Source: Nitrospirales bacterium
GTDB lineage: Bacteria > Nitrospirota > Nitrospiria > Nitrospirales > UBA8639
Length of the DNA: 64,000 bases
NCBI GenBank assembly: GCA_965223295.1
Contig: CBDCWC010000003.1
Span: forward strand, 1,408,001 to 1,472,000
Reading direction: 5' to 3'
Shown one piece after another: positions 1 to 64,000 of the stretch. A program made the position numbers and the translations under genes. Under the pieces are notes generated by a model that made no database searches, was not told the origin of the DNA, and worked only from the letters and a program-made list of their open reading frames with translations. Position 1 is the stretch's first letter; every line of letters starts with the position of its first letter.

Positions 1-282
1 AACGGCGACATACACATTCAACTCTTGATGAGCAAGCATTGTTCCATCATTGGTGCACCCTGAAGTGCCAAAGCTGATGCCAAAGGTCTGTGACGCAAAT
101 GTCAGATTGGTTGTGCTCATTAAGACCTGTGGAAGAATGTGCTGTTGATGAGGATAGTCTCCCCAGGCAAGTTTCCCTAACCCACATCCTGGACCAGTGT
201 CAGGGTGTGCGCCAAGAGCTAGTCCGGTAGATCCGGAAAGGAAAAGTGCGGTAGCAATGGCATTATATATTTTCTGGTTCAT
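1..282 (-). CDS. DUF3015-family secreted protein (runs off the window edge; absent from the ORF track)
   Basis: Manual translation from ATG at 282: MNQKIYNAIATALFLSGSTGLALGAHPDTGPGCGLGKLAW...STTNLTFASQTFGISFGTSGCTNDG...; signal peptide plus GCGLG and TFGISxGTSGC motifs typical of DUF3015. Confidence 0.75.
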   Translation of the reverse strand, partial: MNQKIYNAIATALFLSGSTGLALGAHPDTGPGCGLGKLAWGDYPHQQHILPQVLMSTTNLTFASQTFGISFGTSGCTNDGTMLAHQELNVYVAV

Positions 283-456
283 AAGATTTGCCGTTGAGAA
301 AAAATGACAAAAGAAGAGCGTCGTTCTTCGTACAAACGAATATAGCATATTTCGATGAATTAAAAAGTCATACCGTACAAAAAATGTCACGGCTATTGCG
401 AGCCTTTTTGAACGGGCTACACAAAAGAAAACTGAGGAAGTCACTCGGTAGACTAA

Positions 457-1518
457 TTACGCCGAGGAAAAATTTGGAGTTTCGTGATTGCTCTTTTGTT
501 CTTCTGCTTGATGAGGAATAGATAGGTTGGCTTTCTTACATGTGGCAAGTAATCGTTGCAGCGCCAACTGACCTTCTTGGTAATGTGGGTGAGCGGCGGT
601 AAATTGTTGCATGGTAGAAAGGGCTTCCTGTACCTGCCCAGTTTCGAGTAAAAGTGCTGATAGTTTTAACCATCCGGCTAGATGCTCAGGGTTACGATGA
701 ACCAGGGATTGTAATGTCTGTATTCCCTCTTGCAATTTGCCAAATTTGACGCAATTGTCTGCAAACGTTTCATAGAGCAGGATATCTAAAGGAGACGGCT
801 GATTGGGTTGTTCTAGTTGTCTCCAGTGTACTGGTAACTTCTGCGTGATGGACTGAAATTTTTGTGCGAGGTGAAAGCGATGGTCGAAGGGTTGAACGTC
901 ATGAGTTGGGGAATGTTCAAAGTCGGTATAGTCAAGAAAATCTAGGCCATTATTTTGGAGTCTGCTAATAATTTCCGGTCTGGAGTACGAGCGAATACCG
1001 ATTGTGTCCTCAAGTGACACATCACAAGATGGCCCAATTGGTACTTGTAAAGCCAAATACCCTTTTGATGTGAGGACCCGGTTAATCTCGCCTAGATAAT
1101 TTTCAAAAACAGGTTTGGGCATATGCTGAAATGCGACGTAAGAATACACAAGGTCAAAGGATTGATCACTGAATTCGCAAAGGTCTACTCCCGACGTTTC
1201 GTAGGTTGCAACATGAGGACATTCAGCGAGCCAGGCTTTACTTTGGGCAATCATGGTAGAGGAGACATCAATCCCTACGAGCGTATCAAAATACTTCGCC
1301 AATGGTTTGAGAACTCGTCCTATGCCGCAACCAATGTCCAAAACCTTCCAACTTGGCTGTTGTAACCCCCTTAACGCCTCTAAGAGTGACTCTGCTGTGG
1401 CATGTCCAGATTGAGCAAAGATTTCTTCTGTGTGGTAATGTTCCGTAGCAATCCAAAATCTGGAGTGATGCTGCGCCCGTTGCTCCCAATCGTGTTTCAT
1501 TTTTTCAGAAATGTTCAT
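457..1518 (-). CDS. Class I SAM-dependent methyltransferase with C-terminal TPR region
   Basis: VLDIGCGIGR motif I, FDLVYS motif; C-terminal helical repeats (NPEHLAGWLKLSALLLETGQVQEA). Confidence 0.8.
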   Translation of the reverse strand: MNISEKMKHDWEQRAQHHSRFWIATEHYHTEEIFAQSGHATAESLLEALRGLQQPSWKVLDIGCGIGRVLKPLAKYFDTLVGIDVSSTMIAQSKAWLAECPHVATYETSGVDLCEFSDQSFDLVYSYVAFQHMPKPVFENYLGEINRVLTSKGYLALQVPIGPSCDVSLEDTIGIRSYSRPEIISRLQNNGLDFLDYTDFEHSPTHDVQPFDHRFHLAQKFQSITQKLPVHWRQLEQPNQPSPLDILLYETFADNCVKFGKLQEGIQTLQSLVHRNPEHLAGWLKLSALLLETGQVQEALSTMQQFTAAHPHYQEGQLALQRLLATCKKANLSIPHQAEEQKSNHETPNFSSA

Positions 1519-1620
1519 GCAGTATCCCTGCTTTCCTGAAGATAATGTGAGTCAAAAAGAGAATTTTTTGATTGTAACTTTCAAATATGGATAGGTTCTC
1601 GTGCGCGCAGAATATTTTTA

Positions 1621-1635
1621 GCAAATCTGTTGCCA
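1621..1635 (-). promoter_or_regulatory. Putative sigma54 (-24/-12) promoter for the methyltransferase
   Basis: Minus strand reads TGGC-AACAGAT-TTGC, consensus spacing, ~100 bp upstream of the start. Confidence 0.6.
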
Positions 1636-1843
1636 GCTTTTTCTGCAGGCGAACATGACTTAGGGGTGTTCAGTTCCTCTGATTTCTTCGAGCCATAAGA
1701 ATTAGTGGAGAGGTAGATCGAGGGTGCTACCTATACGCTGGGTGGGCAAATCATGGAAGTGGCAGAAAAGTCTGCCTATTGATCAGCACGAAAAATTAAA
1801 AGTCTAGCTCCAAGGTTAGCTGTAGTGGGAAGGAGTAAGAAGG

Positions 1844-2344
1844 CTAGACGAAAAGATCAATACGTGGAAAGGATGGAACTGCAGTTTTCTGATTTTCGCC
1901 AGCAGGCGTATCCTCTTTCTGCTGAAGTTCACGTCGGGCTTTGGCTTCTAAGGTACTGGCCGAGGCAGCAACTGCCCGGTCTTGAGCTGACGGATCGGCT
2001 GGTGCCAGGGCGGCAGCGCGAATTTGTTTGGCTTTCCGTATGGTCGCTTCAGGGTTTCCTGACACAGGAGATGTATCAATGTTGACTTCTCCTCCCACAG
2101 CATATTGTTTTCCATCCGGACCCCGTTGAAAAGAAAATGTTGCGCCGCCTTTCGCAAGGCCGCCGGAAGCTGCGATATGAGCTTGTTCATGTGCTCGCAC
2201 TTCTCGATCCCGTTCCCGTAATTTCGCTATTTCAGCTTGGTCGTGTGTTGTGGGTTCTTGCGATATCTGTGTTTGTCCTTGAAGCCCGGTAACGCTCGGG
2301 CGTGTTAAGAAAATAGAATGTGAATGAAAAGATCTAATTTCCAT
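1844..2344 (-). CDS. SprA-related / CJM1_0395-family putative metalloprotease-like protein
   Basis: RDREVRAHEQAH and GPDGKQYAVGGEVNID...AALAPADPSAQD motifs. Confidence 0.75.
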   Translation of the reverse strand: MEIRSFHSHSIFLTRPSVTGLQGQTQISQEPTTHDQAEIAKLRERDREVRAHEQAHIAASGGLAKGGATFSFQRGPDGKQYAVGGEVNIDTSPVSGNPEATIRKAKQIRAAALAPADPSAQDRAVAASASTLEAKARRELQQKEDTPAGENQKTAVPSFPRIDLFV

Positions 2345-2462
2345 ACTATCATCCTCTTCCAGAGGTATTTCGGTTGTTTTGCCGCAAGAGTTGACTTGAG
2401 AAGAGAGGGTTCATGGTCCCAGTGTAAAAGGATACGAAGGAACGCGATGCTCTTTGCACAAT

Positions 2463-2653
2463 GGGCGTGTTGAATAATGAAGATATCAAGGGCCATATTT
2501 CGCCAGGAAGTCCTTGGCGATCAACAGCGTCGGGTCTGTTCAAAAAAGTCCGTCCAGCAAGGCCACAGCCATTTTTGCGCGCGGAGCGTGCTGGTCCTCC
2601 GTGAGCACGGAACAATGGCGAGAACGCCGCTGGCGGCTTTTTTCAACGGACCC
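2463..2653. mobile_element. MITE family A copy 1 (191 bp)
   Basis: Ends GGGCGTGTTGAATAA...TTTTTCAACGGACCC, internal TIR GGGTCTGTTCAAAAAA at 2532, ACAAT duplicated on both flanks; homologous to six other loci. Confidence 0.85.
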
Positions 2654-2787
2654 ACAATTTATGTGTAGGTTCTAGGACTATCTTATTAGTTAGGCGAGGA
2701 TAGAGGGCCTTTCTGCTGATGAGGAAGGAAAGGTGCAACGTTCTTGTCGCAGTTAACGCTTTCTTGATGGCTAAATCCGAACACTCC

Positions 2788-3048
2788 TTATTTGCAATGG
2801 CGACGTAGTTTTTTAATTACGGTCTTTGTTTCCAGAATAGGTTTTGTGGGCCATAGGGTTAATGCTCCCATAAAAATACTTAATATGACTAGGAGCAAGA
2901 GAGTTGTTGTTGTATCTGGCCTATTGATTTGTCCGACTTGAAAATTTTGAGCATTGGCAAGAATTTGGTCAGCTGCGGAAGCCCCACCTAGTAACATCAT
3001 CGTCATCATGGACCCTATAATCATTCCTCCAAATATTTTTAACATCAT
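2788..3048 (-). CDS. Small hypothetical membrane protein
   Basis: AAGGAG RBS upstream; two hydrophobic segments, basic C-terminus. Confidence 0.55.
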   Translation of the reverse strand: MMLKIFGGMIIGSMMTMMLLGGASAADQILANAQNFQVGQINRPDTTTTLLLLVILSIFMGALTLWPTKPILETKTVIKKLRRHCK

Positions 3049-3358
3049 GTTTCTCCTTGGTGAGTGGGTTGAAGTGCTGTCTATGAATCCGCTCTTCGAT
3101 TCGTCGAATTGCTGACTCCAATACCTTGATAGTCACTGTGTTCGTTCTAGGGGAAAGCATGTTTAGCCTTCCATCTCATGTTGTCTATAGAAATATCTGG
3201 AGAAGGGGGTATGAGTAAATAACGCGAACGAGCTAGCCTTTTTAGCTGTTATTGACAGTTTTCTGGCTAAAGGGCGTGTTTCTGTGGTAGGCCTAAAAAA
3301 TGATAAGAAAGTTTAAAGTATTATCGTTCAAGAAAAGAGAGGCGTGAACAGAATAGGG

Positions 3359-3727
3359 CTAATTTTGAAGGGCTAGATGAACCATGGAAACAAACTCGCT
3401 GAAATTACACGGTTTGTCCAATATCGCAAAGACTCCAGCCTGTTGTGCTCGTTGCTTATCCGCTTCCTTGAGGTGCCCACTTAAAAGGATGACCGGAGGT
3501 TCATTGGCTGGTTTCTGATGTTGTTGGATTTGCTCAATAAAATCTAAGCCAGTTAGAACGGGCATTTGGTTATCAGAAATGATCAGATCAGCCTGATGTG
3601 TGTCTAACCATTCTAAGGCTTCTAAGCCATTTTCTACTTCAACACATTGTAACTTTTGGGATTGCAAGACAAGGCTCAACGCTTCGCGAGCACTCTTATT
3701 ATCATCGACTAACAGTACTTTTTTCAT
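3359..3727 (-). CDS. Single-domain response regulator (CheY-like receiver)
   Basis: VLLVDD, ISDNQMP (phospho-Asp), LSG and KP motifs. Confidence 0.9.
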   Translation of the reverse strand: MKKVLLVDDNKSAREALSLVLQSQKLQCVEVENGLEALEWLDTHQADLIISDNQMPVLTGLDFIEQIQQHQKPANEPPVILLSGHLKEADKQRAQQAGVFAILDKPCNFSEFVSMVHLALQN

Positions 3728-3910
3728 CGTTTCAATCTTTTCATCTGGCTACAACCGGTGTCTTAATTTGGCAGTCATGATACTGTGACATTGGAAACCC
3801 AGTTCGTCCATCCCTCTCATGGGTTAACGATTTTTTGCAAACATGCGTTCTTAGTCGACTCTGGCGTTTTTGAACTTGTCTTTCAGTATACCTTACAACC
3901 AAATGTGTTC

Positions 3911-4150
3911 TCATTGTGAAGAAGTAGGAACGGCGGTATAGCCTTTCCTCTCCATACATGCTTCAATTGTGTAGGCGTGTTTTGAGAATCCTGTCGTTCC
4001 TGTTCCCAGCAGTGAATCCTCACATTCAGCCTTGTCCCTAGAAAACGTCGCTTGGCTGACGCCAGTCTTGTACCATTTTGTTGGCTGTGCACACCCTATA
4101 CAGATGCTCAGAGCCAATATAAAGCTGTACGCTAGCATTCTCATCATCAA
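3911..4150 (-). CDS. Small lipoprotein
   Basis: Hydrophobic signal with CIGC lipobox-like site; WYK...RDKAEC...CMERKGY pattern. Confidence 0.6.
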   Translation of the reverse strand: MMMRMLAYSFILALSICIGCAQPTKWYKTGVSQATFSRDKAECEDSLLGTGTTGFSKHAYTIEACMERKGYTAVPTSSQ

Positions 4151-4242
4151 GAGTAATTATTGAGAAAAATCAAAGGTTATTAATTGTAGTTATTTTTTTA
4201 TGCAAATATCAATCTTAGGAGAAAACTTGGGATCTATTCAGC

Positions 4243-5034
4243 TCAAGAGATTTCTTCACGAATTTGTTTGAGACTCCATGTTGCCCAAAAATGCACGTTT
4301 GGTGTCGGATCTGTTTCCTGGGCTTGGCGAAGTGCGGGAATATCGGTAGAACTTCCTAATTTTCCTAACCGAAAGGCCGCTTCCGATCGAACACTGACAT
4401 TGGCATCTTGAAGAAGATGTGTCCGTAAGACTAAAAGGCCTCGTGGATCTCCTAGTTCGCCCAAACCTGCGATAGCGCTTTGACGAATCAGAGGGTCGGA
4501 ACTTTTGAGTGCTTGAATGAAAACCGGATATGCGAATGGGAATTCAAATTGTGACAGGGTTTGAATAATCGCCAATTGGGTGGCAGGGTTGGCGATGGTA
4601 TACGCTTCGGCTAATACCTGGATGACCTTTTCAGAAATGGTTGTACGACTGAGGGCTAAAACAACAGTCTGCCGAACCGATTCAGATGGATCGGCCACAT
4701 GTTGTACGAGTGCAACCAGAGCGTCGTGTGTGAGCGAGTCTTCAAGACTCCCCAACGCCCACGCGCTCCATTGTCTGACTTCTGCATCTGAATCGGAAAG
4801 AGCTGATATCAGGGCCTCAATACTTTGAGGATGACTAATTTTCCCCAACGACATTGCCGCAGTTCGTCGTGTGTCAGGTTCGGAGTCAGCTAACAAAACG
4901 ATAAGTCGTTCTGTAATCTGTTCTGGTGGGTCAGGGGGTGTTTCGATGACGCAGCCTACAAGAGAAGAGCCAAAGAGGCACAGAAACCCATTGACCAAGA
5001 AGGAGGATGGTAAGAAGAAGGAGAAGTGTGACAA
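4243..5034 (-). CDS. HEAT (PBS-lyase-like) repeat protein, probable lipoprotein
   Basis: Repeated LxDxDxxVRxxAAxALGxL units; N-terminal hydrophobic stretch with LVGC. Confidence 0.8.
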   Translation of the reverse strand: MSHFSFFLPSSFLVNGFLCLFGSSLVGCVIETPPDPPEQITERLIVLLADSEPDTRRTAAMSLGKISHPQSIEALISALSDSDAEVRQWSAWALGSLEDSLTHDALVALVQHVADPSESVRQTVVLALSRTTISEKVIQVLAEAYTIANPATQLAIIQTLSQFEFPFAYPVFIQALKSSDPLIRQSAIAGLGELGDPRGLLVLRTHLLQDANVSVRSEAAFRLGKLGSSTDIPALRQAQETDPTPNVHFWATWSLKQIREEIS

Positions 5035-5041
5035 GAAATAG

Positions 5042-5845
5042 CTATACAGAGCCGGAAGGTTCTTTTGGGGCCAATGGTTCCTTGGCTATTTCAATAGACT
5101 CTTTCATTTCCTGTTCAGCTGATTCCAATTCAGCTTGAATTGTCCGCATTTGGGGGTCGATAGAGTTTTGAATGTCGGCGGCAGCGTCGCGGAAGGTTCG
5201 TACCGCACTTCCCAGGCCCTTACCCAATGATTCCATGTCTTGTGGCGCAGGTGCTGCTGTAGCTTGAGCTTTGAGGGCTGCCTGCTGAGCCTGGACCCTT
5301 GCAACCGCTTTTTTATTGACAATAGCAGAAGGACGTTTTGCTAAAGGTTTAGCCTGAGCGCTTGTAGGGAGAGGGGGGTATTGGCCTGAGGCGGTTGGTG
5401 CTGGTTGTGCCAGTCGGTCTTCCATGGACACTGGACCAGGGATAGTCATATGAGGTTGCTCTGGTGGCGTAGAGGAAATTTTTGCGGCTTGACCGGGTTG
5501 TTGGGCTGGTTTAGGCCCAGCACCTTGGTAGAGTAAGGCCGCAGTTGTCCCCGGAGTCTGCTCAGGTCCGGGTTGATAAGGTTGATTGGCTGTTTGAGTC
5601 GCTTCTTGAGGTGTACCTGAATTCGATGCCTGTGCTAAAGGGGTTGTGCCCTCTGGTTCTCCTGTAGGTGGATTCGCTGGATCATTAGGGTCCATCGCAG
5701 AAGGTAAGTCAGCCACTTCTTTCTTAAAGCCTTTCAGGGCTTTTCCTACGCCTTCACCAATTTGAGGGAGACGCCCAGCCCCGAAAATAATCAAGATGAT
5801 CACTAATATGATCATCAATTCTGAGAACCCCATGGTGCCGAACAT
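5042..5845 (-). CDS. tatA: Extended twin-arginine translocase TatA/TatB-family subunit
   Basis: MFGTMGFSELMIILVIILIIFGAGRLPQIGEGVGKALKGFKK is the TatA TM-hinge-amphipathic helix; long Pro/Gln/Ala-rich tail. Confidence 0.75.
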   Translation of the reverse strand: MFGTMGFSELMIILVIILIIFGAGRLPQIGEGVGKALKGFKKEVADLPSAMDPNDPANPPTGEPEGTTPLAQASNSGTPQEATQTANQPYQPGPEQTPGTTAALLYQGAGPKPAQQPGQAAKISSTPPEQPHMTIPGPVSMEDRLAQPAPTASGQYPPLPTSAQAKPLAKRPSAIVNKKAVARVQAQQAALKAQATAAPAPQDMESLGKGLGSAVRTFRDAAADIQNSIDPQMRTIQAELESAEQEMKESIEIAKEPLAPKEPSGSV

Positions 5846-6025
5846 GGTGTAACCCTTTCTTTATCAGTCAAATATCAGACTCTGCCCGCTAAATAGCTGA
5901 AAAGACTCTATCTTTCAAGATTGACGAGTGTCAACCCAAATGGGGTAGGCTTGGATTCACAGGGTAGAGTTAGAGTCTTCTCTTGCCTCCTGGCAATCTT
6001 CTTTGAGAAAGTGAATTTTGTTATA

Positions 6026-6490
6026 ATGACTCTTCTTTCGCCACCACAGATACCACTCTTTCGCATAACTCTTTTTTATGGGCCGGAAGAAGTTGCTGGC
6101 GCTTCCGACACAATGCACTGTGTCTTTAATGTCAAAAAACGATCTTGGAAAGGTGGCGTGCAAGTTGGAGTTAACTTAGCAAGAGATCAAATACGGCGAT
6201 TACAGGAATCCCTCGAATTTCAGCCGTGGTTACATGACCAAATTCGTGAGATTCCAAGCGATGAGCGAGACGACTTTCTCAAGAAAGGTGCCGACTTATT
6301 TATCCAATTAGTCTGTTTTCACAAGCTTGATATCTTTATTCAGAGGGGCATCCGCCAGGAGAATGGTCAAGTATCCAGTGAGTTGCTTATTTCTGAAACG
6401 GAAGATGTCGTCAAACGCGAAGGTGAGGACATAAAGCGACAGATTTTAATTGAGTTGGATGTTGAAGCATACAAAACGGGCCACTTTTAA
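6026..6490 (+). CDS. Hypothetical protein
   Basis: Open frame 5921-6490; the in-frame ATG at 6026 is the more plausible start. Confidence 0.55.
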   Translation: MTLLSPPQIPLFRITLFYGPEEVAGASDTMHCVFNVKKRSWKGGVQVGVNLARDQIRRLQESLEFQPWLHDQIREIPSDERDDFLKKGADLFIQLVCFHKLDIFIQRGIRQENGQVSSELLISETEDVVKREGEDIKRQILIELDVEAYKTGHF

Positions 6491-6622
6491 TTCTAGGTAC
6501 AAACTTTGCTTTAGTATAATAAAGTGGTAGTTTGTTTCGAGTAAGACGAGTCATTCTCCGTCTAAGATGGGTTGAGAGACCCACAGTGTTAAGGACAATA
6601 AGAAAAAGGAGGGCCAAGAGTA

Positions 6623-7033
6623 ATGAAAGATACCCCAAATTTTTGGTCAAGTTCAGTACAACAAAGAATAGGCAGTCTTGTGTTGGCCGTGTTTGTACTT
6701 GTCGTTGGATTGGGAATCCCGTCCACCGGTTTGGCTGGTGAGGAAGACTCTAGCCCAAGTGGTGAGGCGGCCATCGGATTGGGGAGCGGACTTTTGACCA
6801 TGGTCTATTTGCCCGTGAAAGTTGTGTATGCCACGCTGGGTGGAATCGTAGGCGGGTTTACCTATGCCCTAACTGGTGGAGATGCAGAAACGGCTCAAAC
6901 CGTTTGGGAACCCAGTGTCTACGGTACCTATGTGATTACGCCGGACCATCTTAGGGGTAATGAGCCCGTTCGATTTTACGGTTCCTCTCCTTATGTAGAA
7001 GAAGAAGCCTATTTAACAGAACAAGTGGACTAG
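6623..7033 (+). CDS. Hypothetical membrane/secreted protein
   Basis: AGGAGG RBS; signal-like segment followed by Gly-rich hydrophobic helices. Confidence 0.65.
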   Translation: MKDTPNFWSSSVQQRIGSLVLAVFVLVVGLGIPSTGLAGEEDSSPSGEAAIGLGSGLLTMVYLPVKVVYATLGGIVGGFTYALTGGDAETAQTVWEPSVYGTYVITPDHLRGNEPVRFYGSSPYVEEEAYLTEQVD

Positions 7034-7036
7034 TTT

Positions 7037-7807
7037 CTGCCTTCTTCGCAAAAAAACCGTAGCCCGATCATTGGGGTGACCCCGGATTTTAATGCCGGCA
7101 ACCGAAAAGATATGGGGGGAAAAGAACCCACATATTTTTTACGAGCCCGGTATATTCAAGCCATTCAAGAATCAGGGGGTATGCCGTTCGTGCTTCCCCT
7201 GGTCACAGGTCGTGCTCAACAAACATTTCTTTTACAACAGCTAGATGGATTACTCGTGACGGGAAGTGGGTCGGACCTGGATCCTCGATTCTACCGAGAG
7301 CAGCAGGAATATCCCTTTCAGCAAATGAGTGAAGAACGGGCTCAGTTAGAGCTAGGGCTTTCAAAATTGGCCTTTGAACAGCAAGTGCCAACTTTAGGGA
7401 TTTGCGGAGGTATGCAATCGATGAATGTGGCCTTAGGTGGGACATTGATTCAGGATATTCCTTCGCAGATTGCTACCAGGATTCAGCATTTACAAAAGAT
7501 TTCCGCGACTAATACCGTGCATCTGGTGAAGATTGCCCCCAAGTCTTTGCTGCGGCGGATTGTCAAGAAATCCGATATCTCCGTCAATAGTTCCCATCAT
7601 CAATCAGTCAAAGCGGTCCCCTCTTTCTTTCAAATTAGTGCCAGAGCTCGGGACGGAGTCATTGAGGCTATCGAAGCTGAGCATCATCCTTTTTGGCTTG
7701 GGGTGCAATGGCACCCAGAATTTTTGTATCGAAAAGATGTTCTTCAACAACGGCTCTTTTCGGCCTTAATTAAGGCGGCCCGCCAGTATGTCCACCAGTT
7801 GGTGTGA
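7037..7807 (+). CDS. Peptidase C26 / gamma-glutamyl-GABA hydrolase family (class I glutamine amidotransferase)
   Basis: PIIGVT, LDGLLVTGSGSD, LGICGGMQ (nucleophile Cys), VNSSHHQ, GVQWHPE; start uncertain (CTG 7037 versus GTG 7076). Confidence 0.85.
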   Translation: MPSSQKNRSPIIGVTPDFNAGNRKDMGGKEPTYFLRARYIQAIQESGGMPFVLPLVTGRAQQTFLLQQLDGLLVTGSGSDLDPRFYREQQEYPFQQMSEERAQLELGLSKLAFEQQVPTLGICGGMQSMNVALGGTLIQDIPSQIATRIQHLQKISATNTVHLVKIAPKSLLRRIVKKSDISVNSSHHQSVKAVPSFFQISARARDGVIEAIEAEHHPFWLGVQWHPEFLYRKDVLQQRLFSALIKAARQYVHQLV

Positions 7808-7869
7808 GATATCTTGGTACACCCCTCCGCAGTTCTCAGCGGTACAAATATCTGGATAAGAGAGTAATA

Positions 7870-8424
7870 TTAGGAGGAAGTTTGAGTCTCTTGTGGGGCG
7901 GCCTTGGCGGCGTTTTCCGGGCCTGCGTCCTTTGAATCCTTTGGGGCTGGAGAGGGTTTGCTTGCAGAATCGGGGGTAGCTGGTTTTGCGTCTGGCTTTG
8001 GAGCGGCAGGTTTCGGTGGAGGTTTAGGTTTTTCTGGCTTAATTCCACCCTCCCAGTGTGGACCTGTGTACATTTCTTGGGCTAACCCGGCCTCTTTCCA
8101 TTTGTTTTCAAAATCGGCCGCCGCACGATTCGGAGTATCGCCGATTCCAACAGTACGATTCCATGGATATATGCGCGGAGCAATCTGGCAAATCGAGCCA
8201 TCTTGACGCATATAGAGAGCAATGGGGTTGCCTCGATAGGGTCCGAAAACAATATGTACAGTTCCGACTAGTTCAGGAAGGGTGTCCACGATGTCATCTC
8301 TGTCTCGATGCCGAATAAAATGGGGAACAATAGTGCCATAGCGTTTCGTGGAGCGCAAGGTAGCGGAGAAGAGAAAATGCTCATGATTGCAAGCGGGACT
8401 GTTTGTTGGCGAAACAGAACTCAC
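7870..8424 (-). CDS. Hypothetical protein with Pro/Ala/Lys-rich C-terminal tail
   Basis: Globular N-terminal half, low-complexity PKP/APK tail; co-oriented with the two upstream genes; start uncertain. Confidence 0.55.
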   Translation of the reverse strand: MSSVSPTNSPACNHEHFLFSATLRSTKRYGTIVPHFIRHRDRDDIVDTLPELVGTVHIVFGPYRGNPIALYMRQDGSICQIAPRIYPWNRTVGIGDTPNRAAADFENKWKEAGLAQEMYTGPHWEGGIKPEKPKPPPKPAAPKPDAKPATPDSASKPSPAPKDSKDAGPENAAKAAPQETQTSS

Positions 8425-8446
8425 TGACGAGCGGGGGAAGAACCTG

Positions 8447-8926
8447 TTATTTGGTCAATAACGGTTCAGCTGTCGATTCAGTCTTTTTCAACAGATATAA
8501 CGCAACCATCAGTACGAGAATGACGATAACATGCAATCCCATATCCATTAAGTAATGGCGGAAGACTTCTTCAGGGACATTTTCTTGATGAGAAAATTCG
8601 GCTCCGGCAGTTAGGATACGTCGAACTGAAGCGATGATTCCCACATGCAAAAAAGGTTCAAGCCGAATGCGATCAGACTGTAAAAACCCTAAGACCGTCC
8701 GAAATAATTCTAAAAGGATAATGACAAAGAGCAAATCATTGAGCAACGTAATCGTGGCAGGCAAAAAGGCTTGATTCACGTGTTGTGCGTAGGCATACCA
8801 GCTGTACCCAAAAACCAGCATACCGACAATGAGAAAACTCAAGCAGGCGGTGATATAGCCCCACCGATCCAGAAACTGCATCCACTTGACCCATTGCTTA
8901 ATGGATTCTGGCGTCCAACCCAACAT
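8447..8926 (-). CDS. PsiE-family membrane protein
   Basis: LLFVIILLELFRTV and PFLHVGIIASVRRIL motifs; four TM segments. Confidence 0.75.
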   Translation of the reverse strand: MLGWTPESIKQWVKWMQFLDRWGYITACLSFLIVGMLVFGYSWYAYAQHVNQAFLPATITLLNDLLFVIILLELFRTVLGFLQSDRIRLEPFLHVGIIASVRRILTAGAEFSHQENVPEEVFRHYLMDMGLHVIVILVLMVALYLLKKTESTAEPLLTK

Positions 8927-8940
8927 GATATAAAACTTCC

Positions 8941-9342
8941 TTATGCCGTTCCTTGGTGTGGGGTATTGGGTGTGGCTTCGGGGTTTTGCTCTTCATTTCG
9001 CACCTGCCCAAATTTCAAGTCTTGCATCCCACGGGTTCCAATTGAATGCCCACAGCACATCACTTTTTGAAACCCTTCTCCGCCTCCCATGACCATAAGC
9101 CGAAGACCACACGAATCTGTGGACACCCGATTTTCATCAAGAGTCATGCCGATGACTAACGGACCTTTTTTACGGCCTCGACCTTGGTTGAGTGAGGGGA
9201 CGACGTCTTCTTCCGTTAATTCGTGCCCACAACAAATGATTTTTTCAAACCCTTCCCCGCCGTGCATCACCTTTAGGACTAATCCGCACGAATCAGGATA
9301 CCGCTTATGTTCATCAATGATATCACCCTTTTTTAAGGCCAT
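8941..9342 (-). CDS. Tandem desulforedoxin-like Cys-rich protein
   Basis: Two repeats of DSCGLxLxVMxGGEGFxKxxCCGH; AAGGAG RBS. Confidence 0.65.
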   Translation of the reverse strand: MALKKGDIIDEHKRYPDSCGLVLKVMHGGEGFEKIICCGHELTEEDVVPSLNQGRGRKKGPLVIGMTLDENRVSTDSCGLRLMVMGGGEGFQKVMCCGHSIGTRGMQDLKFGQVRNEEQNPEATPNTPHQGTA

Positions 9343-9500
9343 GGCTCTCTCCTTTTTATGAATGAAAAAAGCTTTGGAATATTAATTGTTCTACACGCGC
9401 AAATAGACTTCGAGGTCATAAAGAAAAAGTGTCGAAAGGTAGCTAAACAAATTGCCAAGCACAATGTCCAGAAATGTAAGAGGTCCTCCACGCGAGGGAG

Positions 9501-10592
9501 CTAGGTGAGAGGATCCGATTGGTTCACAATGCTGGCCAGAACATCCTGATGGGAATGGATGCCGACGATATTCGAGAGCGTAGAAAGATCAATCGGATGA
9601 TAGGGATACACAAATTGCTGTTTTACTGTCCGAATTCTGGCCAAGCTAGCTTCGATCTGAGCTTTCTCTAGTTGTTGGGAGGCGATCGCGTGGCGTAGGG
9701 CCTGAAAGGTGTCCGTGGCGAGCATTCGGCTTTTGCAAACTAACAACATATCGGCACCGGCTTGTAATGAACGAATGGCGGCGTCACCTATTGCAGCATG
9801 GTCTAAAATGGCACGCATCTCCAAATCATCACTCAGGATCACACCTGCAAAACCTAAGTCCTGGCGAAGCATTCCTGATAAAATTGTCGAAGAAAGCGTG
9901 GCTGGATGAGTAGGATCAAGGGCCGGGTAGTAAACGTGCGCAGTCATCATGGCTTGAAGCCCATGTCGAATGGCATGGTGAAAGGGTTGGAGTTCTATTT
10001 CTTCTAGCCGTTGACGAGAAGCATGTACGGTGGGAAGTTCCAGATGTGAGTCTGTACTAGTATCGCCATGCCCGGGAAAATGTTTCCCGCAGGCCAAGAC
10101 CCGATGATCTTGAAGCCCGGCAATTGTCGCAGCGCCCATCCGACACACCTGCTCTGGTTCGGTGCCAAAGGCACGATTGCCAATAATGGGATTAGCCGGA
10201 TTGGTATGAATATCCAGTACAGGAGCCATATTCATGTTGATGCCCACGCTACGTAACTCTTTTGCGGTGACAGCGGCCGCTTGGTACGCCAGCTCGGTTG
10301 ATCCGGAATGGGCTACAGTGGCAGCTGGAGGGAAAATCGTAAAATCGGACGGTAGACGTGAGACCCGTCCTCCTTCTTGATCAATGGCGATAAGAAGGGA
10401 ACTTTCATTTGCGATTGCCTGTAGATCGTTGGTCAGCTTGGCAATTTGTTCCGCGTTCACCAAATTACGAGCAAACAAGATCACACCACCTGGGCGGTGT
10501 TCTTGCATCCAGGTTCGAAGATCCGGAGTGACCTCCGTCCCTTCGAACCCGATCATACACAATTGGCCTATGCGGTCTGTGAGGTTCACCAA
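9501..10592 (-). CDS. nagZ: Beta-N-acetylhexosaminidase (GH3)
   Basis: IDQEGGRV, KHFPGHGD...DSH, SDDLEM motifs. Confidence 0.9.
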   Translation of the reverse strand: MVNLTDRIGQLCMIGFEGTEVTPDLRTWMQEHRPGGVILFARNLVNAEQIAKLTNDLQAIANESSLLIAIDQEGGRVSRLPSDFTIFPPAATVAHSGSTELAYQAAAVTAKELRSVGINMNMAPVLDIHTNPANPIIGNRAFGTEPEQVCRMGAATIAGLQDHRVLACGKHFPGHGDTSTDSHLELPTVHASRQRLEEIELQPFHHAIRHGLQAMMTAHVYYPALDPTHPATLSSTILSGMLRQDLGFAGVILSDDLEMRAILDHAAIGDAAIRSLQAGADMLLVCKSRMLATDTFQALRHAIASQQLEKAQIEASLARIRTVKQQFVYPYHPIDLSTLSNIVGIHSHQDVLASIVNQSDPLT

Positions 10593-10602
10593 AAGCTGAT
10601 AG

Positions 10603-12111
10603 CTAAGATTTAGCTGCGCGATTGATCAAATACTGAATCAGTAATCGAGTTCCTGTTCCGGTTGGACCTTTTGAAATGCAGGGACGTTCCGCAGCACTCC
10701 AATCTGTGCTGGCGATGTCTAAATGCACCCATGGATGATCGCCAACGAATTTGCTCAAAAACATAGCGGCAGTAATCATGCCGCCTCCGCGTCCGCCGAT
10801 ATTGCGCATATCCGCCACGTCGCTTTTTAATTGCTCAAAATATTCATCCCATAACGGCATTTCCCACACGCGTTCTCCCGAATCATTGCCCGCCTTTCTC
10901 ATGGCGTTCTTCAACGCATCATTGTTACCTAACATGCCGATGGCATGGGCCCCTAATGCCACAATAGCCGCACCGGTTAATGTGGCGATATCAATCACAC
11001 AAGCGGGTTTCAGACGAGTGGCATAGGCTAATCCATCGGCCAAAATCAGTCGTCCTTCGGCGTCCGTATTTTGTATTTCCACCGTTTTTCCAGAAAGCAT
11101 CGTGTGGACATCGCCAGGTTTCGTGGCTCGTCCTCCTGGCATATTTTCGGTCACAGGAAGCAGGCTGATGACATTCATGGGAAGTTTCAAGCGAGAGGCC
11201 GACCGGATAGCGGCCAAGACTTCAGCTCCTCCGGTCATATCGGCTTTCATGTGGTCCATATTTTCCGACGGCTTCAGGGATATGCCGCCAGAATCAAAGG
11301 TCACGGTTTTCCCAACCAAGACCACTGGGCGTTGAGATTTTGGGCCGCCGGAATATTCCAAAATAATAAAATGCGGTGGTTCAATACTGCCCTGGGCGAC
11401 ACCTAACAAACCTCCCATGCCAAGCTTTTTCATCTGTTGGCGATCTAACACTTTCAACCGAATCTTTGATTCCTTTGCAATGGCCTTGGCTTCGGCTACT
11501 ACGCGCGAGGGTTTCATAATATTAGCGGGATGATTGCAGAGGTCTCTGACAAAGCACGTGGCCTCTCCCAGAATATGCCCTCGCTTAGCCCCTGCCGTGA
11601 TTTTGGGTTGGTCGGCTGAGGTTTGCGCCAGCAATGTGCATGACTGCAACGTCTTCCGGTCTTCAACATGATCGGTGTAGTAGTAGGTAAATCGATAATC
11701 CCCCAGAACGGCTCCTTCAGCCATGGCTTGGGCAACTTCATCGAGACGTCCTGTGGTTTTGGGCACATCAGGTATGATGCAGGCCACGCCCTTAGCTTTG
11801 ACTTGACGAGCCTGTTTCACCGCAGTGCCCATGGCTTGTCTCACTCGCTCCAGCGTGACGGTGTCTCGTGTTCCAAGCCCGACCAGCAGGACTCGTTTAG
11901 CCGGGATCTTGCCATGAGTATGAACCAAAGTCGTTTGATTAGGCTTTCCGGAAAATTCAGCATTTTTTCGAAGGTCGCTCAGTTGTCTGCCTAACTTTTT
12001 GTCGAGTGGTGCAAGGGCTTTGCTCCAAGATTTTTCTTTTTCATAGCTGAGACAAACCAACAGGTCTGTCGCCATGGTGGTAGCTTGACTACGCTTGACT
12101 AGAATATTCAT
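10603..12111 (-). CDS. pepA: Leucyl aminopeptidase (M17)
   Basis: VGKTVTFDSGG, MKADMTG, NTDAEGRL motifs. Confidence 0.95.
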   Translation of the reverse strand: MNILVKRSQATTMATDLLVCLSYEKEKSWSKALAPLDKKLGRQLSDLRKNAEFSGKPNQTTLVHTHGKIPAKRVLLVGLGTRDTVTLERVRQAMGTAVKQARQVKAKGVACIIPDVPKTTGRLDEVAQAMAEGAVLGDYRFTYYYTDHVEDRKTLQSCTLLAQTSADQPKITAGAKRGHILGEATCFVRDLCNHPANIMKPSRVVAEAKAIAKESKIRLKVLDRQQMKKLGMGGLLGVAQGSIEPPHFIILEYSGGPKSQRPVVLVGKTVTFDSGGISLKPSENMDHMKADMTGGAEVLAAIRSASRLKLPMNVISLLPVTENMPGGRATKPGDVHTMLSGKTVEIQNTDAEGRLILADGLAYATRLKPACVIDIATLTGAAIVALGAHAIGMLGNNDALKNAMRKAGNDSGERVWEMPLWDEYFEQLKSDVADMRNIGGRGGGMITAAMFLSKFVGDHPWVHLDIASTDWSAAERPCISKGPTGTGTRLLIQYLINRAAKS

Positions 12112-12129
12112 AGGCCTCCTTCACATGAT

Positions 12130-12270
12130 GGGCACCTCTAAAAACTGTCCTTTTTCCCGATGGCGGCGTCAGCGGCGTGCTCAAAGCCTCATGTATTTCC
12201 ATATACACTGCGGTGTTCCGCGTGCCGCTTCCTTGCTCTCAGAAAAAAACACCAGTTTTTAGAGGTGCCC
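12130..12270. mobile_element. MITE family B (141 bp, perfect 18-bp TIR)
   Basis: GGGCACCTCTAAAAACTG ... CAGTTTTTAGAGGTGCCC, AT on both flanks, between queE and pepA. Confidence 0.7.
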
Positions 12271-12324
12271 ATAAGACAATAAAGGTTCTTGAACAGATGG
12301 TGAACAGTAGATTGGAAAAGTATT

Positions 12325-12981
12325 TTACACGCCTCGGGTTTGAGGGTCCCATATCATTTTATGTAGTTGCATTTGAAGTCGAACAGGAAGTCGATCCGCT
12401 AAGATCCATTCAGCTAAGGGTTGCAAGTCCAGAGAGCCAAAGACTGGGCTAAACAGGACTGTGCATCGACTGCTCAGGCCGTATTGTTTGAGAATGTCTT
12501 TGGCCCAGTCATAATCCTCCCGATTGTTCAGCACAAATTTTACTTCGTCCTTCGGTGAGAGGTGTGCCATATTTTCCCACCTTATGCGATCAGTCATCTC
12601 GCTGCCGGGGCATTTGACGTCCATAATAATGGAAACGCGAGGATCAATGGCAGAAATATCAAAGGCACCGCTGGTTTCAATCATGACCTGATGCCCGGCA
12701 TCACATAACTTCTGTAACAATACCAGAGCTTCCGGCTGATGCAATGGCTCGCCACCAGTCACTTCTACCAGCGGGCAATTGTACGATTGCACGCGGTCTA
12801 AGATGGAGTCTAAATGCATTGAGTTGCCGCCATGAAAGGCATATTCGGTATCACACCAGGTGCAGCGAAGAGGACAGCCCGTCAACCGGACAAACACACA
12901 GGGTTGTCCCACTCGGGTGGACTCGCCTTGAATGCTATGAAAAATTTCCGTGATTTGTAACGTCTGCGACATGAGTTTCAC
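12325..12981 (-). CDS. queE: 7-carboxy-7-deazaguanine synthase (radical SAM)
   Basis: EIFHSIQGE, GCPLRCTWCDT (CxxxCxxC), TGGEP, QLHK. Confidence 0.9.
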   Translation of the reverse strand: MKLMSQTLQITEIFHSIQGESTRVGQPCVFVRLTGCPLRCTWCDTEYAFHGGNSMHLDSILDRVQSYNCPLVEVTGGEPLHQPEALVLLQKLCDAGHQVMIETSGAFDISAIDPRVSIIMDVKCPGSEMTDRIRWENMAHLSPKDEVKFVLNNREDYDWAKDILKQYGLSSRCTVLFSPVFGSLDLQPLAEWILADRLPVRLQMQLHKMIWDPQTRGV

Positions 12982-13068
12982 AGAGAATACTTGAAAGCGT
13001 GACTTGGTTTTCTATTGAATTTCTCTACCGTAGAGGAAGGGAACTCAATGAACTGGGAGTGCAAAGGA

Positions 13069-13785
13069 CTACGCCCATTGAGTGATGGGCCAACCCTGCT
13101 CCCTCGCAATACGCGCCATGCCGCGGATCGGATTCACCACAAAAGGATGGCCAACTAATTTCAAGGCTTCAACATCACCAGGGCTATCCCCATAGGCATA
13201 GCTTCGACTCAGGTCCAAATTATACTGTGCTGCCAACCGTTCAATATACCGAACTTTCCCTTCTCCGTAAGGCAGTGGAGCAAAAACTCGGCCAGTGTAG
13301 ATTCCAGAATCCGTTTCCAACTTGGCGCCAAAAAACAACGACACTCCCAATTTCTCCGCTAACGGTTTGACCAAGCATTCTGGAGATCCACTGACAACGG
13401 CGACCACATGTCCTGCCCGTCTGTGGTACGAAAGTTTCCCCAACGCCCGCGCAGCCACCCGAGGCCAGACAAATAACTCGACATAGTCTTGAGCCGATTG
13501 TTCAATGCGGCTCACTTCCTGTTCAATAAGATACCGTTTGTTTCGCCTGAGCGGACTGAGTGAAAGGGGCGGCATGTGCTGGAAAGCATAGCGGATACTA
13601 TTCCGTAACTCTGGCCAGCCGACTATGCCGTCCTGCCACAAATATCGGAAAAACCCAATTTCAATGGAAGGTCCGGGAACCAGCGTATTATCCATATCAA
13701 AAAATGCGCCAACCCAATGTTGGGATTGCGCCAATGGGGCTGGTGAGGAAGAAGAGGTGTTCATATGAGAGATGCGAATGAACAA
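13069..13785 (-). CDS. HAD-IB family hydrolase
   Basis: FFDMDNTL, VSGS, GEGK, YGDSPGD motifs. Confidence 0.85.
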   Translation of the reverse strand: MFIRISHMNTSSSSPAPLAQSQHWVGAFFDMDNTLVPGPSIEIGFFRYLWQDGIVGWPELRNSIRYAFQHMPPLSLSPLRRNKRYLIEQEVSRIEQSAQDYVELFVWPRVAARALGKLSYHRRAGHVVAVVSGSPECLVKPLAEKLGVSLFFGAKLETDSGIYTGRVFAPLPYGEGKVRYIERLAAQYNLDLSRSYAYGDSPGDVEALKLVGHPFVVNPIRGMARIAREQGWPITQWA

Positions 13786-13834
13786 GAACGCATTTCTGAT
13801 GGGTTGAAAGCGATTCTACCCGTCATTCTATGCG

Positions 13835-13863
13835 TTGACAAGGACTGCAGGAGGTTTCATAAT
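13835..13863 (+). promoter_or_regulatory. Sigma70 promoter of tRNA-Leu
   Basis: TTGACA-17 nt-CATAAT, 13 nt before the tRNA. Confidence 0.75.
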
Positions 13864-13876
13864 CGAAGAATTGAGT

Positions 13877-13962
13877 GCCGAAGTGGTGGAATGGCAGACA
13901 CGCACGTTTGAGGGGCGTGTGGGGGTTTCCCCATGCGGGTTCAAGTCCCGCCTTCGGCACCA
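13877..13962 (+). tRNA. tRNA-Leu(GAG)
   Basis: GCCGAAG/CTTCGGC acceptor stem, anticodon arm CACGT-TTGAGGG-GCGTG, long variable arm, GGTTCAAGTCC T-arm, encoded CCA. Confidence 0.97.
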
Positions 13963-14184
13963 ATCTCCTACCTACCTCAACATCGGTTCTAACTCAAGAA
14001 GTATCGACAACAGCAAAAAGAGGGAGACTTGAACAGGGGGTTTTGAAGGGGGTGTTCCCCCTTCATGGGGTGACCGAAGCTTTGCAGAGGCACGAGGGGG
14101 CATGGCCCCTTAGTGGGAGCAGGAGCCAGGTTTCCGCTCCTGCGACTTCAAATCCCGCCTTCGGCACCAATCTCCTACCTACCT
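13940..14184 (+). repeat. 38-bp direct repeat of the tRNA-Leu 3' end (13940-13977 and 14147-14184) enclosing a hairpin-rich spacer
   Basis: TTCAA(G/A)TCCCGCCTTCGGCACCAATCTCCTACCTACCT occurs twice, 207 bp apart, one mismatch. Confidence 0.9.
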
Positions 14185-14612
14185 TATCCCTTAACAACTA
14201 TCTTCGTTTTTTGGAGGAATCATAACCACGGTAAAAAGCGGGACCTAAGTCTGGGGTTCTGAAGGGGGAATGGCCCACTCGGATACAGGAGGGAAGCATC
14301 TACTCTTGCCTCTCAGAGTCCTGTCAGTGGCATGTATTTCTTAAAGTTTTCGCAGTGAATTTTTCAGAAATAAAAATTCTTCCTAGTTGCTCTTCAAATT
14401 CGTCAAGATTCTTAATACATTGAAATAGGCAGATTCTTGGTTGTTTTGGGACGAACAAATCTTATCCGTGTTCGAGGCTTATTATTATTCCCTGATTCCT
14501 GACCCTCACTCTAACCTTGTCCTCTCTTCGAGGCCAAGCTCTGAGAGAGAGTTTAATGGGGTCTTAGTTGAACGTGAAAATACTAAAGAGCCGTTAGCAA
14601 GGAGATGACAGA

Positions 14613-16604
14613 GTGAGAACTGTAGAAGGACAGGTGGTGAGAAGGATTACGGTGATCGTGATATTTGCCTGGTTATGTGGTTTGGGACCGTTTGTTTGTG
14701 CCGGAGTCTTTGCGGCTGAACCTGTTGAGGAATCGATTTTATTGCCTTCCGATGATTTGGATTCTGCTGAGGAACATTTGCGGTTGGGCGTAGATTTTTT
14801 TCTGACGGATGAATTGGATGTGGCGATTGATGAGTTTCGGGAGGCTTCCCGTCTCAGCCCGGATTATGCCGACGCGTACCATAATTTGGGAGTGGCATTC
14901 GCCAAAACGGGAGATCTGACTGGTGCGATCAAGGCCTGGACTGAAGCAGAACGATTAGACCCATCGGTCGTATCATTACGATACTCCCTTCCGGCCTTGG
15001 TGGCGTACAACTATGGGGTATCGTTGATTGGGTCGGGGAAGCCTGTTGAGGCGATGAAAGAATGGCAGGCAGCTCTTCACATACAGCCAAATTTTCCCGA
15101 AGCCCATTACGCGTTGGGGTTAGGTTTTTTGGCAGTGAAGAACCCCACTGTGGCCTTAGGCCATTTCCAGACAGCACTTTCCTTTGTGTCGGATTGGACG
15201 CAGGCTCAGATCGCGTTGGGACAGGCTCATTATGAATCTCATGAATATGACCAGGCGCGTGCAGCTTGGCTGAAGGCGTTGGCGTCTCATCCGGATGATG
15301 CGCCCATCTATGCCAATCTCGGACATCTGGCGATACAAGAAGGGAATTATCAAGAAGGCATTGACGCGGTTCGCCGTGCGATTGCACTTCAGGACGATCT
15401 GGTAACTGCGCATTTCAATTTAGGTGTGGCCTTGTTGGCCAAGGGTGACCTGCAACCTAGCGTGGAGGTTTTCAATCATGTGCTGGATTTAGATGCCAAT
15501 GCCACGTCTGCGCGATTGTTCGTGGGTGTCGCGTGGAGCCGTTTGGGTAACTGGGCAGAGGCTGCGCATCAATGGCGAAAAGCTTTGCAGCAAGATCCCT
15601 TTGGGTCACATGCGTTTTGGCTTCATCATAATTTGGGCTTGGCCCTTACGGCCATGGGTCATTTCTCAGATGCGACAAAGGAATTTCAATGGGTGGTAGG
15701 ACAACGTCCGGAATGGGCTGAAGGATGGTCCCAATTTGGTGTCTCACTCATGTCCGAGGGGCGGTGGGGCGAAGCCGTGTCGGCGTTGAACACAGCGACT
15801 CAATTGCAGCCCCATTGGGCTCATCTTCATTTCACTTTGGGAAAAGCGCTGACAGAGCAGGGAGAGTTGGGGTCAGCAATTCAGTCGTTCCGTGAAGCGG
15901 TCCGGATTGATCCACATTTTGTGGATGGGCTATTTCACTTAGGAATTGTGCTGCGGACGCAAAATCAGTTGAGGGAAGCCGTTGAGCCGCTTCGTCAGGC
16001 CGCCGAGGAAGGGTCGCGGGAAGCCCAGGGGTTGCTTGCATCTATGTATATGAATGGTAGTGGAATTGATCGCAATGTGCCGCTGGCGATGTTGTGGTGG
16101 TCTCGATGTAGTCGCGGGGCGATTGATGACGTGATTACTCGAACAGCTAGAAATCAATTGGGCCAATTGCGCCGGAGACTCCACCGGCAACAATTTTCCC
16201 AGACCAAGCAACAGGATGTGCAGACCGGATTTGCCTTGGTGCGGCAGGATTTGGCCAGTCAAGCACCAGTTCAAATAGGGAAAACATCGGAGCCAGAACA
16301 CCCATTCGTTGGAAATCCAAAGGTCTCCCCTACAATTCTTCTTCAGTGGATGATTGAACGAGCCCTGGCGTTGGATGCCGAAGCTCAGGATACCTTACGG
16401 CAGTGGTTTGTCGATGGAGTCGTTGACTCTTTCCCTTTGCAGCGGGCGACTCTTCAAGAATATTGGCTGCGTGCGGCAAAAGAAGGAGATCGGAACGGTT
16501 GTGAAGTACTCGAAATGATAACATCAAGAAAAAAGTTCACCGAGGTACGTCAGGCTTGTCAGGTGATCCGTCAAGAACATTGGCGTGAGGTTCAGAAAAA
16601 ATGA
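14613..16604 (+). CDS. Exported multi-TPR protein with a Sel1-like repeat
   Basis: N-terminal signal; many 34-aa TPR units (AYHNLGVAF, AHFNLGVAL); EAQGLLASMYMNGSGI...AMLWW Sel1-like unit. Confidence 0.85.
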   Translation: MRTVEGQVVRRITVIVIFAWLCGLGPFVCAGVFAAEPVEESILLPSDDLDSAEEHLRLGVDFFLTDELDVAIDEFREASRLSPDYADAYHNLGVAFAKTGDLTGAIKAWTEAERLDPSVVSLRYSLPALVAYNYGVSLIGSGKPVEAMKEWQAALHIQPNFPEAHYALGLGFLAVKNPTVALGHFQTALSFVSDWTQAQIALGQAHYESHEYDQARAAWLKALASHPDDAPIYANLGHLAIQEGNYQEGIDAVRRAIALQDDLVTAHFNLGVALLAKGDLQPSVEVFNHVLDLDANATSARLFVGVAWSRLGNWAEAAHQWRKALQQDPFGSHAFWLHHNLGLALTAMGHFSDATKEFQWVVGQRPEWAEGWSQFGVSLMSEGRWGEAVSALNTATQLQPHWAHLHFTLGKALTEQGELGSAIQSFREAVRIDPHFVDGLFHLGIVLRTQNQLREAVEPLRQAAEEGSREAQGLLASMYMNGSGIDRNVPLAMLWWSRCSRGAIDDVITRTARNQLGQLRRRLHRQQFSQTKQQDVQTGFALVRQDLASQAPVQIGKTSEPEHPFVGNPKVSPTILLQWMIERALALDAEAQDTLRQWFVDGVVDSFPLQRATLQEYWLRAAKEGDRNGCEVLEMITSRKKFTEVRQACQVIRQEHWREVQKK

Positions 16605-16611
16605 GGAAGAG

Positions 16612-19161
16612 ATGAATCCCCAAACCAAGCAGATCTATTTGGTTATGATGTTCGTGACGTTGTGTGCGGCATTAAGCTTTGGGTTTTCACATCTCTTTCC
16701 TCAAGGGGACAAATGGCTAAGGGACTGGCAATTGTCTCAGAAGACTACTCAACCTGTTTCTTCATCCATTGTCATGGTAGAGGTGAAAAGCCACAGTCCA
16801 GCCCACTGTGGGGGCGGGCAATGGAATCTGAATGTTCTGGCTTCCCTTATCCTGGCGCTATATCAGGCAGAAGCAGCTGCGATGGCACCAATGTTAGATG
16901 TGTCGCTGCCTGTGGCATCGCAATGTGGAGGGCTGCAAGGGTTGGCTCAGTTAGCTGAAGTGACGAAACATGTGGGATTGGTGAGTTATCCTGATTCCGT
17001 CCCGCCAGCTTTGACGCAGGCAGCTGCTCGAACCGGTTTTCTGGGGCCTTTGTATGAATCGTCAAAGAATGGAGGATTCACTATTTCCGCTGCGTCGCTA
17101 CTCTCTCCTTCTCTACCGTTTGGAATAGCTGTCGCGTCGTTGCTTAAAGATAATCATAAGCCACAGAAAGCAGATTCCTTTCTTCAGATCCCTGATTCCG
17201 TGATTAATCATGAAGAATGGGCTTATCGTCCTTATCAATTCGAGGATATTTGGGAGTTGGTGCAATCAGGAAAACAAGGAGAGCTTCGACGGCTGTTCCG
17301 GGGGAAAGCGGTGTTTCTCTCTGTGAATTCAGAAATGACGGCAAAATATGCCCTTGCTCTTTCCCATGTGGCAATAGCCAATGCCTATGTGACCAATTCA
17401 TGGGTAAGACCTGCTCCATTCATCCTGGCTTTTCTCATCTCCTTCGGCCTGAGTTACTTGGTGATGGTTCCTATGTGGCGTGAGTTATCTTTACATCGAA
17501 TACGACCTATCCTTGGAGCGATAGGATTGCTCGTGAGTGCTGTTCTTGTCCTTGGCTACCAATGGAATTGGATTTGGCCATTGATGAGCATGGGAATGAC
17601 CGTTGGTCTTACCGTTAGTGGGATGGGAGTTTGGAACTTGTTCCAAGTTCAATCAACCGTACAGCAAGGTATTGCTAAAAGGGAACAGATTCTCGCGGAA
17701 CTTAAAGAGGACTTATTGTTGAAGCAACAGGATGTTCGGCTGTTAGAAGCACAACTGTCTGAAACTCAACGTCAATCTGTTCAAGCAGGTTCGGTCATAG
17801 AGGGGTTACAGCATGCACACAATACTTCTCTTGCCCAACTAGAGACTTCTCAATCGGAGATTCAGGAGACGCATCGTAAGATCGAATCTCTTCAAGGAGA
17901 ACTATTTGAACTTCGCCAACAATTGCCTGTGACTTCAGAGGAATGTCCTCAAGAAGACTGCACGAACAATGCCCTCGAGTTGAGTAAGGAGTGCGAAGCA
18001 TTCCAGATTGTGACACGTGACCCGGTTGTTCTTGAATTATTTCAGAATCTTAAGAAGGCTGCAGCAACTCAGGTTCCCATTTTATTGTTGGGTGAAACTG
18101 GAACCGGCAAAGAAGTTTTTGCGAAAGCTGCTCATGCGTTGAGCCCGCGCCGGCAGGGTCCATTTATCTCAGTCAATATGGCTGCTATCCGTGCTGAATT
18201 ATTCGAGGGAGAGTTATTTGGTCATGTGAAAGGAGCCTTTACGGGAGCTGTTGGCCGTAAGGGATTTTTAGAATCAGCAGATGGTGGAACGATTTTTCTA
18301 GATGAGGTGGGGGATCTTCCCCTGGATCTGCAGGCCAAACTATTGCGGTTTTTGGAAGATGGAGGATTTCATCGGGTAGGGCAAAGTACCGTCACCCATG
18401 TGGATGTCCGCATTGTCGCGGCTACGAATCGTGATTTGCATAATAAAGTTCAAGAAGGACGGTATCGAGAAGATCTCTATTATCGATTACGAAGTATTGT
18501 GTTGACGCTCCCTCCTCTTCGGGCCAGAAGCCAAGCGGATCATGTACTATTAGCGCAGTCATTTTTACAGCAATATGCGCAGTCGCAACATCGAACTGAT
18601 CTGGCATTTACGCAAGGGGCCTTAGATGCGATTGCAGACTATCAATGGCCTGGCAACATCCGTGAACTACGGCAAACGGTGGCCCAAGCTGTGGCTCTGG
18701 CGAACGGGGCAGTGATTACCGAAGCCGAGTTGAATTTGGAAAAGCCAAGCCCAACGGTTGTTGAAGGTAATTGGGTGAAGGAAAATATGGGTCAGCAAGA
18801 AGATGCAATGGTTTTAGAATGTTTACGTCAGCATAAATTTGAAATGCAGGCTACGGCGGCAGTTCTGGGTTGGGATCGAGGGACTGTGACTCAGCGTTTA
18901 AAAGGACTCGGATTTCAAGCACTCATGAAATGTCAGGGAGATATCCATGCGGCGGCAGTCGCATTAGCCGGTGACGAGCGTTTGGTTCCCGTACTAGAGA
19001 GACGATTACGTGAATATTCTAAGAACTTGGCTTCTGCATCCAAGAAATATCACTCGGTGGAAGAGGCTATTGCCGATTGCCGAAAACGGTTTCGCAATTT
19101 ACCGGAACGTCATTTTCCAGCGGTGGAACGGTTGCTCCACCAGCGTTTCACAGCGTCATGA
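16612..19161 (+). CDS. Membrane-anchored sigma54-dependent transcriptional activator with CHASE2-like sensor region
   Basis: N-terminal TM, extracytoplasmic domain, 3 TMs, coiled coil, GETGTGKE, GAFTGA, FLDEVG, WPGNIREL, HTH; ATG 16612 preferred over 16585. Confidence 0.85.
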   Translation: MNPQTKQIYLVMMFVTLCAALSFGFSHLFPQGDKWLRDWQLSQKTTQPVSSSIVMVEVKSHSPAHCGGGQWNLNVLASLILALYQAEAAAMAPMLDVSLPVASQCGGLQGLAQLAEVTKHVGLVSYPDSVPPALTQAAARTGFLGPLYESSKNGGFTISAASLLSPSLPFGIAVASLLKDNHKPQKADSFLQIPDSVINHEEWAYRPYQFEDIWELVQSGKQGELRRLFRGKAVFLSVNSEMTAKYALALSHVAIANAYVTNSWVRPAPFILAFLISFGLSYLVMVPMWRELSLHRIRPILGAIGLLVSAVLVLGYQWNWIWPLMSMGMTVGLTVSGMGVWNLFQVQSTVQQGIAKREQILAELKEDLLLKQQDVRLLEAQLSETQRQSVQAGSVIEGLQHAHNTSLAQLETSQSEIQETHRKIESLQGELFELRQQLPVTSEECPQEDCTNNALELSKECEAFQIVTRDPVVLELFQNLKKAAATQVPILLLGETGTGKEVFAKAAHALSPRRQGPFISVNMAAIRAELFEGELFGHVKGAFTGAVGRKGFLESADGGTIFLDEVGDLPLDLQAKLLRFLEDGGFHRVGQSTVTHVDVRIVAATNRDLHNKVQEGRYREDLYYRLRSIVLTLPPLRARSQADHVLLAQSFLQQYAQSQHRTDLAFTQGALDAIADYQWPGNIRELRQTVAQAVALANGAVITEAELNLEKPSPTVVEGNWVKENMGQQEDAMVLECLRQHKFEMQATAAVLGWDRGTVTQRLKGLGFQALMKCQGDIHAAAVALAGDERLVPVLERRLREYSKNLASASKKYHSVEEAIADCRKRFRNLPERHFPAVERLLHQRFTAS

Positions 19162-19200
19162 AACGGGGAAAGAATAGATAATCATTCTCGAGTTTTGTGT

Positions 19201-19224
19201 TCCTCCCCTTTTGTAAGGGGAGGA
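19201..19224. repeat. GC-rich palindrome (REP-like or bidirectional terminator) between convergent genes
   Basis: TCCTCCCCTT-TTGT-AAGGGGAGGA perfect 10-bp stem, followed by GTAAGGTGGGG. Confidence 0.55.
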
Positions 19225-19312
19225 GTAAGGTGGGGTAGAAGCTCACAGATGGATTAGATCTTTTTTGATAAAGTTTCAAAGATCAGTTTAGGCTGCACTT
19301 CAAACTTTCTTA

Positions 19313-19822
19313 TTAAGCCGGGACAAACTTCAGGGCTGCTGAATTAATGCAATACCGTAATCCGGTTGGCTGCGGGCCGTCATCGAAAACGTGTCCTTGG
19401 TGTCCGTTGCATCGTGCGCAATGCACTTCCGTCCGCGGGTACAGCAGCTTCCAGTCCGTTCGAGTCTCGATGACGTTTTCTGATATCGGTTGCCAAAAGC
19501 TTGGCCACCCTGTCCCGCTGTCAAATTTTGTCTCAGATGAAAAGAGCGCGAGAGCGCACCCTGCGCATTCGTAGGTGCCTTTGGCTTTATTATCGTTATA
19601 TTCATTTGTGAAGGGCCGTTCTGTCCCTTCGTGCCGCAAAACTTGATATTGTTCAGGTGTAAGGACAGCTTTCCATTCTTCATCTGTTTTTGTGATTTTT
19701 TGAATGGCTGTTTTTTCAGGAACGGGATTGCTGGCGGCTAACGAGACGCCCAGCGACTTCGCAAGAATTCCCAGGCCTAAGGCGGCACCGACTTTCATAA
19801 GATCCCTCCTCTTTAATGGCAT
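19313..19822 (-). CDS. msrB: Peptide-methionine (R)-S-oxide reductase with Tat signal
   Basis: LKRRDLMK twin-arginine; GTERPF, CAGC/CARC Zn ligands, GTGWPSF, RYCINS. Confidence 0.95.
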   Translation of the reverse strand: MPLKRRDLMKVGAALGLGILAKSLGVSLAASNPVPEKTAIQKITKTDEEWKAVLTPEQYQVLRHEGTERPFTNEYNDNKAKGTYECAGCALALFSSETKFDSGTGWPSFWQPISENVIETRTDWKLLYPRTEVHCARCNGHQGHVFDDGPQPTGLRYCINSAALKFVPA

Positions 19823-19950
19823 GTTTGACCTCCTTTGAGTATCTAGCTGACGAAGATAGTCATAAAATAGTCATTTTGCCTTATTGTTATCTGACCTACA
19901 TCAATAGTCTACCAAAAGACAGAATTGTTACGGAAATCTGGCAGAATCCT

Positions 19951-19979
19951 TTGACGGAACTCTGATTACTTTTTACAAT
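19951..19979 (+). promoter_or_regulatory. Putative sigma70 promoter of the HPF-like gene
   Basis: TTGACG-17 nt-TACAAT. Confidence 0.55.
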
Positions 19980-20097
19980 GTGAGTGTTCTCAATCATCTC
20001 AAAAGGAGGAGGGAGTTTGGCCTAAAAATTTGAAAAAGCACAGGAAAAAGCGATGTTCCCGCCTGGTTTAGCCACTTGTTTGATGGAAGGAGTTGTG

Positions 20098-20475
20098 ATG
20101 GAAAAACAACCGCTGGATATTAAAATGGAAAGCCGAAATGTTGGCATGACTCCACGCTGGAAAACAGAAATCGAACGCCGCGTAAGAGCCCTAGAAACTG
20201 GAATCATTCGTCCCACCCATGCCCGTGTCACCCTCACCAAAAATGCTCATCATAAAAAAGGCGCCGATAATGCAGAAGCCCTCGTCGTCATTACTCTGCC
20301 GCGGAAACGCACAGTGACTGCTCGAAAAGAATCCAAAACTTTTGAAGAGGCTATTCGAGCCGCGTTCCAAGCTATCGATCATGAATTAGATAAAATTGAA
20401 GAAAAACGCATAGCCCGTGCAGCCAAAGCTGCCGGTAAAAAAGCCCAAAAAAGAGAGGCGCTATCTGTAGCTTGA
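20098..20475 (+). CDS. HPF/RaiA (S30AE) family ribosome-associated protein
   Basis: S30AE-like pattern (IKMESRNV...ARVTL...AEALV...AIRAAFQAIDHEL); GAAGGAG RBS supports ATG 20098. Confidence 0.7.
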   Translation: MEKQPLDIKMESRNVGMTPRWKTEIERRVRALETGIIRPTHARVTLTKNAHHKKGADNAEALVVITLPRKRTVTARKESKTFEEAIRAAFQAIDHELDKIEEKRIARAAKAAGKKAQKREALSVA

Positions 20476-20535
20476 TCGGAAAGAAGAAGTAGGAAAGTAA
20501 AACGTTCAAGAGCGTTCGGACGTTCTTAGCAGGAC

Positions 20536-21978
20536 TTACCTTGTTCTTATCGTAGTTTTGGAAATTTGGAGGAGTTCTCGGCCAGCTTGCATGATGGCCT
20601 TTAGCCGTTCAGGGCTAGAGGCTTCTCCGTAGCACCGGACAATAGGTTCGGTGCCGGATGGACGCAGGAGGAACCATCCCCCGTCGGAGAGAAGTAGCTT
20701 GCAGCCGTCTAGTTTATTGACCTGAATGACTTGCAGGCCGGCAAAGCTAGTAGGAGGTTGGTCAATAACCTGTTTCAATTGGTCTTGCATGTCTTGACTG
20801 ATCGTGAGGTCTTCTCGAGAGGAATGCAGCACTCCCACACGTTCGAACAGATCCTTTAGCAATTCTTGAATGGTCTTTCCGGTAAAGGCCACCATTTCAG
20901 CCACTAATGCCCCTGCCAAAATTCCATCCTTTTCGGGGACATGACCTTTAACAGACAATCCGGCGCTCTCTTCTCCGCCGAACACGATTTCACCTTTAGC
21001 CAGCAGTTCGCCAATAAATTTGAATCCGACCGGGGTTTCATGAACGGTTAAGCCATGGTGGGTAGCTACGGCATCAATGAGATGGGAGGTGGCGACTGAC
21101 CGGGCCACGGCGCCGGTCCATTGTCGGCTCTTAATGAGATAGTCAAGAAGGACAGCCAAAACACCATTGGCTTGAATAAAGGTGCCGTCGGCATCTACGA
21201 CTCCAAATCTGTCGCCGTCGCCATCGGTCGCAAGTCCAAGATGAGCCCGTTCCTGACGGACGGTATCTTTTAATTCTTGCAGTGTTTCGTCCGTGGGTTC
21301 TGGTCGGAACCCACCGAAATATGGATCGCGCCAATGATGGAGAATGGCCAGTTTCGCTCCGGCACTTCGAAGAAACTCGTCCAGATAATTTCGTGTAGTG
21401 CCGAAGAGTGGATCGAAAATCACACGGATCCGGCCATTCCGAATACGGTCTCGGTCGACGTGCCGTTCTAAGGCTTTGAGATAATCTGGTTGAGGATCAA
21501 AATACCGCACCATTCCGTCGTTTTGGGCTTTTTCCCAGGGAACCCACTTGAGGTGTTCGCCGTGCAACAATGGCAGGACTCTCAGTTCAATGGCTTTGGT
21601 TGTTTCAGGTAGGGCTGGTCCACCCCAATCGGGAGTAAATTTTATGCCATTCCATTCAGGGGGGTTGTGACTAGCTGAGATATTAATCCCGCCTGCTAAT
21701 TTTCGATTGATCACATGATAGGAGATCGTTGGAGTTGGTGTATCTCGATCACACAAAAGGCAAGGGATACCATGGGCAGCCATGACTTCCGCTACCACTT
21801 TGGCAAACCGTTCCCCTAAAAACCTGGCATCATAGCCAATGATCATGCCCTGCTGTCCAACTTTTTGCTGGCGCAGGTATTGTGCGATGCCTTGGCAGAC
21901 GATCCGTACATTCTGGACAGTAAAGTCCTCTGCGACAATGGCACGCCATCCAGAAGTTCCAAATTTAATTGAGTCCAT
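20536..21978 (-). CDS. Phosphoglucomutase/phosphomannomutase family protein
   Basis: IKFGTSGWR, SASHNP (phospho-Ser), DGDGDR, GEESAG, RPSGTEP. Confidence 0.92.
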   Translation of the reverse strand: MDSIKFGTSGWRAIVAEDFTVQNVRIVCQGIAQYLRQQKVGQQGMIIGYDARFLGERFAKVVAEVMAAHGIPCLLCDRDTPTPTISYHVINRKLAGGINISASHNPPEWNGIKFTPDWGGPALPETTKAIELRVLPLLHGEHLKWVPWEKAQNDGMVRYFDPQPDYLKALERHVDRDRIRNGRIRVIFDPLFGTTRNYLDEFLRSAGAKLAILHHWRDPYFGGFRPEPTDETLQELKDTVRQERAHLGLATDGDGDRFGVVDADGTFIQANGVLAVLLDYLIKSRQWTGAVARSVATSHLIDAVATHHGLTVHETPVGFKFIGELLAKGEIVFGGEESAGLSVKGHVPEKDGILAGALVAEMVAFTGKTIQELLKDLFERVGVLHSSREDLTISQDMQDQLKQVIDQPPTSFAGLQVIQVNKLDGCKLLLSDGGWFLLRPSGTEPIVRCYGEASSPERLKAIMQAGRELLQISKTTIRTR

Positions 21979-22193
21979 TTAAAGGCTCGGAAGTTATATT
22001 TTGAGCGGGGCCGACGACAAATGAGTGGGCAAAAGATTTCTTTAAGAATAAATTATTTTTTCCCTTCTCGCTAGTCCCTAAAGCAGAAAGTCAGCACTTC
22101 TTTTTACTAATCTCTATTTCTATCGAATACTATAAAGCTTAGATAGAGGACCTGGTTGGGCGATCAAACTTTGGGAGGGCTGAATCAATTAGC

Positions 22194-22223
22194 AAGGCCT
22201 CATTCATTGCTGAATGAGGCCTT
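22194..22223. terminator. Hairpin downstream of the PEP-CTERM gene
   Basis: AAGGCCTCATTCA-TTGC-TGAATGAGGCCTT, 13-bp perfect stem. Confidence 0.65.
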
Positions 22224-22253
22224 AGAAGAGAACAATGAATCTTAATATATCTG

Positions 22254-22919
22254 TTACACCCTCTTTTTTCTGAAAAACGGAAGGGTGAGAAGACCTGACC
22301 CTAAAAGAATCATGGTGGATGGTTCCGGTGTGGAAGTGTATTGATAGTCAGTTCCGACTAAATCAATCCCTAAGGGAGTTCCATCCACATCATACTTTGT
22401 TTGTCCTGCGAAAACATCCCAGTTATTGCCCCAAAGGGTGAAGCCGGAATCAGTTAAATTGTTAGGGCCGCCATTGGGGGCACCACCGCAACACATTTGC
22501 GCGGCTAAGAAATGGAACGTTCCAGTTTCCTGCAGATCACCCGTCAAAATGTAATCGAACGATCCAGAAGCATGACCTTCTGAATTCGCCGTCAAAGACC
22601 CACCAATAATTTCCATGGAGCCCATCATGCTACCACCAGTTCCGGCGGTGAGAGTTCCGTGGAGATTCGTGAGACCAAAGGTTGTGGCATCCTGGTCAGC
22701 ATATAAGGTTCCGGTGAGGGGCCAATAGAGTTTTGCCCCACTCATACACAAGTCGTTCTTATTGCAATTGGTCGCAGCATGAATACCACTGTACCCAAAA
22801 CCTCCACTGGTTCCTGTTTGAATGTCAATGGAAATTGGGTTTGCCCAAACCGATTGAACCCCTGCGACCAAGAAGACAATCCCAAGTAAGAATCCGAGTC
22901 GAGAGTACTGTTTAATCAT
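22254..22919 (-). CDS. PEP-CTERM sorting-domain surface protein
   Basis: Signal peptide; C-terminal TPEPSTMILLGSGLLTLPFFRKKRV. Confidence 0.9.
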   Translation of the reverse strand: MIKQYSRLGFLLGIVFLVAGVQSVWANPISIDIQTGTSGGFGYSGIHAATNCNKNDLCMSGAKLYWPLTGTLYADQDATTFGLTNLHGTLTAGTGGSMMGSMEIIGGSLTANSEGHASGSFDYILTGDLQETGTFHFLAAQMCCGGAPNGGPNNLTDSGFTLWGNNWDVFAGQTKYDVDGTPLGIDLVGTDYQYTSTPEPSTMILLGSGLLTLPFFRKKRV

Positions 22920-22982
22920 GGTTTACTCCTCTGTGTGATCAATCAATAAAAATGTGTTTATGAATAGTTCTTTGCCACTCAT

Positions 22983-23012
22983 ATCAATTCTTGTGCCACT
23001 CAGAATTGTAAA
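22983..23012 (-). promoter_or_regulatory. Putative sigma54 promoter of the PEP-CTERM gene
   Basis: Minus strand TTTACAATTCTGAG-TGGC-ACAAGAA-TTGAT, near-consensus -24/-12 site. Confidence 0.55.
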
Positions 23013-23450
23013 AAAGGTGTTGGGAAATTTTCCGATGTTAGTAGGAATTCTTGTATGTTGGTAACTGGTCGGTGTTAGGCAATCGGGATACAGGTTGAAA
23101 CTCTGTTCTTGCTTGTTAATTTGACTGACGGAAAAACCTGAAGAAAGTCTAGTTAATAGAAGCAACTACTGACGTTGCTCATGGAAGTGCATAGACCGTG
23201 ATGAATGGAAATGTCGATTTTTCTTCTTCTGAGTGAAGAGAATTGCCATTGGTAGATTTAGAACGAAATGTATCCTGGCCTAAACTGCCCAAAGGAGAAT
23301 TTCATGAAAGAAGCTAAAAGCGTTCCAGTCGACAGAAAGTAGTATCTTCAAATAGTACGGGAGATGAAACAGGCAGAGGTAGGAGAAATTTGCTGAAAAT
23401 CTCAGGAGAAGGAGAGAAGGAACTAGAGAACTGATATGGTGGGGGATGAC

Positions 23451-24221
23451 TTATGCTTGGATTTCACACCAGACGGGAGTGTGGTCCGAGGGTTTATCCA
23501 TGGCGCGTGGGGTGCGGTCAACATTGGCAGTGACGAGAAGATCCGTTGCTTGGGGGGAGAGCATCAAATGGTCAATACGTAGGCCTTCGTCACGATTCCA
23601 TCGGCCAGCTTGATAGTCCCAATAGGTATAGAGTCCCAGTTCTGAATGAAACGCACGAAGGGCATCGGTATACCCTAAATGGCAGAGTTTTCGAAAGCGG
23701 GCGCGGGATTCTGGCTGGCAAAGGGCATCGTCCGCAAACCCAGTAGGGTCGTAAACATCGTCATTTGTGGGGCATACATTATAGTCACCTGCTAGAACCA
23801 CTGGTTCTTCCAGTGACAAAAGGGACCGGGCATGAATGATTAAGCGGTCCATCCATTTGAGCTTGTAAGAAAATTTTTCAGTGCCAATGGGATTTCCGTT
23901 AGGTAAATAGATTGACGCGACTCGGATGTTGCCTATCAGCGCTTCGATGTAACGGGCTTGTTCGTCAGAAGGATCGCCAGGGAGTTCTGTTTGTTCCACC
24001 TCAATAGGATTTTTCGAAAGGATCGCGACTCCGTTATAGGTTTTTTGTCCGGTGATAGCCATATTGTATCCCAGCTCGTCGATAGCCATTTTGGGAAATT
24101 GGTCCTCAGTCGTCTTGAGTTCCTGCAAGAGGATCACATCTGGATTGGCTTGAGCTACCCACTCGATCAGGTGAGGAATTCTGACTTTAATAGAATTCAC
24201 GTTCCAAGTCGCAATTTTCAT
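23451..24221 (-). CDS. xth: Exodeoxyribonuclease III
   Basis: MKIATWNVNS, LQELK, GQKTYNGVA, GDYN, RIDH, SDHTP. Confidence 0.93.
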   Translation of the reverse strand: MKIATWNVNSIKVRIPHLIEWVAQANPDVILLQELKTTEDQFPKMAIDELGYNMAITGQKTYNGVAILSKNPIEVEQTELPGDPSDEQARYIEALIGNIRVASIYLPNGNPIGTEKFSYKLKWMDRLIIHARSLLSLEEPVVLAGDYNVCPTNDDVYDPTGFADDALCQPESRARFRKLCHLGYTDALRAFHSELGLYTYWDYQAGRWNRDEGLRIDHLMLSPQATDLLVTANVDRTPRAMDKPSDHTPVWCEIQA

Positions 24222-24250
24222 TGAGCGTCTCAATAAGTATTTACAAAACG

Positions 24251-24544
24251 TTACGACGATGCGGAGGAATGTGATGAAGAATCTGTGTCGCGTTGAAAGA
24301 GGACTTGGAACCCTTGAAATTGTTTTTGAAATAGAGTTTTCAATATGAATGGCGTAATACCAAAAAATAAAACACTATAAATACAAATTTCTAAAATATA
24401 CTGAGACTCTTCAGAGACCGTACTATTGAAAATGACGGGAACTGTCCACCCAATAGTCATGCTCACAAACATGAGAATGACCACGTGCCGCCAAACGAGA
24501 AACCACATGAGTTTTAATAGTTCCCCATAAGTTGGTGTCTCCAT
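24251..24544 (-). CDS. Small hypothetical membrane protein
   Basis: AAGGA RBS, two TM segments, sits between polA and xth. Confidence 0.6.
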   Translation of the reverse strand: METPTYGELLKLMWFLVWRHVVILMFVSMTIGWTVPVIFNSTVSEESQYILEICIYSVLFFGITPFILKTLFQKQFQGFQVLFQRDTDSSSHSSASS

Positions 24545-24577
24545 GATTCCTTAGCTTCCTTTCTTTCCCAAAATTCT

Positions 24578-27502
24578 TTAGTGCGCCTCATCCCATGTGA
24601 GGCCTTGGCCGACATCGACTGTGAGGGGAATTGAGAGTTGGAGGGTAGGAAGTGTGGCCGACTCCATGACCTGTTTCACCACCTGGGCGGTTTGCTTCAG
24701 AGCGGACTCTTCTACTTCAAATATCAATTCATCATGGACGGTCAATAACATACATGCTTTGTCGGTTAAGCCATGTTGTTCCAAAGCTGCAGGCACACGA
24801 ATCATGGCCCGTTTTAAAATGTCGGCCGCTGTTCCCTGGAGTGGAGCATTAATGGCAGCCCGTTCGGAGAAATTTCGTCGAGCGGGGTTCTTATCGTGGA
24901 TGGCGGGAACATGGCAGCGTCGGCCAAACAGCGTTTGAACATAACCATGCTCGCGACAAAATTGTTTGGTGCGTTCCATGTAATCTTGAATACCGGGGTA
25001 TCGCGCAAAGTAAGATTTGATATAGGTAGCTGCTTCAGACTGTTCCACGCCCAATTGCCTAGCCAGGCCGAAGGCACTAATGCCATAGATGATGCCAAAG
25101 TTAATAGCTTTTGCCATTCGCCGGGTTCCTGAATCAATCTTTTCTAGTGGAATGTCGAAGACTTGACTGGCTGTGAGTGCGTGAATATCTTGTCTTTCGC
25201 GAAAGGCTTGCTTTAAGACCGTAATGTCCGCCACATGAGCCAAGAGCCGCAATTCGATCTGGGAGTAATCCAATGACAAGAGGTGCCAGCCCGGTTCTGC
25301 CACAAACGCTCGACGAATCTTCCGGCCTTCTTCTGTGCGGATGGGAATGTTTTGAAGATTGGGATCGGTAGACGACAGACGCCCAGTTGCGGCCGAGGCC
25401 ATGGCATAGGATGTATGGACACGATCAGTCTGAGGATTGATCTGCTGAATCAGAGCTTCTGCATAGGTGCTACGGAGCTTATCTAAATGGCGCCATTCCA
25501 AAATGCGAGTCGGCAATTCATGGCCTTGAGCAGCCAGTGTGTCTAACACATCGGCCCCGGTTCCATAACTCCCTCCTTTGCCTTTTTTTCCGCCTTCAAA
25601 GCCTAAATGGTCAAACAGAACTTCTCCCAGTTGTTTAGGGGACCCCACGTTGAATGATTTTCCAGCCAAACGATGAATATTTTGTTCCAGTTCTTGCAGC
25701 CGTCGAGAAAATTCTTGGGATACTTGTTTGAGTTGAGCCACGTCGACCTTGATTCCCTTGTGTTCCATAGCAGCCAACACCGGAATTAAGGGGCGCTCCA
25801 GTGTTTCATAGACCGTGGTCATCTGCTCTTCGACCAGACGAGGTTTCAAATGTTGGTGTAGGCGAAAAGTTACTTCAGCATCTTCGGCTGCATAGTTCAG
25901 AGCCGTGTCCAAGGGTACTTGGTCGAATGTGACTTGTGATTTTCCTGTCCCCGCGACCTCTTTATAGGTAATCGTAGTATGTCCAAGGTATCGTTGAGCG
26001 AGTTCATCCATGCCATGGCCATGTAGGCCCCCTTCTAATACATAAGATAACAACATGGAATCATCTACAGGATTGATGGCGATTTCATATCGTTTCAAGA
26101 CCACTATGTCGTATTTGATGTTCTGGCCAATTTTTAAGACGCTCGGATCAGCGAGCAATGGGCGTAATCGATCAAGAGCGAGGTGTAGAGGGATTTGTTG
26201 TGGTCTTTCCGATTCCGCGTTCGCAGAAGTTAATAGATCTATAGAAGCTGTGGTCCCAGGCTTCCCATGCGCCAGGGGGATATAACAGGCCTTTCCGGGT
26301 CCGAGACTGAGGGAAATTCCGACCAATTCGGCTTGGGTTTGATCCAATGAAGTGGTTTCAGTATCCACAGCCACCAGACCTTGCTGGTAGGCGTTATCAA
26401 TCCAACGTTCTAAGGCTTGCATGTTTTGGACAAGTTCATATTCCGGCTCGGAGGGAACAGAAGGACGAGGCGAGTCAGCTTCTTGTCGGGAATCAGGTGG
26501 GCTAACCGTGGGAGGAGAGGATAGCGGAACAGAAGAATCAGCTTTCGAATTTCGACTATGAATACGAGCCAGAATGGACTTGAACCCGTGTTCCGCTAGG
26601 AACCTTTCCAAGTCTTCACGGATGGGTTCACGGCGCTCCAGCTCTGCTAGAGAAATGTGTGTCGGAACATTGTCTTGCAATCGAACAAGCTCACGAGAAA
26701 GTCGGGCGTTGTCCGCATGTTCGATCAGGTTCTCGCGCCGCTTTTTTTGCTTAATCTCTCCTGCCCGCGTGAGCAAGGAATCTAAGTCGCCGTATTCTTG
26801 AATGAGTTGCGCGGCAGTTTTGATGCCGATTCCAGGGACGCCCGTGATATTGTCGGTAGAATCTCCGGCTAGTGATTGAACGTCCACAACTTTTTCAGGT
26901 GGAACACCGAATTTTTCTTGAACCTGTTCTGGCCCAATCTTTCGATTTTTGATGGAATCATACATATTGACTTGATCTGACACGAGCTGCATGAGGTCTT
27001 TATCCGATGACACAATGGTGACAGTGGCACCAATCTCCGAAGCTTGTTTGGCGTAGGTGGCAATGAGATCATCAGCTTCAAACCCTGGCAACTCAATACA
27101 GTCCAAATTGAAGGCGCGGGTGGCCTCTCGTACCAATTCAAATTGCGGCACTAATTCTTCAGGAGGTTCTGAACGGTTGGCTTTATATGATGGGTCGATA
27201 TCGTTGCGAAAGGTTTTTCGGGCAGAGTCGAAGATCACGGCAATATGATCCGGCTTCATGTCGTCCAGCAATTTCATGAGCATGGTAATGAATCCATAGA
27301 CCGCATTGACAGGCGTGCCGGCAGGATTGTTCATGATGCGAATGGCGTGAAATGCCCGAAAAATAAAACCCGAAGCATCCACCAATACTACATGTTTGAT
27401 GGGAAGAGGAACGGTCTCTTGAAGTTGATTAGTCATGATTGGTCTTGAGGTACGAGGAGGAAGAAGATACCTCATGGATTGGCTGCTGTCGATATCCTCC
27501 AT
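24578..27502 (-). CDS. polA: DNA polymerase I
   Basis: 5'-3' exonuclease (LVDASGFIFRA, EADD), 3'-5' exonuclease (DTET), polymerase motifs DYSQIELR, KAINFGIIYG, VHDEL; true start may be a later ATG. Confidence 0.97.
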   Translation of the reverse strand: MEDIDSSQSMRYLLPPRTSRPIMTNQLQETVPLPIKHVVLVDASGFIFRAFHAIRIMNNPAGTPVNAVYGFITMLMKLLDDMKPDHIAVIFDSARKTFRNDIDPSYKANRSEPPEELVPQFELVREATRAFNLDCIELPGFEADDLIATYAKQASEIGATVTIVSSDKDLMQLVSDQVNMYDSIKNRKIGPEQVQEKFGVPPEKVVDVQSLAGDSTDNITGVPGIGIKTAAQLIQEYGDLDSLLTRAGEIKQKKRRENLIEHADNARLSRELVRLQDNVPTHISLAELERREPIREDLERFLAEHGFKSILARIHSRNSKADSSVPLSSPPTVSPPDSRQEADSPRPSVPSEPEYELVQNMQALERWIDNAYQQGLVAVDTETTSLDQTQAELVGISLSLGPGKACYIPLAHGKPGTTASIDLLTSANAESERPQQIPLHLALDRLRPLLADPSVLKIGQNIKYDIVVLKRYEIAINPVDDSMLLSYVLEGGLHGHGMDELAQRYLGHTTITYKEVAGTGKSQVTFDQVPLDTALNYAAEDAEVTFRLHQHLKPRLVEEQMTTVYETLERPLIPVLAAMEHKGIKVDVAQLKQVSQEFSRRLQELEQNIHRLAGKSFNVGSPKQLGEVLFDHLGFEGGKKGKGGSYGTGADVLDTLAAQGHELPTRILEWRHLDKLRSTYAEALIQQINPQTDRVHTSYAMASAATGRLSSTDPNLQNIPIRTEEGRKIRRAFVAEPGWHLLSLDYSQIELRLLAHVADITVLKQAFRERQDIHALTASQVFDIPLEKIDSGTRRMAKAINFGIIYGISAFGLARQLGVEQSEAATYIKSYFARYPGIQDYMERTKQFCREHGYVQTLFGRRCHVPAIHDKNPARRNFSERAAINAPLQGTAADILKRAMIRVPAALEQHGLTDKACMLLTVHDELIFEVEESALKQTAQVVKQVMESATLPTLQLSIPLTVDVGQGLTWDEAH

Positions 27503-27573
27503 ACAAATATTGGAAAAGATTTCTCTGTGCGAGACAAGATCAGAAATATCGGCCGTGTGCCTCAGGTCTTTCT

Positions 27574-27764
27574 GGGTCTGTTGAAAAAAGCCGCCAGCAG
27601 CGTTCTCACCATTTTCCCGTGCTCACATACTGCCAGTATGCTCCGCGCGCAAAAATAGCTGCGGCCTTGCTAAACGGGCGTTTTTGAACAGACCCAAGGC
27701 CTCTGTCATGTCACGTCGCAGAGACGAAATTTGGCCGTTGATATCATCACTATTCAACAGTCCC
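27574..27764. mobile_element. MITE family A copy 2 (191 bp)
   Basis: GGGTCTGTTGAAAAAA...TTTTTGAACAGACCC...TATTCAACAGTCCC; TTTCT duplicated on both flanks. Confidence 0.88.
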
Positions 27765-27840
27765 TTTCTCTTCATCCTAAGGGTGTGAGACATGCTAAGA
27801 TACTGTATCCCCTCGTTTGCCATGGAAGGAACCTCTCGCT

Positions 27841-29700
27841 ATGAGGAAATTCATGATCGCACTTGCCATTGTCTTTGCACTTCTTATTGTCGTGGTTCTT
27901 CTGCTGCCTTTTTTACTGGACCTCAATCGATATCGTGATCAGTATCTGCCGGTGGTTGAAGAAGCGCTTGATCGCAAGGTTGAGGTAGAAGATATCCGGC
28001 TGACACTCTTCCCAACGTTAGGGGTACAATTGCGGAATGTGGTGATTGCGGATGATCCTGCCTTCAGTCCAAAGCCGTTTATGACTGTGCCATCTGTGCA
28101 GGTGGCTGTTCAATGGAGACCTCTTTTAGAGCAACGGGTTCAGGTGGAGAGTGTTTTCATTGAAGATCCGATTGTGCGGGTCATTCGATCAAAGACGGGA
28201 GAACTCAATGCCTCGACGATGGGGAAAGTGTCTCCTCCTGACACCACTCCAGATGATACAGGAGAACCGGCAGACTCAGTTTCTCCCCTTTTAGGCGTTT
28301 TTGCGGTGGAGCAGTTTTCGATGACTGGAGGAACTCTCGACTTTGAAGACCGCATGCCTCAGCCTTCGCAGACGTATCAGATTCAAAGTTTGGCATTAGA
28401 TACACAATCCGTGGCTATTGGAAAAACGGCCCAGATTGAGTTGAATGGTACGGTGATGCCCTACAACATGCCTGTTGCTGTCAATGGACGGGTCGGACCC
28501 ATTCAAGCCAATTTAGATATTCCAACACTCGATATCGATGGACAGGTGGGTAAGGTGGGCGTGGCAGCTCAGGGGAACATGCTCAAGGGAAAATTGACAA
28601 TGGATGTGCAGGTTCCTCAAGCGTCAACTGCCGATGTGCCTCTCGAATTGGGTTTGGAAAAACCTGTTAGCTTATCGCAAGTAGAGGCGCATCTTGTCGC
28701 CCTACTTTTTTCTAAAGATCCCCGGGCCCAGCCATCGGAAATGACTATCAATCCCCTTCGTGCCAATCTTCATCTCGGACAATCTACGGTTCATCTGACT
28801 GGAAAAGGTACACCGTCACACTTTTCGCTTGTCGGTGATTCTCAATCTCTGGCTTCGCAGGATCTCCCTATTTCTCTTCCTGTTGAACAACCATTTTCAT
28901 TGGAGCAGGTTCGATTTGAGGCTGAGTCAAAGGGGACGAAGGTGTATCTTCAAAACTTGAAGGCAAAAGCTTTTGAAGGGGCTCTGTTAGCCAACGGTGT
29001 GATGAATCAAGCCGGTCCGCCTTATACCTTTTCTACTCAGGGGACATTCAAAAACTTTTCAATTGATTCACTGGTTAAGGTCATGCGGACTTCTTCGCTC
29101 AGCATGACAGGAGCTGGGCAGTTGGACTGGAATGTCACCGGGGTCCTGTCACAGTCACAGCCAATACAGATAGAGGGCCCGGCTCAACTTACTCTACGAG
29201 AAGGCGAAGTCATTGGTTTTGATCTGGTGAAAACTATTGAGGAGGCTTTGCAAATATCAGGCATTCTTGGAAAACCCACCGGCGCCACGCAATATTCGTT
29301 GATTGATGCCAAAACCGCATTGGAAGCAGACGGCCTAGTCATCCAGGAGCTTATCGCCAATATGCCGAATATTTCCCTGCGGAGCGTTGGAAAGCTGGGA
29401 TTGGATCAATCCGTGAATTTTCAGGGAACAATTGGTGTTCCATCTGCCATTGCCGAGAAAATTGTTCGTCGGTTCCCTGTAGCCAAAATGGTCCGACAGC
29501 GTGGACAATTGTTGCTGCCATTTGTCATAAGAGGGACGGCTCAGGACCCTGTCTTTCGTGTAGATACCCAATCACTTGGGAAGCAGGTTCAAAGGAAAGT
29601 TGAAGAACGGCTTGAAAAGGTTTTGCACGGAGATGATAAAGAAATAGAGAAACTGATGGACGAGGGAAAGGGGTTACTGAAACAATTCTTTGGGAAATAG
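27841..29700 (+). CDS. AsmA-family protein
   Basis: N-terminal TM, then DLNRYRDQ...ALDRKVEV AsmA N-terminal pattern; beta-rich body; GAAGGA RBS before ATG 27841. Confidence 0.8.
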   Translation: MRKFMIALAIVFALLIVVVLLLPFLLDLNRYRDQYLPVVEEALDRKVEVEDIRLTLFPTLGVQLRNVVIADDPAFSPKPFMTVPSVQVAVQWRPLLEQRVQVESVFIEDPIVRVIRSKTGELNASTMGKVSPPDTTPDDTGEPADSVSPLLGVFAVEQFSMTGGTLDFEDRMPQPSQTYQIQSLALDTQSVAIGKTAQIELNGTVMPYNMPVAVNGRVGPIQANLDIPTLDIDGQVGKVGVAAQGNMLKGKLTMDVQVPQASTADVPLELGLEKPVSLSQVEAHLVALLFSKDPRAQPSEMTINPLRANLHLGQSTVHLTGKGTPSHFSLVGDSQSLASQDLPISLPVEQPFSLEQVRFEAESKGTKVYLQNLKAKAFEGALLANGVMNQAGPPYTFSTQGTFKNFSIDSLVKVMRTSSLSMTGAGQLDWNVTGVLSQSQPIQIEGPAQLTLREGEVIGFDLVKTIEEALQISGILGKPTGATQYSLIDAKTALEADGLVIQELIANMPNISLRSVGKLGLDQSVNFQGTIGVPSAIAEKIVRRFPVAKMVRQRGQLLLPFVIRGTAQDPVFRVDTQSLGKQVQRKVEERLEKVLHGDDKEIEKLMDEGKGLLKQFFGK

Positions 29701-29767
29701 GGAAATATTGGTTGCTGCCAATGGATCTAGGGATTGAGGTCAGCCAGAATAGGTAAGTTTGTCATCA

Positions 29768-30202
29768 CTATTTGGGCACCAGAGTAGGCTTATGACGAAA
29801 TGGAGCCTTGGTACGGCATAGCGTATTAGCCAGAGCGCGTATTTCACCAACATCAAAGGGTTTGCTGAGAATAGCATAGGCTCCCAACTTTTCTGCTTGT
29901 TCTTGAACTTCTGGAGTGAGTAACCCGGTCATCATAATAATTGGGGCCACAGAATGTTGGTGGTTTTGTTGAAGATGTTTGAGAAACTGTACCCCTGTCA
30001 TCACTGGCATCCCATTGTCCAGGATAATGATGTCTATGCTTTGAGATTCCAGTATGGCTAATCCTTCCTTCCCATTTTCTGCTTCCACACAATGAAATCC
30101 TTCATAGCTGAAAATTAGCCGAAGTAAATCCCGGGTGACGACATCGTCTTCAATGATGAGCATGGTTTTTGACATGAGCCTGCTCTCCTGGTTAAAAGCC
30201 AT
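29768..30202 (-). CDS. Single-domain response regulator (receiver)
   Basis: LIIEDD, ILDNGMP, MTG, KPF. Confidence 0.9.
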   Translation of the reverse strand: MAFNQESRLMSKTMLIIEDDVVTRDLLRLIFSYEGFHCVEAENGKEGLAILESQSIDIIILDNGMPVMTGVQFLKHLQQNHQHSVAPIIMMTGLLTPEVQEQAEKLGAYAILSKPFDVGEIRALANTLCRTKAPFRHKPTLVPK

Positions 30203-30371
30203 TTATTGTGTATTAGACGCTTGTCTCCCTAACAAGAACGAGCATTACGATTGGCGAAACCCCTTCCAAATTAAGTACATTCCTCCAAACAACCCGAGAC
30301 CTGTAACGAAAACCGCAGCAAGAAGTTCCATTAGTCTTTTCTCTCTCTCTAGACGTTATGATTTGATAGAA

Positions 30372-30386
30372 GCAAAGCCCATACCA
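30372..30386 (-). promoter_or_regulatory. Putative sigma54 promoter of the response regulator
   Basis: Minus strand TGGT-ATGGGCT-TTGC with consensus spacing. Confidence 0.5.
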
Positions 30387-30647
30387 AAAAATGAGCCTTA
30401 GGTTGACATACGAAATTCAAGACAGAATGTTCATAACTGATTGGAAAGTATGGAAATGTCGTTGAATTCTTGAAATAAAATTTTAAAATCTAAAAAATTT
30501 CCAGAGATCTAGGGGATGATTCTTGGAAAAACGGTGATCAAAAAAGATACAACGTGTATCTTTTTTTAAAAAAAAGGACTCCAGATCGGTCAGTGATGAT
30601 TTTCCTTTACGTGGTTCAGAATTTTGGAAGGTTCTCCAGAGGCAGAT

Positions 30648-33362
30648 TTATTCCTGGCGTAGGACAGACAGTGGTGGGAAGCCCAGTAGGCGGTACGTCC
30701 CAAGAAAGCCGGTCAGGAGCGTGAGCGCGATGGTCAGAAGGAGTCCAGTGAGGAGGGAGGTCGTCGTGAAAGCCCAGGTGACATCAAAAAACACAGTGAC
30801 AATTGTCCAGGAAAGCAGGCAGCCTAAAACTAACCCTACCAAGCCTGCAAATGCTCCAATGAATCCAAATTCTGTGCAGAGTGAAAACAGCAAGAGACCA
30901 CGATTGCCACCAAGGGCTTTGAGAATGGCGAGTTCATGTAATCGTCGATAGCGGTTGATTGAGATCGCTGCGACCATCACGATGGCTCCAGTGATAATGC
31001 AGAGTACCGCCAGTGCCCGGATACCGATTGCGAGTTGCCGAAAAATTTTTGCGATGTTGTCCAATACGTCCCCCACATGAATAGCGGTCACATTGGGCAT
31101 GGCTCCCACAATGGCTTGTTGCAAGGGAATTTCCATTGTGTGAGGAACCTTGGCCGTCGCGATATAGGTGAGAGGGGCGCCATCTAATGAGCCTGGTTCG
31201 GCGATCATAAAAAAATTCATGGAAAAAGAGCTCCAGTCGACGGCACGAAGACTAGAGACTTGTGCAGCAAATGGCACACCTTGAATATTTAAGGTGAATG
31301 TAGATCCCACCCGCAGTCCCAAATTTTTCGCGGCCTCTGCTTCGACCGAGACCCTTGGGAGGTCGTTTGGGGTTTGCGTCCGATCAACAAAATGTTGGGG
31401 GAGCTTGTTGTCCCACCATTCTCCTTGCGTCACAATATTATCTTTTGGAAGGGATTGGAAGGAGGTCACGACATACTCTCTCGTAAAATACCAGCCATTT
31501 CGTTTTCCCTTATGCTCTTCAGGATTGATGGAATGACCGTCAATGACGGTGAGCCTGGTGCGTACGACAGGGACTACGTCATAGGGTGAGCCTGGAATGT
31601 GTTGTTCTAACACGTGCTTGAAGGAAGCATGTTGATCAGGTTGGATATCAATGAAAAAAAACGAGGGTGCGTTGGTCGGAATTTGATTTTCGATGAGGTC
31701 AAGCAGCCTGTCCTGTACAATGACGAGAGTGGTCATGAGCATGACACCCATGCCAATGGCTAGAGTCATAGCCTTCGTGAAATTTCCAGGTCGTCGAAGA
31801 TTGTTGGTCGCATGGCGTAACAACCATCTTTGCGGAAAGGGTATGTGTCTTAGCAAAGAGAATAAGAGGCTTGTGCCACCCAGAAGGGCCCCAATGGCAA
31901 CTACAAAGGCCCCACAAAAGAACAAGCCCAGCGAAAACGAATGGGCTTGCCAGATGCTCAACCCTATCAAGCATGCGGCAATACCAAGCGTGACCATTCT
32001 TCGCATACGATCTTGCCACCAGGATTTGAGTCCTGTGATCCATCTCGTGGTCCAGCCGATGGTTTGGGCGTGAAGGTTGGGTTGATCCACATCTTGACGA
32101 AAGACAAGAGCGGGGGACACTTGGCGAATGGCCAGCAACGGCCATAGGGAAAAAGCTAGCGTCGCCAGGGTACCGAGGGCCATGCCTCGAAGAATAGGCG
32201 TCAGTGCGGGTTCCATGGCAAAGGTGTCAGGAATAATGCCCTTCAGCAAGAGAGGAAAGCCCTGGTGAAGTCCAATTCCCAGTAATACTCCCACGAGGCT
32301 GCCAATACCTCCCAAGAGCAGACTTTGCGTGAGATAGATATTCATAACTTGGGAAGAGTCGGCCCCGAGAGTTTTGAGAGTGGCAATGATAGGAACTTTT
32401 TGAGTGATAAATCCTTGAATGGTGCACGCGACACCAATGCCTCCGACCAGGAGAATCGTCAGTCCGGTCAGGCCGAGATAGAGTGTTAATTGGTCTAAAA
32501 AACGGCGAAGGCGTGGTTGGGCATCACGGTAGGAATTGACTTGAACGCCTTCTGGACTCAGGCGACCACGAAGTTCTCCCAACAATTGATTCAGATTGTG
32601 GGAGGGAGAGAGGTGTAATCGGTATCGCTCATGTATCCGGCTCCCGGTTTTGACCAGTTCCGTCTTGTCCAGCGCGGCTCGTGAAATCATGACTCGGGGT
32701 CCAAGACTAAAGCCTGTGGCAATTTTGTCTGGTTCTTTTATCAGAACCCCTGTAATCATAAAGTTGGTTTGCCCAATACGTAGCTGGCTGCCAAGATCCA
32801 AATTCAGGCGAATCAGCAAGGATTTTTGAACGATGGCACCAAAACAAGAGCGAGGTTGGCAACCTGCTTGAGCAGGTGCAAGGAGTTGATCGGTTGAGAC
32901 AGGGGGTTCGACTGCCAGTGTGCCGTAGAGGGGATACAATGTATCAAGAGCTTTGAGTTCAACGAGTTGTGACGTGGGCTGTGCATGATGACCTTGTTTT
33001 TCATCCAGTGCGATAGACGTCATGGCGGCTAACTCTGTGACGTGCGACATCACGACCTTTCGTCGAGCTAGAGAATCTAAGACCTGTTGTCCTTTGCTAC
33101 TCATCGAGCGACGCCAGGAGAGTTCGATATCGCCTCCCAAAAGACTCCTGGCGTCTCCCAAAATGGCCTGTTCAATATTCGTAGCCGAGAGGTCAACAGC
33201 CACAATGGCGCCGACTCCCAAAGCGATGCAGAGAAATAAGAACACAAAGCGGGACCAGGATCTGGCTGTTTCACGCCAGGCCAATTTTAGAGAAAAGGGT
33301 GTCATCGGGTTGAGAGATTGGCTTTTAAGAGGGATGGGACGTATCCTGAGCGATGGTGCCAT
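30648..33362 (-). CDS. YbbP-like ABC transporter permease (FtsX-type, duplicated)
   Basis: LAWRE...LCIALGVGA, LLGGD, PLYG, APSFFFIDIQPDQ, SLRAVDW motifs; start probably ATG 33305. Confidence 0.88.
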   Translation of the reverse strand: MAPSLRIRPIPLKSQSLNPMTPFSLKLAWRETARSWSRFVFLFLCIALGVGAIVAVDLSATNIEQAILGDARSLLGGDIELSWRRSMSSKGQQVLDSLARRKVVMSHVTELAAMTSIALDEKQGHHAQPTSQLVELKALDTLYPLYGTLAVEPPVSTDQLLAPAQAGCQPRSCFGAIVQKSLLIRLNLDLGSQLRIGQTNFMITGVLIKEPDKIATGFSLGPRVMISRAALDKTELVKTGSRIHERYRLHLSPSHNLNQLLGELRGRLSPEGVQVNSYRDAQPRLRRFLDQLTLYLGLTGLTILLVGGIGVACTIQGFITQKVPIIATLKTLGADSSQVMNIYLTQSLLLGGIGSLVGVLLGIGLHQGFPLLLKGIIPDTFAMEPALTPILRGMALGTLATLAFSLWPLLAIRQVSPALVFRQDVDQPNLHAQTIGWTTRWITGLKSWWQDRMRRMVTLGIAACLIGLSIWQAHSFSLGLFFCGAFVVAIGALLGGTSLLFSLLRHIPFPQRWLLRHATNNLRRPGNFTKAMTLAIGMGVMLMTTLVIVQDRLLDLIENQIPTNAPSFFFIDIQPDQHASFKHVLEQHIPGSPYDVVPVVRTRLTVIDGHSINPEEHKGKRNGWYFTREYVVTSFQSLPKDNIVTQGEWWDNKLPQHFVDRTQTPNDLPRVSVEAEAAKNLGLRVGSTFTLNIQGVPFAAQVSSLRAVDWSSFSMNFFMIAEPGSLDGAPLTYIATAKVPHTMEIPLQQAIVGAMPNVTAIHVGDVLDNIAKIFRQLAIGIRALAVLCIITGAIVMVAAISINRYRRLHELAILKALGGNRGLLLFSLCTEFGFIGAFAGLVGLVLGCLLSWTIVTVFFDVTWAFTTTSLLTGLLLTIALTLLTGFLGTYRLLGFPPLSVLRQE

Positions 33363-34062
33363 CTTGTAACGTGAGAATACGTTGAGCGCGAGCCGCCAGT
33401 GCCATGTCGTGTGTGACCAGGATTAACGTGCTGTTGTGCTGCTCATGGAGTTGCCATAGGAGGTCAATCACTAGGTTTCCAGTGGCACTGTCCAGATTGC
33501 CTGTAGGTTCGTCAGCGAGAAGAAGAGGAGGCTGACAAATAAAAGCCCTGGCCAAAGCCACTCGCTGCTGCTCACCTCCAGAAAGTTGAACCGGGTAATG
33601 ATGTAGACGCTGGTCTAGCCCGACAGCATGGAGGAGCGTCTTCGCGCGTTCGCTACCGGTTGGCAGTCCCTGAAGTTCCAGTGGAAGAGCAACATTTTCC
33701 AGGGCTGTTAACGTTGGAATAAGATGAAATGCTTGAAAGACATATCCAATATATTGGCGCCGAAAGTGTGCCATCTCTGTTTCAGAGAGGCTGGTGATGT
33801 TCGTCCCGTGAATGTAAATATCGCCTTGCGAGGGTCGATCAAGCCCAGCCAGAAGGCCTAGTAGCGTGGATTTGCCACTTCCTGATGGTCCAACAATAGC
33901 CAAGACTTGATTGGCCGGAACGTCAAAGGAGATATTTTGTAAAATCTGAATAGGCAAATTGTCAGCCGAGAGTTGCATGTTCAGCTGCTTGACAGAAATA
34001 AAGGGCTGACCCGATGGCGACTCTGTTGAAAGCAATGGCGAATCCGATGAAGAACTTTGCAC
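33325..34062 (-). CDS. YbbA-like ABC transporter ATP-binding protein
   Basis: GPSGSGKST, LSGGEQQRV, LLADEPTGNLD, VTHD. Confidence 0.92.
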   Translation of the reverse strand: MQSSSSDSPLLSTESPSGQPFISVKQLNMQLSADNLPIQILQNISFDVPANQVLAIVGPSGSGKSTLLGLLAGLDRPSQGDIYIHGTNITSLSETEMAHFRRQYIGYVFQAFHLIPTLTALENVALPLELQGLPTGSERAKTLLHAVGLDQRLHHYPVQLSGGEQQRVALARAFICQPPLLLADEPTGNLDSATGNLVIDLLWQLHEQHNSTLILVTHDMALAARAQRILTLQDGTIAQDTSHPS

Positions 34063-34102
34063 GGTGTGTTAATGATTAAATCAGGTGCGGGAAATATTGA
34101 AA

Positions 34103-34291
34103 GGGAGTGTTGAAAAAAGCGCCAGCGACGTTCTCGACATTTTTCCGTGCTCACGTTGTCCCAGTACGCTCCGCATGCAAAAATAGCTGCGGCCTTGCTG
34201 GACGGACTTTTTTGACCATTTTCGTCGAATTGACGTCACCAGTGCTCCGGGGGTCTTTCTGTAAACTGAAATTGAGTTATTCAAGGGTCAC
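34103..34291. mobile_element. MITE family A copy 3 (189 bp)
   Basis: GGGAGTGTTGAAAAAA...TTATTCAAGGGTCAC; TGAAA duplicated on both flanks. Confidence 0.8.
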
Positions 34292-34295
34292 TGAA

Positions 34296-35063
34296 ATGAA
34301 GGTTCTGTCTCATATTCTTTGTAATGTCATTATCTTATCAGGCACAGTTCTTTTCTGTCTGGTTTTCTGGGGCTGTGATGGGCAAAACGACTCTCCCGTA
34401 GATGTTATTCAGGGAGAGGATACATCTCAAAGGAGAAACATGAGAGAGGATGTGAGTTCATCGCCTCAGTCAAAGGAATCAATTGGGGAGGTTGTCCCTC
34501 GAATTGTTGCGTTTGGTGATAGTTTGACGGCTGGCCTAGGTGTCCCATCAGGTGACGCCTATCCTGAACAATTAGCCAGGTGGCTAAAAGAACAGGGATA
34601 CCATTATGAGGTGATTAATGCCGGAGTTTCAGCTGATACGTCGGCCGGTGGATTGCGACGCGTTGAGTGGATTTTGAAGAGCCATCCGACCCTCGTCATT
34701 TTAGAATTGGGTGCTAACGACGGTCTTCGAGGCCAATCCCTGACAGAAACCTATAAAAATCTTCATGCAATCATTAGTCGTTTGAAGGCGGAAGGTGTGG
34801 TTGTTGTGCTCGCGGGTATGCGTATTCCTCTAAATTATGGGAAGGACTATACTCGTGAATTTTCTCAAATGTATAGACGACTGGCCCAGGAGCACGATGT
34901 CGCGCTGATTCCATTTTTTTTGGAAGGCGTTGCGACTCATCGACATTTAAACCAGAGTGACGGTATTCATCCTACGGGAGAAGGATATTCAATTGTGGTG
35001 CAGAATGTTTGGACAACTATACAACCCATTCTTGAGGGATTAGCTCTTCGGGGGCAGAAATAA
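34296..35063 (+). CDS. tesA: Arylesterase / acyl-CoA thioesterase I (SGNH hydrolase), probable lipoprotein
   Basis: GDSLTAG, NAGVS, ELGAND, DGIHP; divergent from the ybbAP-like genes; the upstream 63 codons in the track are MITE sequence. Confidence 0.85.
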   Translation: MKVLSHILCNVIILSGTVLFCLVFWGCDGQNDSPVDVIQGEDTSQRRNMREDVSSSPQSKESIGEVVPRIVAFGDSLTAGLGVPSGDAYPEQLARWLKEQGYHYEVINAGVSADTSAGGLRRVEWILKSHPTLVILELGANDGLRGQSLTETYKNLHAIISRLKAEGVVVVLAGMRIPLNYGKDYTREFSQMYRRLAQEHDVALIPFFLEGVATHRHLNQSDGIHPTGEGYSIVVQNVWTTIQPILEGLALRGQK

Positions 35064-35148
35064 ATTGCCCTTCTTCAGGGTAGAAGAAGGGCAACAGAAA
35101 TTTTTTCGGGCAGGATGGTTTCTTTGTCCTGAATCGGAATGAAGCAGA

Positions 35149-35310
35149 TCAGGTTTTAAAGAAAATATCGTAGGCACCGTAGGCAAGGATAACAGCAATG
35201 GTACCATAGAACATAGCTGTGATGCCTTCATACCCTCCACCAGGAGCATTGGCCATAGCTGGTGCAGCTGCTAACAGAAACATTGTACATAGCGTGAAAA
35301 TCCGACTCAT
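35149..35310 (-). CDS. Small 53-aa membrane protein (below the ORF-track cutoff)
   Basis: MSRIFTLCTMFLLAAAPAMANAPGGGYEGITAMFYGTIAVILAYGAYDIFFKT; GAGGG RBS; signal peptide (AMA) plus one TM helix. Confidence 0.6.
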   Translation of the reverse strand: MSRIFTLCTMFLLAAAPAMANAPGGGYEGITAMFYGTIAVILAYGAYDIFFKT

Positions 35311-35564
35311 AGGATAACCCTCACTTTCTTACTGAAGACATAGATCTGTAAATGTCAGGCATCTTTATCTTTTCAAAAACTTACGAGATTGTAGACAATT
35401 TTATTTCTAGGATGCAAGTAAAAATAAGCGAAATACACTAAATTTATATATTTAAATTTAAATACATATATTAATGCCGGTTTACCCACGTCAGAAAGAG
35501 TTAGGAATATTCTTTGAGGAGTGTATTCCCTGAGGTTGGCTCGGTCCCGATGTCTTTGAAGAGA

Positions 35565-35810
35565 CTATGGTTCAAGACGCGAATGAGATCCATCACAAAA
35601 GGGTGGTTTCTTGCTGTGCTTACATCCGCACCATGCCATCTTCTTTTTTTCTGTGATTTCAACTTCCATAGGAGACAAGTCAGTTCCTGTGTGTGATCCA
35701 TCACAGAAAGGCTGGGTTTTAGAACGGCCACATTGGCACCAATAATATGTCCCTGGTTCCATGTCCATGACATAGGGTGTGCGTTGTGGAATAACGATTG
35801 AATCAGCCAT
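35565..35810 (-). CDS. CDGSH iron-sulfur domain protein (two motifs)
   Basis: WCQCGRSKTQPFCDGSH and WCGCKHSKKPPFCDGSH; AAGGAGG RBS. Confidence 0.93.
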   Translation of the reverse strand: MADSIVIPQRTPYVMDMEPGTYYWCQCGRSKTQPFCDGSHTGTDLSPMEVEITEKKKMAWCGCKHSKKPPFCDGSHSRLEP

Positions 35811-35863
35811 GTTTTCCTCCTTAAAAATGAAGGGAATTTTGTCAGTTCATCATAAAAATTTGT

Positions 35864-36865
35864 TCAACATTTCGCTTGAATGCCGTTGGGGCCCAAGGAT
35901 GTCAGCCAGAGAAAATCGGCAATACCATTCTTGAGTTCAGCCAGAACGTCGTCTTTTTTTGAGGGATCCCACGCGACTAAATAAATGGTCATCATTTTGG
36001 CATCAGGCTGGGTGCGTTTGACACGTTTGGGAACGGGAATATGATATTGAATATGGCCTCCTCCGGTATAGCTGACCAGCGGACCTTCGGACGAAGATTT
36101 ATCAGCAAGATATTTCCCGATGATTTGTGCCATTCCTTCGTCACGGAAAATGGATGCTTCAAAAATTCGTCGATATACATGGTCTGGCATCCCGGCATGG
36201 CAGGCAGTGATTTGTTCAAAGATCAGGTTCTCATATTCGGCATCATCTGTGACGAGATCGGCAATAGGCCATGTAGTCATTTTCGGATCGCTCATCGCCT
36301 TGGTTAAACCCTGAGTCGCGACCAACCGAACCAGAGAACGGGGAGGATTTAGTGCCAACAGATCCAGTTGATGTGATTTCGCAAACGTAACCAGCGGTTG
36401 GTAATCAGTAAATTTTCCACCCCAATTGTCACTCCAATTTGATTCACTGATTACCTCTTCAAGGGTAGAGTCGGGATTGTGGATATAACGATCCAGCCCC
36501 GGCTGCCCATCCCAACTAAACATTTCCATAGCTAGGGCAGGTTGGCGTTGATGTGCGAGCAAGTTCTTGAGAACTGTTTGTGCGGCTTCGAGATGTGATG
36601 GTGTGTAATGTTCTTCACCCAGAAAAATGACATCCGCATCTAAGAGATAAGGGACGAGACCCTCAGTGGTGATCAGCCGTTGTTCTGTAACATGATAAAT
36701 TTGGCCTGCTTCAAGTGTTGGTGTCGCATGCAGTGTACTACATCCTGATGACCCGAACTGAAAGATTGTCCCTAACACGCACAGGAGGGCCAATGGCCGT
36801 ATATGATGAATCATGAAAACGTCCAGCATGGAGGATGGTGTACCATAGTCTTCAGACCGGGGCAA
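35864..36865 (-). CDS. ChaN-family (haem-binding/iron-regulated) lipoprotein
   Basis: DVIFLGEEH, LAMEMF, YQPLV, RDEGMA, GGGH motifs; lipobox SSGC; start probably later than the track call. Confidence 0.8.
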   Translation of the reverse strand: MPRSEDYGTPSSMLDVFMIHHIRPLALLCVLGTIFQFGSSGCSTLHATPTLEAGQIYHVTEQRLITTEGLVPYLLDADVIFLGEEHYTPSHLEAAQTVLKNLLAHQRQPALAMEMFSWDGQPGLDRYIHNPDSTLEEVISESNWSDNWGGKFTDYQPLVTFAKSHQLDLLALNPPRSLVRLVATQGLTKAMSDPKMTTWPIADLVTDDAEYENLIFEQITACHAGMPDHVYRRIFEASIFRDEGMAQIIGKYLADKSSSEGPLVSYTGGGHIQYHIPVPKRVKRTQPDAKMMTIYLVAWDPSKKDDVLAELKNGIADFLWLTSLGPNGIQAKC

Positions 36866-36977
36866 TATTTGGAACGAGGAATTTTTCTTGTGTCATTCTC
36901 ATAGGGCCAGTTATGGTGATACGCATGATGAAGGTATGTGAGAAACCTCTTGAGGAAGAAGTTTTTGTAGGTCATTA

Positions 36978-38279
36978 ATGTTGGATATTTCAGCATTTCG
37001 CGCACAAGTAAAAGAGATCCGAGAGTCGTTTCCGCATCATTGGGAAGCCAGTCGAAAGCTCATGGCTCCAGAATCTTTAGCCGCGACGCTCCCTTCGCTT
37101 ATCGACTCAATTCAACAAGCCTCGATTGGCCAACCTCTCCAACGACGTTTAATTGATGTGTTGGAACAATTTGGGAAACAAGCCAAAACCAAACAGGTGC
37201 GTGACGCTTTAAAAGATCTGACGGGGTTGCCGCCCTCTAAGGCTGTTCGTGCGTTAATTGTGTGGGGCCTTATGGCAAATCAAGAAAGGAGCGACGAAGT
37301 TGGGGACTCTCTTTCCGGAGCCCAACTCGAACGCTATGTGCGAGAAGGCCATAATCCCTATGATGTGCTGCTGCATGCTCGAGCCCCTTCTTTGCTTGAT
37401 ATTGGGGCAGGTGATTTAACATTTGAACAGGAATTAGTTGATCAATATCTTCCTCAATTACGGGGCCAATCCAAATCTCTGACCCTTCACGCCTTTGATC
37501 GGTTAACGCCTGGCTCGCAAGTCGGTGGGGTCTATCATAAAAACCAGGAGCGTGAGCAGTATTTAAAAAATTTTCCTGTAGAAGAGTTGAACTACAAATT
37601 TTGGGGGGGAATGGATCTCGAGAAATTTTGCCATGCGAAGGGTAGTTTGCCACGATACACTATTGCGACTTGTCATGCCCCTGCCAATCCTACATTTGCG
37701 TTTGAGCCAACCCGCTTTGACTCACACGTGATTCTTAAGCATCTGCAAGCAACCCGTGGCCAATTCAACCTGACTCGCTTTGATGGAGAGAAGGTATTAG
37801 AAGTGTCTCATCATGGGCAAACTCTCACGTTCCCGCCATGGAAATTCGATGTTGTTGGGCCCTTGGCGTTGTTGCAGACTATGGGGATTCGATCACGAAT
37901 GGGGGTGTTACCTGCGATTGATGATGAAGTGTTTTGGGAAATATTGAGTCAGTTATTGAAGGACGATGTCTATCGCCCCCACAACATTCTTTTTACTCCA
38001 GAGAACCTTCCAAAAATCTTCGGGGATGTCTATCATGACTTGTCTTTATTGGCAGTTGGTGAAAAAATAGACCTGTCGACGGTTGTCGATATCCGAATGT
38101 GTCTTTCTATGCACAGAACTTCTTTTGGAAAGACCGTAGCACCGGTCAAAATTCGCTATATAGAAGTTCGGCGAGGTGCCGTATGGGAGGGATTGCCCAG
38201 CAGTTTTACTGCACGCCAATTTTCTCGTATGGCAGAAGAATCCACACCCTGGTGGATTATCTTTGTGACAGATGTTTAG
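36978..38279 (+). CDS. Hypothetical protein with SAM-binding-like motif
   Basis: LLDIGAGDLTFE Rossmann motif; 433-aa ORF. Confidence 0.65.
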   Translation: MLDISAFRAQVKEIRESFPHHWEASRKLMAPESLAATLPSLIDSIQQASIGQPLQRRLIDVLEQFGKQAKTKQVRDALKDLTGLPPSKAVRALIVWGLMANQERSDEVGDSLSGAQLERYVREGHNPYDVLLHARAPSLLDIGAGDLTFEQELVDQYLPQLRGQSKSLTLHAFDRLTPGSQVGGVYHKNQEREQYLKNFPVEELNYKFWGGMDLEKFCHAKGSLPRYTIATCHAPANPTFAFEPTRFDSHVILKHLQATRGQFNLTRFDGEKVLEVSHHGQTLTFPPWKFDVVGPLALLQTMGIRSRMGVLPAIDDEVFWEILSQLLKDDVYRPHNILFTPENLPKIFGDVYHDLSLLAVGEKIDLSTVVDIRMCLSMHRTSFGKTVAPVKIRYIEVRRGAVWEGLPSSFTARQFSRMAEESTPWWIIFVTDV

Positions 38280-38344
38280 ACAAAGGAACAAATAAGATAG
38301 AATAAAATTTGAGAAATGGGCAGGAGGAAATCGGAAAGAAAAAA

Positions 38345-38419
38345 TGGAGCGGGAAAGGGGATTTGAACCCCCGACCCTCGCCTTGGCAAGGCGATGCTCT
38401 ACCACTGAGCTATTCCCGC
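38345..38419 (-). tRNA. tRNA-Gly(GCC)
   Basis: Reverse complement GCGGGAATAGCTCAGTGGTAGAGCATCGCCTTGCCAAGGCGAGGGTCGGGGGTTCAAATCCCCTTTCCCGCTCCA. Confidence 0.97.
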
Positions 38420-38441
38420 TCTCTGAAGGAAGATGACTTTG

Positions 38442-38470
38442 ATTCTAGTGGGCGCCCTATGGCCTGTCAA
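38442..38470 (-). promoter_or_regulatory. Sigma70 promoter of tRNA-Gly
   Basis: TTGACA-17 nt-TAGAAT on the minus strand. Confidence 0.75.
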
Positions 38471-38574
38471 GGAATGGTCTAATGCGAGAGACTCATTTTG
38501 GTTCTTAAGAAAAATATTCGGAATTCCGAAAAGATAGACACAAAATACCTCGTTAATCTAAGGAGAAAGACAAT

Positions 38575-39906
38575 ATGTATATTAGCGTGATTGGCACGGG
38601 ATACGTGGGGTTAGTCACGGGAGCCTGTTTTGCAGAATTTGGACTGAATGTGCTTTGCATGGATTTGGATGAAAAGCGGATTGCTTCTCTGGAAAAGGGA
38701 AAAGTTCCGTTTTTTGAACCGGGCCTGGCTGAATTGGTGGAGAAAAATATCCAGGCAGGACGTTTACGGTTTACGACGGATTTAAATAAAGCTGTAGACG
38801 AAGCCCTAGCAATTTTTATTGCCGTAGGAACGCCTTCGCGACCGGACGGATCGGCTGACTTGTCTTTTGTCGATGAAGTAGCGCGAAGTGTGGGATCACG
38901 TATGACGGGCTATAAAGTCGTGATTACGAAGTCGACCGTGCCGGTTGGAACGGCAGTCCGGGTCAAAAAACTCATTGAAGAAAATCAAACGAAGCCGTGT
39001 AATTTTGGTGTGGTGTCAAATCCCGAATTTCTCAGGGAAGGTTCCGCTATTGAAGATTTTATGCGTCCCAATCGGGTCGTGATAGGTGCTGACAGTCAGG
39101 CTTCAGTGGCCATCATGAAGGATCTGTACCGCCCTTTGTACCTGATAGATGCGCCAATCGTCATTACCGATATTCCCACTGCGGAGGTTATTAAATATGC
39201 CTCCAATGTGTTTTTAGCCACCAAAATTTCATTTATCAATGATATGGCAAACTTGTGTGAGAGGGTGGGGGCAGATGTGCAAATGGTTTCCAAGGGAATG
39301 GGTTTGGATAAACGAATTGGATCAAAATTTTTACATGCTGGCCCGGGTTATGGAGGATCCTGTTTTGGAAAAGATACTGCGGCGCTAATCAATATTGGGG
39401 CCGAAGCTGGTTACGAAATGACCATCGCCAAGGCAACCAAGCAGGTGAATGAGCAGCAAAGGACTCGAATGCTGGAAAAGATTGGGGAGGCTATGGGAGA
39501 CTTGAAGGGAAAAACAATTGGACTCTTGGGGCTGGCGTTTAAACCCAATACTGACGATATTCGAGATTCTCCGGCACTGGCTATTGCGGAAGAACTGATG
39601 AAAGCAGGGGGCACCGTACGGACCTATGACCCAGAAGCGTTAGAAGAGTCCATGAAGGTGCTGCCGGATATGGTGGCTTGTCAAGATGCCTATCAGACTG
39701 TGGAAGGTGCTGATGCTGTCGTCCTTGTCACAGAATGGAATCAGTTCAGGAATCTGGATTTTGAGCAGATCAAATCCAAGGTCAAATCTCCAATCTTTAT
39801 CGACCTTCGAAATGTTTATGAGCCTGAGCGTATGGCTGAGCAGGGATTCTACTATGTATCAGTTGGTCGAAAAGCGGCTGGAAAGAACCCCTTGAAGCAA
39901 AGTTGA
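38575..39906 (+). CDS. ugd: UDP-glucose 6-dehydrogenase
   Basis: GTGYVG, KSTVPVG, SNPEFLREG, GYGGSCF, FKPNTDD. Confidence 0.93.
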   Translation: MYISVIGTGYVGLVTGACFAEFGLNVLCMDLDEKRIASLEKGKVPFFEPGLAELVEKNIQAGRLRFTTDLNKAVDEALAIFIAVGTPSRPDGSADLSFVDEVARSVGSRMTGYKVVITKSTVPVGTAVRVKKLIEENQTKPCNFGVVSNPEFLREGSAIEDFMRPNRVVIGADSQASVAIMKDLYRPLYLIDAPIVITDIPTAEVIKYASNVFLATKISFINDMANLCERVGADVQMVSKGMGLDKRIGSKFLHAGPGYGGSCFGKDTAALINIGAEAGYEMTIAKATKQVNEQQRTRMLEKIGEAMGDLKGKTIGLLGLAFKPNTDDIRDSPALAIAEELMKAGGTVRTYDPEALEESMKVLPDMVACQDAYQTVEGADAVVLVTEWNQFRNLDFEQIKSKVKSPIFIDLRNVYEPERMAEQGFYYVSVGRKAAGKNPLKQS

Positions 39907-39928
39907 GCGAGAAAAGGCTTGTAGAACA

Positions 39929-40597
39929 TTATTTTTTCTTGTACCCCATTCGATCTAAGACTTTCATAATCCGTTTCTGAAGTTTCTCGTCTGCGTCACC
40001 TAAGGCCTGCGCCAAGGGTTCGACAGCAGGTTTCCCAATTTTTCGCAAAATCTCCGTAGCCGATTGACGGAGTTCGTCTTCTTCGTTTGTTAAAAGTGGC
40101 ACAACTTCAAGCACGCATGGCGCTCCGATCTTAATGAGCGCGTCATAGGCACGTTGGCGGACATCACCCACTTCATCATTCAGCATCTCCACTAAAGGCT
40201 TCACGGCAGCTTCGACTTTGAGTTCGCCCAATACTTCAATCGCATGCTTGCGATTCAGCCAATGGGTATCATTAAGATCGAGGAGCGCGGCATCGGCTGC
40301 GGCCACATTGGGGTCTTTGGAACGGATGCGAAAACTTTTGACGATGCGTTTGCCTTCTTCTTCGACGACACGGAGGGTGGCGCCATCGCCAAGTTTGATT
40401 TTCTGTAAATCTTCAAGGGCTTCTTCGCCGACATCCAACAAGACGGTCTTGCCGTCGTAGGCCAACAACTCGACTTCGATTTGGTTGGTCTCTAAATTGA
40501 TCGCCGACACATTTTCAGTCACAAGATTAAAGCCATCTTTCTTGGTACCTGATTTGGGGCCGATGGAGATGAGTTGTGCAGGTGCTTCATTTGCCAT
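39929..40597 (-). CDS. HEAT-repeat protein with N-terminal beta-rich (OB-like) domain
   Basis: N-terminal ~90 aa of alternating beta-strand pattern, then HEAT units (LNDEVGDVRQRAYDALIKIG). Confidence 0.8.
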   Translation of the reverse strand: MANEAPAQLISIGPKSGTKKDGFNLVTENVSAINLETNQIEVELLAYDGKTVLLDVGEEALEDLQKIKLGDGATLRVVEEEGKRIVKSFRIRSKDPNVAAADAALLDLNDTHWLNRKHAIEVLGELKVEAAVKPLVEMLNDEVGDVRQRAYDALIKIGAPCVLEVVPLLTNEEDELRQSATEILRKIGKPAVEPLAQALGDADEKLQKRIMKVLDRMGYKKK

Positions 40598-40655
40598 GAT
40601 AATGATGTGTCCTCAGATAGAAAGTGAACAAGGCCAAAATATTAATTAACAATTG

Positions 40656-41423
40656 CTATTTTGAAGAACTCGGTGTCCAGCCTAAACTCGATAGTGCGCC
40701 CTCTGCGGTATCCCGAACCATTTCATTCTCATCTTCCAATAGGGGAACCAGAGAGTCGATCGCACGACTATTCTTTAATCGAGCCAAGGATTCGGCGGCA
40801 TTGCGGCGCACCAGCCAATCTTCATCAGCTAAAGCCTCGATGAGTGGATCTATGGACTCCGGGTCACCAATTTTTCCTAACGCTTCCGCTGCATGACGAC
40901 GGACAATCCAATTGGAGGCATGCAGGCCTTCGACTAAGGCCGTCGTGGCACGTGAATCGCCAAGTTTTTTCAAGACACGGGCGGCATCTTCCCGAAGAGT
41001 GGCATCCATTAACGCATCAACTAAACCAGGAACTGCGTCTGGATGACCGATGCGTTCTAACGCCCAAATCGCCGCCGTTTTTACTCCGCCATCTTTATCA
41101 TTCCTAAGGGCATCAATCAACGGTTCCACGGAATTGTGGGCCCGCAATTTCCCCAGCGCAGTGGCCGCCTGTTCCCGGACCGACCATTCATCATCCTCTT
41201 TGAGCGCCTCAATAAGAGGGTCAATCGCAGGTTCCCCGACTTGAACCAACGCGCTGGTCGCAGCTTCCCGAATCACGCAATCATCTTCCAAAAACATATC
41301 AATCAGCTTCGGGATTGCCTCTGCGCCCACTTCACCCAAACGAGAAGCCGCATGATCGCGTAGAGCTTCGTTGTCATCCCGAAGTGCCGACAGCAAGGGA
41401 TTAACTTTATTCTGTTCTGTCAT
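40656..41423 (-). CDS. HEAT-repeat (PBS-lyase-like) protein
   Basis: Regular ~31-aa units, e.g. LADEDWLVRRNAAESLARL. Confidence 0.88.
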   Translation of the reverse strand: MTEQNKVNPLLSALRDDNEALRDHAASRLGEVGAEAIPKLIDMFLEDDCVIREAATSALVQVGEPAIDPLIEALKEDDEWSVREQAATALGKLRAHNSVEPLIDALRNDKDGGVKTAAIWALERIGHPDAVPGLVDALMDATLREDAARVLKKLGDSRATTALVEGLHASNWIVRRHAAEALGKIGDPESIDPLIEALADEDWLVRRNAAESLARLKNSRAIDSLVPLLEDENEMVRDTAEGALSSLGWTPSSSK

Positions 41424-41429
41424 TGGCTC

Positions 41430-42515
41430 TTACTCCTTTCCAGCCCAAGCTTTTTCATCCATTTGTGCAGCGGCAGCCTCCAGTTTGTCAAGGATAACCC
41501 CGGAATTATAGGAAATTAATCCGTCACGGTCTTGCTTTAATCGTGCAAACAATTCGGCATGGGGCCGCAACACTTCCACATCTTTCACTTTTTCCAAGGC
41601 TTCCACCGCCAAAATGCGAAGAGGACGAATAGGAATGACTTCAATAAAGAGCTCTACAGGACGAGAATCGCCGATGAGCCCCAAAGATTTCAAGGCATGT
41701 TCCTTCACGCCCGTGTCCTTATCTGACCGTAATCGTTCCATGAGAGGTTCAACGGCTCGAACATCGCCAATTTTACCTAAGGTGTCAGCTACGGCTTCCC
41801 GCACGATCCAGTCGTCATCTTCCAAATATTCCAAAAGAATTTCGACGGCTGGTCGACCAATGTGGTGCAATTGAATCACCGTCTCTTGCCGGGCTCCTTC
41901 TTTCAACTCCGATTCTTCCACATCCCGTAAGTCATCCAAGAGTTGATCAATACGATCACGAATCGCCCCAAGTTTTCGGAGAGTATCAGTAGCCAAGTCA
42001 CGAAGGTTCGGATCAGCCATTGCATCGACAAAGGCATCGGCTGATCGGGGATCCAGGAGCTGAGACAAAATTTCAGCAGCTCGCTGACGAATAGATTCAT
42101 CAGGATCTTTCAGACGTTCCGACAGTGGCCCGATAGACGTGGGAATCACCCCTAATAACGCGGTCACACGTTCTTGAATTCGCTCATCGGTTAAATGTTC
42201 CAACAGTGCGGCTGCGGTGGGTTCATCCAGAACGCCGGCCAGGTGTTCCAGTGCATCCATTGTAGCCTGACGAACTTCTTCGTCCTCTTCTTTCATGAGC
42301 CCCGCGAGAGCCAGTCCTGCTCGAGGATCCCCTAGACGGGCGAGCATTCTAATGGCTTCAATTTTATAATGAGAAGTTCCGGTTTCAATGGCCTGAATAA
42401 TCGCTTCTACAGCTTTAGGTCCACCTTTCATACAAGTGGACGTGGCGCGCATACGCCGCCAATCTTCTTCGTGATCCAACTCGGAAATAATCGTTTCAAA
42501 CGTTTCTTTTGGCAT
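41430..42515 (-). CDS. HEAT-repeat (PBS-lyase-like) protein
   Basis: Units such as LEDDDWIVREAVADTLGKIGD; acidic. Confidence 0.88.
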   Translation of the reverse strand: MPKETFETIISELDHEEDWRRMRATSTCMKGGPKAVEAIIQAIETGTSHYKIEAIRMLARLGDPRAGLALAGLMKEEDEEVRQATMDALEHLAGVLDEPTAAALLEHLTDERIQERVTALLGVIPTSIGPLSERLKDPDESIRQRAAEILSQLLDPRSADAFVDAMADPNLRDLATDTLRKLGAIRDRIDQLLDDLRDVEESELKEGARQETVIQLHHIGRPAVEILLEYLEDDDWIVREAVADTLGKIGDVRAVEPLMERLRSDKDTGVKEHALKSLGLIGDSRPVELFIEVIPIRPLRILAVEALEKVKDVEVLRPHAELFARLKQDRDGLISYNSGVILDKLEAAAAQMDEKAWAGKE

Positions 42516-42529
42516 TACTGTTCATTTGG

Positions 42530-43636
42530 TTAGAGGCGAACTTGTCCAGGTCTCCATCCGAGGTGGGAAAGGGATTCCAATACATGATGACGGAGATTGT
42601 CATTCTTTGTGGTCTTCAACAGTTGCAATAATGGGGTTTTGGCGGCAGCCCCGAAATGTGTGAGTGCTTCGGCAGACTCTTGGCGGAGTAATGTGCTGCG
42701 CAAGGCATCCATAAGAACCGGAACCGCTTGTGGGTCACCAATCTTCGCCAAGGCTTTCACGGCGGCCTCTAAAGGCGGAAGTTCTTCTTTATATTTTGGG
42801 TCCGTGCAACCCTCCATGCGCTCCTCGTATGCGTCAGCTGGAAGCGATTGGACAAGGGCCATCAATGGAGGCAGAGCTTCAACTGCTCGTAAGTTCCCCA
42901 GAGCCTCAATGGCTTTCAGTTGTAACGATGGTGTGGTGAGGGCATCTATTAACAAGGGAACGGCATGAGGATTCCCAATCTCACCCAGGGCTCGTACGGC
43001 ATCTTGCCTCACCGCAGAGTCGGAATCGTTCGCCACAAGATTCATCAAGGGAGCCACCGCGACCTCAGGTTTCAAAAGCGAGAGGGCCTCAATTGCACGC
43101 AAGCGGACACGCCAGTTCGGATCCTCCAGTCCTTTCAGAAGGGGAGGAATGCTGACTTCACCCAGGGCTTGAATTGCGCGGCTAGCTTCGTCCCGAACGG
43201 CTGGAACTTTATCTTGAAGCAACAAGATTAATGTATCAATCGAACGCGGATCTTTGATACGTGTGAGGCCTTTGGCGGCAGACATGCGTACAATCCAATT
43301 GGGATTCAACAGGGCCGAGAGCAGGGGCTCAAAAACTTGTTCATCAGCAATATTTGCGAGAATAGACGCTGCCGTTTCTTGGACTTGCAAGTTCGGATCA
43401 TTCAGGCAAAAGCCTAATGAGAGCACAGCCGGTTGCCCTAGAGTAGTTAAGGAGGCTGCCGCTGCTTCCCGAACGGCACGGTCTGAATCTCGAAGCAAGC
43501 GAATCAAGGGTTGAATGCTTCGGGGGTCGTCAAATTGTCCGAGAGCAACGGCCGCATCTTCTCGGACGCCCCAATCTTCATCATCCAAGGCGGCAATATG
43601 TTCAGCGACGGAATCAGGCATGTGACTGTGAGCCAA
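42530..43636 (-). CDS. HEAT-repeat (PBS-lyase-like) protein
   Basis: Units such as LDDEDWGVREDAAVALGQF. Confidence 0.88.
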   Translation of the reverse strand: MAHSHMPDSVAEHIAALDDEDWGVREDAAVALGQFDDPRSIQPLIRLLRDSDRAVREAAAASLTTLGQPAVLSLGFCLNDPNLQVQETAASILANIADEQVFEPLLSALLNPNWIVRMSAAKGLTRIKDPRSIDTLILLLQDKVPAVRDEASRAIQALGEVSIPPLLKGLEDPNWRVRLRAIEALSLLKPEVAVAPLMNLVANDSDSAVRQDAVRALGEIGNPHAVPLLIDALTTPSLQLKAIEALGNLRAVEALPPLMALVQSLPADAYEERMEGCTDPKYKEELPPLEAAVKALAKIGDPQAVPVLMDALRSTLLRQESAEALTHFGAAAKTPLLQLLKTTKNDNLRHHVLESLSHLGWRPGQVRL

Positions 43637-43782
43637 AAAAATGGTTCAGCTTCCTTGTCGAAAATTAGCTGGTACCTTTTCAAACTACCTAGGGAAAACC
43701 CGAAGGTCGACGTTACCACACGATTTTTTTTGCGGTCAAACTGGAAGAAGCTAAGAGGAGAAGAGAATGATATTGATGGGAT

Positions 43783-44148
43783 TTAGACTGATCGAAAGAC
43801 GGCTAACAGATCACTTAACGTCAACATTTTCACTCGTAAGACTTCCCGTTCTGTATGGAGAATACGGGACTGATCTCCATTGCCAGGATTCTTGAGAAAA
43901 TCCTGACACATCGCTGTGATCCGTTGAAACTCCACTTCGGCTTTGTCTCTCACCACACGGTTGGTGGCCAGTAGTTCTGCAACTTGGTCGTGAGTCGTTG
44001 CCAAATGTTGTTGAAACTCCTGTTCGGGAAGTGAGCGCCGGTGCTCCTCGTCTAAACATCGATCAATATACTGGCCTAAGAACACATAAAATCGGAGTAC
44101 TGTTTCGGTCGTCGTAATGTGAGGTACGTTTGAATCTTGTTCAGTCAT
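43783..44148 (-). CDS. Hypothetical helical protein
   Basis: 121-aa ORF co-oriented with the HEAT genes; AAGG RBS. Confidence 0.65.
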   Translation of the reverse strand: MTEQDSNVPHITTTETVLRFYVFLGQYIDRCLDEEHRRSLPEQEFQQHLATTHDQVAELLATNRVVRDKAEVEFQRITAMCQDFLKNPGNGDQSRILHTEREVLRVKMLTLSDLLAVFRSV

Positions 44149-44287
44149 CGGAACGCCTTAAAATTAATTAGTTTGAGAAAAAACACAAACAAGTTTAGAC
44201 CAGAATAGCGGGAAATGTGAGTAAAATCTACAAGGAAAATGAGATAGAGCTGAAAACTATTGATATCTTATCATTGCTCAATAGTCT

Positions 44288-44310
44288 TTTGTAATCAAAG
44301 TGATTACAAA
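44288..44310. promoter_or_regulatory. Operator-like inverted repeat at the antitoxin start
   Basis: TTTGTAATCA-AAG-TGATTACAAA perfect 10-bp arms ending on the A of ATG. Confidence 0.65.
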
Positions 44311-44546
44311 TGGATAAAGACACCAGAAATGTGATGGTCCGGTTGCCCGTCAGAATGCAGAAAAAGCTTGAACAAGTCCCTGCAGGAGTTGATCCATAAA
44401 GAAATTGGATAATCAACCATGCTATTGAAAATTACTTGGAGGTGTATGATTGGCAAAAAAACGCATTCGTGAATACCTGAAAAAAGTCGAAAAGGGAGGG
44501 AAATTCTATACGACGGAGCAAGTCAATGATGTCTCGAATCCTTTAA
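44310..44546 (+). pseudogene. CopG/RHH-family antitoxin pseudogene
   Basis: MDKDTRNVMVRLPVRMQKKLEQV...*RNWIINHAIENYLEVYDWQK / RIREYLKKVEKGGKFYTTEQV; one in-frame stop, frameshifts, 3' end cut by the MITE. Confidence 0.7.
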
Positions 44547-44771
44547 GAGATTGTCGAATAATACAAAACACGAGAGACAAGCTTGCTCATGATCACGTCG
44601 GATAGCAACAGCTTCGGGGCGGTTCAAAAAAGTCCGCTCGCCTGCGCGAAGCCGCTTCGGCGAAGCCAGGTCCAGCAAGGCCACAGCCATTTTTGCGCGA
44701 GGAGCGTACTAGTCCTACGTGAGCACGGAACAATGGTGAGAACGGTGCTGGAGGCTTTTTTCAACAGCCCC
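44547..44771. mobile_element. MITE family A copy 4 (225 bp = 191 + 34-bp nested insert)
   Basis: Same core as copy 1; flanks TTTAA/TCTAA; extra sequence at 44637-44670. Confidence 0.8.
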
Positions 44772-44779
44772 TCTAAGCC

Positions 44780-44924
44780 ATGATGAAAGTTGTGTGGTAT
44801 TGAAGAAGCTCTCCGTGATCTCAAAGAAATTGGTCGGTAAATCGCTGAGGATGATCCATCTGCGGCCGACCAGGTACTTACTAAAATCGAAGCATCTACA
44901 AATTTTCCCCAACATCATTCGTAA
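44780..44924 (+). pseudogene. RelE/ParE-family toxin pseudogene (5' part)
   Basis: MMKVVW / EEALRDLKEIGR*IAEDDPSAADQVLTKIEAS; frameshift, stop and truncation. Confidence 0.7.
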
Positions 44925-44997
44925 TTCGTCTCTCGCCACTCTGACTCTAACCGTACAGGGAGCATCAGGCTGCGATGAGGGTAAAAACCAAGACTTC

Positions 44998-45216
44998 TTA
45001 TGCCCATGACCGTTTTGATCGATTGATCTTATTACCGGTAAAGTGCCCGCAGCGCACACAACAAATACAGAACGGGGTCAGTTCATTGTTCCAGTCAGAA
45101 TGAATGTAGTCCTCGGGCACGAAGCGATCCGGCCATTCGTGTGGATATCCTTCCTGCGATATGGTGTGTCCACACGAAGGATTTTTACATTCTATGACGC
45201 TGACGATCCGGCTCAT
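44998..45216 (-). CDS. Small Cys-rich putative zinc-ribbon protein
   Basis: CKNPSCGH ... CICCVRCGH; GAGGA upstream of the ATG. Confidence 0.4.
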   Translation of the reverse strand: MSRIVSVIECKNPSCGHTISQEGYPHEWPDRFVPEDYIHSDWNNELTPFCICCVRCGHFTGNKINRSKRSWA

Positions 45217-45300
45217 AGTCTATGCTGATCCTCACTGTGACACTGCACTTGTAATTCTATCACAGGTCGTATCTTAACGTATGTTCTTGCTTTCCTAAGA

Positions 45301-45376
45301 CAGACCCGAGGCCTCTGACATGTGACGTTGCAGAGGCTAAATGTGGCCATTGATGTCATCATTATTCAACACTCTT
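45301..45376. mobile_element. MITE family A copy 5 (truncated, right module only)
   Basis: CAGACCCGAGGCCTCTGACATGTGACGTTGCAGAGGCTAAATGTGGCCATTGATGTCATCATTATTCAACAC matches 27689-27764 and 47066-47141. Confidence 0.75.
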
Positions 45377-45422
45377 CTAGACGAAATAGGCAAATAGATT
45401 CTAGTCTGATTCTCAAAGAAAA

Positions 45423-46913
45423 CTACTTTCCGACTTCTTCCTTGAAGGATTTGAGGAGGGAGATGATGAGAAGGATAATGACGAAGACGAAGGGGAAGGC
45501 GGCGAGGATGGCACCGGTTTGGAGACCTTTAAGGCCGCCGGACCAGAGGAGAATGGCTGCGGAGAGGGATTGAATGATGCCCCACGTAAATTTGATGTGA
45601 TTGGGTGGGTTGAGGCTGCCGTTAGTAGTCAAGGTTCCTAATACAAAAGTGGCCGAATCAGCTGAGGTGATAAAAAACGTGCCGATGAGGAAGATGGCAA
45701 TGAGCGACATGATCGTGCCCATGGGATATTGTTCTAAGACTGTGAAGAGCAGCACTTCCATCCCCTGTGATTCCATAACTTCTTTTAATGGCACGTTCTG
45801 AAAAAGCTCTAGGGAAATTCCTGTCCCGCCAAAGACCGTAAACCAGAAGGCACAAAAGATGGAGGGGACCAGTAAGACGCCTAGGACAAATTGGCGTACT
45901 GTCCGGCCTTTAGAAATTCTCGCGATAAAGGTTCCCACAAATGGCGCCCAGGCAATCCACCAGGCCCAGTAAAAGAGGGTCCAATCATGAATCCAGGTGG
46001 AATCGCTAAATGGATCCAGGTTGAGACTCATCGTTGGGAGGTTTTGAAGGTAATGCCCAAAGGTTGATGAGAAGACCGTCATAATAAAGTGGGTGGGTCC
46101 TAGAAATAATAAGAAGCAGAGTAACGAAAGGGCCAGGATCATGTTCAAATTACTAAGGTATTTAATCCCTCGTTGGAGGCCTGTTTGGGCTGAGAGCATG
46201 AAGAGCACGGTGACGATGGCGATTAAGGTCAACTGCGTCGTCAGTAAGTTGGGAAGGTCAAATACGTAAGACAATCCCCCGCTAATCTGCACGGCCCCAA
46301 AGCCCAGTGATGTGGCCACGCCGAAGACGGTGGCAAAGACGGCCACCACATCCACAGCGTATCCTAGCGGCCCGGTCGCGTGTCTGCCCAAGGCAGGCTG
46401 ACAGCCCAGACTAAAGAGTCCGGGCGTACCTTTTCGAAATTGAAAATAGGCCAGGGCTAAGGCAACCATGGTGTAAATTCCCCAAGGGTGAAGTCCCCAA
46501 TGAAAAAAGGAATATTGGAGAGCCAGACGTGCTGCTTGGGATGTTCCTCCTTCTCCGAATGGCGGGTCATGAAAATGTGACGTGGGTTCGGCAACTCCCC
46601 AAAACACCAGCCCTATGCCCATGCCGGCGCAAAAGAGCATGGCAAACCAGGTGGGAAGGTTAAACTCTGGTTTGGCATCATCTGGTCCGAGTGGAATATC
46701 CCCCCACCGGGAAAAAATCAAACAAAGAGCGCAAAGAAGAAAGCTGGAAGCGGCTAACACATAAAGCCAACCAAAGGAATCTAACATGGCTGTCTGAAGG
46801 GAACCAGTGATAGTGGCCAAATGATCAGGTGCGATCCCACCCCACAAAAGGAACAGAAAGGCCAAGGAGCAGGAGATGTTAAAAACGAGGGTGTTGGATT
46901 TGAAAGGGTTCAT
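45423..46913 (-). CDS. BCCT-family transporter (glycine betaine, OpuD/BetP-like)
   Basis: WFAMLFCAGMGIGLVFWGVAEP, FHWGLHPW, WTLFYWAWWIAWAPFVGTFIARISKGRT, TSADS; ~12 TM. Confidence 0.92.
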   Translation of the reverse strand: MNPFKSNTLVFNISCSLAFLFLLWGGIAPDHLATITGSLQTAMLDSFGWLYVLAASSFLLCALCLIFSRWGDIPLGPDDAKPEFNLPTWFAMLFCAGMGIGLVFWGVAEPTSHFHDPPFGEGGTSQAARLALQYSFFHWGLHPWGIYTMVALALAYFQFRKGTPGLFSLGCQPALGRHATGPLGYAVDVVAVFATVFGVATSLGFGAVQISGGLSYVFDLPNLLTTQLTLIAIVTVLFMLSAQTGLQRGIKYLSNLNMILALSLLCFLLFLGPTHFIMTVFSSTFGHYLQNLPTMSLNLDPFSDSTWIHDWTLFYWAWWIAWAPFVGTFIARISKGRTVRQFVLGVLLVPSIFCAFWFTVFGGTGISLELFQNVPLKEVMESQGMEVLLFTVLEQYPMGTIMSLIAIFLIGTFFITSADSATFVLGTLTTNGSLNPPNHIKFTWGIIQSLSAAILLWSGGLKGLQTGAILAAFPFVFVIILLIISLLKSFKEEVGK

Positions 46914-46950
46914 TAATGAGGAGACCTAGCGCACTGAGTGTAGCCCTACC

Positions 46951-47141
46951 GGGTTTGTTGAAAAAAGCCGTCAACGGCGTTCTCGCTATTTTTCCGTGCT
47001 CACATAATGCCAGTATACTCCGCGCGCAAAAATAGCTGCGGCCTTGCTGAACGGACTTTTTTGAACAGCCCTGAGGCCTCTGGCATCTGAGGTCGCAGAG
47101 ACGAAATGTGGCCGTTGATATCGTTATTATTCAACAGTCCC
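46951..47141. mobile_element. MITE family A copy 6 (191 bp)
   Basis: GGGTTTGTTGAAAAAA...TTTTTTGAACAGCCC...TATTCAACAGTCCC; CTACC duplicated on both flanks. Confidence 0.88.
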
Positions 47142-47392
47142 CTACCATAAATAGTCGTAGTGAACAACAAAAAAGGACGAGATATAACGGATTTGAGCAG
47201 ACGTTAAAGTTATATATAACCGACCTTTTGGTTGGTAGTTTTGGGGAGATGGTCGACTTTTTATAAGTGTTAATTGCTAAGTTATTTGTGGAGGATTTCT
47301 TGTTTAATTCCATAATTTCTTGTGTTTAGTATCTAAAGGCTTGCTCTCATGGGCGTAAATGGTTACATTCAAAGCTCTTCGGTACGCAATCG

Positions 47393-47434
47393 GGCCTTCC
47401 AAACGCTCGCAAGAGAAGTTCGGGGGCCTTTTTT
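47393..47434 (+). terminator. Terminator-like hairpin in the leader of the betaine-synthesis gene
   Basis: GGCCTTC...CTC-GCAA-GAG...GGGGGCC followed by TTTTTT, ~150 nt before the ATG. Confidence 0.45.
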
Positions 47435-47587
47435 ATTTCCCAATCATTGGAGGAGTGCAGGAATTCCGCACAAATATTGTGGAACCATTCTTTTGTCATA
47501 TCCCCCTCAACATACTGTGGTCTTTTCTTGACTCTCTTTCATGGAAGAGGGGTTTAGGCGGCGGTGCTCTTTTAGGAGGTTAGTCCC

Positions 47588-49249
47588 ATGGGTAAGAAGC
47601 AAGCGTATGGAGATAATCCCATCGCCAAACGAAAAACGGACCTGTACAAGGAGGAGTACGTCCATAGTTTTGTCCAAAAATGGGATGACCTGATTGACTG
47701 GGAAGCACGGGCCTCGAGTGAAGGTGACTTTTTTATCCGATTGTTAAAGGAGCGGGGGGTCCAACGTATTTTAGACGTGGCAACGGGAACAGGGTTTCAT
47801 TCTATCAGGCTCCTTCGGGCAGGATTCGATGTCACCAGTGCCGACGGTAGTCCAGAAATGTTAGCTAGAGCGTTTGAAAATGCCAGGCGAGCGGGCTTTA
47901 TTATGCGGACCATTCATGCTGATTGGCGGTGGTTGAGCCGGGATATCCACAATAAATATGATGCAGTCATTTGTTTAGGGAATTCTCTAACCCATTTGTT
48001 TGCCGAACAAGACCGGCGAAAAGCTCTGGCGGAATTTTACACAGCGTTGAAACATGATGGTGTGCTCATTCTGGATCAACGGAATTACGATGGCATATTA
48101 GATGATGGCTTTACCTCCAAGCATGTTTATTACTATTGCGGAGATAATGTCAGCGCGGAACCAGAATATGTCGATGAAGGGCTCGCACGGTTTCGCTATA
48201 CCTTTCCTGATAAAGAAATATTTCATTTGAATATGTATCCCTTACGGAAAGAATATACGCGGCGCCTTATGAATGAGGTGGGGTTTCAACAGGTCAAAAC
48301 CTATGCGGATTTTCAAGAAACCCACAAAGTCGAGGATCCCGATTTTTATGTCCATGTGGCTGAAAAGCTCTATAAAAATGAGGAACGTCCAACAACAATC
48401 TTAGGTAATTTGGGAGGACAGGCCTATTCCACTACGGTTGATACGGCTCGTGAATACTACAACAGTACGGATGCCGATCGGTTTTATGCCACGATTTGGG
48501 GTGGCGAGGATATCCATATTGGACTCTATGAATCTGAGAATGATTCAATTCTTGATGCCAGTAGACGGACTGTGGAGAAGATGGCCTCGACCGTCCAGAA
48601 TCTTGATTCAAAAACCCGTGTGTTGGATATCGGATCGGGGTATGGGGGCTCAGCTCGCTATCTGATGAAGAAATTTGGCTGTCAGGTAGGTTGCCTGAAT
48701 TTGAGCGAGATTCAAAATAAGCGAAATCGGGAATTGAATCAAAAAGAAGGGATTAGCCTGGCCATTAATGTTATTGATGGGAGCTTTGAAGAGATTCCCT
48801 TACCCGATAGCAGCGTTGATCTGGTGTGGTCGCAAGATGCTATTCTGCATAGCGGCGACCGCAAGAAGGTGTTTGAGGAAGTCTCTCGTGTTTTGGCAAA
48901 AGGCGGGCAATTCATCTTTACCGACCCGATGCAAAGTGAAAAATGTCCGAAAGATGTCTTGCAGCCTATTTTGGATCGCATTCATTTAGATTCTTTGGGA
49001 TCGATTGAATATTATCAGAAAGTCGCCAAAAAATTTGGATTACAAGAAATCGGAGTTATCGACTTATCAAAAAATTTACCGGCCCACTATGCACGTGTGC
49101 TTCAAGAGCTTGTGGCTCAACATAACAATCTTATTCGTGTGTGTTCGGAAGAATACCTGGTCAATATGAAAGTTGGATTACAGCATTGGGTCGATGCGGG
49201 AATGTCAGGGCACTTGACCTGGGGAATTTTACATTTCCAAAAAACCTAG
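47588..49249 (+). CDS. Fused glycine/sarcosine and sarcosine/dimethylglycine N-methyltransferase (GSMT-SDMT)
   Basis: N-domain FVQKWDDLIDW, LDVATGTGFHS, CLGNS, DQRNYD; C-domain AREYYNSTDADRFYATIWGGEDIHIG, LDIGSGYGG, WSQDAILH; TAGGAGG RBS. Confidence 0.9.
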   Translation: MGKKQAYGDNPIAKRKTDLYKEEYVHSFVQKWDDLIDWEARASSEGDFFIRLLKERGVQRILDVATGTGFHSIRLLRAGFDVTSADGSPEMLARAFENARRAGFIMRTIHADWRWLSRDIHNKYDAVICLGNSLTHLFAEQDRRKALAEFYTALKHDGVLILDQRNYDGILDDGFTSKHVYYYCGDNVSAEPEYVDEGLARFRYTFPDKEIFHLNMYPLRKEYTRRLMNEVGFQQVKTYADFQETHKVEDPDFYVHVAEKLYKNEERPTTILGNLGGQAYSTTVDTAREYYNSTDADRFYATIWGGEDIHIGLYESENDSILDASRRTVEKMASTVQNLDSKTRVLDIGSGYGGSARYLMKKFGCQVGCLNLSEIQNKRNRELNQKEGISLAINVIDGSFEEIPLPDSSVDLVWSQDAILHSGDRKKVFEEVSRVLAKGGQFIFTDPMQSEKCPKDVLQPILDRIHLDSLGSIEYYQKVAKKFGLQEIGVIDLSKNLPAHYARVLQELVAQHNNLIRVCSEEYLVNMKVGLQHWVDAGMSGHLTWGILHFQKT

Positions 49250-49261
49250 AAGCATTAAGAA

Positions 49262-50650
49262 TTATCGTTCGATCTTGAGTGCTTTTGCGGGTTGAGCGAT
49301 ATCCCCGCTTTTCCCAAAGCGGCCTTCTCCTCCTTCACCCAGCACATTTGTCGTATCAGTATACTCAATTTCTTGGGCTTCTTTGCTCAGGCTATCTTTG
49401 GGTTGCCACCCTAGCTGATCTAGCGTATCTAAAATCACTTTTTTGAGAGCTCCTGATGCGGTCATGCGGGTGGTGGCGAATGCCAGCACCCGCTCGCTTT
49501 CTTTTTCTACCTTGGATAGATCTGGATCATGCAGAAAGGACACAAGAGGTTCAATGGCCGTATCGCCTATTAATACTAAGGAGTTTGCAGCATACTCACG
49601 CAGCACTAAATCTTTCAACAGCAAGATCAAGTCCGGAATGACTTTGGGGTGACGAAAATGGCCGAGGGCTGTTGCCGCGGCTTCTTTGATTAAAAGATCT
49701 TCGCTGATAATGCAGCCAGGGGTCGGTTTCCCTTCCTGTTGAAAGCCTTTTCCCTTTAAGGCTGCTAACACGGGAGGAAAGGCTCGAGGGTCTCCAATCA
49801 TTCCCAAGGAAGCGATGGCATGTCGTTTCACGGTCCCGTCCTTCATCGCTTCTATGAGTGCATCGACTGCCTCTGGGTCGCCAATATTGCCTAGGGCAAT
49901 GGTTGCATCCTCTCTCACGGCCCGATCCGGATCTTTGAGCATGGTGATCAGGGCATTCACGACTCGTGATTCTCTCACCCATACTTTGCCCATTTGATAG
50001 TCTGTGGTCATTCCGCCTAACGCACGGACTCCATGACAACGCACGACAAAATGAGGGTCTTTCAAGGTTTCGAGTAGAGCATCAACCGAGGGGGCTCCAA
50101 TATACATTAAGGCTGTCCCGGCAGTTTCACGAACAATTTTTGAGGTATCTTTAAACAGTTTAATGAGTGTTGGGATAGCTTGAGGGTCTCCGATTTTTCC
50201 CAGAGCTTCGGCCGCCGCACTCTTCACCGCGCCATCCCGATCTCGGCATACTACTATTAGTCCCTTTACGGCTTCAGAATCACGAAGTTCTCCTAGAGTC
50301 TTGGATGCTTGCTCTCGGACGCGCCATCGTTTGTCTTTGAGGCTTGCCAGTAATTTGGGTACGACGCCTTTGCCCATAGAGGCCATGGCTCGAACGGCCT
50401 CGGCCTGGACTTCCATCATGTTGTCATTAAAGAGCGTGATCAGGCCATCGATACTTTTCTCTCCACCAATTTTGGCAAGAGCCCATCCCACATGACTTCG
50501 CACGGCCCAATAGTCATCATCTAAGGCTGAGAGGAGGGGCTCCAACGTTTTTGGGTCCCCTTTTTCTGCAAGCGCTTTGGCCGCTTCTTCTCGGGTGGCA
50601 TCATCCACATCTTCGAGGGCATCGATCCAATCTTGAACAGAGTTCGCCAT
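49262..50650 (-). CDS. HEAT-repeat (PBS-lyase-like) protein
   Basis: About a dozen units, e.g. LKDPDRAVREDATIALGNIGD. Confidence 0.88.
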   Translation of the reverse strand: MANSVQDWIDALEDVDDATREEAAKALAEKGDPKTLEPLLSALDDDYWAVRSHVGWALAKIGGEKSIDGLITLFNDNMMEVQAEAVRAMASMGKGVVPKLLASLKDKRWRVREQASKTLGELRDSEAVKGLIVVCRDRDGAVKSAAAEALGKIGDPQAIPTLIKLFKDTSKIVRETAGTALMYIGAPSVDALLETLKDPHFVVRCHGVRALGGMTTDYQMGKVWVRESRVVNALITMLKDPDRAVREDATIALGNIGDPEAVDALIEAMKDGTVKRHAIASLGMIGDPRAFPPVLAALKGKGFQQEGKPTPGCIISEDLLIKEAAATALGHFRHPKVIPDLILLLKDLVLREYAANSLVLIGDTAIEPLVSFLHDPDLSKVEKESERVLAFATTRMTASGALKKVILDTLDQLGWQPKDSLSKEAQEIEYTDTTNVLGEGGEGRFGKSGDIAQPAKALKIER

Positions 50651-50673
50651 ATTGTGCCTTCAAAATGCCTTAG

Positions 50674-51156
50674 TTAGTTCCGTAAATAATCTGGTTCTTG
50701 CGGATAGGGTTGCGTATGGCTGCAACGGATAGTCAATTTTTCGGAACCCCGGCCATTCACACACTGGTCGAGCGTTTTCGCAAAATCCAATGTTCCGGAA
50801 AGCGTCACCTTAAATAAAAAATCGAAGGTGAATGTTCCAAACCGATATTCCCCAGGCTTCAATTTTAACTCTTTGATGTCAGTGGTTTTGTACGCATCCA
50901 TGTTAATGGGATCCTTGGTCCAAATTAACGGTGTGATGCCTGGCACATGCCACCACGTTGGAGGATTTAACGCACTGGGGTCGACCGTAATGGAAAATTC
51001 ACGTAGTAAAGGATTCGTGGGTTCAGCCGCTTCCGCGACTAATGCGAATGCTGTTATCGACAGACAAATCAGAGAGAGACAGAGACTGCGCTTCAATGAA
51101 TTGTTTTGAGGATTTTCGAGCATGATTGATTTATTGATAAATTTTTTCGAGTTCAT
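50674..51156 (-). CDS. Hypothetical exported protein
   Basis: Hydrophobic signal ending AEA, beta-rich mature part with a Cys pair; start probably ATG 51123. Confidence 0.65.
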   Translation of the reverse strand: MNSKKFINKSIMLENPQNNSLKRSLCLSLICLSITAFALVAEAAEPTNPLLREFSITVDPSALNPPTWWHVPGITPLIWTKDPINMDAYKTTDIKELKLKPGEYRFGTFTFDFLFKVTLSGTLDFAKTLDQCVNGRGSEKLTIRCSHTQPYPQEPDYLRN

Positions 51157-52183
51157 TTTCCGTCGTTCGCCGTTGAGGTGTGGATTGAAAAATTTCTTTG
51201 ATTGCTTGGCTTTCCCATTCTGTGTGTGTTTGGAGGCCTAGAGCGTACATAATGGTCGCGCTCGTATCCAGCAGGGTCACGTCCTGGGCAATCGCATGGT
51301 GCTTTTTCACATTGGTTCCCCATGCAATCAAAGGGATTGTGGGATCTAGCTCGACTGTTTCCCCCTTTTTGACTTTCTTGGTAAGAGGATTGAGTGGGCC
51401 GCCGTTTAATCCTGTCACGATAAACATGGTTTTGTCCAAGACTCCAATTTCCTCATAATTCTTTATGATTTGGTAAATGGCCGTATCGACAGAGGTCACC
51501 GCTGCGGCATATTTTGGCGAGTCCCACCCATACTTTTCGCCAACGCGTGCGGCAGTGGGGAAATGAGCAACTAGTAGGTTAGGGACTCCAAAGAGCCGGA
51601 AGCCATGTCCGCCATCACCGGTGACTTTTCTGAGGAAATCTTGAATGTAGACTGAGACGGTTTCGGGTGTACATTGTGGTTTGGTATAGCCACAGACTTG
51701 AGAGTCAACATAAATTTCTGGACGAACCAGCTGATACAGCCGTTCGTCCATGAGGAACACACCTGTGTCAGCCCCGCCAGCGAGGTCCATATAATCAAAG
51801 ACTGTAGGGGAACGCATAAACGAACGGGCAAAGTCATAGTCTTCCCAGGCGGCGGTGACACGATGTTTTTCCACTGGCAGTCCGGTCAGCAACGAGGCCA
51901 TGGCCGAGACAGTCAGGGGAGGGGTAATGGATTGTGCAGACCAAGAAACTGCGCCCTCTTCGGCAAGCTTAGCCAGTTGAGGAGTCGCACCGTTTTGGAT
52001 TGTCGATGATTTGATTCCTTCGAGAACGACAAGAACAATATGTTCCGCTTGTGTGGCTGTTGCCGCGCTAGTAGCAGTATTGATTCCACCCAAACTGAGC
52101 CATAAAAGATTGAGGGCAACAAAAGACATTTTGGGTAAGGTTTTTGCCAATTCCCAGCTGGACCGATGCCGAAAAATACTCAT
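51131..52183 (-). CDS. Alkaline-phosphatase / nucleotide-pyrophosphatase superfamily protein, metal ligands degenerate
   Basis: HIVLVVLEGI, TPQLAKLAEEG, PPLTVSAMASLLTG, VDTAI...TMFIVT, IPLIAWG, LLDTSATI; signal peptide. Confidence 0.8.
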   Translation of the reverse strand: MSIFRHRSSWELAKTLPKMSFVALNLLWLSLGGINTATSAATATQAEHIVLVVLEGIKSSTIQNGATPQLAKLAEEGAVSWSAQSITPPLTVSAMASLLTGLPVEKHRVTAAWEDYDFARSFMRSPTVFDYMDLAGGADTGVFLMDERLYQLVRPEIYVDSQVCGYTKPQCTPETVSVYIQDFLRKVTGDGGHGFRLFGVPNLLVAHFPTAARVGEKYGWDSPKYAAAVTSVDTAIYQIIKNYEEIGVLDKTMFIVTGLNGGPLNPLTKKVKKGETVELDPTIPLIAWGTNVKKHHAIAQDVTLLDTSATIMYALGLQTHTEWESQAIKEIFQSTPQRRTTENELEKIYQ

Positions 52184-52464
52184 GATTTTTGCGATACTCC
52201 ATGTGAAAAATCAACATGAAAAAATGAAGTGAATGATAGTTAAAACCCAGTATTTATCTTTACAAAACCTCTTCAAGACGAAAATGAACTGTCCGCATGT
52301 CATTCAGGCCATTGAACTTATCATGCACATTTTCTGGTGGTCAACCAAATGAAGCACGGCTGGTTAGAGGGAATCGGGTCAGATAGAAAAAATTTATACG
52401 CCCTTGCTCTGAGAGGTGTGGATCGACTAAAAAAGTATCCCTTTGCTCTCAGGGTCTTGAGCTA

Positions 52465-53742
52465 ATGCCTCAAAATAACAATTTTCAGCATTCCCAATAT
52501 TCTCGTTCCAATCCTGGAGAACGAGTCTCCTATCCAACGTTTAAGCCTGGTAGTCCCATTAATTCCTCAGCTTGGAAGGAAGCCATGGCTCAGCTTGGAA
52601 ACCAATTGTCCAGATCTCACGTCAAAGGCCTTGTATTTGTCAGTGGACATCCCTATTCCGACCTATTTGGTTCGGCTCGCTTAGATGAAGTCGGGGGCTT
52701 AAAACGTGGTTATTCAAGGGGGATTTCAGGATTAGAGTCATTGTTGGCTCTTCTTCGGCCGTCCACGAATGGCATTGGAAACACTGATGATCCCATCCAT
52801 CCACCGCTGACAAATGATACATCGACCCATGAGCTATTGGATGGTCTTGCTCAAGAGGTTGGGAATTTTACGATGAACTATGTGAAGAAGTTCCAGGAAG
52901 GGTTAAATCCGGAAGGGAAGGTGGCCATGCCTTGTCATCGATATGTCTGGTCATCCGTTCATCATCATCTTGGGCGAATAGAAGCCGCAGTTGCTTTTGT
53001 CGAGTTCCTAGAGGGATGGGGCAATGATCTTTCACTCGCTCAGAGTGATCGGATTTTGCTGGTTGCACATGGACATGCGGGGCAGGTGTTAGCTCTGGTT
53101 TCTAATCTCATTACTTCTGGTGAATCTGAGGGTCGTCCAAGAATTTTTGAAATTTTAGCGAAATTCTGGGAGGTCAGCCCGAGTGAGGTTCGGTCTGTCG
53201 AGCGATTGGAGAAACTCTATCCGGCACTAGCCAAGCAACAATTTTTGGGTGGTGCTTCTGTCGATATGGTGACCTTAGGTACCCCGGTTCGATATGGATG
53301 GGATACCGATGGAGTTAGTCGCTTGCTGCATATTGTCAATCACCGAGGGATTCGGCACGATGGAAAACGATGGTTGTCCAAGATGGAATTGCCCCAGACG
53401 GCGTGGGAGATGCCTTATCTGACGGGCGGTGACTATGTTCAACAATTAGCTGTGGCGGGCACGGACGTTCTACCGGATTCTCCTGAAATGGAGCTGGCCA
53501 ATGTGGATCTTAGAGAATTATTAGAGCCCTACGATGGGTTTGAGCGGTGGCTAGAATGTACCAGGCGGACTACACGATGTTCGAACGATGGACAATGCGT
53601 GTTAGTTGACTATGGGGTACAAGCGTCGGAAGAAAAGCCAAGGCAGCATTTGTATGGTCATGGATGCTATACGCGGAGTCGGGCCATGGAGTTTTTAGCA
53701 AAAGAAATCGCGAAGTCGATGTATCCTGATCACGTGGGTTAA
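52465..53742 (+). CDS. Hypothetical protein, alpha/beta-hydrolase-like
   Basis: RILLVAHGHAGQV elbow-like motif and MVTLGTP strand. Confidence 0.65.
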   Translation: MPQNNNFQHSQYSRSNPGERVSYPTFKPGSPINSSAWKEAMAQLGNQLSRSHVKGLVFVSGHPYSDLFGSARLDEVGGLKRGYSRGISGLESLLALLRPSTNGIGNTDDPIHPPLTNDTSTHELLDGLAQEVGNFTMNYVKKFQEGLNPEGKVAMPCHRYVWSSVHHHLGRIEAAVAFVEFLEGWGNDLSLAQSDRILLVAHGHAGQVLALVSNLITSGESEGRPRIFEILAKFWEVSPSEVRSVERLEKLYPALAKQQFLGGASVDMVTLGTPVRYGWDTDGVSRLLHIVNHRGIRHDGKRWLSKMELPQTAWEMPYLTGGDYVQQLAVAGTDVLPDSPEMELANVDLRELLEPYDGFERWLECTRRTTRCSNDGQCVLVDYGVQASEEKPRQHLYGHGCYTRSRAMEFLAKEIAKSMYPDHVG

Positions 53743-53917
53743 ACACGATAAGTTACGTGATTGCCAAACTCTCTGGGCCTTTCGACCTTTGTTGTCCTAG
53801 ACATAAAGACACATTGATTATTTTTTAGAACCTATGATATCAATCAGGACTTTGTCTAAAAGAAAGAATTGACGGTGTAGGTTCTGTTTTTCGTAATAAT
53901 TTTCGAGATATGATCCT

Positions 53918-55084
53918 ATGAAAATTGGTGTGATCAAAGAAACGTATCCTGGTGAACAACGTGTGGCCTTGGTTCCAGCCGTGTTGCCTTCACTTACGAA
54001 GGGAGGCATGGAGGTGGTAGTTGAGTCAAAGGCCGGTGAGGCATCAGGATATCCGGATGCGGCTTATACCGAAAAGGGTGCGACTATCGCTGAATCTCGT
54101 GATCAGGTTTTTGAGATGTCCGATTTCGTTCTTCAGGTTCGCTTATTAGGGGCCAATCCTGATGAAGGCAAAGCAGATGTGCAGAAGTTCCGAAAAGGCC
54201 AAATGCTTGTGGGAATGGCAGAGGCGCTGAGTAATCCCCAATCGGTTCAAGATTTAGCCACGCAAGGTGTGACAGCTTTTGCTCTGGAACTGATGCCTCG
54301 AATTACGCGGGCTCAAAGTATGGATATTTTATCTTCCATGGGGACTGTCGCTGGTTATAAGGCTGTGCTGATGGCAGCCAATACTTTGCCGAAAATGTTT
54401 CCGATGCTGATGACAGCTGCTGGAACGGTGACTCCCGCTAAAGTCTTAATTATTGGGGCTGGGGTTGCCGGGCTGCAAGCTATTTCCGTAGCTCGTCGCC
54501 TTGGCGCGTCGGTGGAAGCCTATGATATTCGTCCTGCTGTGAAAGAACAGATCTTGAGCTTGGGGGCCAAATTTGTTGAGTTGCCGCTGGAAACAGGTGA
54601 TGCAGAAGATAAGGGTGGATACGCTAAAGCGCAAGATGAGGCTTTTTATCAGAAACAGCGGGAACTTCTGGGGAAGGTAATTGCTAGCAGCGACGTGGTT
54701 ATTTCCACCGCAGCTGTACCAGGTAAAAAGGCTCCAGTCCTTATTACGAAAGAGATGGTTGCTGGTATGGCACCTGGTTCGGTCATTGTCGACTTGGCGG
54801 CCGAACGGGGAGGTAATTGTGAGCTGACAAAGCCAGGTGAAACAATTGTTGCTCATGGGGTGATGATTCAGGGGCCTGAAAATTTGTCATCCACTATTCC
54901 CTATCATGCCAGTCAGATGTATGCAAAAAATGTGGCGACTTTTTTGTTACACCTCGTGAAAAAAGGTGAACTGACTCTGGATATGGAAGATGAAATTACC
55001 AAAGAAACGCTGATGACGCAAAATGGGGAAGTCGTTCAGCCACGTATTCGAGAGATGTTAGGGCTCCCGGCCTCATCAACATAA
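53918..55084 (+). CDS. pntA: NAD(P) transhydrogenase alpha subunit part 1
   Basis: EQRVALVP, PRITRAQSMD, GAGVAG, GGYAK, DLAAERGGNC. Confidence 0.95.
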   Translation: MKIGVIKETYPGEQRVALVPAVLPSLTKGGMEVVVESKAGEASGYPDAAYTEKGATIAESRDQVFEMSDFVLQVRLLGANPDEGKADVQKFRKGQMLVGMAEALSNPQSVQDLATQGVTAFALELMPRITRAQSMDILSSMGTVAGYKAVLMAANTLPKMFPMLMTAAGTVTPAKVLIIGAGVAGLQAISVARRLGASVEAYDIRPAVKEQILSLGAKFVELPLETGDAEDKGGYAKAQDEAFYQKQRELLGKVIASSDVVISTAAVPGKKAPVLITKEMVAGMAPGSVIVDLAAERGGNCELTKPGETIVAHGVMIQGPENLSSTIPYHASQMYAKNVATFLLHLVKKGELTLDMEDEITKETLMTQNGEVVQPRIREMLGLPASST

Positions 55085-55097
55085 GGACAAGACAGCT

Positions 55098-55382
55098 ATG
55101 GAAGACATGTTCATTATGGGCCTGACGATTTTTGTCCTAGCCATTTTTGTCGGGTTCGAAATTATTACCAAGATCCCCCCAACTCTCCATACGCCTCTGA
55201 TGTCGGGTTCCAATGCTATTTCCGGCATCACCCTAGTGGGTGCCGTATTGTCGTCTGGGGCTCAGCACACCATGACGACGACAATACTCGGTGTGTTAGC
55301 CGTCATCTTTGCCACAATCAATGTTGTTGGCGGATTTATGGTGACCAATCGAATGTTGGAAATGTTTAAAAAGAAATCCTAA
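55098..55382 (+). CDS. pntA: NAD(P) transhydrogenase alpha subunit part 2 (membrane)
   Basis: LHTPLMSGSNAISG, INVVGGFMVTNRMLEMF. Confidence 0.93.
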   Translation: MEDMFIMGLTIFVLAIFVGFEIITKIPPTLHTPLMSGSNAISGITLVGAVLSSGAQHTMTTTILGVLAVIFATINVVGGFMVTNRMLEMFKKKS

Positions 55383-55400
55383 TTGGGAAAATAAAACGGA

Positions 55401-56786
55401 ATGTCTGCACTGATTAATATCGGGTATTTGCTTGCTTCGGTCTTGTTTATCTTAGGCCTCAAGGGCCTGACGCATCCTCGTACGGCAGTCCAAGGCAATT
55501 TGATGGGGGCTATTGGGATGTTGTTAGCCGTTGTGCTGACGCTGACCAATCAGAGGATTGTTAGTTACGAAATGATCATTTTGGGTTTGGTAATTGGTGG
55601 AGCCATTGGGGCGCTCTTAGCCATAAAAATTGAAATGACTTCCATGCCAGAACTAGTAGCCGTATTTAATGGATTTGGTGGCATTGCTTCCGTGTTGGTG
55701 GCGGGTGCAGCGCTACTAGAAAATACATTGAATGGTGAAATTCCGGTGATGCAGTTAACCGTAGCCATTGCCGCATCAGGTCTTATTGGGGCAGTAACTT
55801 TTTGGGGAAGCCTCGTGGCCTTTGGAAAGTTAAAAGGACTCATAGGCGACGGTGCGGTCTTATTCTCTGGGCAGCAGGTCATCAATACGATCTTGGCTGC
55901 TACAATGTTGGCCTTAAGTTGTTGGGTAGTAATTGATCCAACAAATGGCATAGCCTATTGGCTTTTGGTTGGTGTGGCTTCGGTACTTGGGGTTCTCTTA
56001 GTTATCCCAGTAGGCGGGGCTGATATGCCCGTTGTGGTCGCCCTCCTGAATTCCTATTCAGGTTTAGCGGCAGCGGCCACAGGGTTTGTTTTGTCAAATA
56101 ATGTCTTAATCATCACAGGTTCATTGGTTGGAGCCTCGGGGCTTATTTTGACTCAAATCATGTGTAAGGCCATGAATCGATCATTGACGAATGTTTTGTT
56201 CGGAGTATTGGCACCTGTAGGTGGTGGGCCTTCCGCTGATGAAGTGTATGAAGGGAAGGTCAAATCCACATCACCAGAGGAAGTCGCGATGTTGTTTGAG
56301 TCGGCACGGCGCGTCTCGATTATACCTGGGTATGGAATGGCGGTTTCCCAAGCGCAGCATCCAGTTGCCAGCTTAGCTGCCTTATTAGAAAGTCGAGGAA
56401 CGAAGGTTGAATATGGCGTACATCCTGTTGCAGGGCGAATGCCTGGCCATATGAATGTCTTGCTGGCCGAAGCTGATGTCCCCTATGAAGCATTACGAGA
56501 CATGGACGAAACAAACGAAGATATCGATCAAGTGGATGTTGCGTTGGTCATAGGTGCTAATGATGTCGTGAATCCTGTTGCGAGGACGGATCCTAATAGC
56601 GCTATAGCAGGGATGCCTATTATTGACGTTGATAAAGCCAAAACAGTGGTTGTTATCAAGCGAAGCTTGAGTCCTGGGTTTGCTGGAATACCTAACCCGT
56701 TGTTTTCTTTAGATAACTCTTTAATGCTTTTTGGCGATGGCAAGAAGGCAGTCTTAGACATGATTGCCGCTCTTAAAGATTCGTAG
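55401..56786 (+). CDS. pntB: NAD(P) transhydrogenase beta subunit
   Basis: GGADMPVVVALLNSYSG, PGYGMAV, HPVAGRMPGHMNV, GANDVVNP. Confidence 0.96.
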   Translation: MSALINIGYLLASVLFILGLKGLTHPRTAVQGNLMGAIGMLLAVVLTLTNQRIVSYEMIILGLVIGGAIGALLAIKIEMTSMPELVAVFNGFGGIASVLVAGAALLENTLNGEIPVMQLTVAIAASGLIGAVTFWGSLVAFGKLKGLIGDGAVLFSGQQVINTILAATMLALSCWVVIDPTNGIAYWLLVGVASVLGVLLVIPVGGADMPVVVALLNSYSGLAAAATGFVLSNNVLIITGSLVGASGLILTQIMCKAMNRSLTNVLFGVLAPVGGGPSADEVYEGKVKSTSPEEVAMLFESARRVSIIPGYGMAVSQAQHPVASLAALLESRGTKVEYGVHPVAGRMPGHMNVLLAEADVPYEALRDMDETNEDIDQVDVALVIGANDVVNPVARTDPNSAIAGMPIIDVDKAKTVVVIKRSLSPGFAGIPNPLFSLDNSLMLFGDGKKAVLDMIAALKDS

Positions 56787-56970
56787 AGAAAAATTTCTTA
56801 TAAGTGGTATGTCGTAAGGTTTATCTAACTATATGATTTAAAACATATTTTTATATTTCATGCTCTCATTTCTTTCTTGCATAGGCTTGAAACACATGAT
56901 AAAGTATGGAGCTTGGAAGCCGAAAAAATAGAAAGAATTCATAAATTTCAAGCAACCATTTGAGGGAATT

Positions 56971-57165
56971 GTGGAAGTACGAGTCATCAATAATAATGTA
57001 GAAAAAGCTTTGAAAGTTGCCAAGAAGAAATTGGCGGCAGATGGGTTGTTTCGAGAATTAAAACGGCGTCGATTCTATGAAAAACCTAGCGTGAAGAAAA
57101 AAGCGAAAGAGCGCGAGGCAGCGCGACGTCGACAAAAGTGGTTATCTAAGCATCGCATGTTCTAA
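56971..57165 (+). CDS. rpsU: 30S ribosomal protein S21
   Basis: VEKALK...ELKRRRFYEKPSVKKK. Confidence 0.93.
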   Translation: MEVRVINNNVEKALKVAKKKLAADGLFRELKRRRFYEKPSVKKKAKEREAARRRQKWLSKHRMF

Positions 57166-57322
57166 GTGCTTTCATCTTCTTTCCAAGCCTAGGTCTCTCT
57201 AATAAGCGGTTTTCCATATAGTCATCTCTCCTCCTAATCAGCCATCTAGCTTCCAGGACGAAGACATTCAAGTCGTCCTTCAACAAATCAAAAAAGCTAA
57301 TAGGCAGTGGCCGTCCTCTTTT

Positions 57323-57892
57323 ATGGCAGAACTAGCTGCCAGTGGTTCTGATCCGTTTGAAATTCTTGTGGCCTGCATTTTAAGCCTGCGAACTCGTGAT
57401 CAAACAACGGCAGAAGCAAGTAGGCGGTTGTTTGCTTTGTCTGTCGATCCGTTTTCAATGGCCAGGCTGAATCTCAAAAAATTAGAAAACGCCATATTCC
57501 CTGTTGGATTTTATCGAACCAAAGCCAAGCAAATACGGGAAGTGTCGAAGCAGATTTGTGAAAGCTTTGATGGACGGGTTCCTGAGGCCATTGATGAGTT
57601 AGTGAAGTTGCCAGGAGTTGGACGGAAAACCGCTAACTTAGTAAGAACTGTGGGATATAAAAAACAAGGGATCTGTGTAGATATTCATGTCCATCGTATT
57701 TGCAATCGTTTGGGATATGTCTGTACTCATTCTCCAGATGAAACGGAATTTGTTCTTCGTCAGAAGCTTCCGCGAAAATATTGGATTATCTTGAATGACT
57801 TATTGGTAACCTTTGGGCAACATCAATGTACTCCACGCAATCCGCACTGTAATACGTGTCCGGTAAATGAATTGTGTTCAAAAATTCTCTGA
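57323..57892 (+). CDS. nth: Endonuclease III
   Basis: DPFEILVACILS, GFYRTKAK, LPGVGRKTAN (HhH), VDIHV, C-x6-C-x2-C-x5-C; frame stays open upstream to 57206. Confidence 0.9.
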   Translation: MAELAASGSDPFEILVACILSLRTRDQTTAEASRRLFALSVDPFSMARLNLKKLENAIFPVGFYRTKAKQIREVSKQICESFDGRVPEAIDELVKLPGVGRKTANLVRTVGYKKQGICVDIHVHRICNRLGYVCTHSPDETEFVLRQKLPRKYWIILNDLLVTFGQHQCTPRNPHCNTCPVNELCSKIL

Positions 57893-57938
57893 TTCTTTAA
57901 GTCTCTGCGCCTCCACGCTGAACCCTATTTTTCCTTCA

Positions 57939-58060
57939 GGGCCTGTTGAAAAAATCCGCCAGCGGCGTTCTCGCCATTTTTGAACAGCCCCCAGGCTGTT
58001 GATCGCCAAGAGCTTCATGGCGAAATATGCCCCTTGATATCTTCATTATTCAATACTCCC
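57939..58060. mobile_element. MITE family A copy 7 (122 bp, internal deletion)
   Basis: GGGCCTGTTGAAAAAA...CCATTTTTGAACAGCCCC...TATTCAATACTCCC; CTTCA duplicated on both flanks. Confidence 0.85.
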
Positions 58061-58312
58061 CTTCAAGAATTGGTTACCTTAGGCCCTGTGCATTACCTTT
58101 ACGTAACGTCAGGTATTCCATTGAAATATCGTGAAAAATAGTCGAAAAAAGCGAAAAGCTGAGATTGCTTTTTAGAAGTGAAAGAAATTCATGGAATATC
58201 GACCTCTAAAGCGTTACCGAAAGTAAACGACCTATCTTGAGGCCTAGAACAAAAAAATAAAATTAAGTCAATAATTTCAAATATTTACAAATATTAAGGT
58301 TTCAAAAAAAAT

Positions 58313-58327
58313 AGGTGTAAATATTGC
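58313..58327 (+). promoter_or_regulatory. Possible sigma54 promoter upstream of nxrA
   Basis: AGGT-GTAAATA-TTGC: GG and GC at -24/-12 spacing, imperfect match. Confidence 0.35.
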
Positions 58328-58509
58328 TCAACAAGTTTATATGATTTTTCCCATTATTCCTCGCAACAAAGTAGTTCCATTCTAGGCGTCAACCTAAATA
58401 AATCAACAAATCCAAAAGGAAAGGAGGGTGATTAATTTATTTTCCGTCTGGTTTCATGAATGAATTCATGGACTCTATCTGTCCTGTATTTACTTAGGAG
58501 GTGTAAGCA

Positions 58510-61500
58510 ATGTTTCTTTCTAGACGTCAATTTTTAAAGGTCTCCGCCGGCACAGTAGCGGCGGTGGCCTTAGCGGACAAGGCGCTGGCCTTGACGGCGC
58601 TGCAGCCGGTCATCGAAGTGGGCAATCCCCTGGGGGAGTATCCCGACCGGTCCTGGGAGCGGGTGTATCACGATCAATATCGCTATGACAGCTCGTTTAC
58701 GTGGTGTTGTTCCCCGAATGACACGCATGCCTGCCGAATCCGGGCGTTTGTGCGCAACGGGGTGGTCATGCGGGTGGAGCAAAACTACGACCATCAAACC
58801 TACGAAGATCTCTACGGCAACCGGGGGACGTTTGCGCATAATCCGCGGATGTGTCTGAAGGGGTACACGATGCATCGGCGGGTGTATGGGCCGTATCGGC
58901 TGAAAGGGCCGTTGATGCGGCGGGGCTGGAAGGCCTGGATGGATGCCGGCAGTCCGGAGTTTACGCCGGCGGTGATGACGAAATATAAGTTTAACGCGCG
59001 GTACTTGGATGACATGTTGCGGGTGAGCTGGGATACGGCGTTTACGTACCTGGCCAAAGCGATGATCATCATCGCCGAGCGGTATTCGGGGGAAGCGGGA
59101 GCCCGTCGGATGCGGGAGCAAGGCTATCCACCGGAAATGATTGAGATGAGCAAAGGGGCGGCCACGCGCTGCTTTAAGTTCCGGGCGGGGATGCCCATTT
59201 TGGGGGTGATTGGGAAAATGGGGATCACCCGGATGAATGGGGGCTGCGGGGCGTTGCTGGATACCTACATTCGCAAAGTCAAGCCGGACCAAGCGCAAGG
59301 GGGCCGGTATTGGTCGAATTATACGTGGCATGGGGATCAAAACCCCGCGCATCCGTTCTGGAACGGCGTGCAGACGTCGGATATTGACATGAATGACATG
59401 CGGTTCTCGAAGCTGAACACCAGCTGGGGGAAGAACTTCGTGGAAAACAAGATGCCGGAGGCGCATTGGAAGCTCGAGAGCATTGAGCGGGGGGCCCGGG
59501 TGGTGGTGATCACGCCGGAATATAACCCGACGGCCTATCGGGCAGACTACTGGATTCCAGTGCGGCCACAGACAGACGGGGCCTTGTTTTTAGGGGCCTG
59601 TAAAATCATCTTTGATGAAAACATGTATGACCATGATTTTTGTCAAGCGTACACGGACATGCCGTTGTTGGTGCGGACGGATACGTTGCAGTACTTGGAC
59701 CCCCGGGAAGTGATCAAAGACTATCAACTCCCGGACTTCAGTAAGAGTTATTCAGGGAAAATGCAAACGTTGGATCCTGCGAAGCTGGCCCGGTTGGGGG
59801 GCTTTATGGTGTGGGATCTGAACAAGAATCAGGCGGTGCCGATTCATCGGGAATTGGTGGGCTGGCATTATCGCAAGAGCGGCATTGACTCAGCGTTGAC
59901 GGGGACCTACCGGGTGAAGTTGTTGAACAACCGGGAGGTGGACGTGATGCCGGTGATGCAAATGTATCAGGTGCATCTGCAGGACTATGACTTGGATACG
60001 GTGCATCAAATCAATCGGGCGCCGAAGGACCTGATTGTGCGGTGGGCGCGGGATTCGGGGACGATCAAGCCGGCGGCCATTCACAACGGGGAAGGCACCA
60101 ACCACTATTTCCATCAAACCATTATCGCGCGTGGCGCGGCGATGGTGTTGATTGTGACGGGGAATGTGGGGAAATTCGGCACGGGGCAGCATACCTGGGC
60201 CGGTAACTATAAAGCGGGGATCTGGAACGCCACGCCATGGGGCGGCGGCGGGCTCGGGACGCATACGGGGGAGAACCCCTTTAAGATCACCACGGATCCA
60301 ACGGTGCATGGCAAAGAGATCCATGTCAAAGGCTACTATTATGGCGAAGAAGTGGCCTATTGGAACCATGGGGATACGGCGTTGATTGTCAATACGCCGA
60401 AGTATGGCCGGCGGGTGTTTACGGGGAAGACGCATATGCCCACCCCCAGTAAATTCCGGTGGGTGGCCAATGTGAATGTGTTGAACAACGCCAAACACCA
60501 TTATGACATGGTGAAGAACGTGGATCCGCACATTGAAACGTTGGTGACGCAAGATGTGGAAATGACCTCGGACGTCAATCATAATGACGTGGCGTTTGGG
60601 GTGAATACGTGGATGGAGTTCACCTATCCAGAGCATACGGCGACGGTGTCGAATCCCTGGTTCCAAGTGTGGAAGGGGGGCATCCGGCCCTTATATGACA
60701 CGCGGAACGATCTGGATACGGTAGCCGGGGTGGCGGCCAAGTTGACCGAAATGACGGGCGACGGGCGGTTCCGGGATTACTTCAAGTTTGTCTATGACAA
60801 CCGGGTGGATGTGTATGTGCAGCGGTTGTTGGATGCCAGCACCACGGGGTATGGCTACAGTGTGGACACGATGTTGAAGTCAGAGAAGGGCTGGATGGTG
60901 ATGTGCCGGACGTATCCGCGCCATCCGTTCTGGGAAGAAACCAACGAGTCGAAGCCGCAATGGACGCGGACGGGCCGGTATGAGAATTACCGGGTGGAGC
61001 CGGAAGCCATTGAGTACGGGGAAAACCTCATTTCGCATCGGGAAGGGACGGAAGCGACGCCGTACTTGCCCAATGCGATCATGTCGTCGAATCCGTATGT
61101 GCGGCCGGATGACTATGGGGTGCCGATCACGGCGCAACATCATGATGATAAGACCATTCGGAACATCAAGTTGCCGTGGCAGGAAATCAAGCGCTACTCC
61201 AATCCGTTATGGGAGAAGGGGTATCAGTTCTATTGTGTCACGCCGAAGACGCGGCATCGGGTGCATAGTCAATGGTCGGTGAATGACTGGGTGCAGATGT
61301 ATGAGTCGAACTTTGGGGATGCGTATCGGATGGATAAGCGGACGCCAGGGGTCGGGGAACATCAAATCCATATCAACCCGCAAGCGGCCAAAGATCGGGG
61401 CATCAACGACGGGGACTATGTCTACGTGGATGGGAACCCGGTGGATCGGCCGTATCGGGGGTGGAAGCCCAGTGACCCGTATTACAAGGTGGCGCGGTTG

Positions 61501-61947
61501 ATGATCCGGGCGAAGTACAACCCGGCCTTTCCGTACCATGTGACGATGGCCAAACATGCGCCCTATGTGGCCACGGCCAAATCCGTGAAAGGGCATGAAA
61601 CGCGGCCGGACGGGCGGGCGATTGCCATGGACACGGGGTATCAATCGAACTTCCGGTATGGGGCGCAACAGGCCTTTACGCGGGACTGGCTGATGCCAAT
61701 TCAGCAACTCGACTCGCTGCCAGGCAAACATGCGGTGGCGTGGAAATTTAAATTTGGGTACCAAGTGGACAACCATGCGGTCAATACGGTGCCGAAAGAA
61801 TGTCTCATCCGGATTACCAAGGCGGAAGACGGCGGCATTGGCGGCCGGGGTCCGTGGGAGCCGGTCCGGACCGGGTTTACGCCGGGGCAGGAAAATGAGT
61901 TCATGGTGAAATGGCTCAAAGGCGACCACATTAAGATTAAAGTGTAA
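58510..61947 (+). CDS. nxrA: Nitrite oxidoreductase alpha subunit (periplasmic, Nitrospira-type Mo-bisPGD enzyme)
   Basis: Tat signal SRRQFLK; CSPNDTHAC...RMC FS0 motif; WHGDQ Mo-ligand region; TPKTRHRVHSQW; TAGGAGG RBS. Confidence 0.97.
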   Translation: MFLSRRQFLKVSAGTVAAVALADKALALTALQPVIEVGNPLGEYPDRSWERVYHDQYRYDSSFTWCCSPNDTHACRIRAFVRNGVVMRVEQNYDHQTYEDLYGNRGTFAHNPRMCLKGYTMHRRVYGPYRLKGPLMRRGWKAWMDAGSPEFTPAVMTKYKFNARYLDDMLRVSWDTAFTYLAKAMIIIAERYSGEAGARRMREQGYPPEMIEMSKGAATRCFKFRAGMPILGVIGKMGITRMNGGCGALLDTYIRKVKPDQAQGGRYWSNYTWHGDQNPAHPFWNGVQTSDIDMNDMRFSKLNTSWGKNFVENKMPEAHWKLESIERGARVVVITPEYNPTAYRADYWIPVRPQTDGALFLGACKIIFDENMYDHDFCQAYTDMPLLVRTDTLQYLDPREVIKDYQLPDFSKSYSGKMQTLDPAKLARLGGFMVWDLNKNQAVPIHRELVGWHYRKSGIDSALTGTYRVKLLNNREVDVMPVMQMYQVHLQDYDLDTVHQINRAPKDLIVRWARDSGTIKPAAIHNGEGTNHYFHQTIIARGAAMVLIVTGNVGKFGTGQHTWAGNYKAGIWNATPWGGGGLGTHTGENPFKITTDPTVHGKEIHVKGYYYGEEVAYWNHGDTALIVNTPKYGRRVFTGKTHMPTPSKFRWVANVNVLNNAKHHYDMVKNVDPHIETLVTQDVEMTSDVNHNDVAFGVNTWMEFTYPEHTATVSNPWFQVWKGGIRPLYDTRNDLDTVAGVAAKLTEMTGDGRFRDYFKFVYDNRVDVYVQRLLDASTTGYGYSVDTMLKSEKGWMVMCRTYPRHPFWEETNESKPQWTRTGRYENYRVEPEAIEYGENLISHREGTEATPYLPNAIMSSNPYVRPDDYGVPITAQHHDDKTIRNIKLPWQEIKRYSNPLWEKGYQFYCVTPKTRHRVHSQWSVNDWVQMYESNFGDAYRMDKRTPGVGEHQIHINPQAAKDRGINDGDYVYVDGNPVDRPYRGWKPSDPYYKVARLMIRAKYNPAFPYHVTMAKHAPYVATAKSVKGHETRPDGRAIAMDTGYQSNFRYGAQQAFTRDWLMPIQQLDSLPGKHAVAWKFKFGYQVDNHAVNTVPKECLIRITKAEDGGIGGRGPWEPVRTGFTPGQENEFMVKWLKGDHIKIKV

Positions 61948-61993
61948 AAAACAGTTCATTTGGTAAACCAATATTTACAAAACGGAGGAAACC

Positions 61994-63283
61994 ATGCCAG
62001 AAGTCTATAATTGGCACTTAGGCCGGAAGATGCTGTATCCGTATGAGGAGCGGCATCCGAAATGGCAATTTGCATTTGTGTTCAACATCAATCGGTGTTT
62101 AGCGTGTCAAACCTGTTCGATGGCGGATAAGTCGACGTGGCTATTCAGCAAAGGGCAGGAATACATGTGGTGGAACAATGTGGAAACGAAGCCCTATGGG
62201 GGCTACCCACAGTTCTATGATGTGAAAATCACGCAGTTGATTGAGCAAGTCAATCCTGGCGGGCAGGTGTGGAATGTGCGGGTGGGCCGCAAGCACCATG
62301 CGCCGTATGGGGTGTTTGAAGGGATGACGATCTTTGACGCGGGGGCCAAAATCGGCCAAGCGGCCATTGGGTACATCCCGACGGACCAAGAATGGCGCTT
62401 CGTGAACATCTACGAAGACACGGCGACGTCGATGCGGGCCATTGTCGAAGGCGTGGATAAGACGGGGTTCACGAAAGAAGAACCCTGGAAAATGACCGGC
62501 AGCAGCTTGCCGGAGCATGAAACGTACTTCTTCTATCTGCAACGCATCTGTAACCACTGTACCTATCCGGGCTGTTTGGCGGCCTGTCCAAGAAAGGCCA
62601 TCTACAAGCGGCCGGAGGACGGGATTGTCTTAATTGACCAAAACCGGTGCCGGGGGTACAAAAAATGTGTGGAGCAATGTCCGTTCAAAAAGCCGATGTA
62701 TCGGGGGACCACCCGGGTCAGTGAGAAGTGTATTGCCTGCTATCCGCGGGTAGAGGGCAAAGATCCGCTGACGGGTGGGGAGCCGATGGAAACGCGGTGT
62801 ATGGCGGCGTGCGTGGGCAAGATCCGTCTGCAAGGGCTCGTCAAAGTGGGCGATGACGGGTTATGGGCGGAAGACCGCTGGAATCCATTGTATTATGCGA
62901 TTCGGGTGGAACAAGTGGCGTTGCCGTTGTACCCGCAATGGGGCACGGAGCCCAATGGGTATTACATTCCGCCGCGGCAAGCGCCGCGGGGCTACATCCG
63001 GCAGATGTTTGGGCCGGGGGTGGACAATGCCATTGAGAAGTATTTGGTGCCGAGCCGGGAATTGTTGGCGGTGCTGCAGTTATGGCGAGCGAGCCAACAG
63101 ATCATCTTCCGGTATGACGTCATTCCGGGGCCGAAAGTGTTTGAGACCCAAATTCACGGTCGGAAGTTTGAGATGTATAACGACACGGTATTGGGCTTCA
63201 ACAAGTCGGGCAAGGAAGCGGTGCGGCAGCAAGTGGAAGAGCCGATTTACATCCGTCCGGCCGAACGGGTGAACTGGCTGTAA
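61994..63283 (+). CDS. nxrB: Nitrite oxidoreductase beta subunit
   Basis: CLACQTCSMAD, CNHCTYPGCLAACP, CRGYKKCVEQCP, CIACYPR...CMAAC Fe-S motifs; no signal peptide. Confidence 0.97.
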   Translation: MPEVYNWHLGRKMLYPYEERHPKWQFAFVFNINRCLACQTCSMADKSTWLFSKGQEYMWWNNVETKPYGGYPQFYDVKITQLIEQVNPGGQVWNVRVGRKHHAPYGVFEGMTIFDAGAKIGQAAIGYIPTDQEWRFVNIYEDTATSMRAIVEGVDKTGFTKEEPWKMTGSSLPEHETYFFYLQRICNHCTYPGCLAACPRKAIYKRPEDGIVLIDQNRCRGYKKCVEQCPFKKPMYRGTTRVSEKCIACYPRVEGKDPLTGGEPMETRCMAACVGKIRLQGLVKVGDDGLWAEDRWNPLYYAIRVEQVALPLYPQWGTEPNGYYIPPRQAPRGYIRQMFGPGVDNAIEKYLVPSRELLAVLQLWRASQQIIFRYDVIPGPKVFETQIHGRKFEMYNDTVLGFNKSGKEAVRQQVEEPIYIRPAERVNWL

Positions 63284-63310
63284 GCGGAGCCGACGGGCAC
63301 CGTTGAGGAG

Positions 63311-63348
63311 AAAGCAGGGGGCGACACCCGTCGCCCCCTGCTTTTTTT
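63311..63348 (+). terminator. Rho-independent terminator of nxrAB
   Basis: AAAGCAGGGGGCGAC-ACCC-GTCGCCCCCTGC followed by T7. Confidence 0.92.
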
Positions 63349-63464
63349 GTACTAATTTCATGAAAGACCCTTTAACAAAACTTTGCTCTCATCAATTTCT
63401 GTCTTGAAAAAACTGCAATAATTGTTTTGAATTGTTTGGATTGCCTGATACAATCACTACTTGA

Positions 63465-63851
63465 TTGAATAAATTTGACTTCTGTATTTACTTACCTTCG
63501 TTACCTTTGTTTGATGTGAATCAATTACACGCTTTGGAAAAAGATAGTCCTTTTGCCGCTCAAGCTGTTTCTTTTGCTGACATTATAAAAAATGGGGAAA
63601 TTCCTACTCCATATCTAGAAAGCGACTACATCATGCATCAGTTCGTAGAACGACTGGTGCATTATGTGTTGAGTGTCCCGCAAGGGTCTTTCTCTATGCC
63701 TGAGTTAGGTAAAGTGTTAGAAATAATGGATCCTATCCATCAAGTGCTTTTTTTTAAACGGTTGAAGGAAAACAGTCCCAGTAGCTTAAAGCAGTTTGCT
63801 CCATTGTACTATGGATTCATGGCAGAATTTGACTCTCTTCTGTTTACCTGA
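63465..63851 (+). CDS. Hypothetical protein
   Basis: 128-aa ORF with protein-like helical composition; start uncertain. Confidence 0.55.
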   Translation: MNKFDFCIYLPSLPLFDVNQLHALEKDSPFAAQAVSFADIIKNGEIPTPYLESDYIMHQFVERLVHYVLSVPQGSFSMPELGKVLEIMDPIHQVLFFKRLKENSPSSLKQFAPLYYGFMAEFDSLLFT

Positions 63852-64000
63852 GATCGACAAAAAATCTCATAATGACTATTTTAAGAAAATTGAGGTAGAG
63901 TCCTAGCAGGTTTAGAGGTAAGGGTTTATAATTAACCTTGAACGGCCAAACAATTTTTGTGAGGAAGATAGAATGAATTCCACATTACATCGAGCAGTCG

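Follow-up and report, generated by a model that had tools for sequence, protein, structure and literature searches.

In the window, the 64,000-nucleotide stretch of Nitrospirales DNA analysed here, five HEAT-repeat proteins are encoded which, to judge from sequence comparison, constitute a core unit of ancient single-copy paralogues of the PBS-lyase/alphaRep type (H462, H368, H361, H255 and H222, named after their lengths in amino acids). An initial sequence-only reading of the region had proposed an undescribed multi-gene HEAT module. The gene order is kept in three families, and no paper treating the cluster was found in the accessible portions of the full-text literature on Nitrospira HEAT/PBS-lyase proteins and bacterial HEAT operons, which agrees with that proposal. 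The five proteins carry no export signal or membrane segment when the sequences are read by eye, and they are predicted to be soluble, acidic and cytoplasmic. The explanation put first here, at slightly less than an even chance, is that they act jointly as a cytoplasmic hetero-oligomeric alpha-solenoid scaffold or assembly chaperone holding an abundant client.

In soils, oceans and wastewater plants, Nitrospira dominate among the nitrite oxidisers, and their order also includes the comammox Nitrospira. A five-protein set that is universal in the families bearing nitrite oxidoreductase (NXR), missing from their relatives and as abundant as a ribosomal protein (four of the five, in the one proteome examined) is a conspicuous gap in the cell biology of an organism central to the nitrogen cycle. 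HEAT assemblies of several subunits are well known from eukaryotes; in bacteria, the cyanobacterial bilin lyases are the only well-understood ones known to us. A five-membered HEAT assembly in a non-phototroph, if true, would widen the prokaryotic roles of the fold.

Composition of the cluster

All five minus-strand genes described in the sequence-only reading encode proteins scoring above the Pfam cut-offs, both for HEAT_2 (PF13646; 60.9-263.3 bits vs a gathering cut-off of 27.7) and for HEAT_PBS (PF03130; 32.3-174.7 bits vs 20.9). HEAT_2 matches 15 open frames of the 3.78-Mb genome, 5 of them within these 12 kb, and since the order of these genes is also conserved in three families, the clustering is not due to chance. 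The coordinates of the open reading frames (Table 1) reproduce the reported spacers of 14, 6 and 58 bp along H368, H361, H255 and H222 as well as the ~5-kb interruption, with 5.1 kb between H462 and the 121-aa ORF and a further 146 bp between this ORF and H368, upstream of which it lies. The true start of H368 is likely the ATG at 43621, because conservation is seen from residue 6 onward. A promoter/terminator scan gave counts no higher than the shuffle expectation, and an Rfam search of the window returned two tRNAs and nothing else.

Table 1. Features of the HEAT cluster and its insertion, in window coordinates.
Feature	Position	Strand	Description
H222	39929-40597	-	Predicted OB-fold N-domain, then four HEAT repeats; Pfam HEAT_2 E = 1.4e-16
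OB-fold barrel of H222, residues ~20-95	40313-40540	-	Predicted structure and fold matches
H255	40656-41423	-	About eight 31-residue HEAT repeats; HEAT_2 E = 6e-50
H361	41430-42515	-	HEAT protein, middle segment non-repeat; HEAT_2 E = 3.4e-41
H368	42530-43636	-	HEAT protein; HEAT_2 E = 2e-60
Insertion splitting the module	43783-49249	both strands	Absent from the H462/H368 junction in 7/10 f2 and 5/5 f3 loci
121-aa ORF	43783-44148	-	Inside insertion; no Pfam family
BCCT transporter	45423-46913	-	Inside insertion; Pfam/NCBIfam
Fused glycine/sarcosine and sarcosine/dimethylglycine methyltransferase	47588-49249	+	Inside insertion; Pfam/NCBIfam
H462	49262-50650	-	Largest of the five HEAT proteins; HEAT_2 E = 1e-79
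E160	50674-51156	-	Small protein, hydrophobic N-terminal segment, no Pfam family
AP350	51131-52183	-	Alkaline-phosphatase superfamily (Phosphodiest 7.9e-19; Sulfatase 2.9e-12), hydrophobic N-terminal segment

Gene order, insertion and abundance

Across families, the order H368-H361-H255-H222 was observed in all 25 related 20-kb loci, with H462 lying within the examined DNA in 21 of the 25. In the sister family (f2), the genes AP350-E160-H462-H368-H361-H255-H222 are contiguous and run in one direction in 10/10 loci, and in the third family (f3) the spacers separating the five HEAT genes measure 0-22 nt in 5/5 loci. The stop codon of H361 overlaps the start of H255 by 4 or 8 nt in 18/25 related loci, and a gene for UDP-glucose dehydrogenase (UGDH) is convergent to H222 in every one of the 25. 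The five paralogues are mutually 25-36% identical, whereas the f2 orthologues are 46-76% identical to those of the window, and therefore each paralogue represents a separate orthologue line. The f2 identity of UGDH (64-69%) is similar to the range of the HEAT orthologues.

The interruption between H462 and H368 is, on comparison with relatives, a lineage-specific insertion comprising the 121-aa gene, a BCCT transporter, a betaine methyltransferase and MITE-like repeats, because the seven genes are contiguous in f2 and the HEAT genes are packed in f3. The insertion is missing at this junction in 7/10 f2 loci and 5/5 f3 loci; it contains fragments of a ~190-nt repeat that is dispersed. Inserts recur at the same place (1.5-3.8 kb in 3/10 f2 loci; 3.8-9.3 kb in f1, the family of the window), and thus the five HEAT genes need not be one transcript. 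The 121-aa protein had been counted as a member of the cluster; this assignment is abandoned, because its homologues in other families have a HEAT neighbour in 0/10 loci, which places it as a genus-level insert outside the unit.

All five HEAT orthologues were detected in the proteome of N. marina (PMC8115632, supplementary file 4). The corresponding consecutive genes (2597410737-740 and 746) encode proteins of 222, 256, 363, 381 and 462 aa, and their neighbours in N. marina encode UGDH, proteins of 121 and 157 aa, GSMT and a phosphodiesterase (PMC8115632). Four of the HEAT proteins reached NSAF values of 0.08-0.20 vs 0.15-0.24 for ribosomal protein L2, NxrA (0.25-0.35) and Pol I (0.004-0.011) serving as further comparisons, and the H368 orthologue was 4-10 times less abundant than the other HEAT proteins (PMC8115632). 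These values say little about stoichiometry, because the unrelated neighbour UGDH is similarly abundant (NSAF 0.11-0.13; PMC8115632). The supplement to the N. moscoviensis proteome (PMC9381531) lists no protein under the name HEAT or PBS lyase, and its udg row is without a locus tag. Among sequencing runs, three metatranscriptome runs held next to none of the words of the stretch, and four DNA-type runs, all from one study, carried it.

The same data bear on another explanation, namely that the five are independent protein binders, co-located paralogues of one regulon with separate targets and no common complex. The low mutual identity of the paralogues, to which the HEAT ORF o290 elsewhere in the genome is equally close, the kb-scale insertions tolerated at one junction and the unequal abundances, with H368 low, would be expected of such proteins. 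However, order and adjacency persist in three families with orthologue identities to the window proteins of 41-76%, stop and start codons overlap, and each locus examined has kept the full set of five genes, so that independent action is considered unlikely.

Distribution and relation to nitrite oxidoreductase

Of 121 genomes from the order, 115 carry the N-terminal domain of H222, including 46/47 of f1, 47/47 of f2 and 21/21 of f3. The domain was not found in the 5 genomes of f4, a family also without NxrA, where H361 and H462 gave weak partial HEAT matches vs 6.9e-85 and 4.9e-134 in the f3 control. Among 151 genomes of other Nitrospirota a single marginal match to the domain was obtained, and the close clusters of the ESM Atlas belong to Nitrospirota only, plus one lead in Sysuimicrobiota. 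The five HEAT paralogues thus appear, from these searches, to be specific to the NXR-bearing families of Nitrospirales. Three genomes (G102, G051 and G111) contain the module and give no NxrA match; NxrB is present in them at 94-95% identity, and they are therefore search or assembly misses that reveal no decoupling of the module from NXR. A further genome, G025, yielded a 23-residue fragment only.

An NXR-specific factor, along the lines of the speculation in the sequence-only reading, which would mature, proof-read or organise the periplasmic enzyme before its Tat export, would account for the presence of both NxrA and the module in f1-f3, the absence of both from f4 and the absence of the module from the other Nitrospirota sampled. 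Moreover, the abundance of the module is of the same order as that of the NXR subunits, and the nearness to nxrAB seen in the sequence-only reading (~6 kb) is correct for this genus, nxrA starting 6.3 kb beyond AP350 in the window. This nearness is not conserved, however, as the distance from nxrA to H222 is 40 kb to ~1 Mb in complete f2 genomes. The co-distribution amounts to one phylogenetic contrast, and no HEAT protein is known to us as a chaperone of Mo-enzymes; an NXR-specific role is therefore judged improbable. No better chance is given to the broader proposal of a Nitrospirales-specific, abundant cytoplasmic alpha-solenoid machine, with one OB-fold and two Cys-loop proteins among its subunits, that arose with, and is required for, the nitrite-oxidising way of life, for example by holding NXR, a different signature complex of respiration or their cofactors and delivering them before export. 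The clade restriction reflects a single evolutionary event and therefore gives no pointer to the client. If the delivery of NXR or another complex were true, the module would represent a new class of bacterial HEAT-repeat assembly factor.

Folds, conserved residues and neighbours

The strongest sequence and fold matches of the cluster proteins are to the 31-residue repeats of alphaRep/MTH187 (H462 vs 9sah_A, 1.2e-65; H222 repeats vs 8aw4_B, Z 12.8, rmsd 4.8 over 110 residues). The alphaReps are binders built by consensus design, and for MTH187 no function is known; these matches account for the fold, not the role. Deoxyhypusine hydroxylase shares the HEAT-repeat fold as well (4d4z_A, E 3.9e-9; Z 10.9, rmsd 5.0 over 124 residues). 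This HEAT-repeat di-iron enzyme is defined by four repeated His-Glu metal motifs, whereas the alignments of the HEAT proteins contain no repeated invariant His-Glu pairs and one HEE only, at the N-terminus of H361. A role in anti-phage defence was rejected, as PADLOC gave repeat-level partial matches only (HEAT-ARM_XIII over ~100-230 of 1972 positions; the HEAT part of HEAT_CxxC_PD-DEXK) and the cluster has no nuclease or other effector.

The best characterised natural matches are the CpcE/CpcF-type lyases and NblB, PDB 5n3u being among the closest, which share the PBS-lyase HEAT-like repeat (PF03130/PF13646). The CpcE/CpcF-type lyases are adjacent paralogues acting as heteromers. They are two in number, whereas Nitrospirales have five, one with a predicted OB-fold domain, and the host is a non-phototrophic nitrite oxidiser. 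A cofactor-handling enzyme or lyase, that is, an E/F-lyase-like heteromer carrying or attaching a tetrapyrrole or metal via loop cysteines, would suit this kinship and the one invariant Cys in each of H462 and H368. However, the NCBIfam scores fall far under the family cut-offs (CpcE 47.9-118.8 vs 330, four of five matching; CpcF 17.9-83.3 vs 220; NblB 26.3-104.3 vs 300; CpeY 16.0-47.4 vs 600, four of five matching), and an Fe-S site would need more than two cysteines. No match to phycobiliprotein (PF00502) or ferredoxin-dependent bilin reductase (PF05996) was obtained in the 100%-complete genome, whereas both were matched in the Synechococcus elongatus control, which extends to the whole genome the earlier remark that no phycobiliprotein gene was seen. 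A lyase-like role is accordingly regarded as improbable.

The AlphaFold model of H222 (pLDDT 84.5) has strands at residues 23-92 and helices at 96-216, and the N-domain modelled alone (pLDDT 77.6) is a five-stranded barrel in which a helix separates strands 3 and 4. Its best VIA-align match is the OB domain of LEF-3 (7yny_A, Z 8.9, rmsd 2.7 over 74 residues), followed by the OB folds of SSB, PriB, AspRS and SilF; 157 chains reach a Z of at least 5, the matches listed being mostly OB domains of SSB, PriB, RPA and aaRS, and Foldseek returned CusF (E 7.1e-5). Because the Z values are middling, the domain is assigned from its model to the OB fold at the level of fold class only. It shares the barrel and the strand 3/4 helix with small OB domains (SSB/PriB, AspRS anticodon-binding, CusF/SilF) but differs from them in belonging to no sequence family and in being acidic (pI 4.85). 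In an alignment read by eye, it lacks the Met/His/Cys ligands expected for metal binding of the CusF kind. Among 1.84 billion proteins, a profile search returned no more than 42 representatives with E<=1e-3. As regards a TOBE/Mop identity, the Pfam TOBE match (PF03459) was sub-threshold and confined to one f2 orthologue (E 0.17, 12.6 bits vs a cut-off of 22.3), and no TOBE chain occurred among the fold matches listed.

The C-terminal motifs first noticed by reading alone are all present in the translations. LSSLGWTP ends H255 (G248 invariant and W249 in at least 90% of a 24-sequence alignment), LSHLGWRP ends H368 (GW in 25/26), and in H462 the LGW of LDQLGWQP, at 413-415, is followed by a 45-residue tail. 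LDRMGYKKK ends H222, LDRMGYK.K being invariant in 26 orthologues that are 59-98% identical to the window H222. H361, for which a 26-sequence alignment was made, was reported as the sole one of the five without an LGW motif, the H222 end being LDRMGYKKK. W249 of H255 keeps the 31-residue register with N218 and the invariant repeat-turn residues D187 and D156, and therefore LGWxP is read as a probable truncated last repeat in which an aromatic residue replaces the turn Asp. A docking peptide is not needed to explain it, as the distances of W249 from N218 and D187, 31 and 62 residues, are exact multiples of the repeat length, and a generic end of HEAT proteins was rejected, since none of the genome's five other HEAT ORFs has the motif.

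Both of the Cys-containing loops described earlier, QEGKPTPGCII in H462 and EERMEGCTDPKY in H368, were found. The former, G307-x-P-x-P-G-C313-I-x-S-E317 at 49700-49732, is invariant in a 20-sequence alignment at G307, P309, P311, G312, C313, I314, S316 and E317, as are L413, G414 and W415; the latter, at 42791-42826, carries Cys277. Features outside the repeat scaffold are thus invariant (C313 in 20/20 and C277 in 26/26 aligned sequences), and a face of the OB domain is conserved. In the scaffold or chaperone explanation preferred here, the five proteins would bind one another and would hold the client as, by analogy, CpcE/CpcF-type HEAT pairs hold theirs. The part of H222 would be recognition, through its OB-fold module, while H462 and H368 would each expose a single invariant cysteine from an inserted loop. 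In this genome the module is split at the H462/H368 junction by an osmolyte (BCCT plus betaine synthesis) insertion.

AP350 and E160 had been presented as exported partners of the HEAT proteins, where "exported" refers to hydrophobic N-terminal segments read by eye only. Their adjacency to the HEAT genes holds in f1 and f2, in which E160 adjoins AP350 and H462 in 16 loci, and fails in f3, where the homologues of AP350, those of E160 and the HEAT cluster are all found on separate contigs; both are accessory neighbours of the HEAT unit. An envelope system, in which the HEAT proteins, the putatively exported AP350 and E160 and UGDH would serve cell-surface polymer synthesis, draws on the position of AP350-E160 directly upstream of H462 in these loci and on the convergent UGDH, but it is very improbable given the separate f3 contigs, HEAT proteins devoid of export signals, and a convergent adjacency that is no proof of co-transcription. 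E160 has no Pfam match even at E<=10. AP350 matches PF01663 with 68.9 bits vs a cut-off of 23, and in a low-scoring alignment with NPP chains its residues E, A..E and L..N stand opposite D (IDG), D..H (VDEAGH) and DH (SDHG), which are presumably the metal ligands of the NPP chain.

The HEAT module and its gene order

The five-gene HEAT-repeat module of the window (H222, H255, H361, H368 and H462, named by length in residues) is real, conserved and expressed, and the sequence-only reading was in that respect right in outline. The system can be described as a putative multi-paralogue PBS-type HEAT assembly, and a full-text literature search found no paper on this cluster. The points added here are the split arrangement with an osmolyte insertion, the neighbourhood of AP350 and E160 in two families only, the invariant Cys loops, the register of the LGW motif (a C-terminal LxxLGWxP-type string), the absence of the module from a family without nitrite oxidoreductase (NXR), and the abundance comparison. 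All five proteins match HEAT_2/HEAT_PBS in Pfam (E 1.4e-16 to 1e-79). In sequence comparison they come nearest to the alphaRep proteins, which are designed; the nearest natural chains are MTH187, deoxyhypusine hydroxylase and CpcE.

Genes of the HEAT cluster region in the window (G000:C3:1408001-1472000; genome of 3.78 Mb, three contigs, 100% complete)
Gene	Position	Strand	Description
H222	39929-40597	-	HEAT protein
H255	40656-41423	-	HEAT protein
H361	41430-42515	-	HEAT protein
H368	42530-43636	-	HEAT protein
121-aa ORF	43783-44148	-	
BCCT transporter	45423-46913	-	
Methyltransferase	47588-49249	+	fused glycine/sarcosine + sarcosine/dimethylglycine N-methyltransferase
H462	49262-50650	-	HEAT protein
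E160	50674-51156	-	
AP350	51131-52183	-	

The listed TTG start of H368 (43619-43636) is probably too far upstream, and conservation among orthologues begins at an ATG five codons downstream, at 43621. A sixth HEAT_2 protein of the window (4243-5034, minus strand, 263 aa, E 1.2e-48) lies outside the cluster and has no LGW end. The region is flanked by two conserved proteins without a Pfam family (36978-38279, 433 aa; 52465-53742, 425 aa), both of which keep their positions in the window's family (f1), the 425-aa one also in f2.

Gene order was compared in 20-kb stretches around orthologues from 25 genomes of three families of Nitrospirales, ORFs being assigned by best BLASTP match to the window proteins. 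All 25 loci have the order H368-H361-H255-H222, and after it a convergent gene for UDP-glucose dehydrogenase (UGDH). At 18 of them the end of H361 and the beginning of H255 overlap, by 4 or 8 nt (start codons were script-assigned and are approximate). The 10 loci of family f2 read AP350-E160-H462-H368-H361-H255-H222, on a single strand throughout. At the five f3 loci, H368-H462-H361-H255-H222 follow directly on polA, and neighbouring genes overlap or are 0-22 nt apart. In f1 the module is broken between H462 and H368, by 3.8 kb carrying BCCT and methyltransferase genes in a sister genus and by 5.3-9.3 kb, with the 121-aa gene in addition, in the window's genus. In one genus with small genomes, about 9 kb separate AP350/E160 from H368. 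The H462/H368 junction also carries inserts of 1.5-3.8 kb in 3/10 f2 loci, and two transcription units probably meet there.

Protein anatomy, abundance and a candidate function

The five HEAT proteins share 25-36% pairwise identity, and another HEAT ORF of the genome, outside the cluster, is as close to them as they are to one another, which indicates that they are old paralogues. All are acidic (pI 4.65-5.43), and no N-terminal hydrophobic segment is present in any of their sequences. Identity of the f2 orthologues to the window proteins is 73-76% for H222, 64-68% for H462, 62-66% for H255, 57-63% for H361 and 46-51% for H368, with 64-69% for UGDH and 38-44% for AP350.

The H222 model (pLDDT 84.5) has a beta-barrel at residues 23-92 and, after it, eight helices that make up four repeats. 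The barrel modelled alone (pLDDT 77.6) matched OB folds. LEF-3 ranked first (Z 8.9, 74 residues at rmsd 2.7), and behind it came PilY2, SSB/PriB, the anticodon-binding domains of aaRS, and SilF; Foldseek returned CusF (E 7.1e-5). The barrel is thus predicted to be an OB fold, the middling Z values speaking for fold class only. It is acidic (pI 4.85), and its invariant residues include F23, Y47, K50, K68, R76, R84 and R92. The H462 loop G-x-P-x-P-G-C-I-x-S-E (residues 307-317) is invariant in 20/20 sequences, and Cys277 of H368 in 26/26, its surrounding loop being otherwise variable.

The strings quoted in the sequence-only reading are all present in the window proteins. Little or no variation is seen in the C-terminal motif: L413 G414 W415 in H462, GW in 25/26 H368 sequences, an invariant G248 with W249 at 90% or more in H255, and LDRMGYK.K in H222. 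H361 lacks the motif, as do the genome's five other HEAT ORFs. Counted in steps of 31 residues, the H255 Trp falls exactly in line with D156, D187 and N218 of the repeat turns, and the motif can therefore be read as a last repeat, truncated and aromatic-capped. On sequence grounds, it would be a mark common to the family, not an established docking peptide.

Expression was taken from supplementary file 4 of the N. marina proteome (PMC8115632), and genes were matched to those of the window on their order and length rather than on sequence. In that file, IMG gene 2597410736 is a UDP-glucose dehydrogenase (443 aa), 2597410737-740 are HEAT proteins of 222, 256, 363 and 381 aa, in that order, 741 is a hypothetical protein (121 aa), 745 a glycine/sarcosine methyltransferase, 746 a HEAT protein (462 aa), 747 a hypothetical protein (157 aa) and 748 a type I phosphodiesterase (351 aa); the order 736-748 is that of the window's genus. 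Genes 736-741 and 745-748 were detected in all six samples, the 121-aa protein included. NSAF values were 0.11-0.20 (222 aa), 0.12-0.15 (256 aa), 0.08-0.105 (363 aa), 0.013-0.038 (381 aa) and 0.12-0.154 (462 aa), to be compared with 0.15-0.24 for ribosomal protein L2, 0.16-0.35 for the NxrA copies and 0.004-0.011 for DNA polymerase I. None of the five was marked significant between the two oxygen conditions (PMC8115632). In this one proteome, the protein levels are high and constitutive. A search of sequencing runs listed none of RNA for the organism of the window.

Five ancient paralogues are kept together, with tight or overlapping junctions, a clade-restricted distribution and invariant features outside the repeat scaffold. 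PBS-type HEAT proteins elsewhere include the CpcE/F heteromers, the chaperone-like CpeZ, and NblB. By analogy with these known roles, the module may form a hetero-oligomeric alpha-solenoid in the cytoplasm that serves an abundant client as scaffold or chaperone, a reading held tentatively, at a little under even chances. In such a scaffold the OB domain of H222 would be a recognition module, and the loop cysteines of H462 and H368 could make cofactor or redox contacts. That the five are independent binders, divergent as they are and kept together as they are, seems unlikely.

Distribution and relation to NXR

The first 100 residues of H222, which are distinctive, served as the distribution probe. 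It was found in 115 of 121 genomes of Nitrospirales, one per genome (f1 46/47, f2 47/47, f3 21/21, f4 0/5). A phylum-wide draw gave 14/14 in f1 and 35/35 in f2, with a single marginal match (E 3.5e-4) in 151 other genomes. The profile of the H222 N-domain has only 42 representatives among 1.84 billion proteins, many of them short fragments. In the ESM Atlas, neighbours that score above 0.9 are clusters from Nitrospirota, apart from one H361 neighbour, a cluster of Ca. Sysuimicrobiota (387 aa, 52 members, score 0.96), which is a possible out-of-phylum relative. Records 75-96% identical to window proteins and labelled Nitrospinaceae, Thermodesulfobacteriota or Nitrospinae are probably binning or labelling inconsistencies, not occurrences in other phyla.

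Four f4 genomes gave H361 and H462 only weak, partial HEAT matches (f3 control, 6.9e-85 and 4.9e-134). NxrA was found in 100 of the 121 genomes and in none of the five of f4. Four of the NxrA misses were followed up; they are not true absences, since NxrB is present in three of them (94-95% identity) and G025, the fourth, shows only a fragment. The module and NXR co-occur at family level, which amounts to one contrast on the tree. A factor specific to NXR would agree with this co-occurrence; such a factor is rather improbable. The proximity to nxrAB pointed out in the sequence-only reading is not conserved and the link is unsupported, the distance being 6 kb in the window, 17-25 kb in two relatives and, in the complete genomes of f2, between 40 kb and about 1 Mb. 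The window's genome encodes nxrA twice, with 100% identical proteins (window 58510-61947 and G000:C3:403922-407356).

A cofactor lyase-like enzyme, to which CpcE and the invariant cysteines might point, is slightly less probable still. A bilin lyase system was rejected, NCBIfam scores being far under the cut-offs and the complete genome lacking phycobiliproteins and ferredoxin-dependent bilin reductases (Synechococcus control positive). Deoxyhypusine hydroxylase was rejected as well, its repeated invariant His-Glu motifs being missing, as was a defence system for the HEAT cluster.

Neighbouring genes and a dispersed repeat

AP350 (alkaline-phosphatase superfamily) and E160 (small, without family), each with an N-terminal hydrophobic segment, had been proposed as exported partners. 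They do stand beside the HEAT genes in f1 and f2, but in f3 their homologues lie on separate contigs, both differing from that of the cluster, and the partnership was overstated; they are accessory neighbours at most. An envelope system comprising AP350, E160 and UGDH, the last adjacent at every locus, is accordingly the least probable reading and very unlikely. When AP350 is aligned with NPP chains of the Xanthomonas type, its E, A..E and L..N stand opposite the motifs IDG, VDEAGH and SDHG, which carry metal ligands in NPP, and a Thr stands at the aligned nucleophile position; judged from this alignment, it may be a catalytically altered member of its superfamily.

The 121-aa protein, for which there is no Pfam model, has homologues in 36/41 related genomes, including 3/5 of the NXR-less family, with two copies in some f2 genomes. 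It was wrongly counted as a cluster member and is placed outside the module, because none of 10 loci outside the window's genus carries a HEAT gene within 10 kb of it.

The osmolyte module (45423-49249) consists of a BCCT transporter gene divergent from that of a fused two-domain glycine-to-betaine methyltransferase (553 aa), and only in the marine family is it inserted into the HEAT cluster. A dispersed repeat of about 190 nt has its reference copy at 46951-47154, further copies at 2468-2653 and 27574-27764, and partial copies at 34108-34218, 44670-44766, 45300-45374 and 57944-58062. Within its own genome, blastn gave 299 HSPs, 133 of them of at least 150 nt, on both large contigs and equally often on either strand; loci of other genera and of f2 were also matched. 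The repeat is predicted to form a long hairpin (MFE -64.5 kcal/mol) and looks MITE/REP-like. Within the H462/H368 insert, the BCCT gene has pieces of this repeat on both sides.
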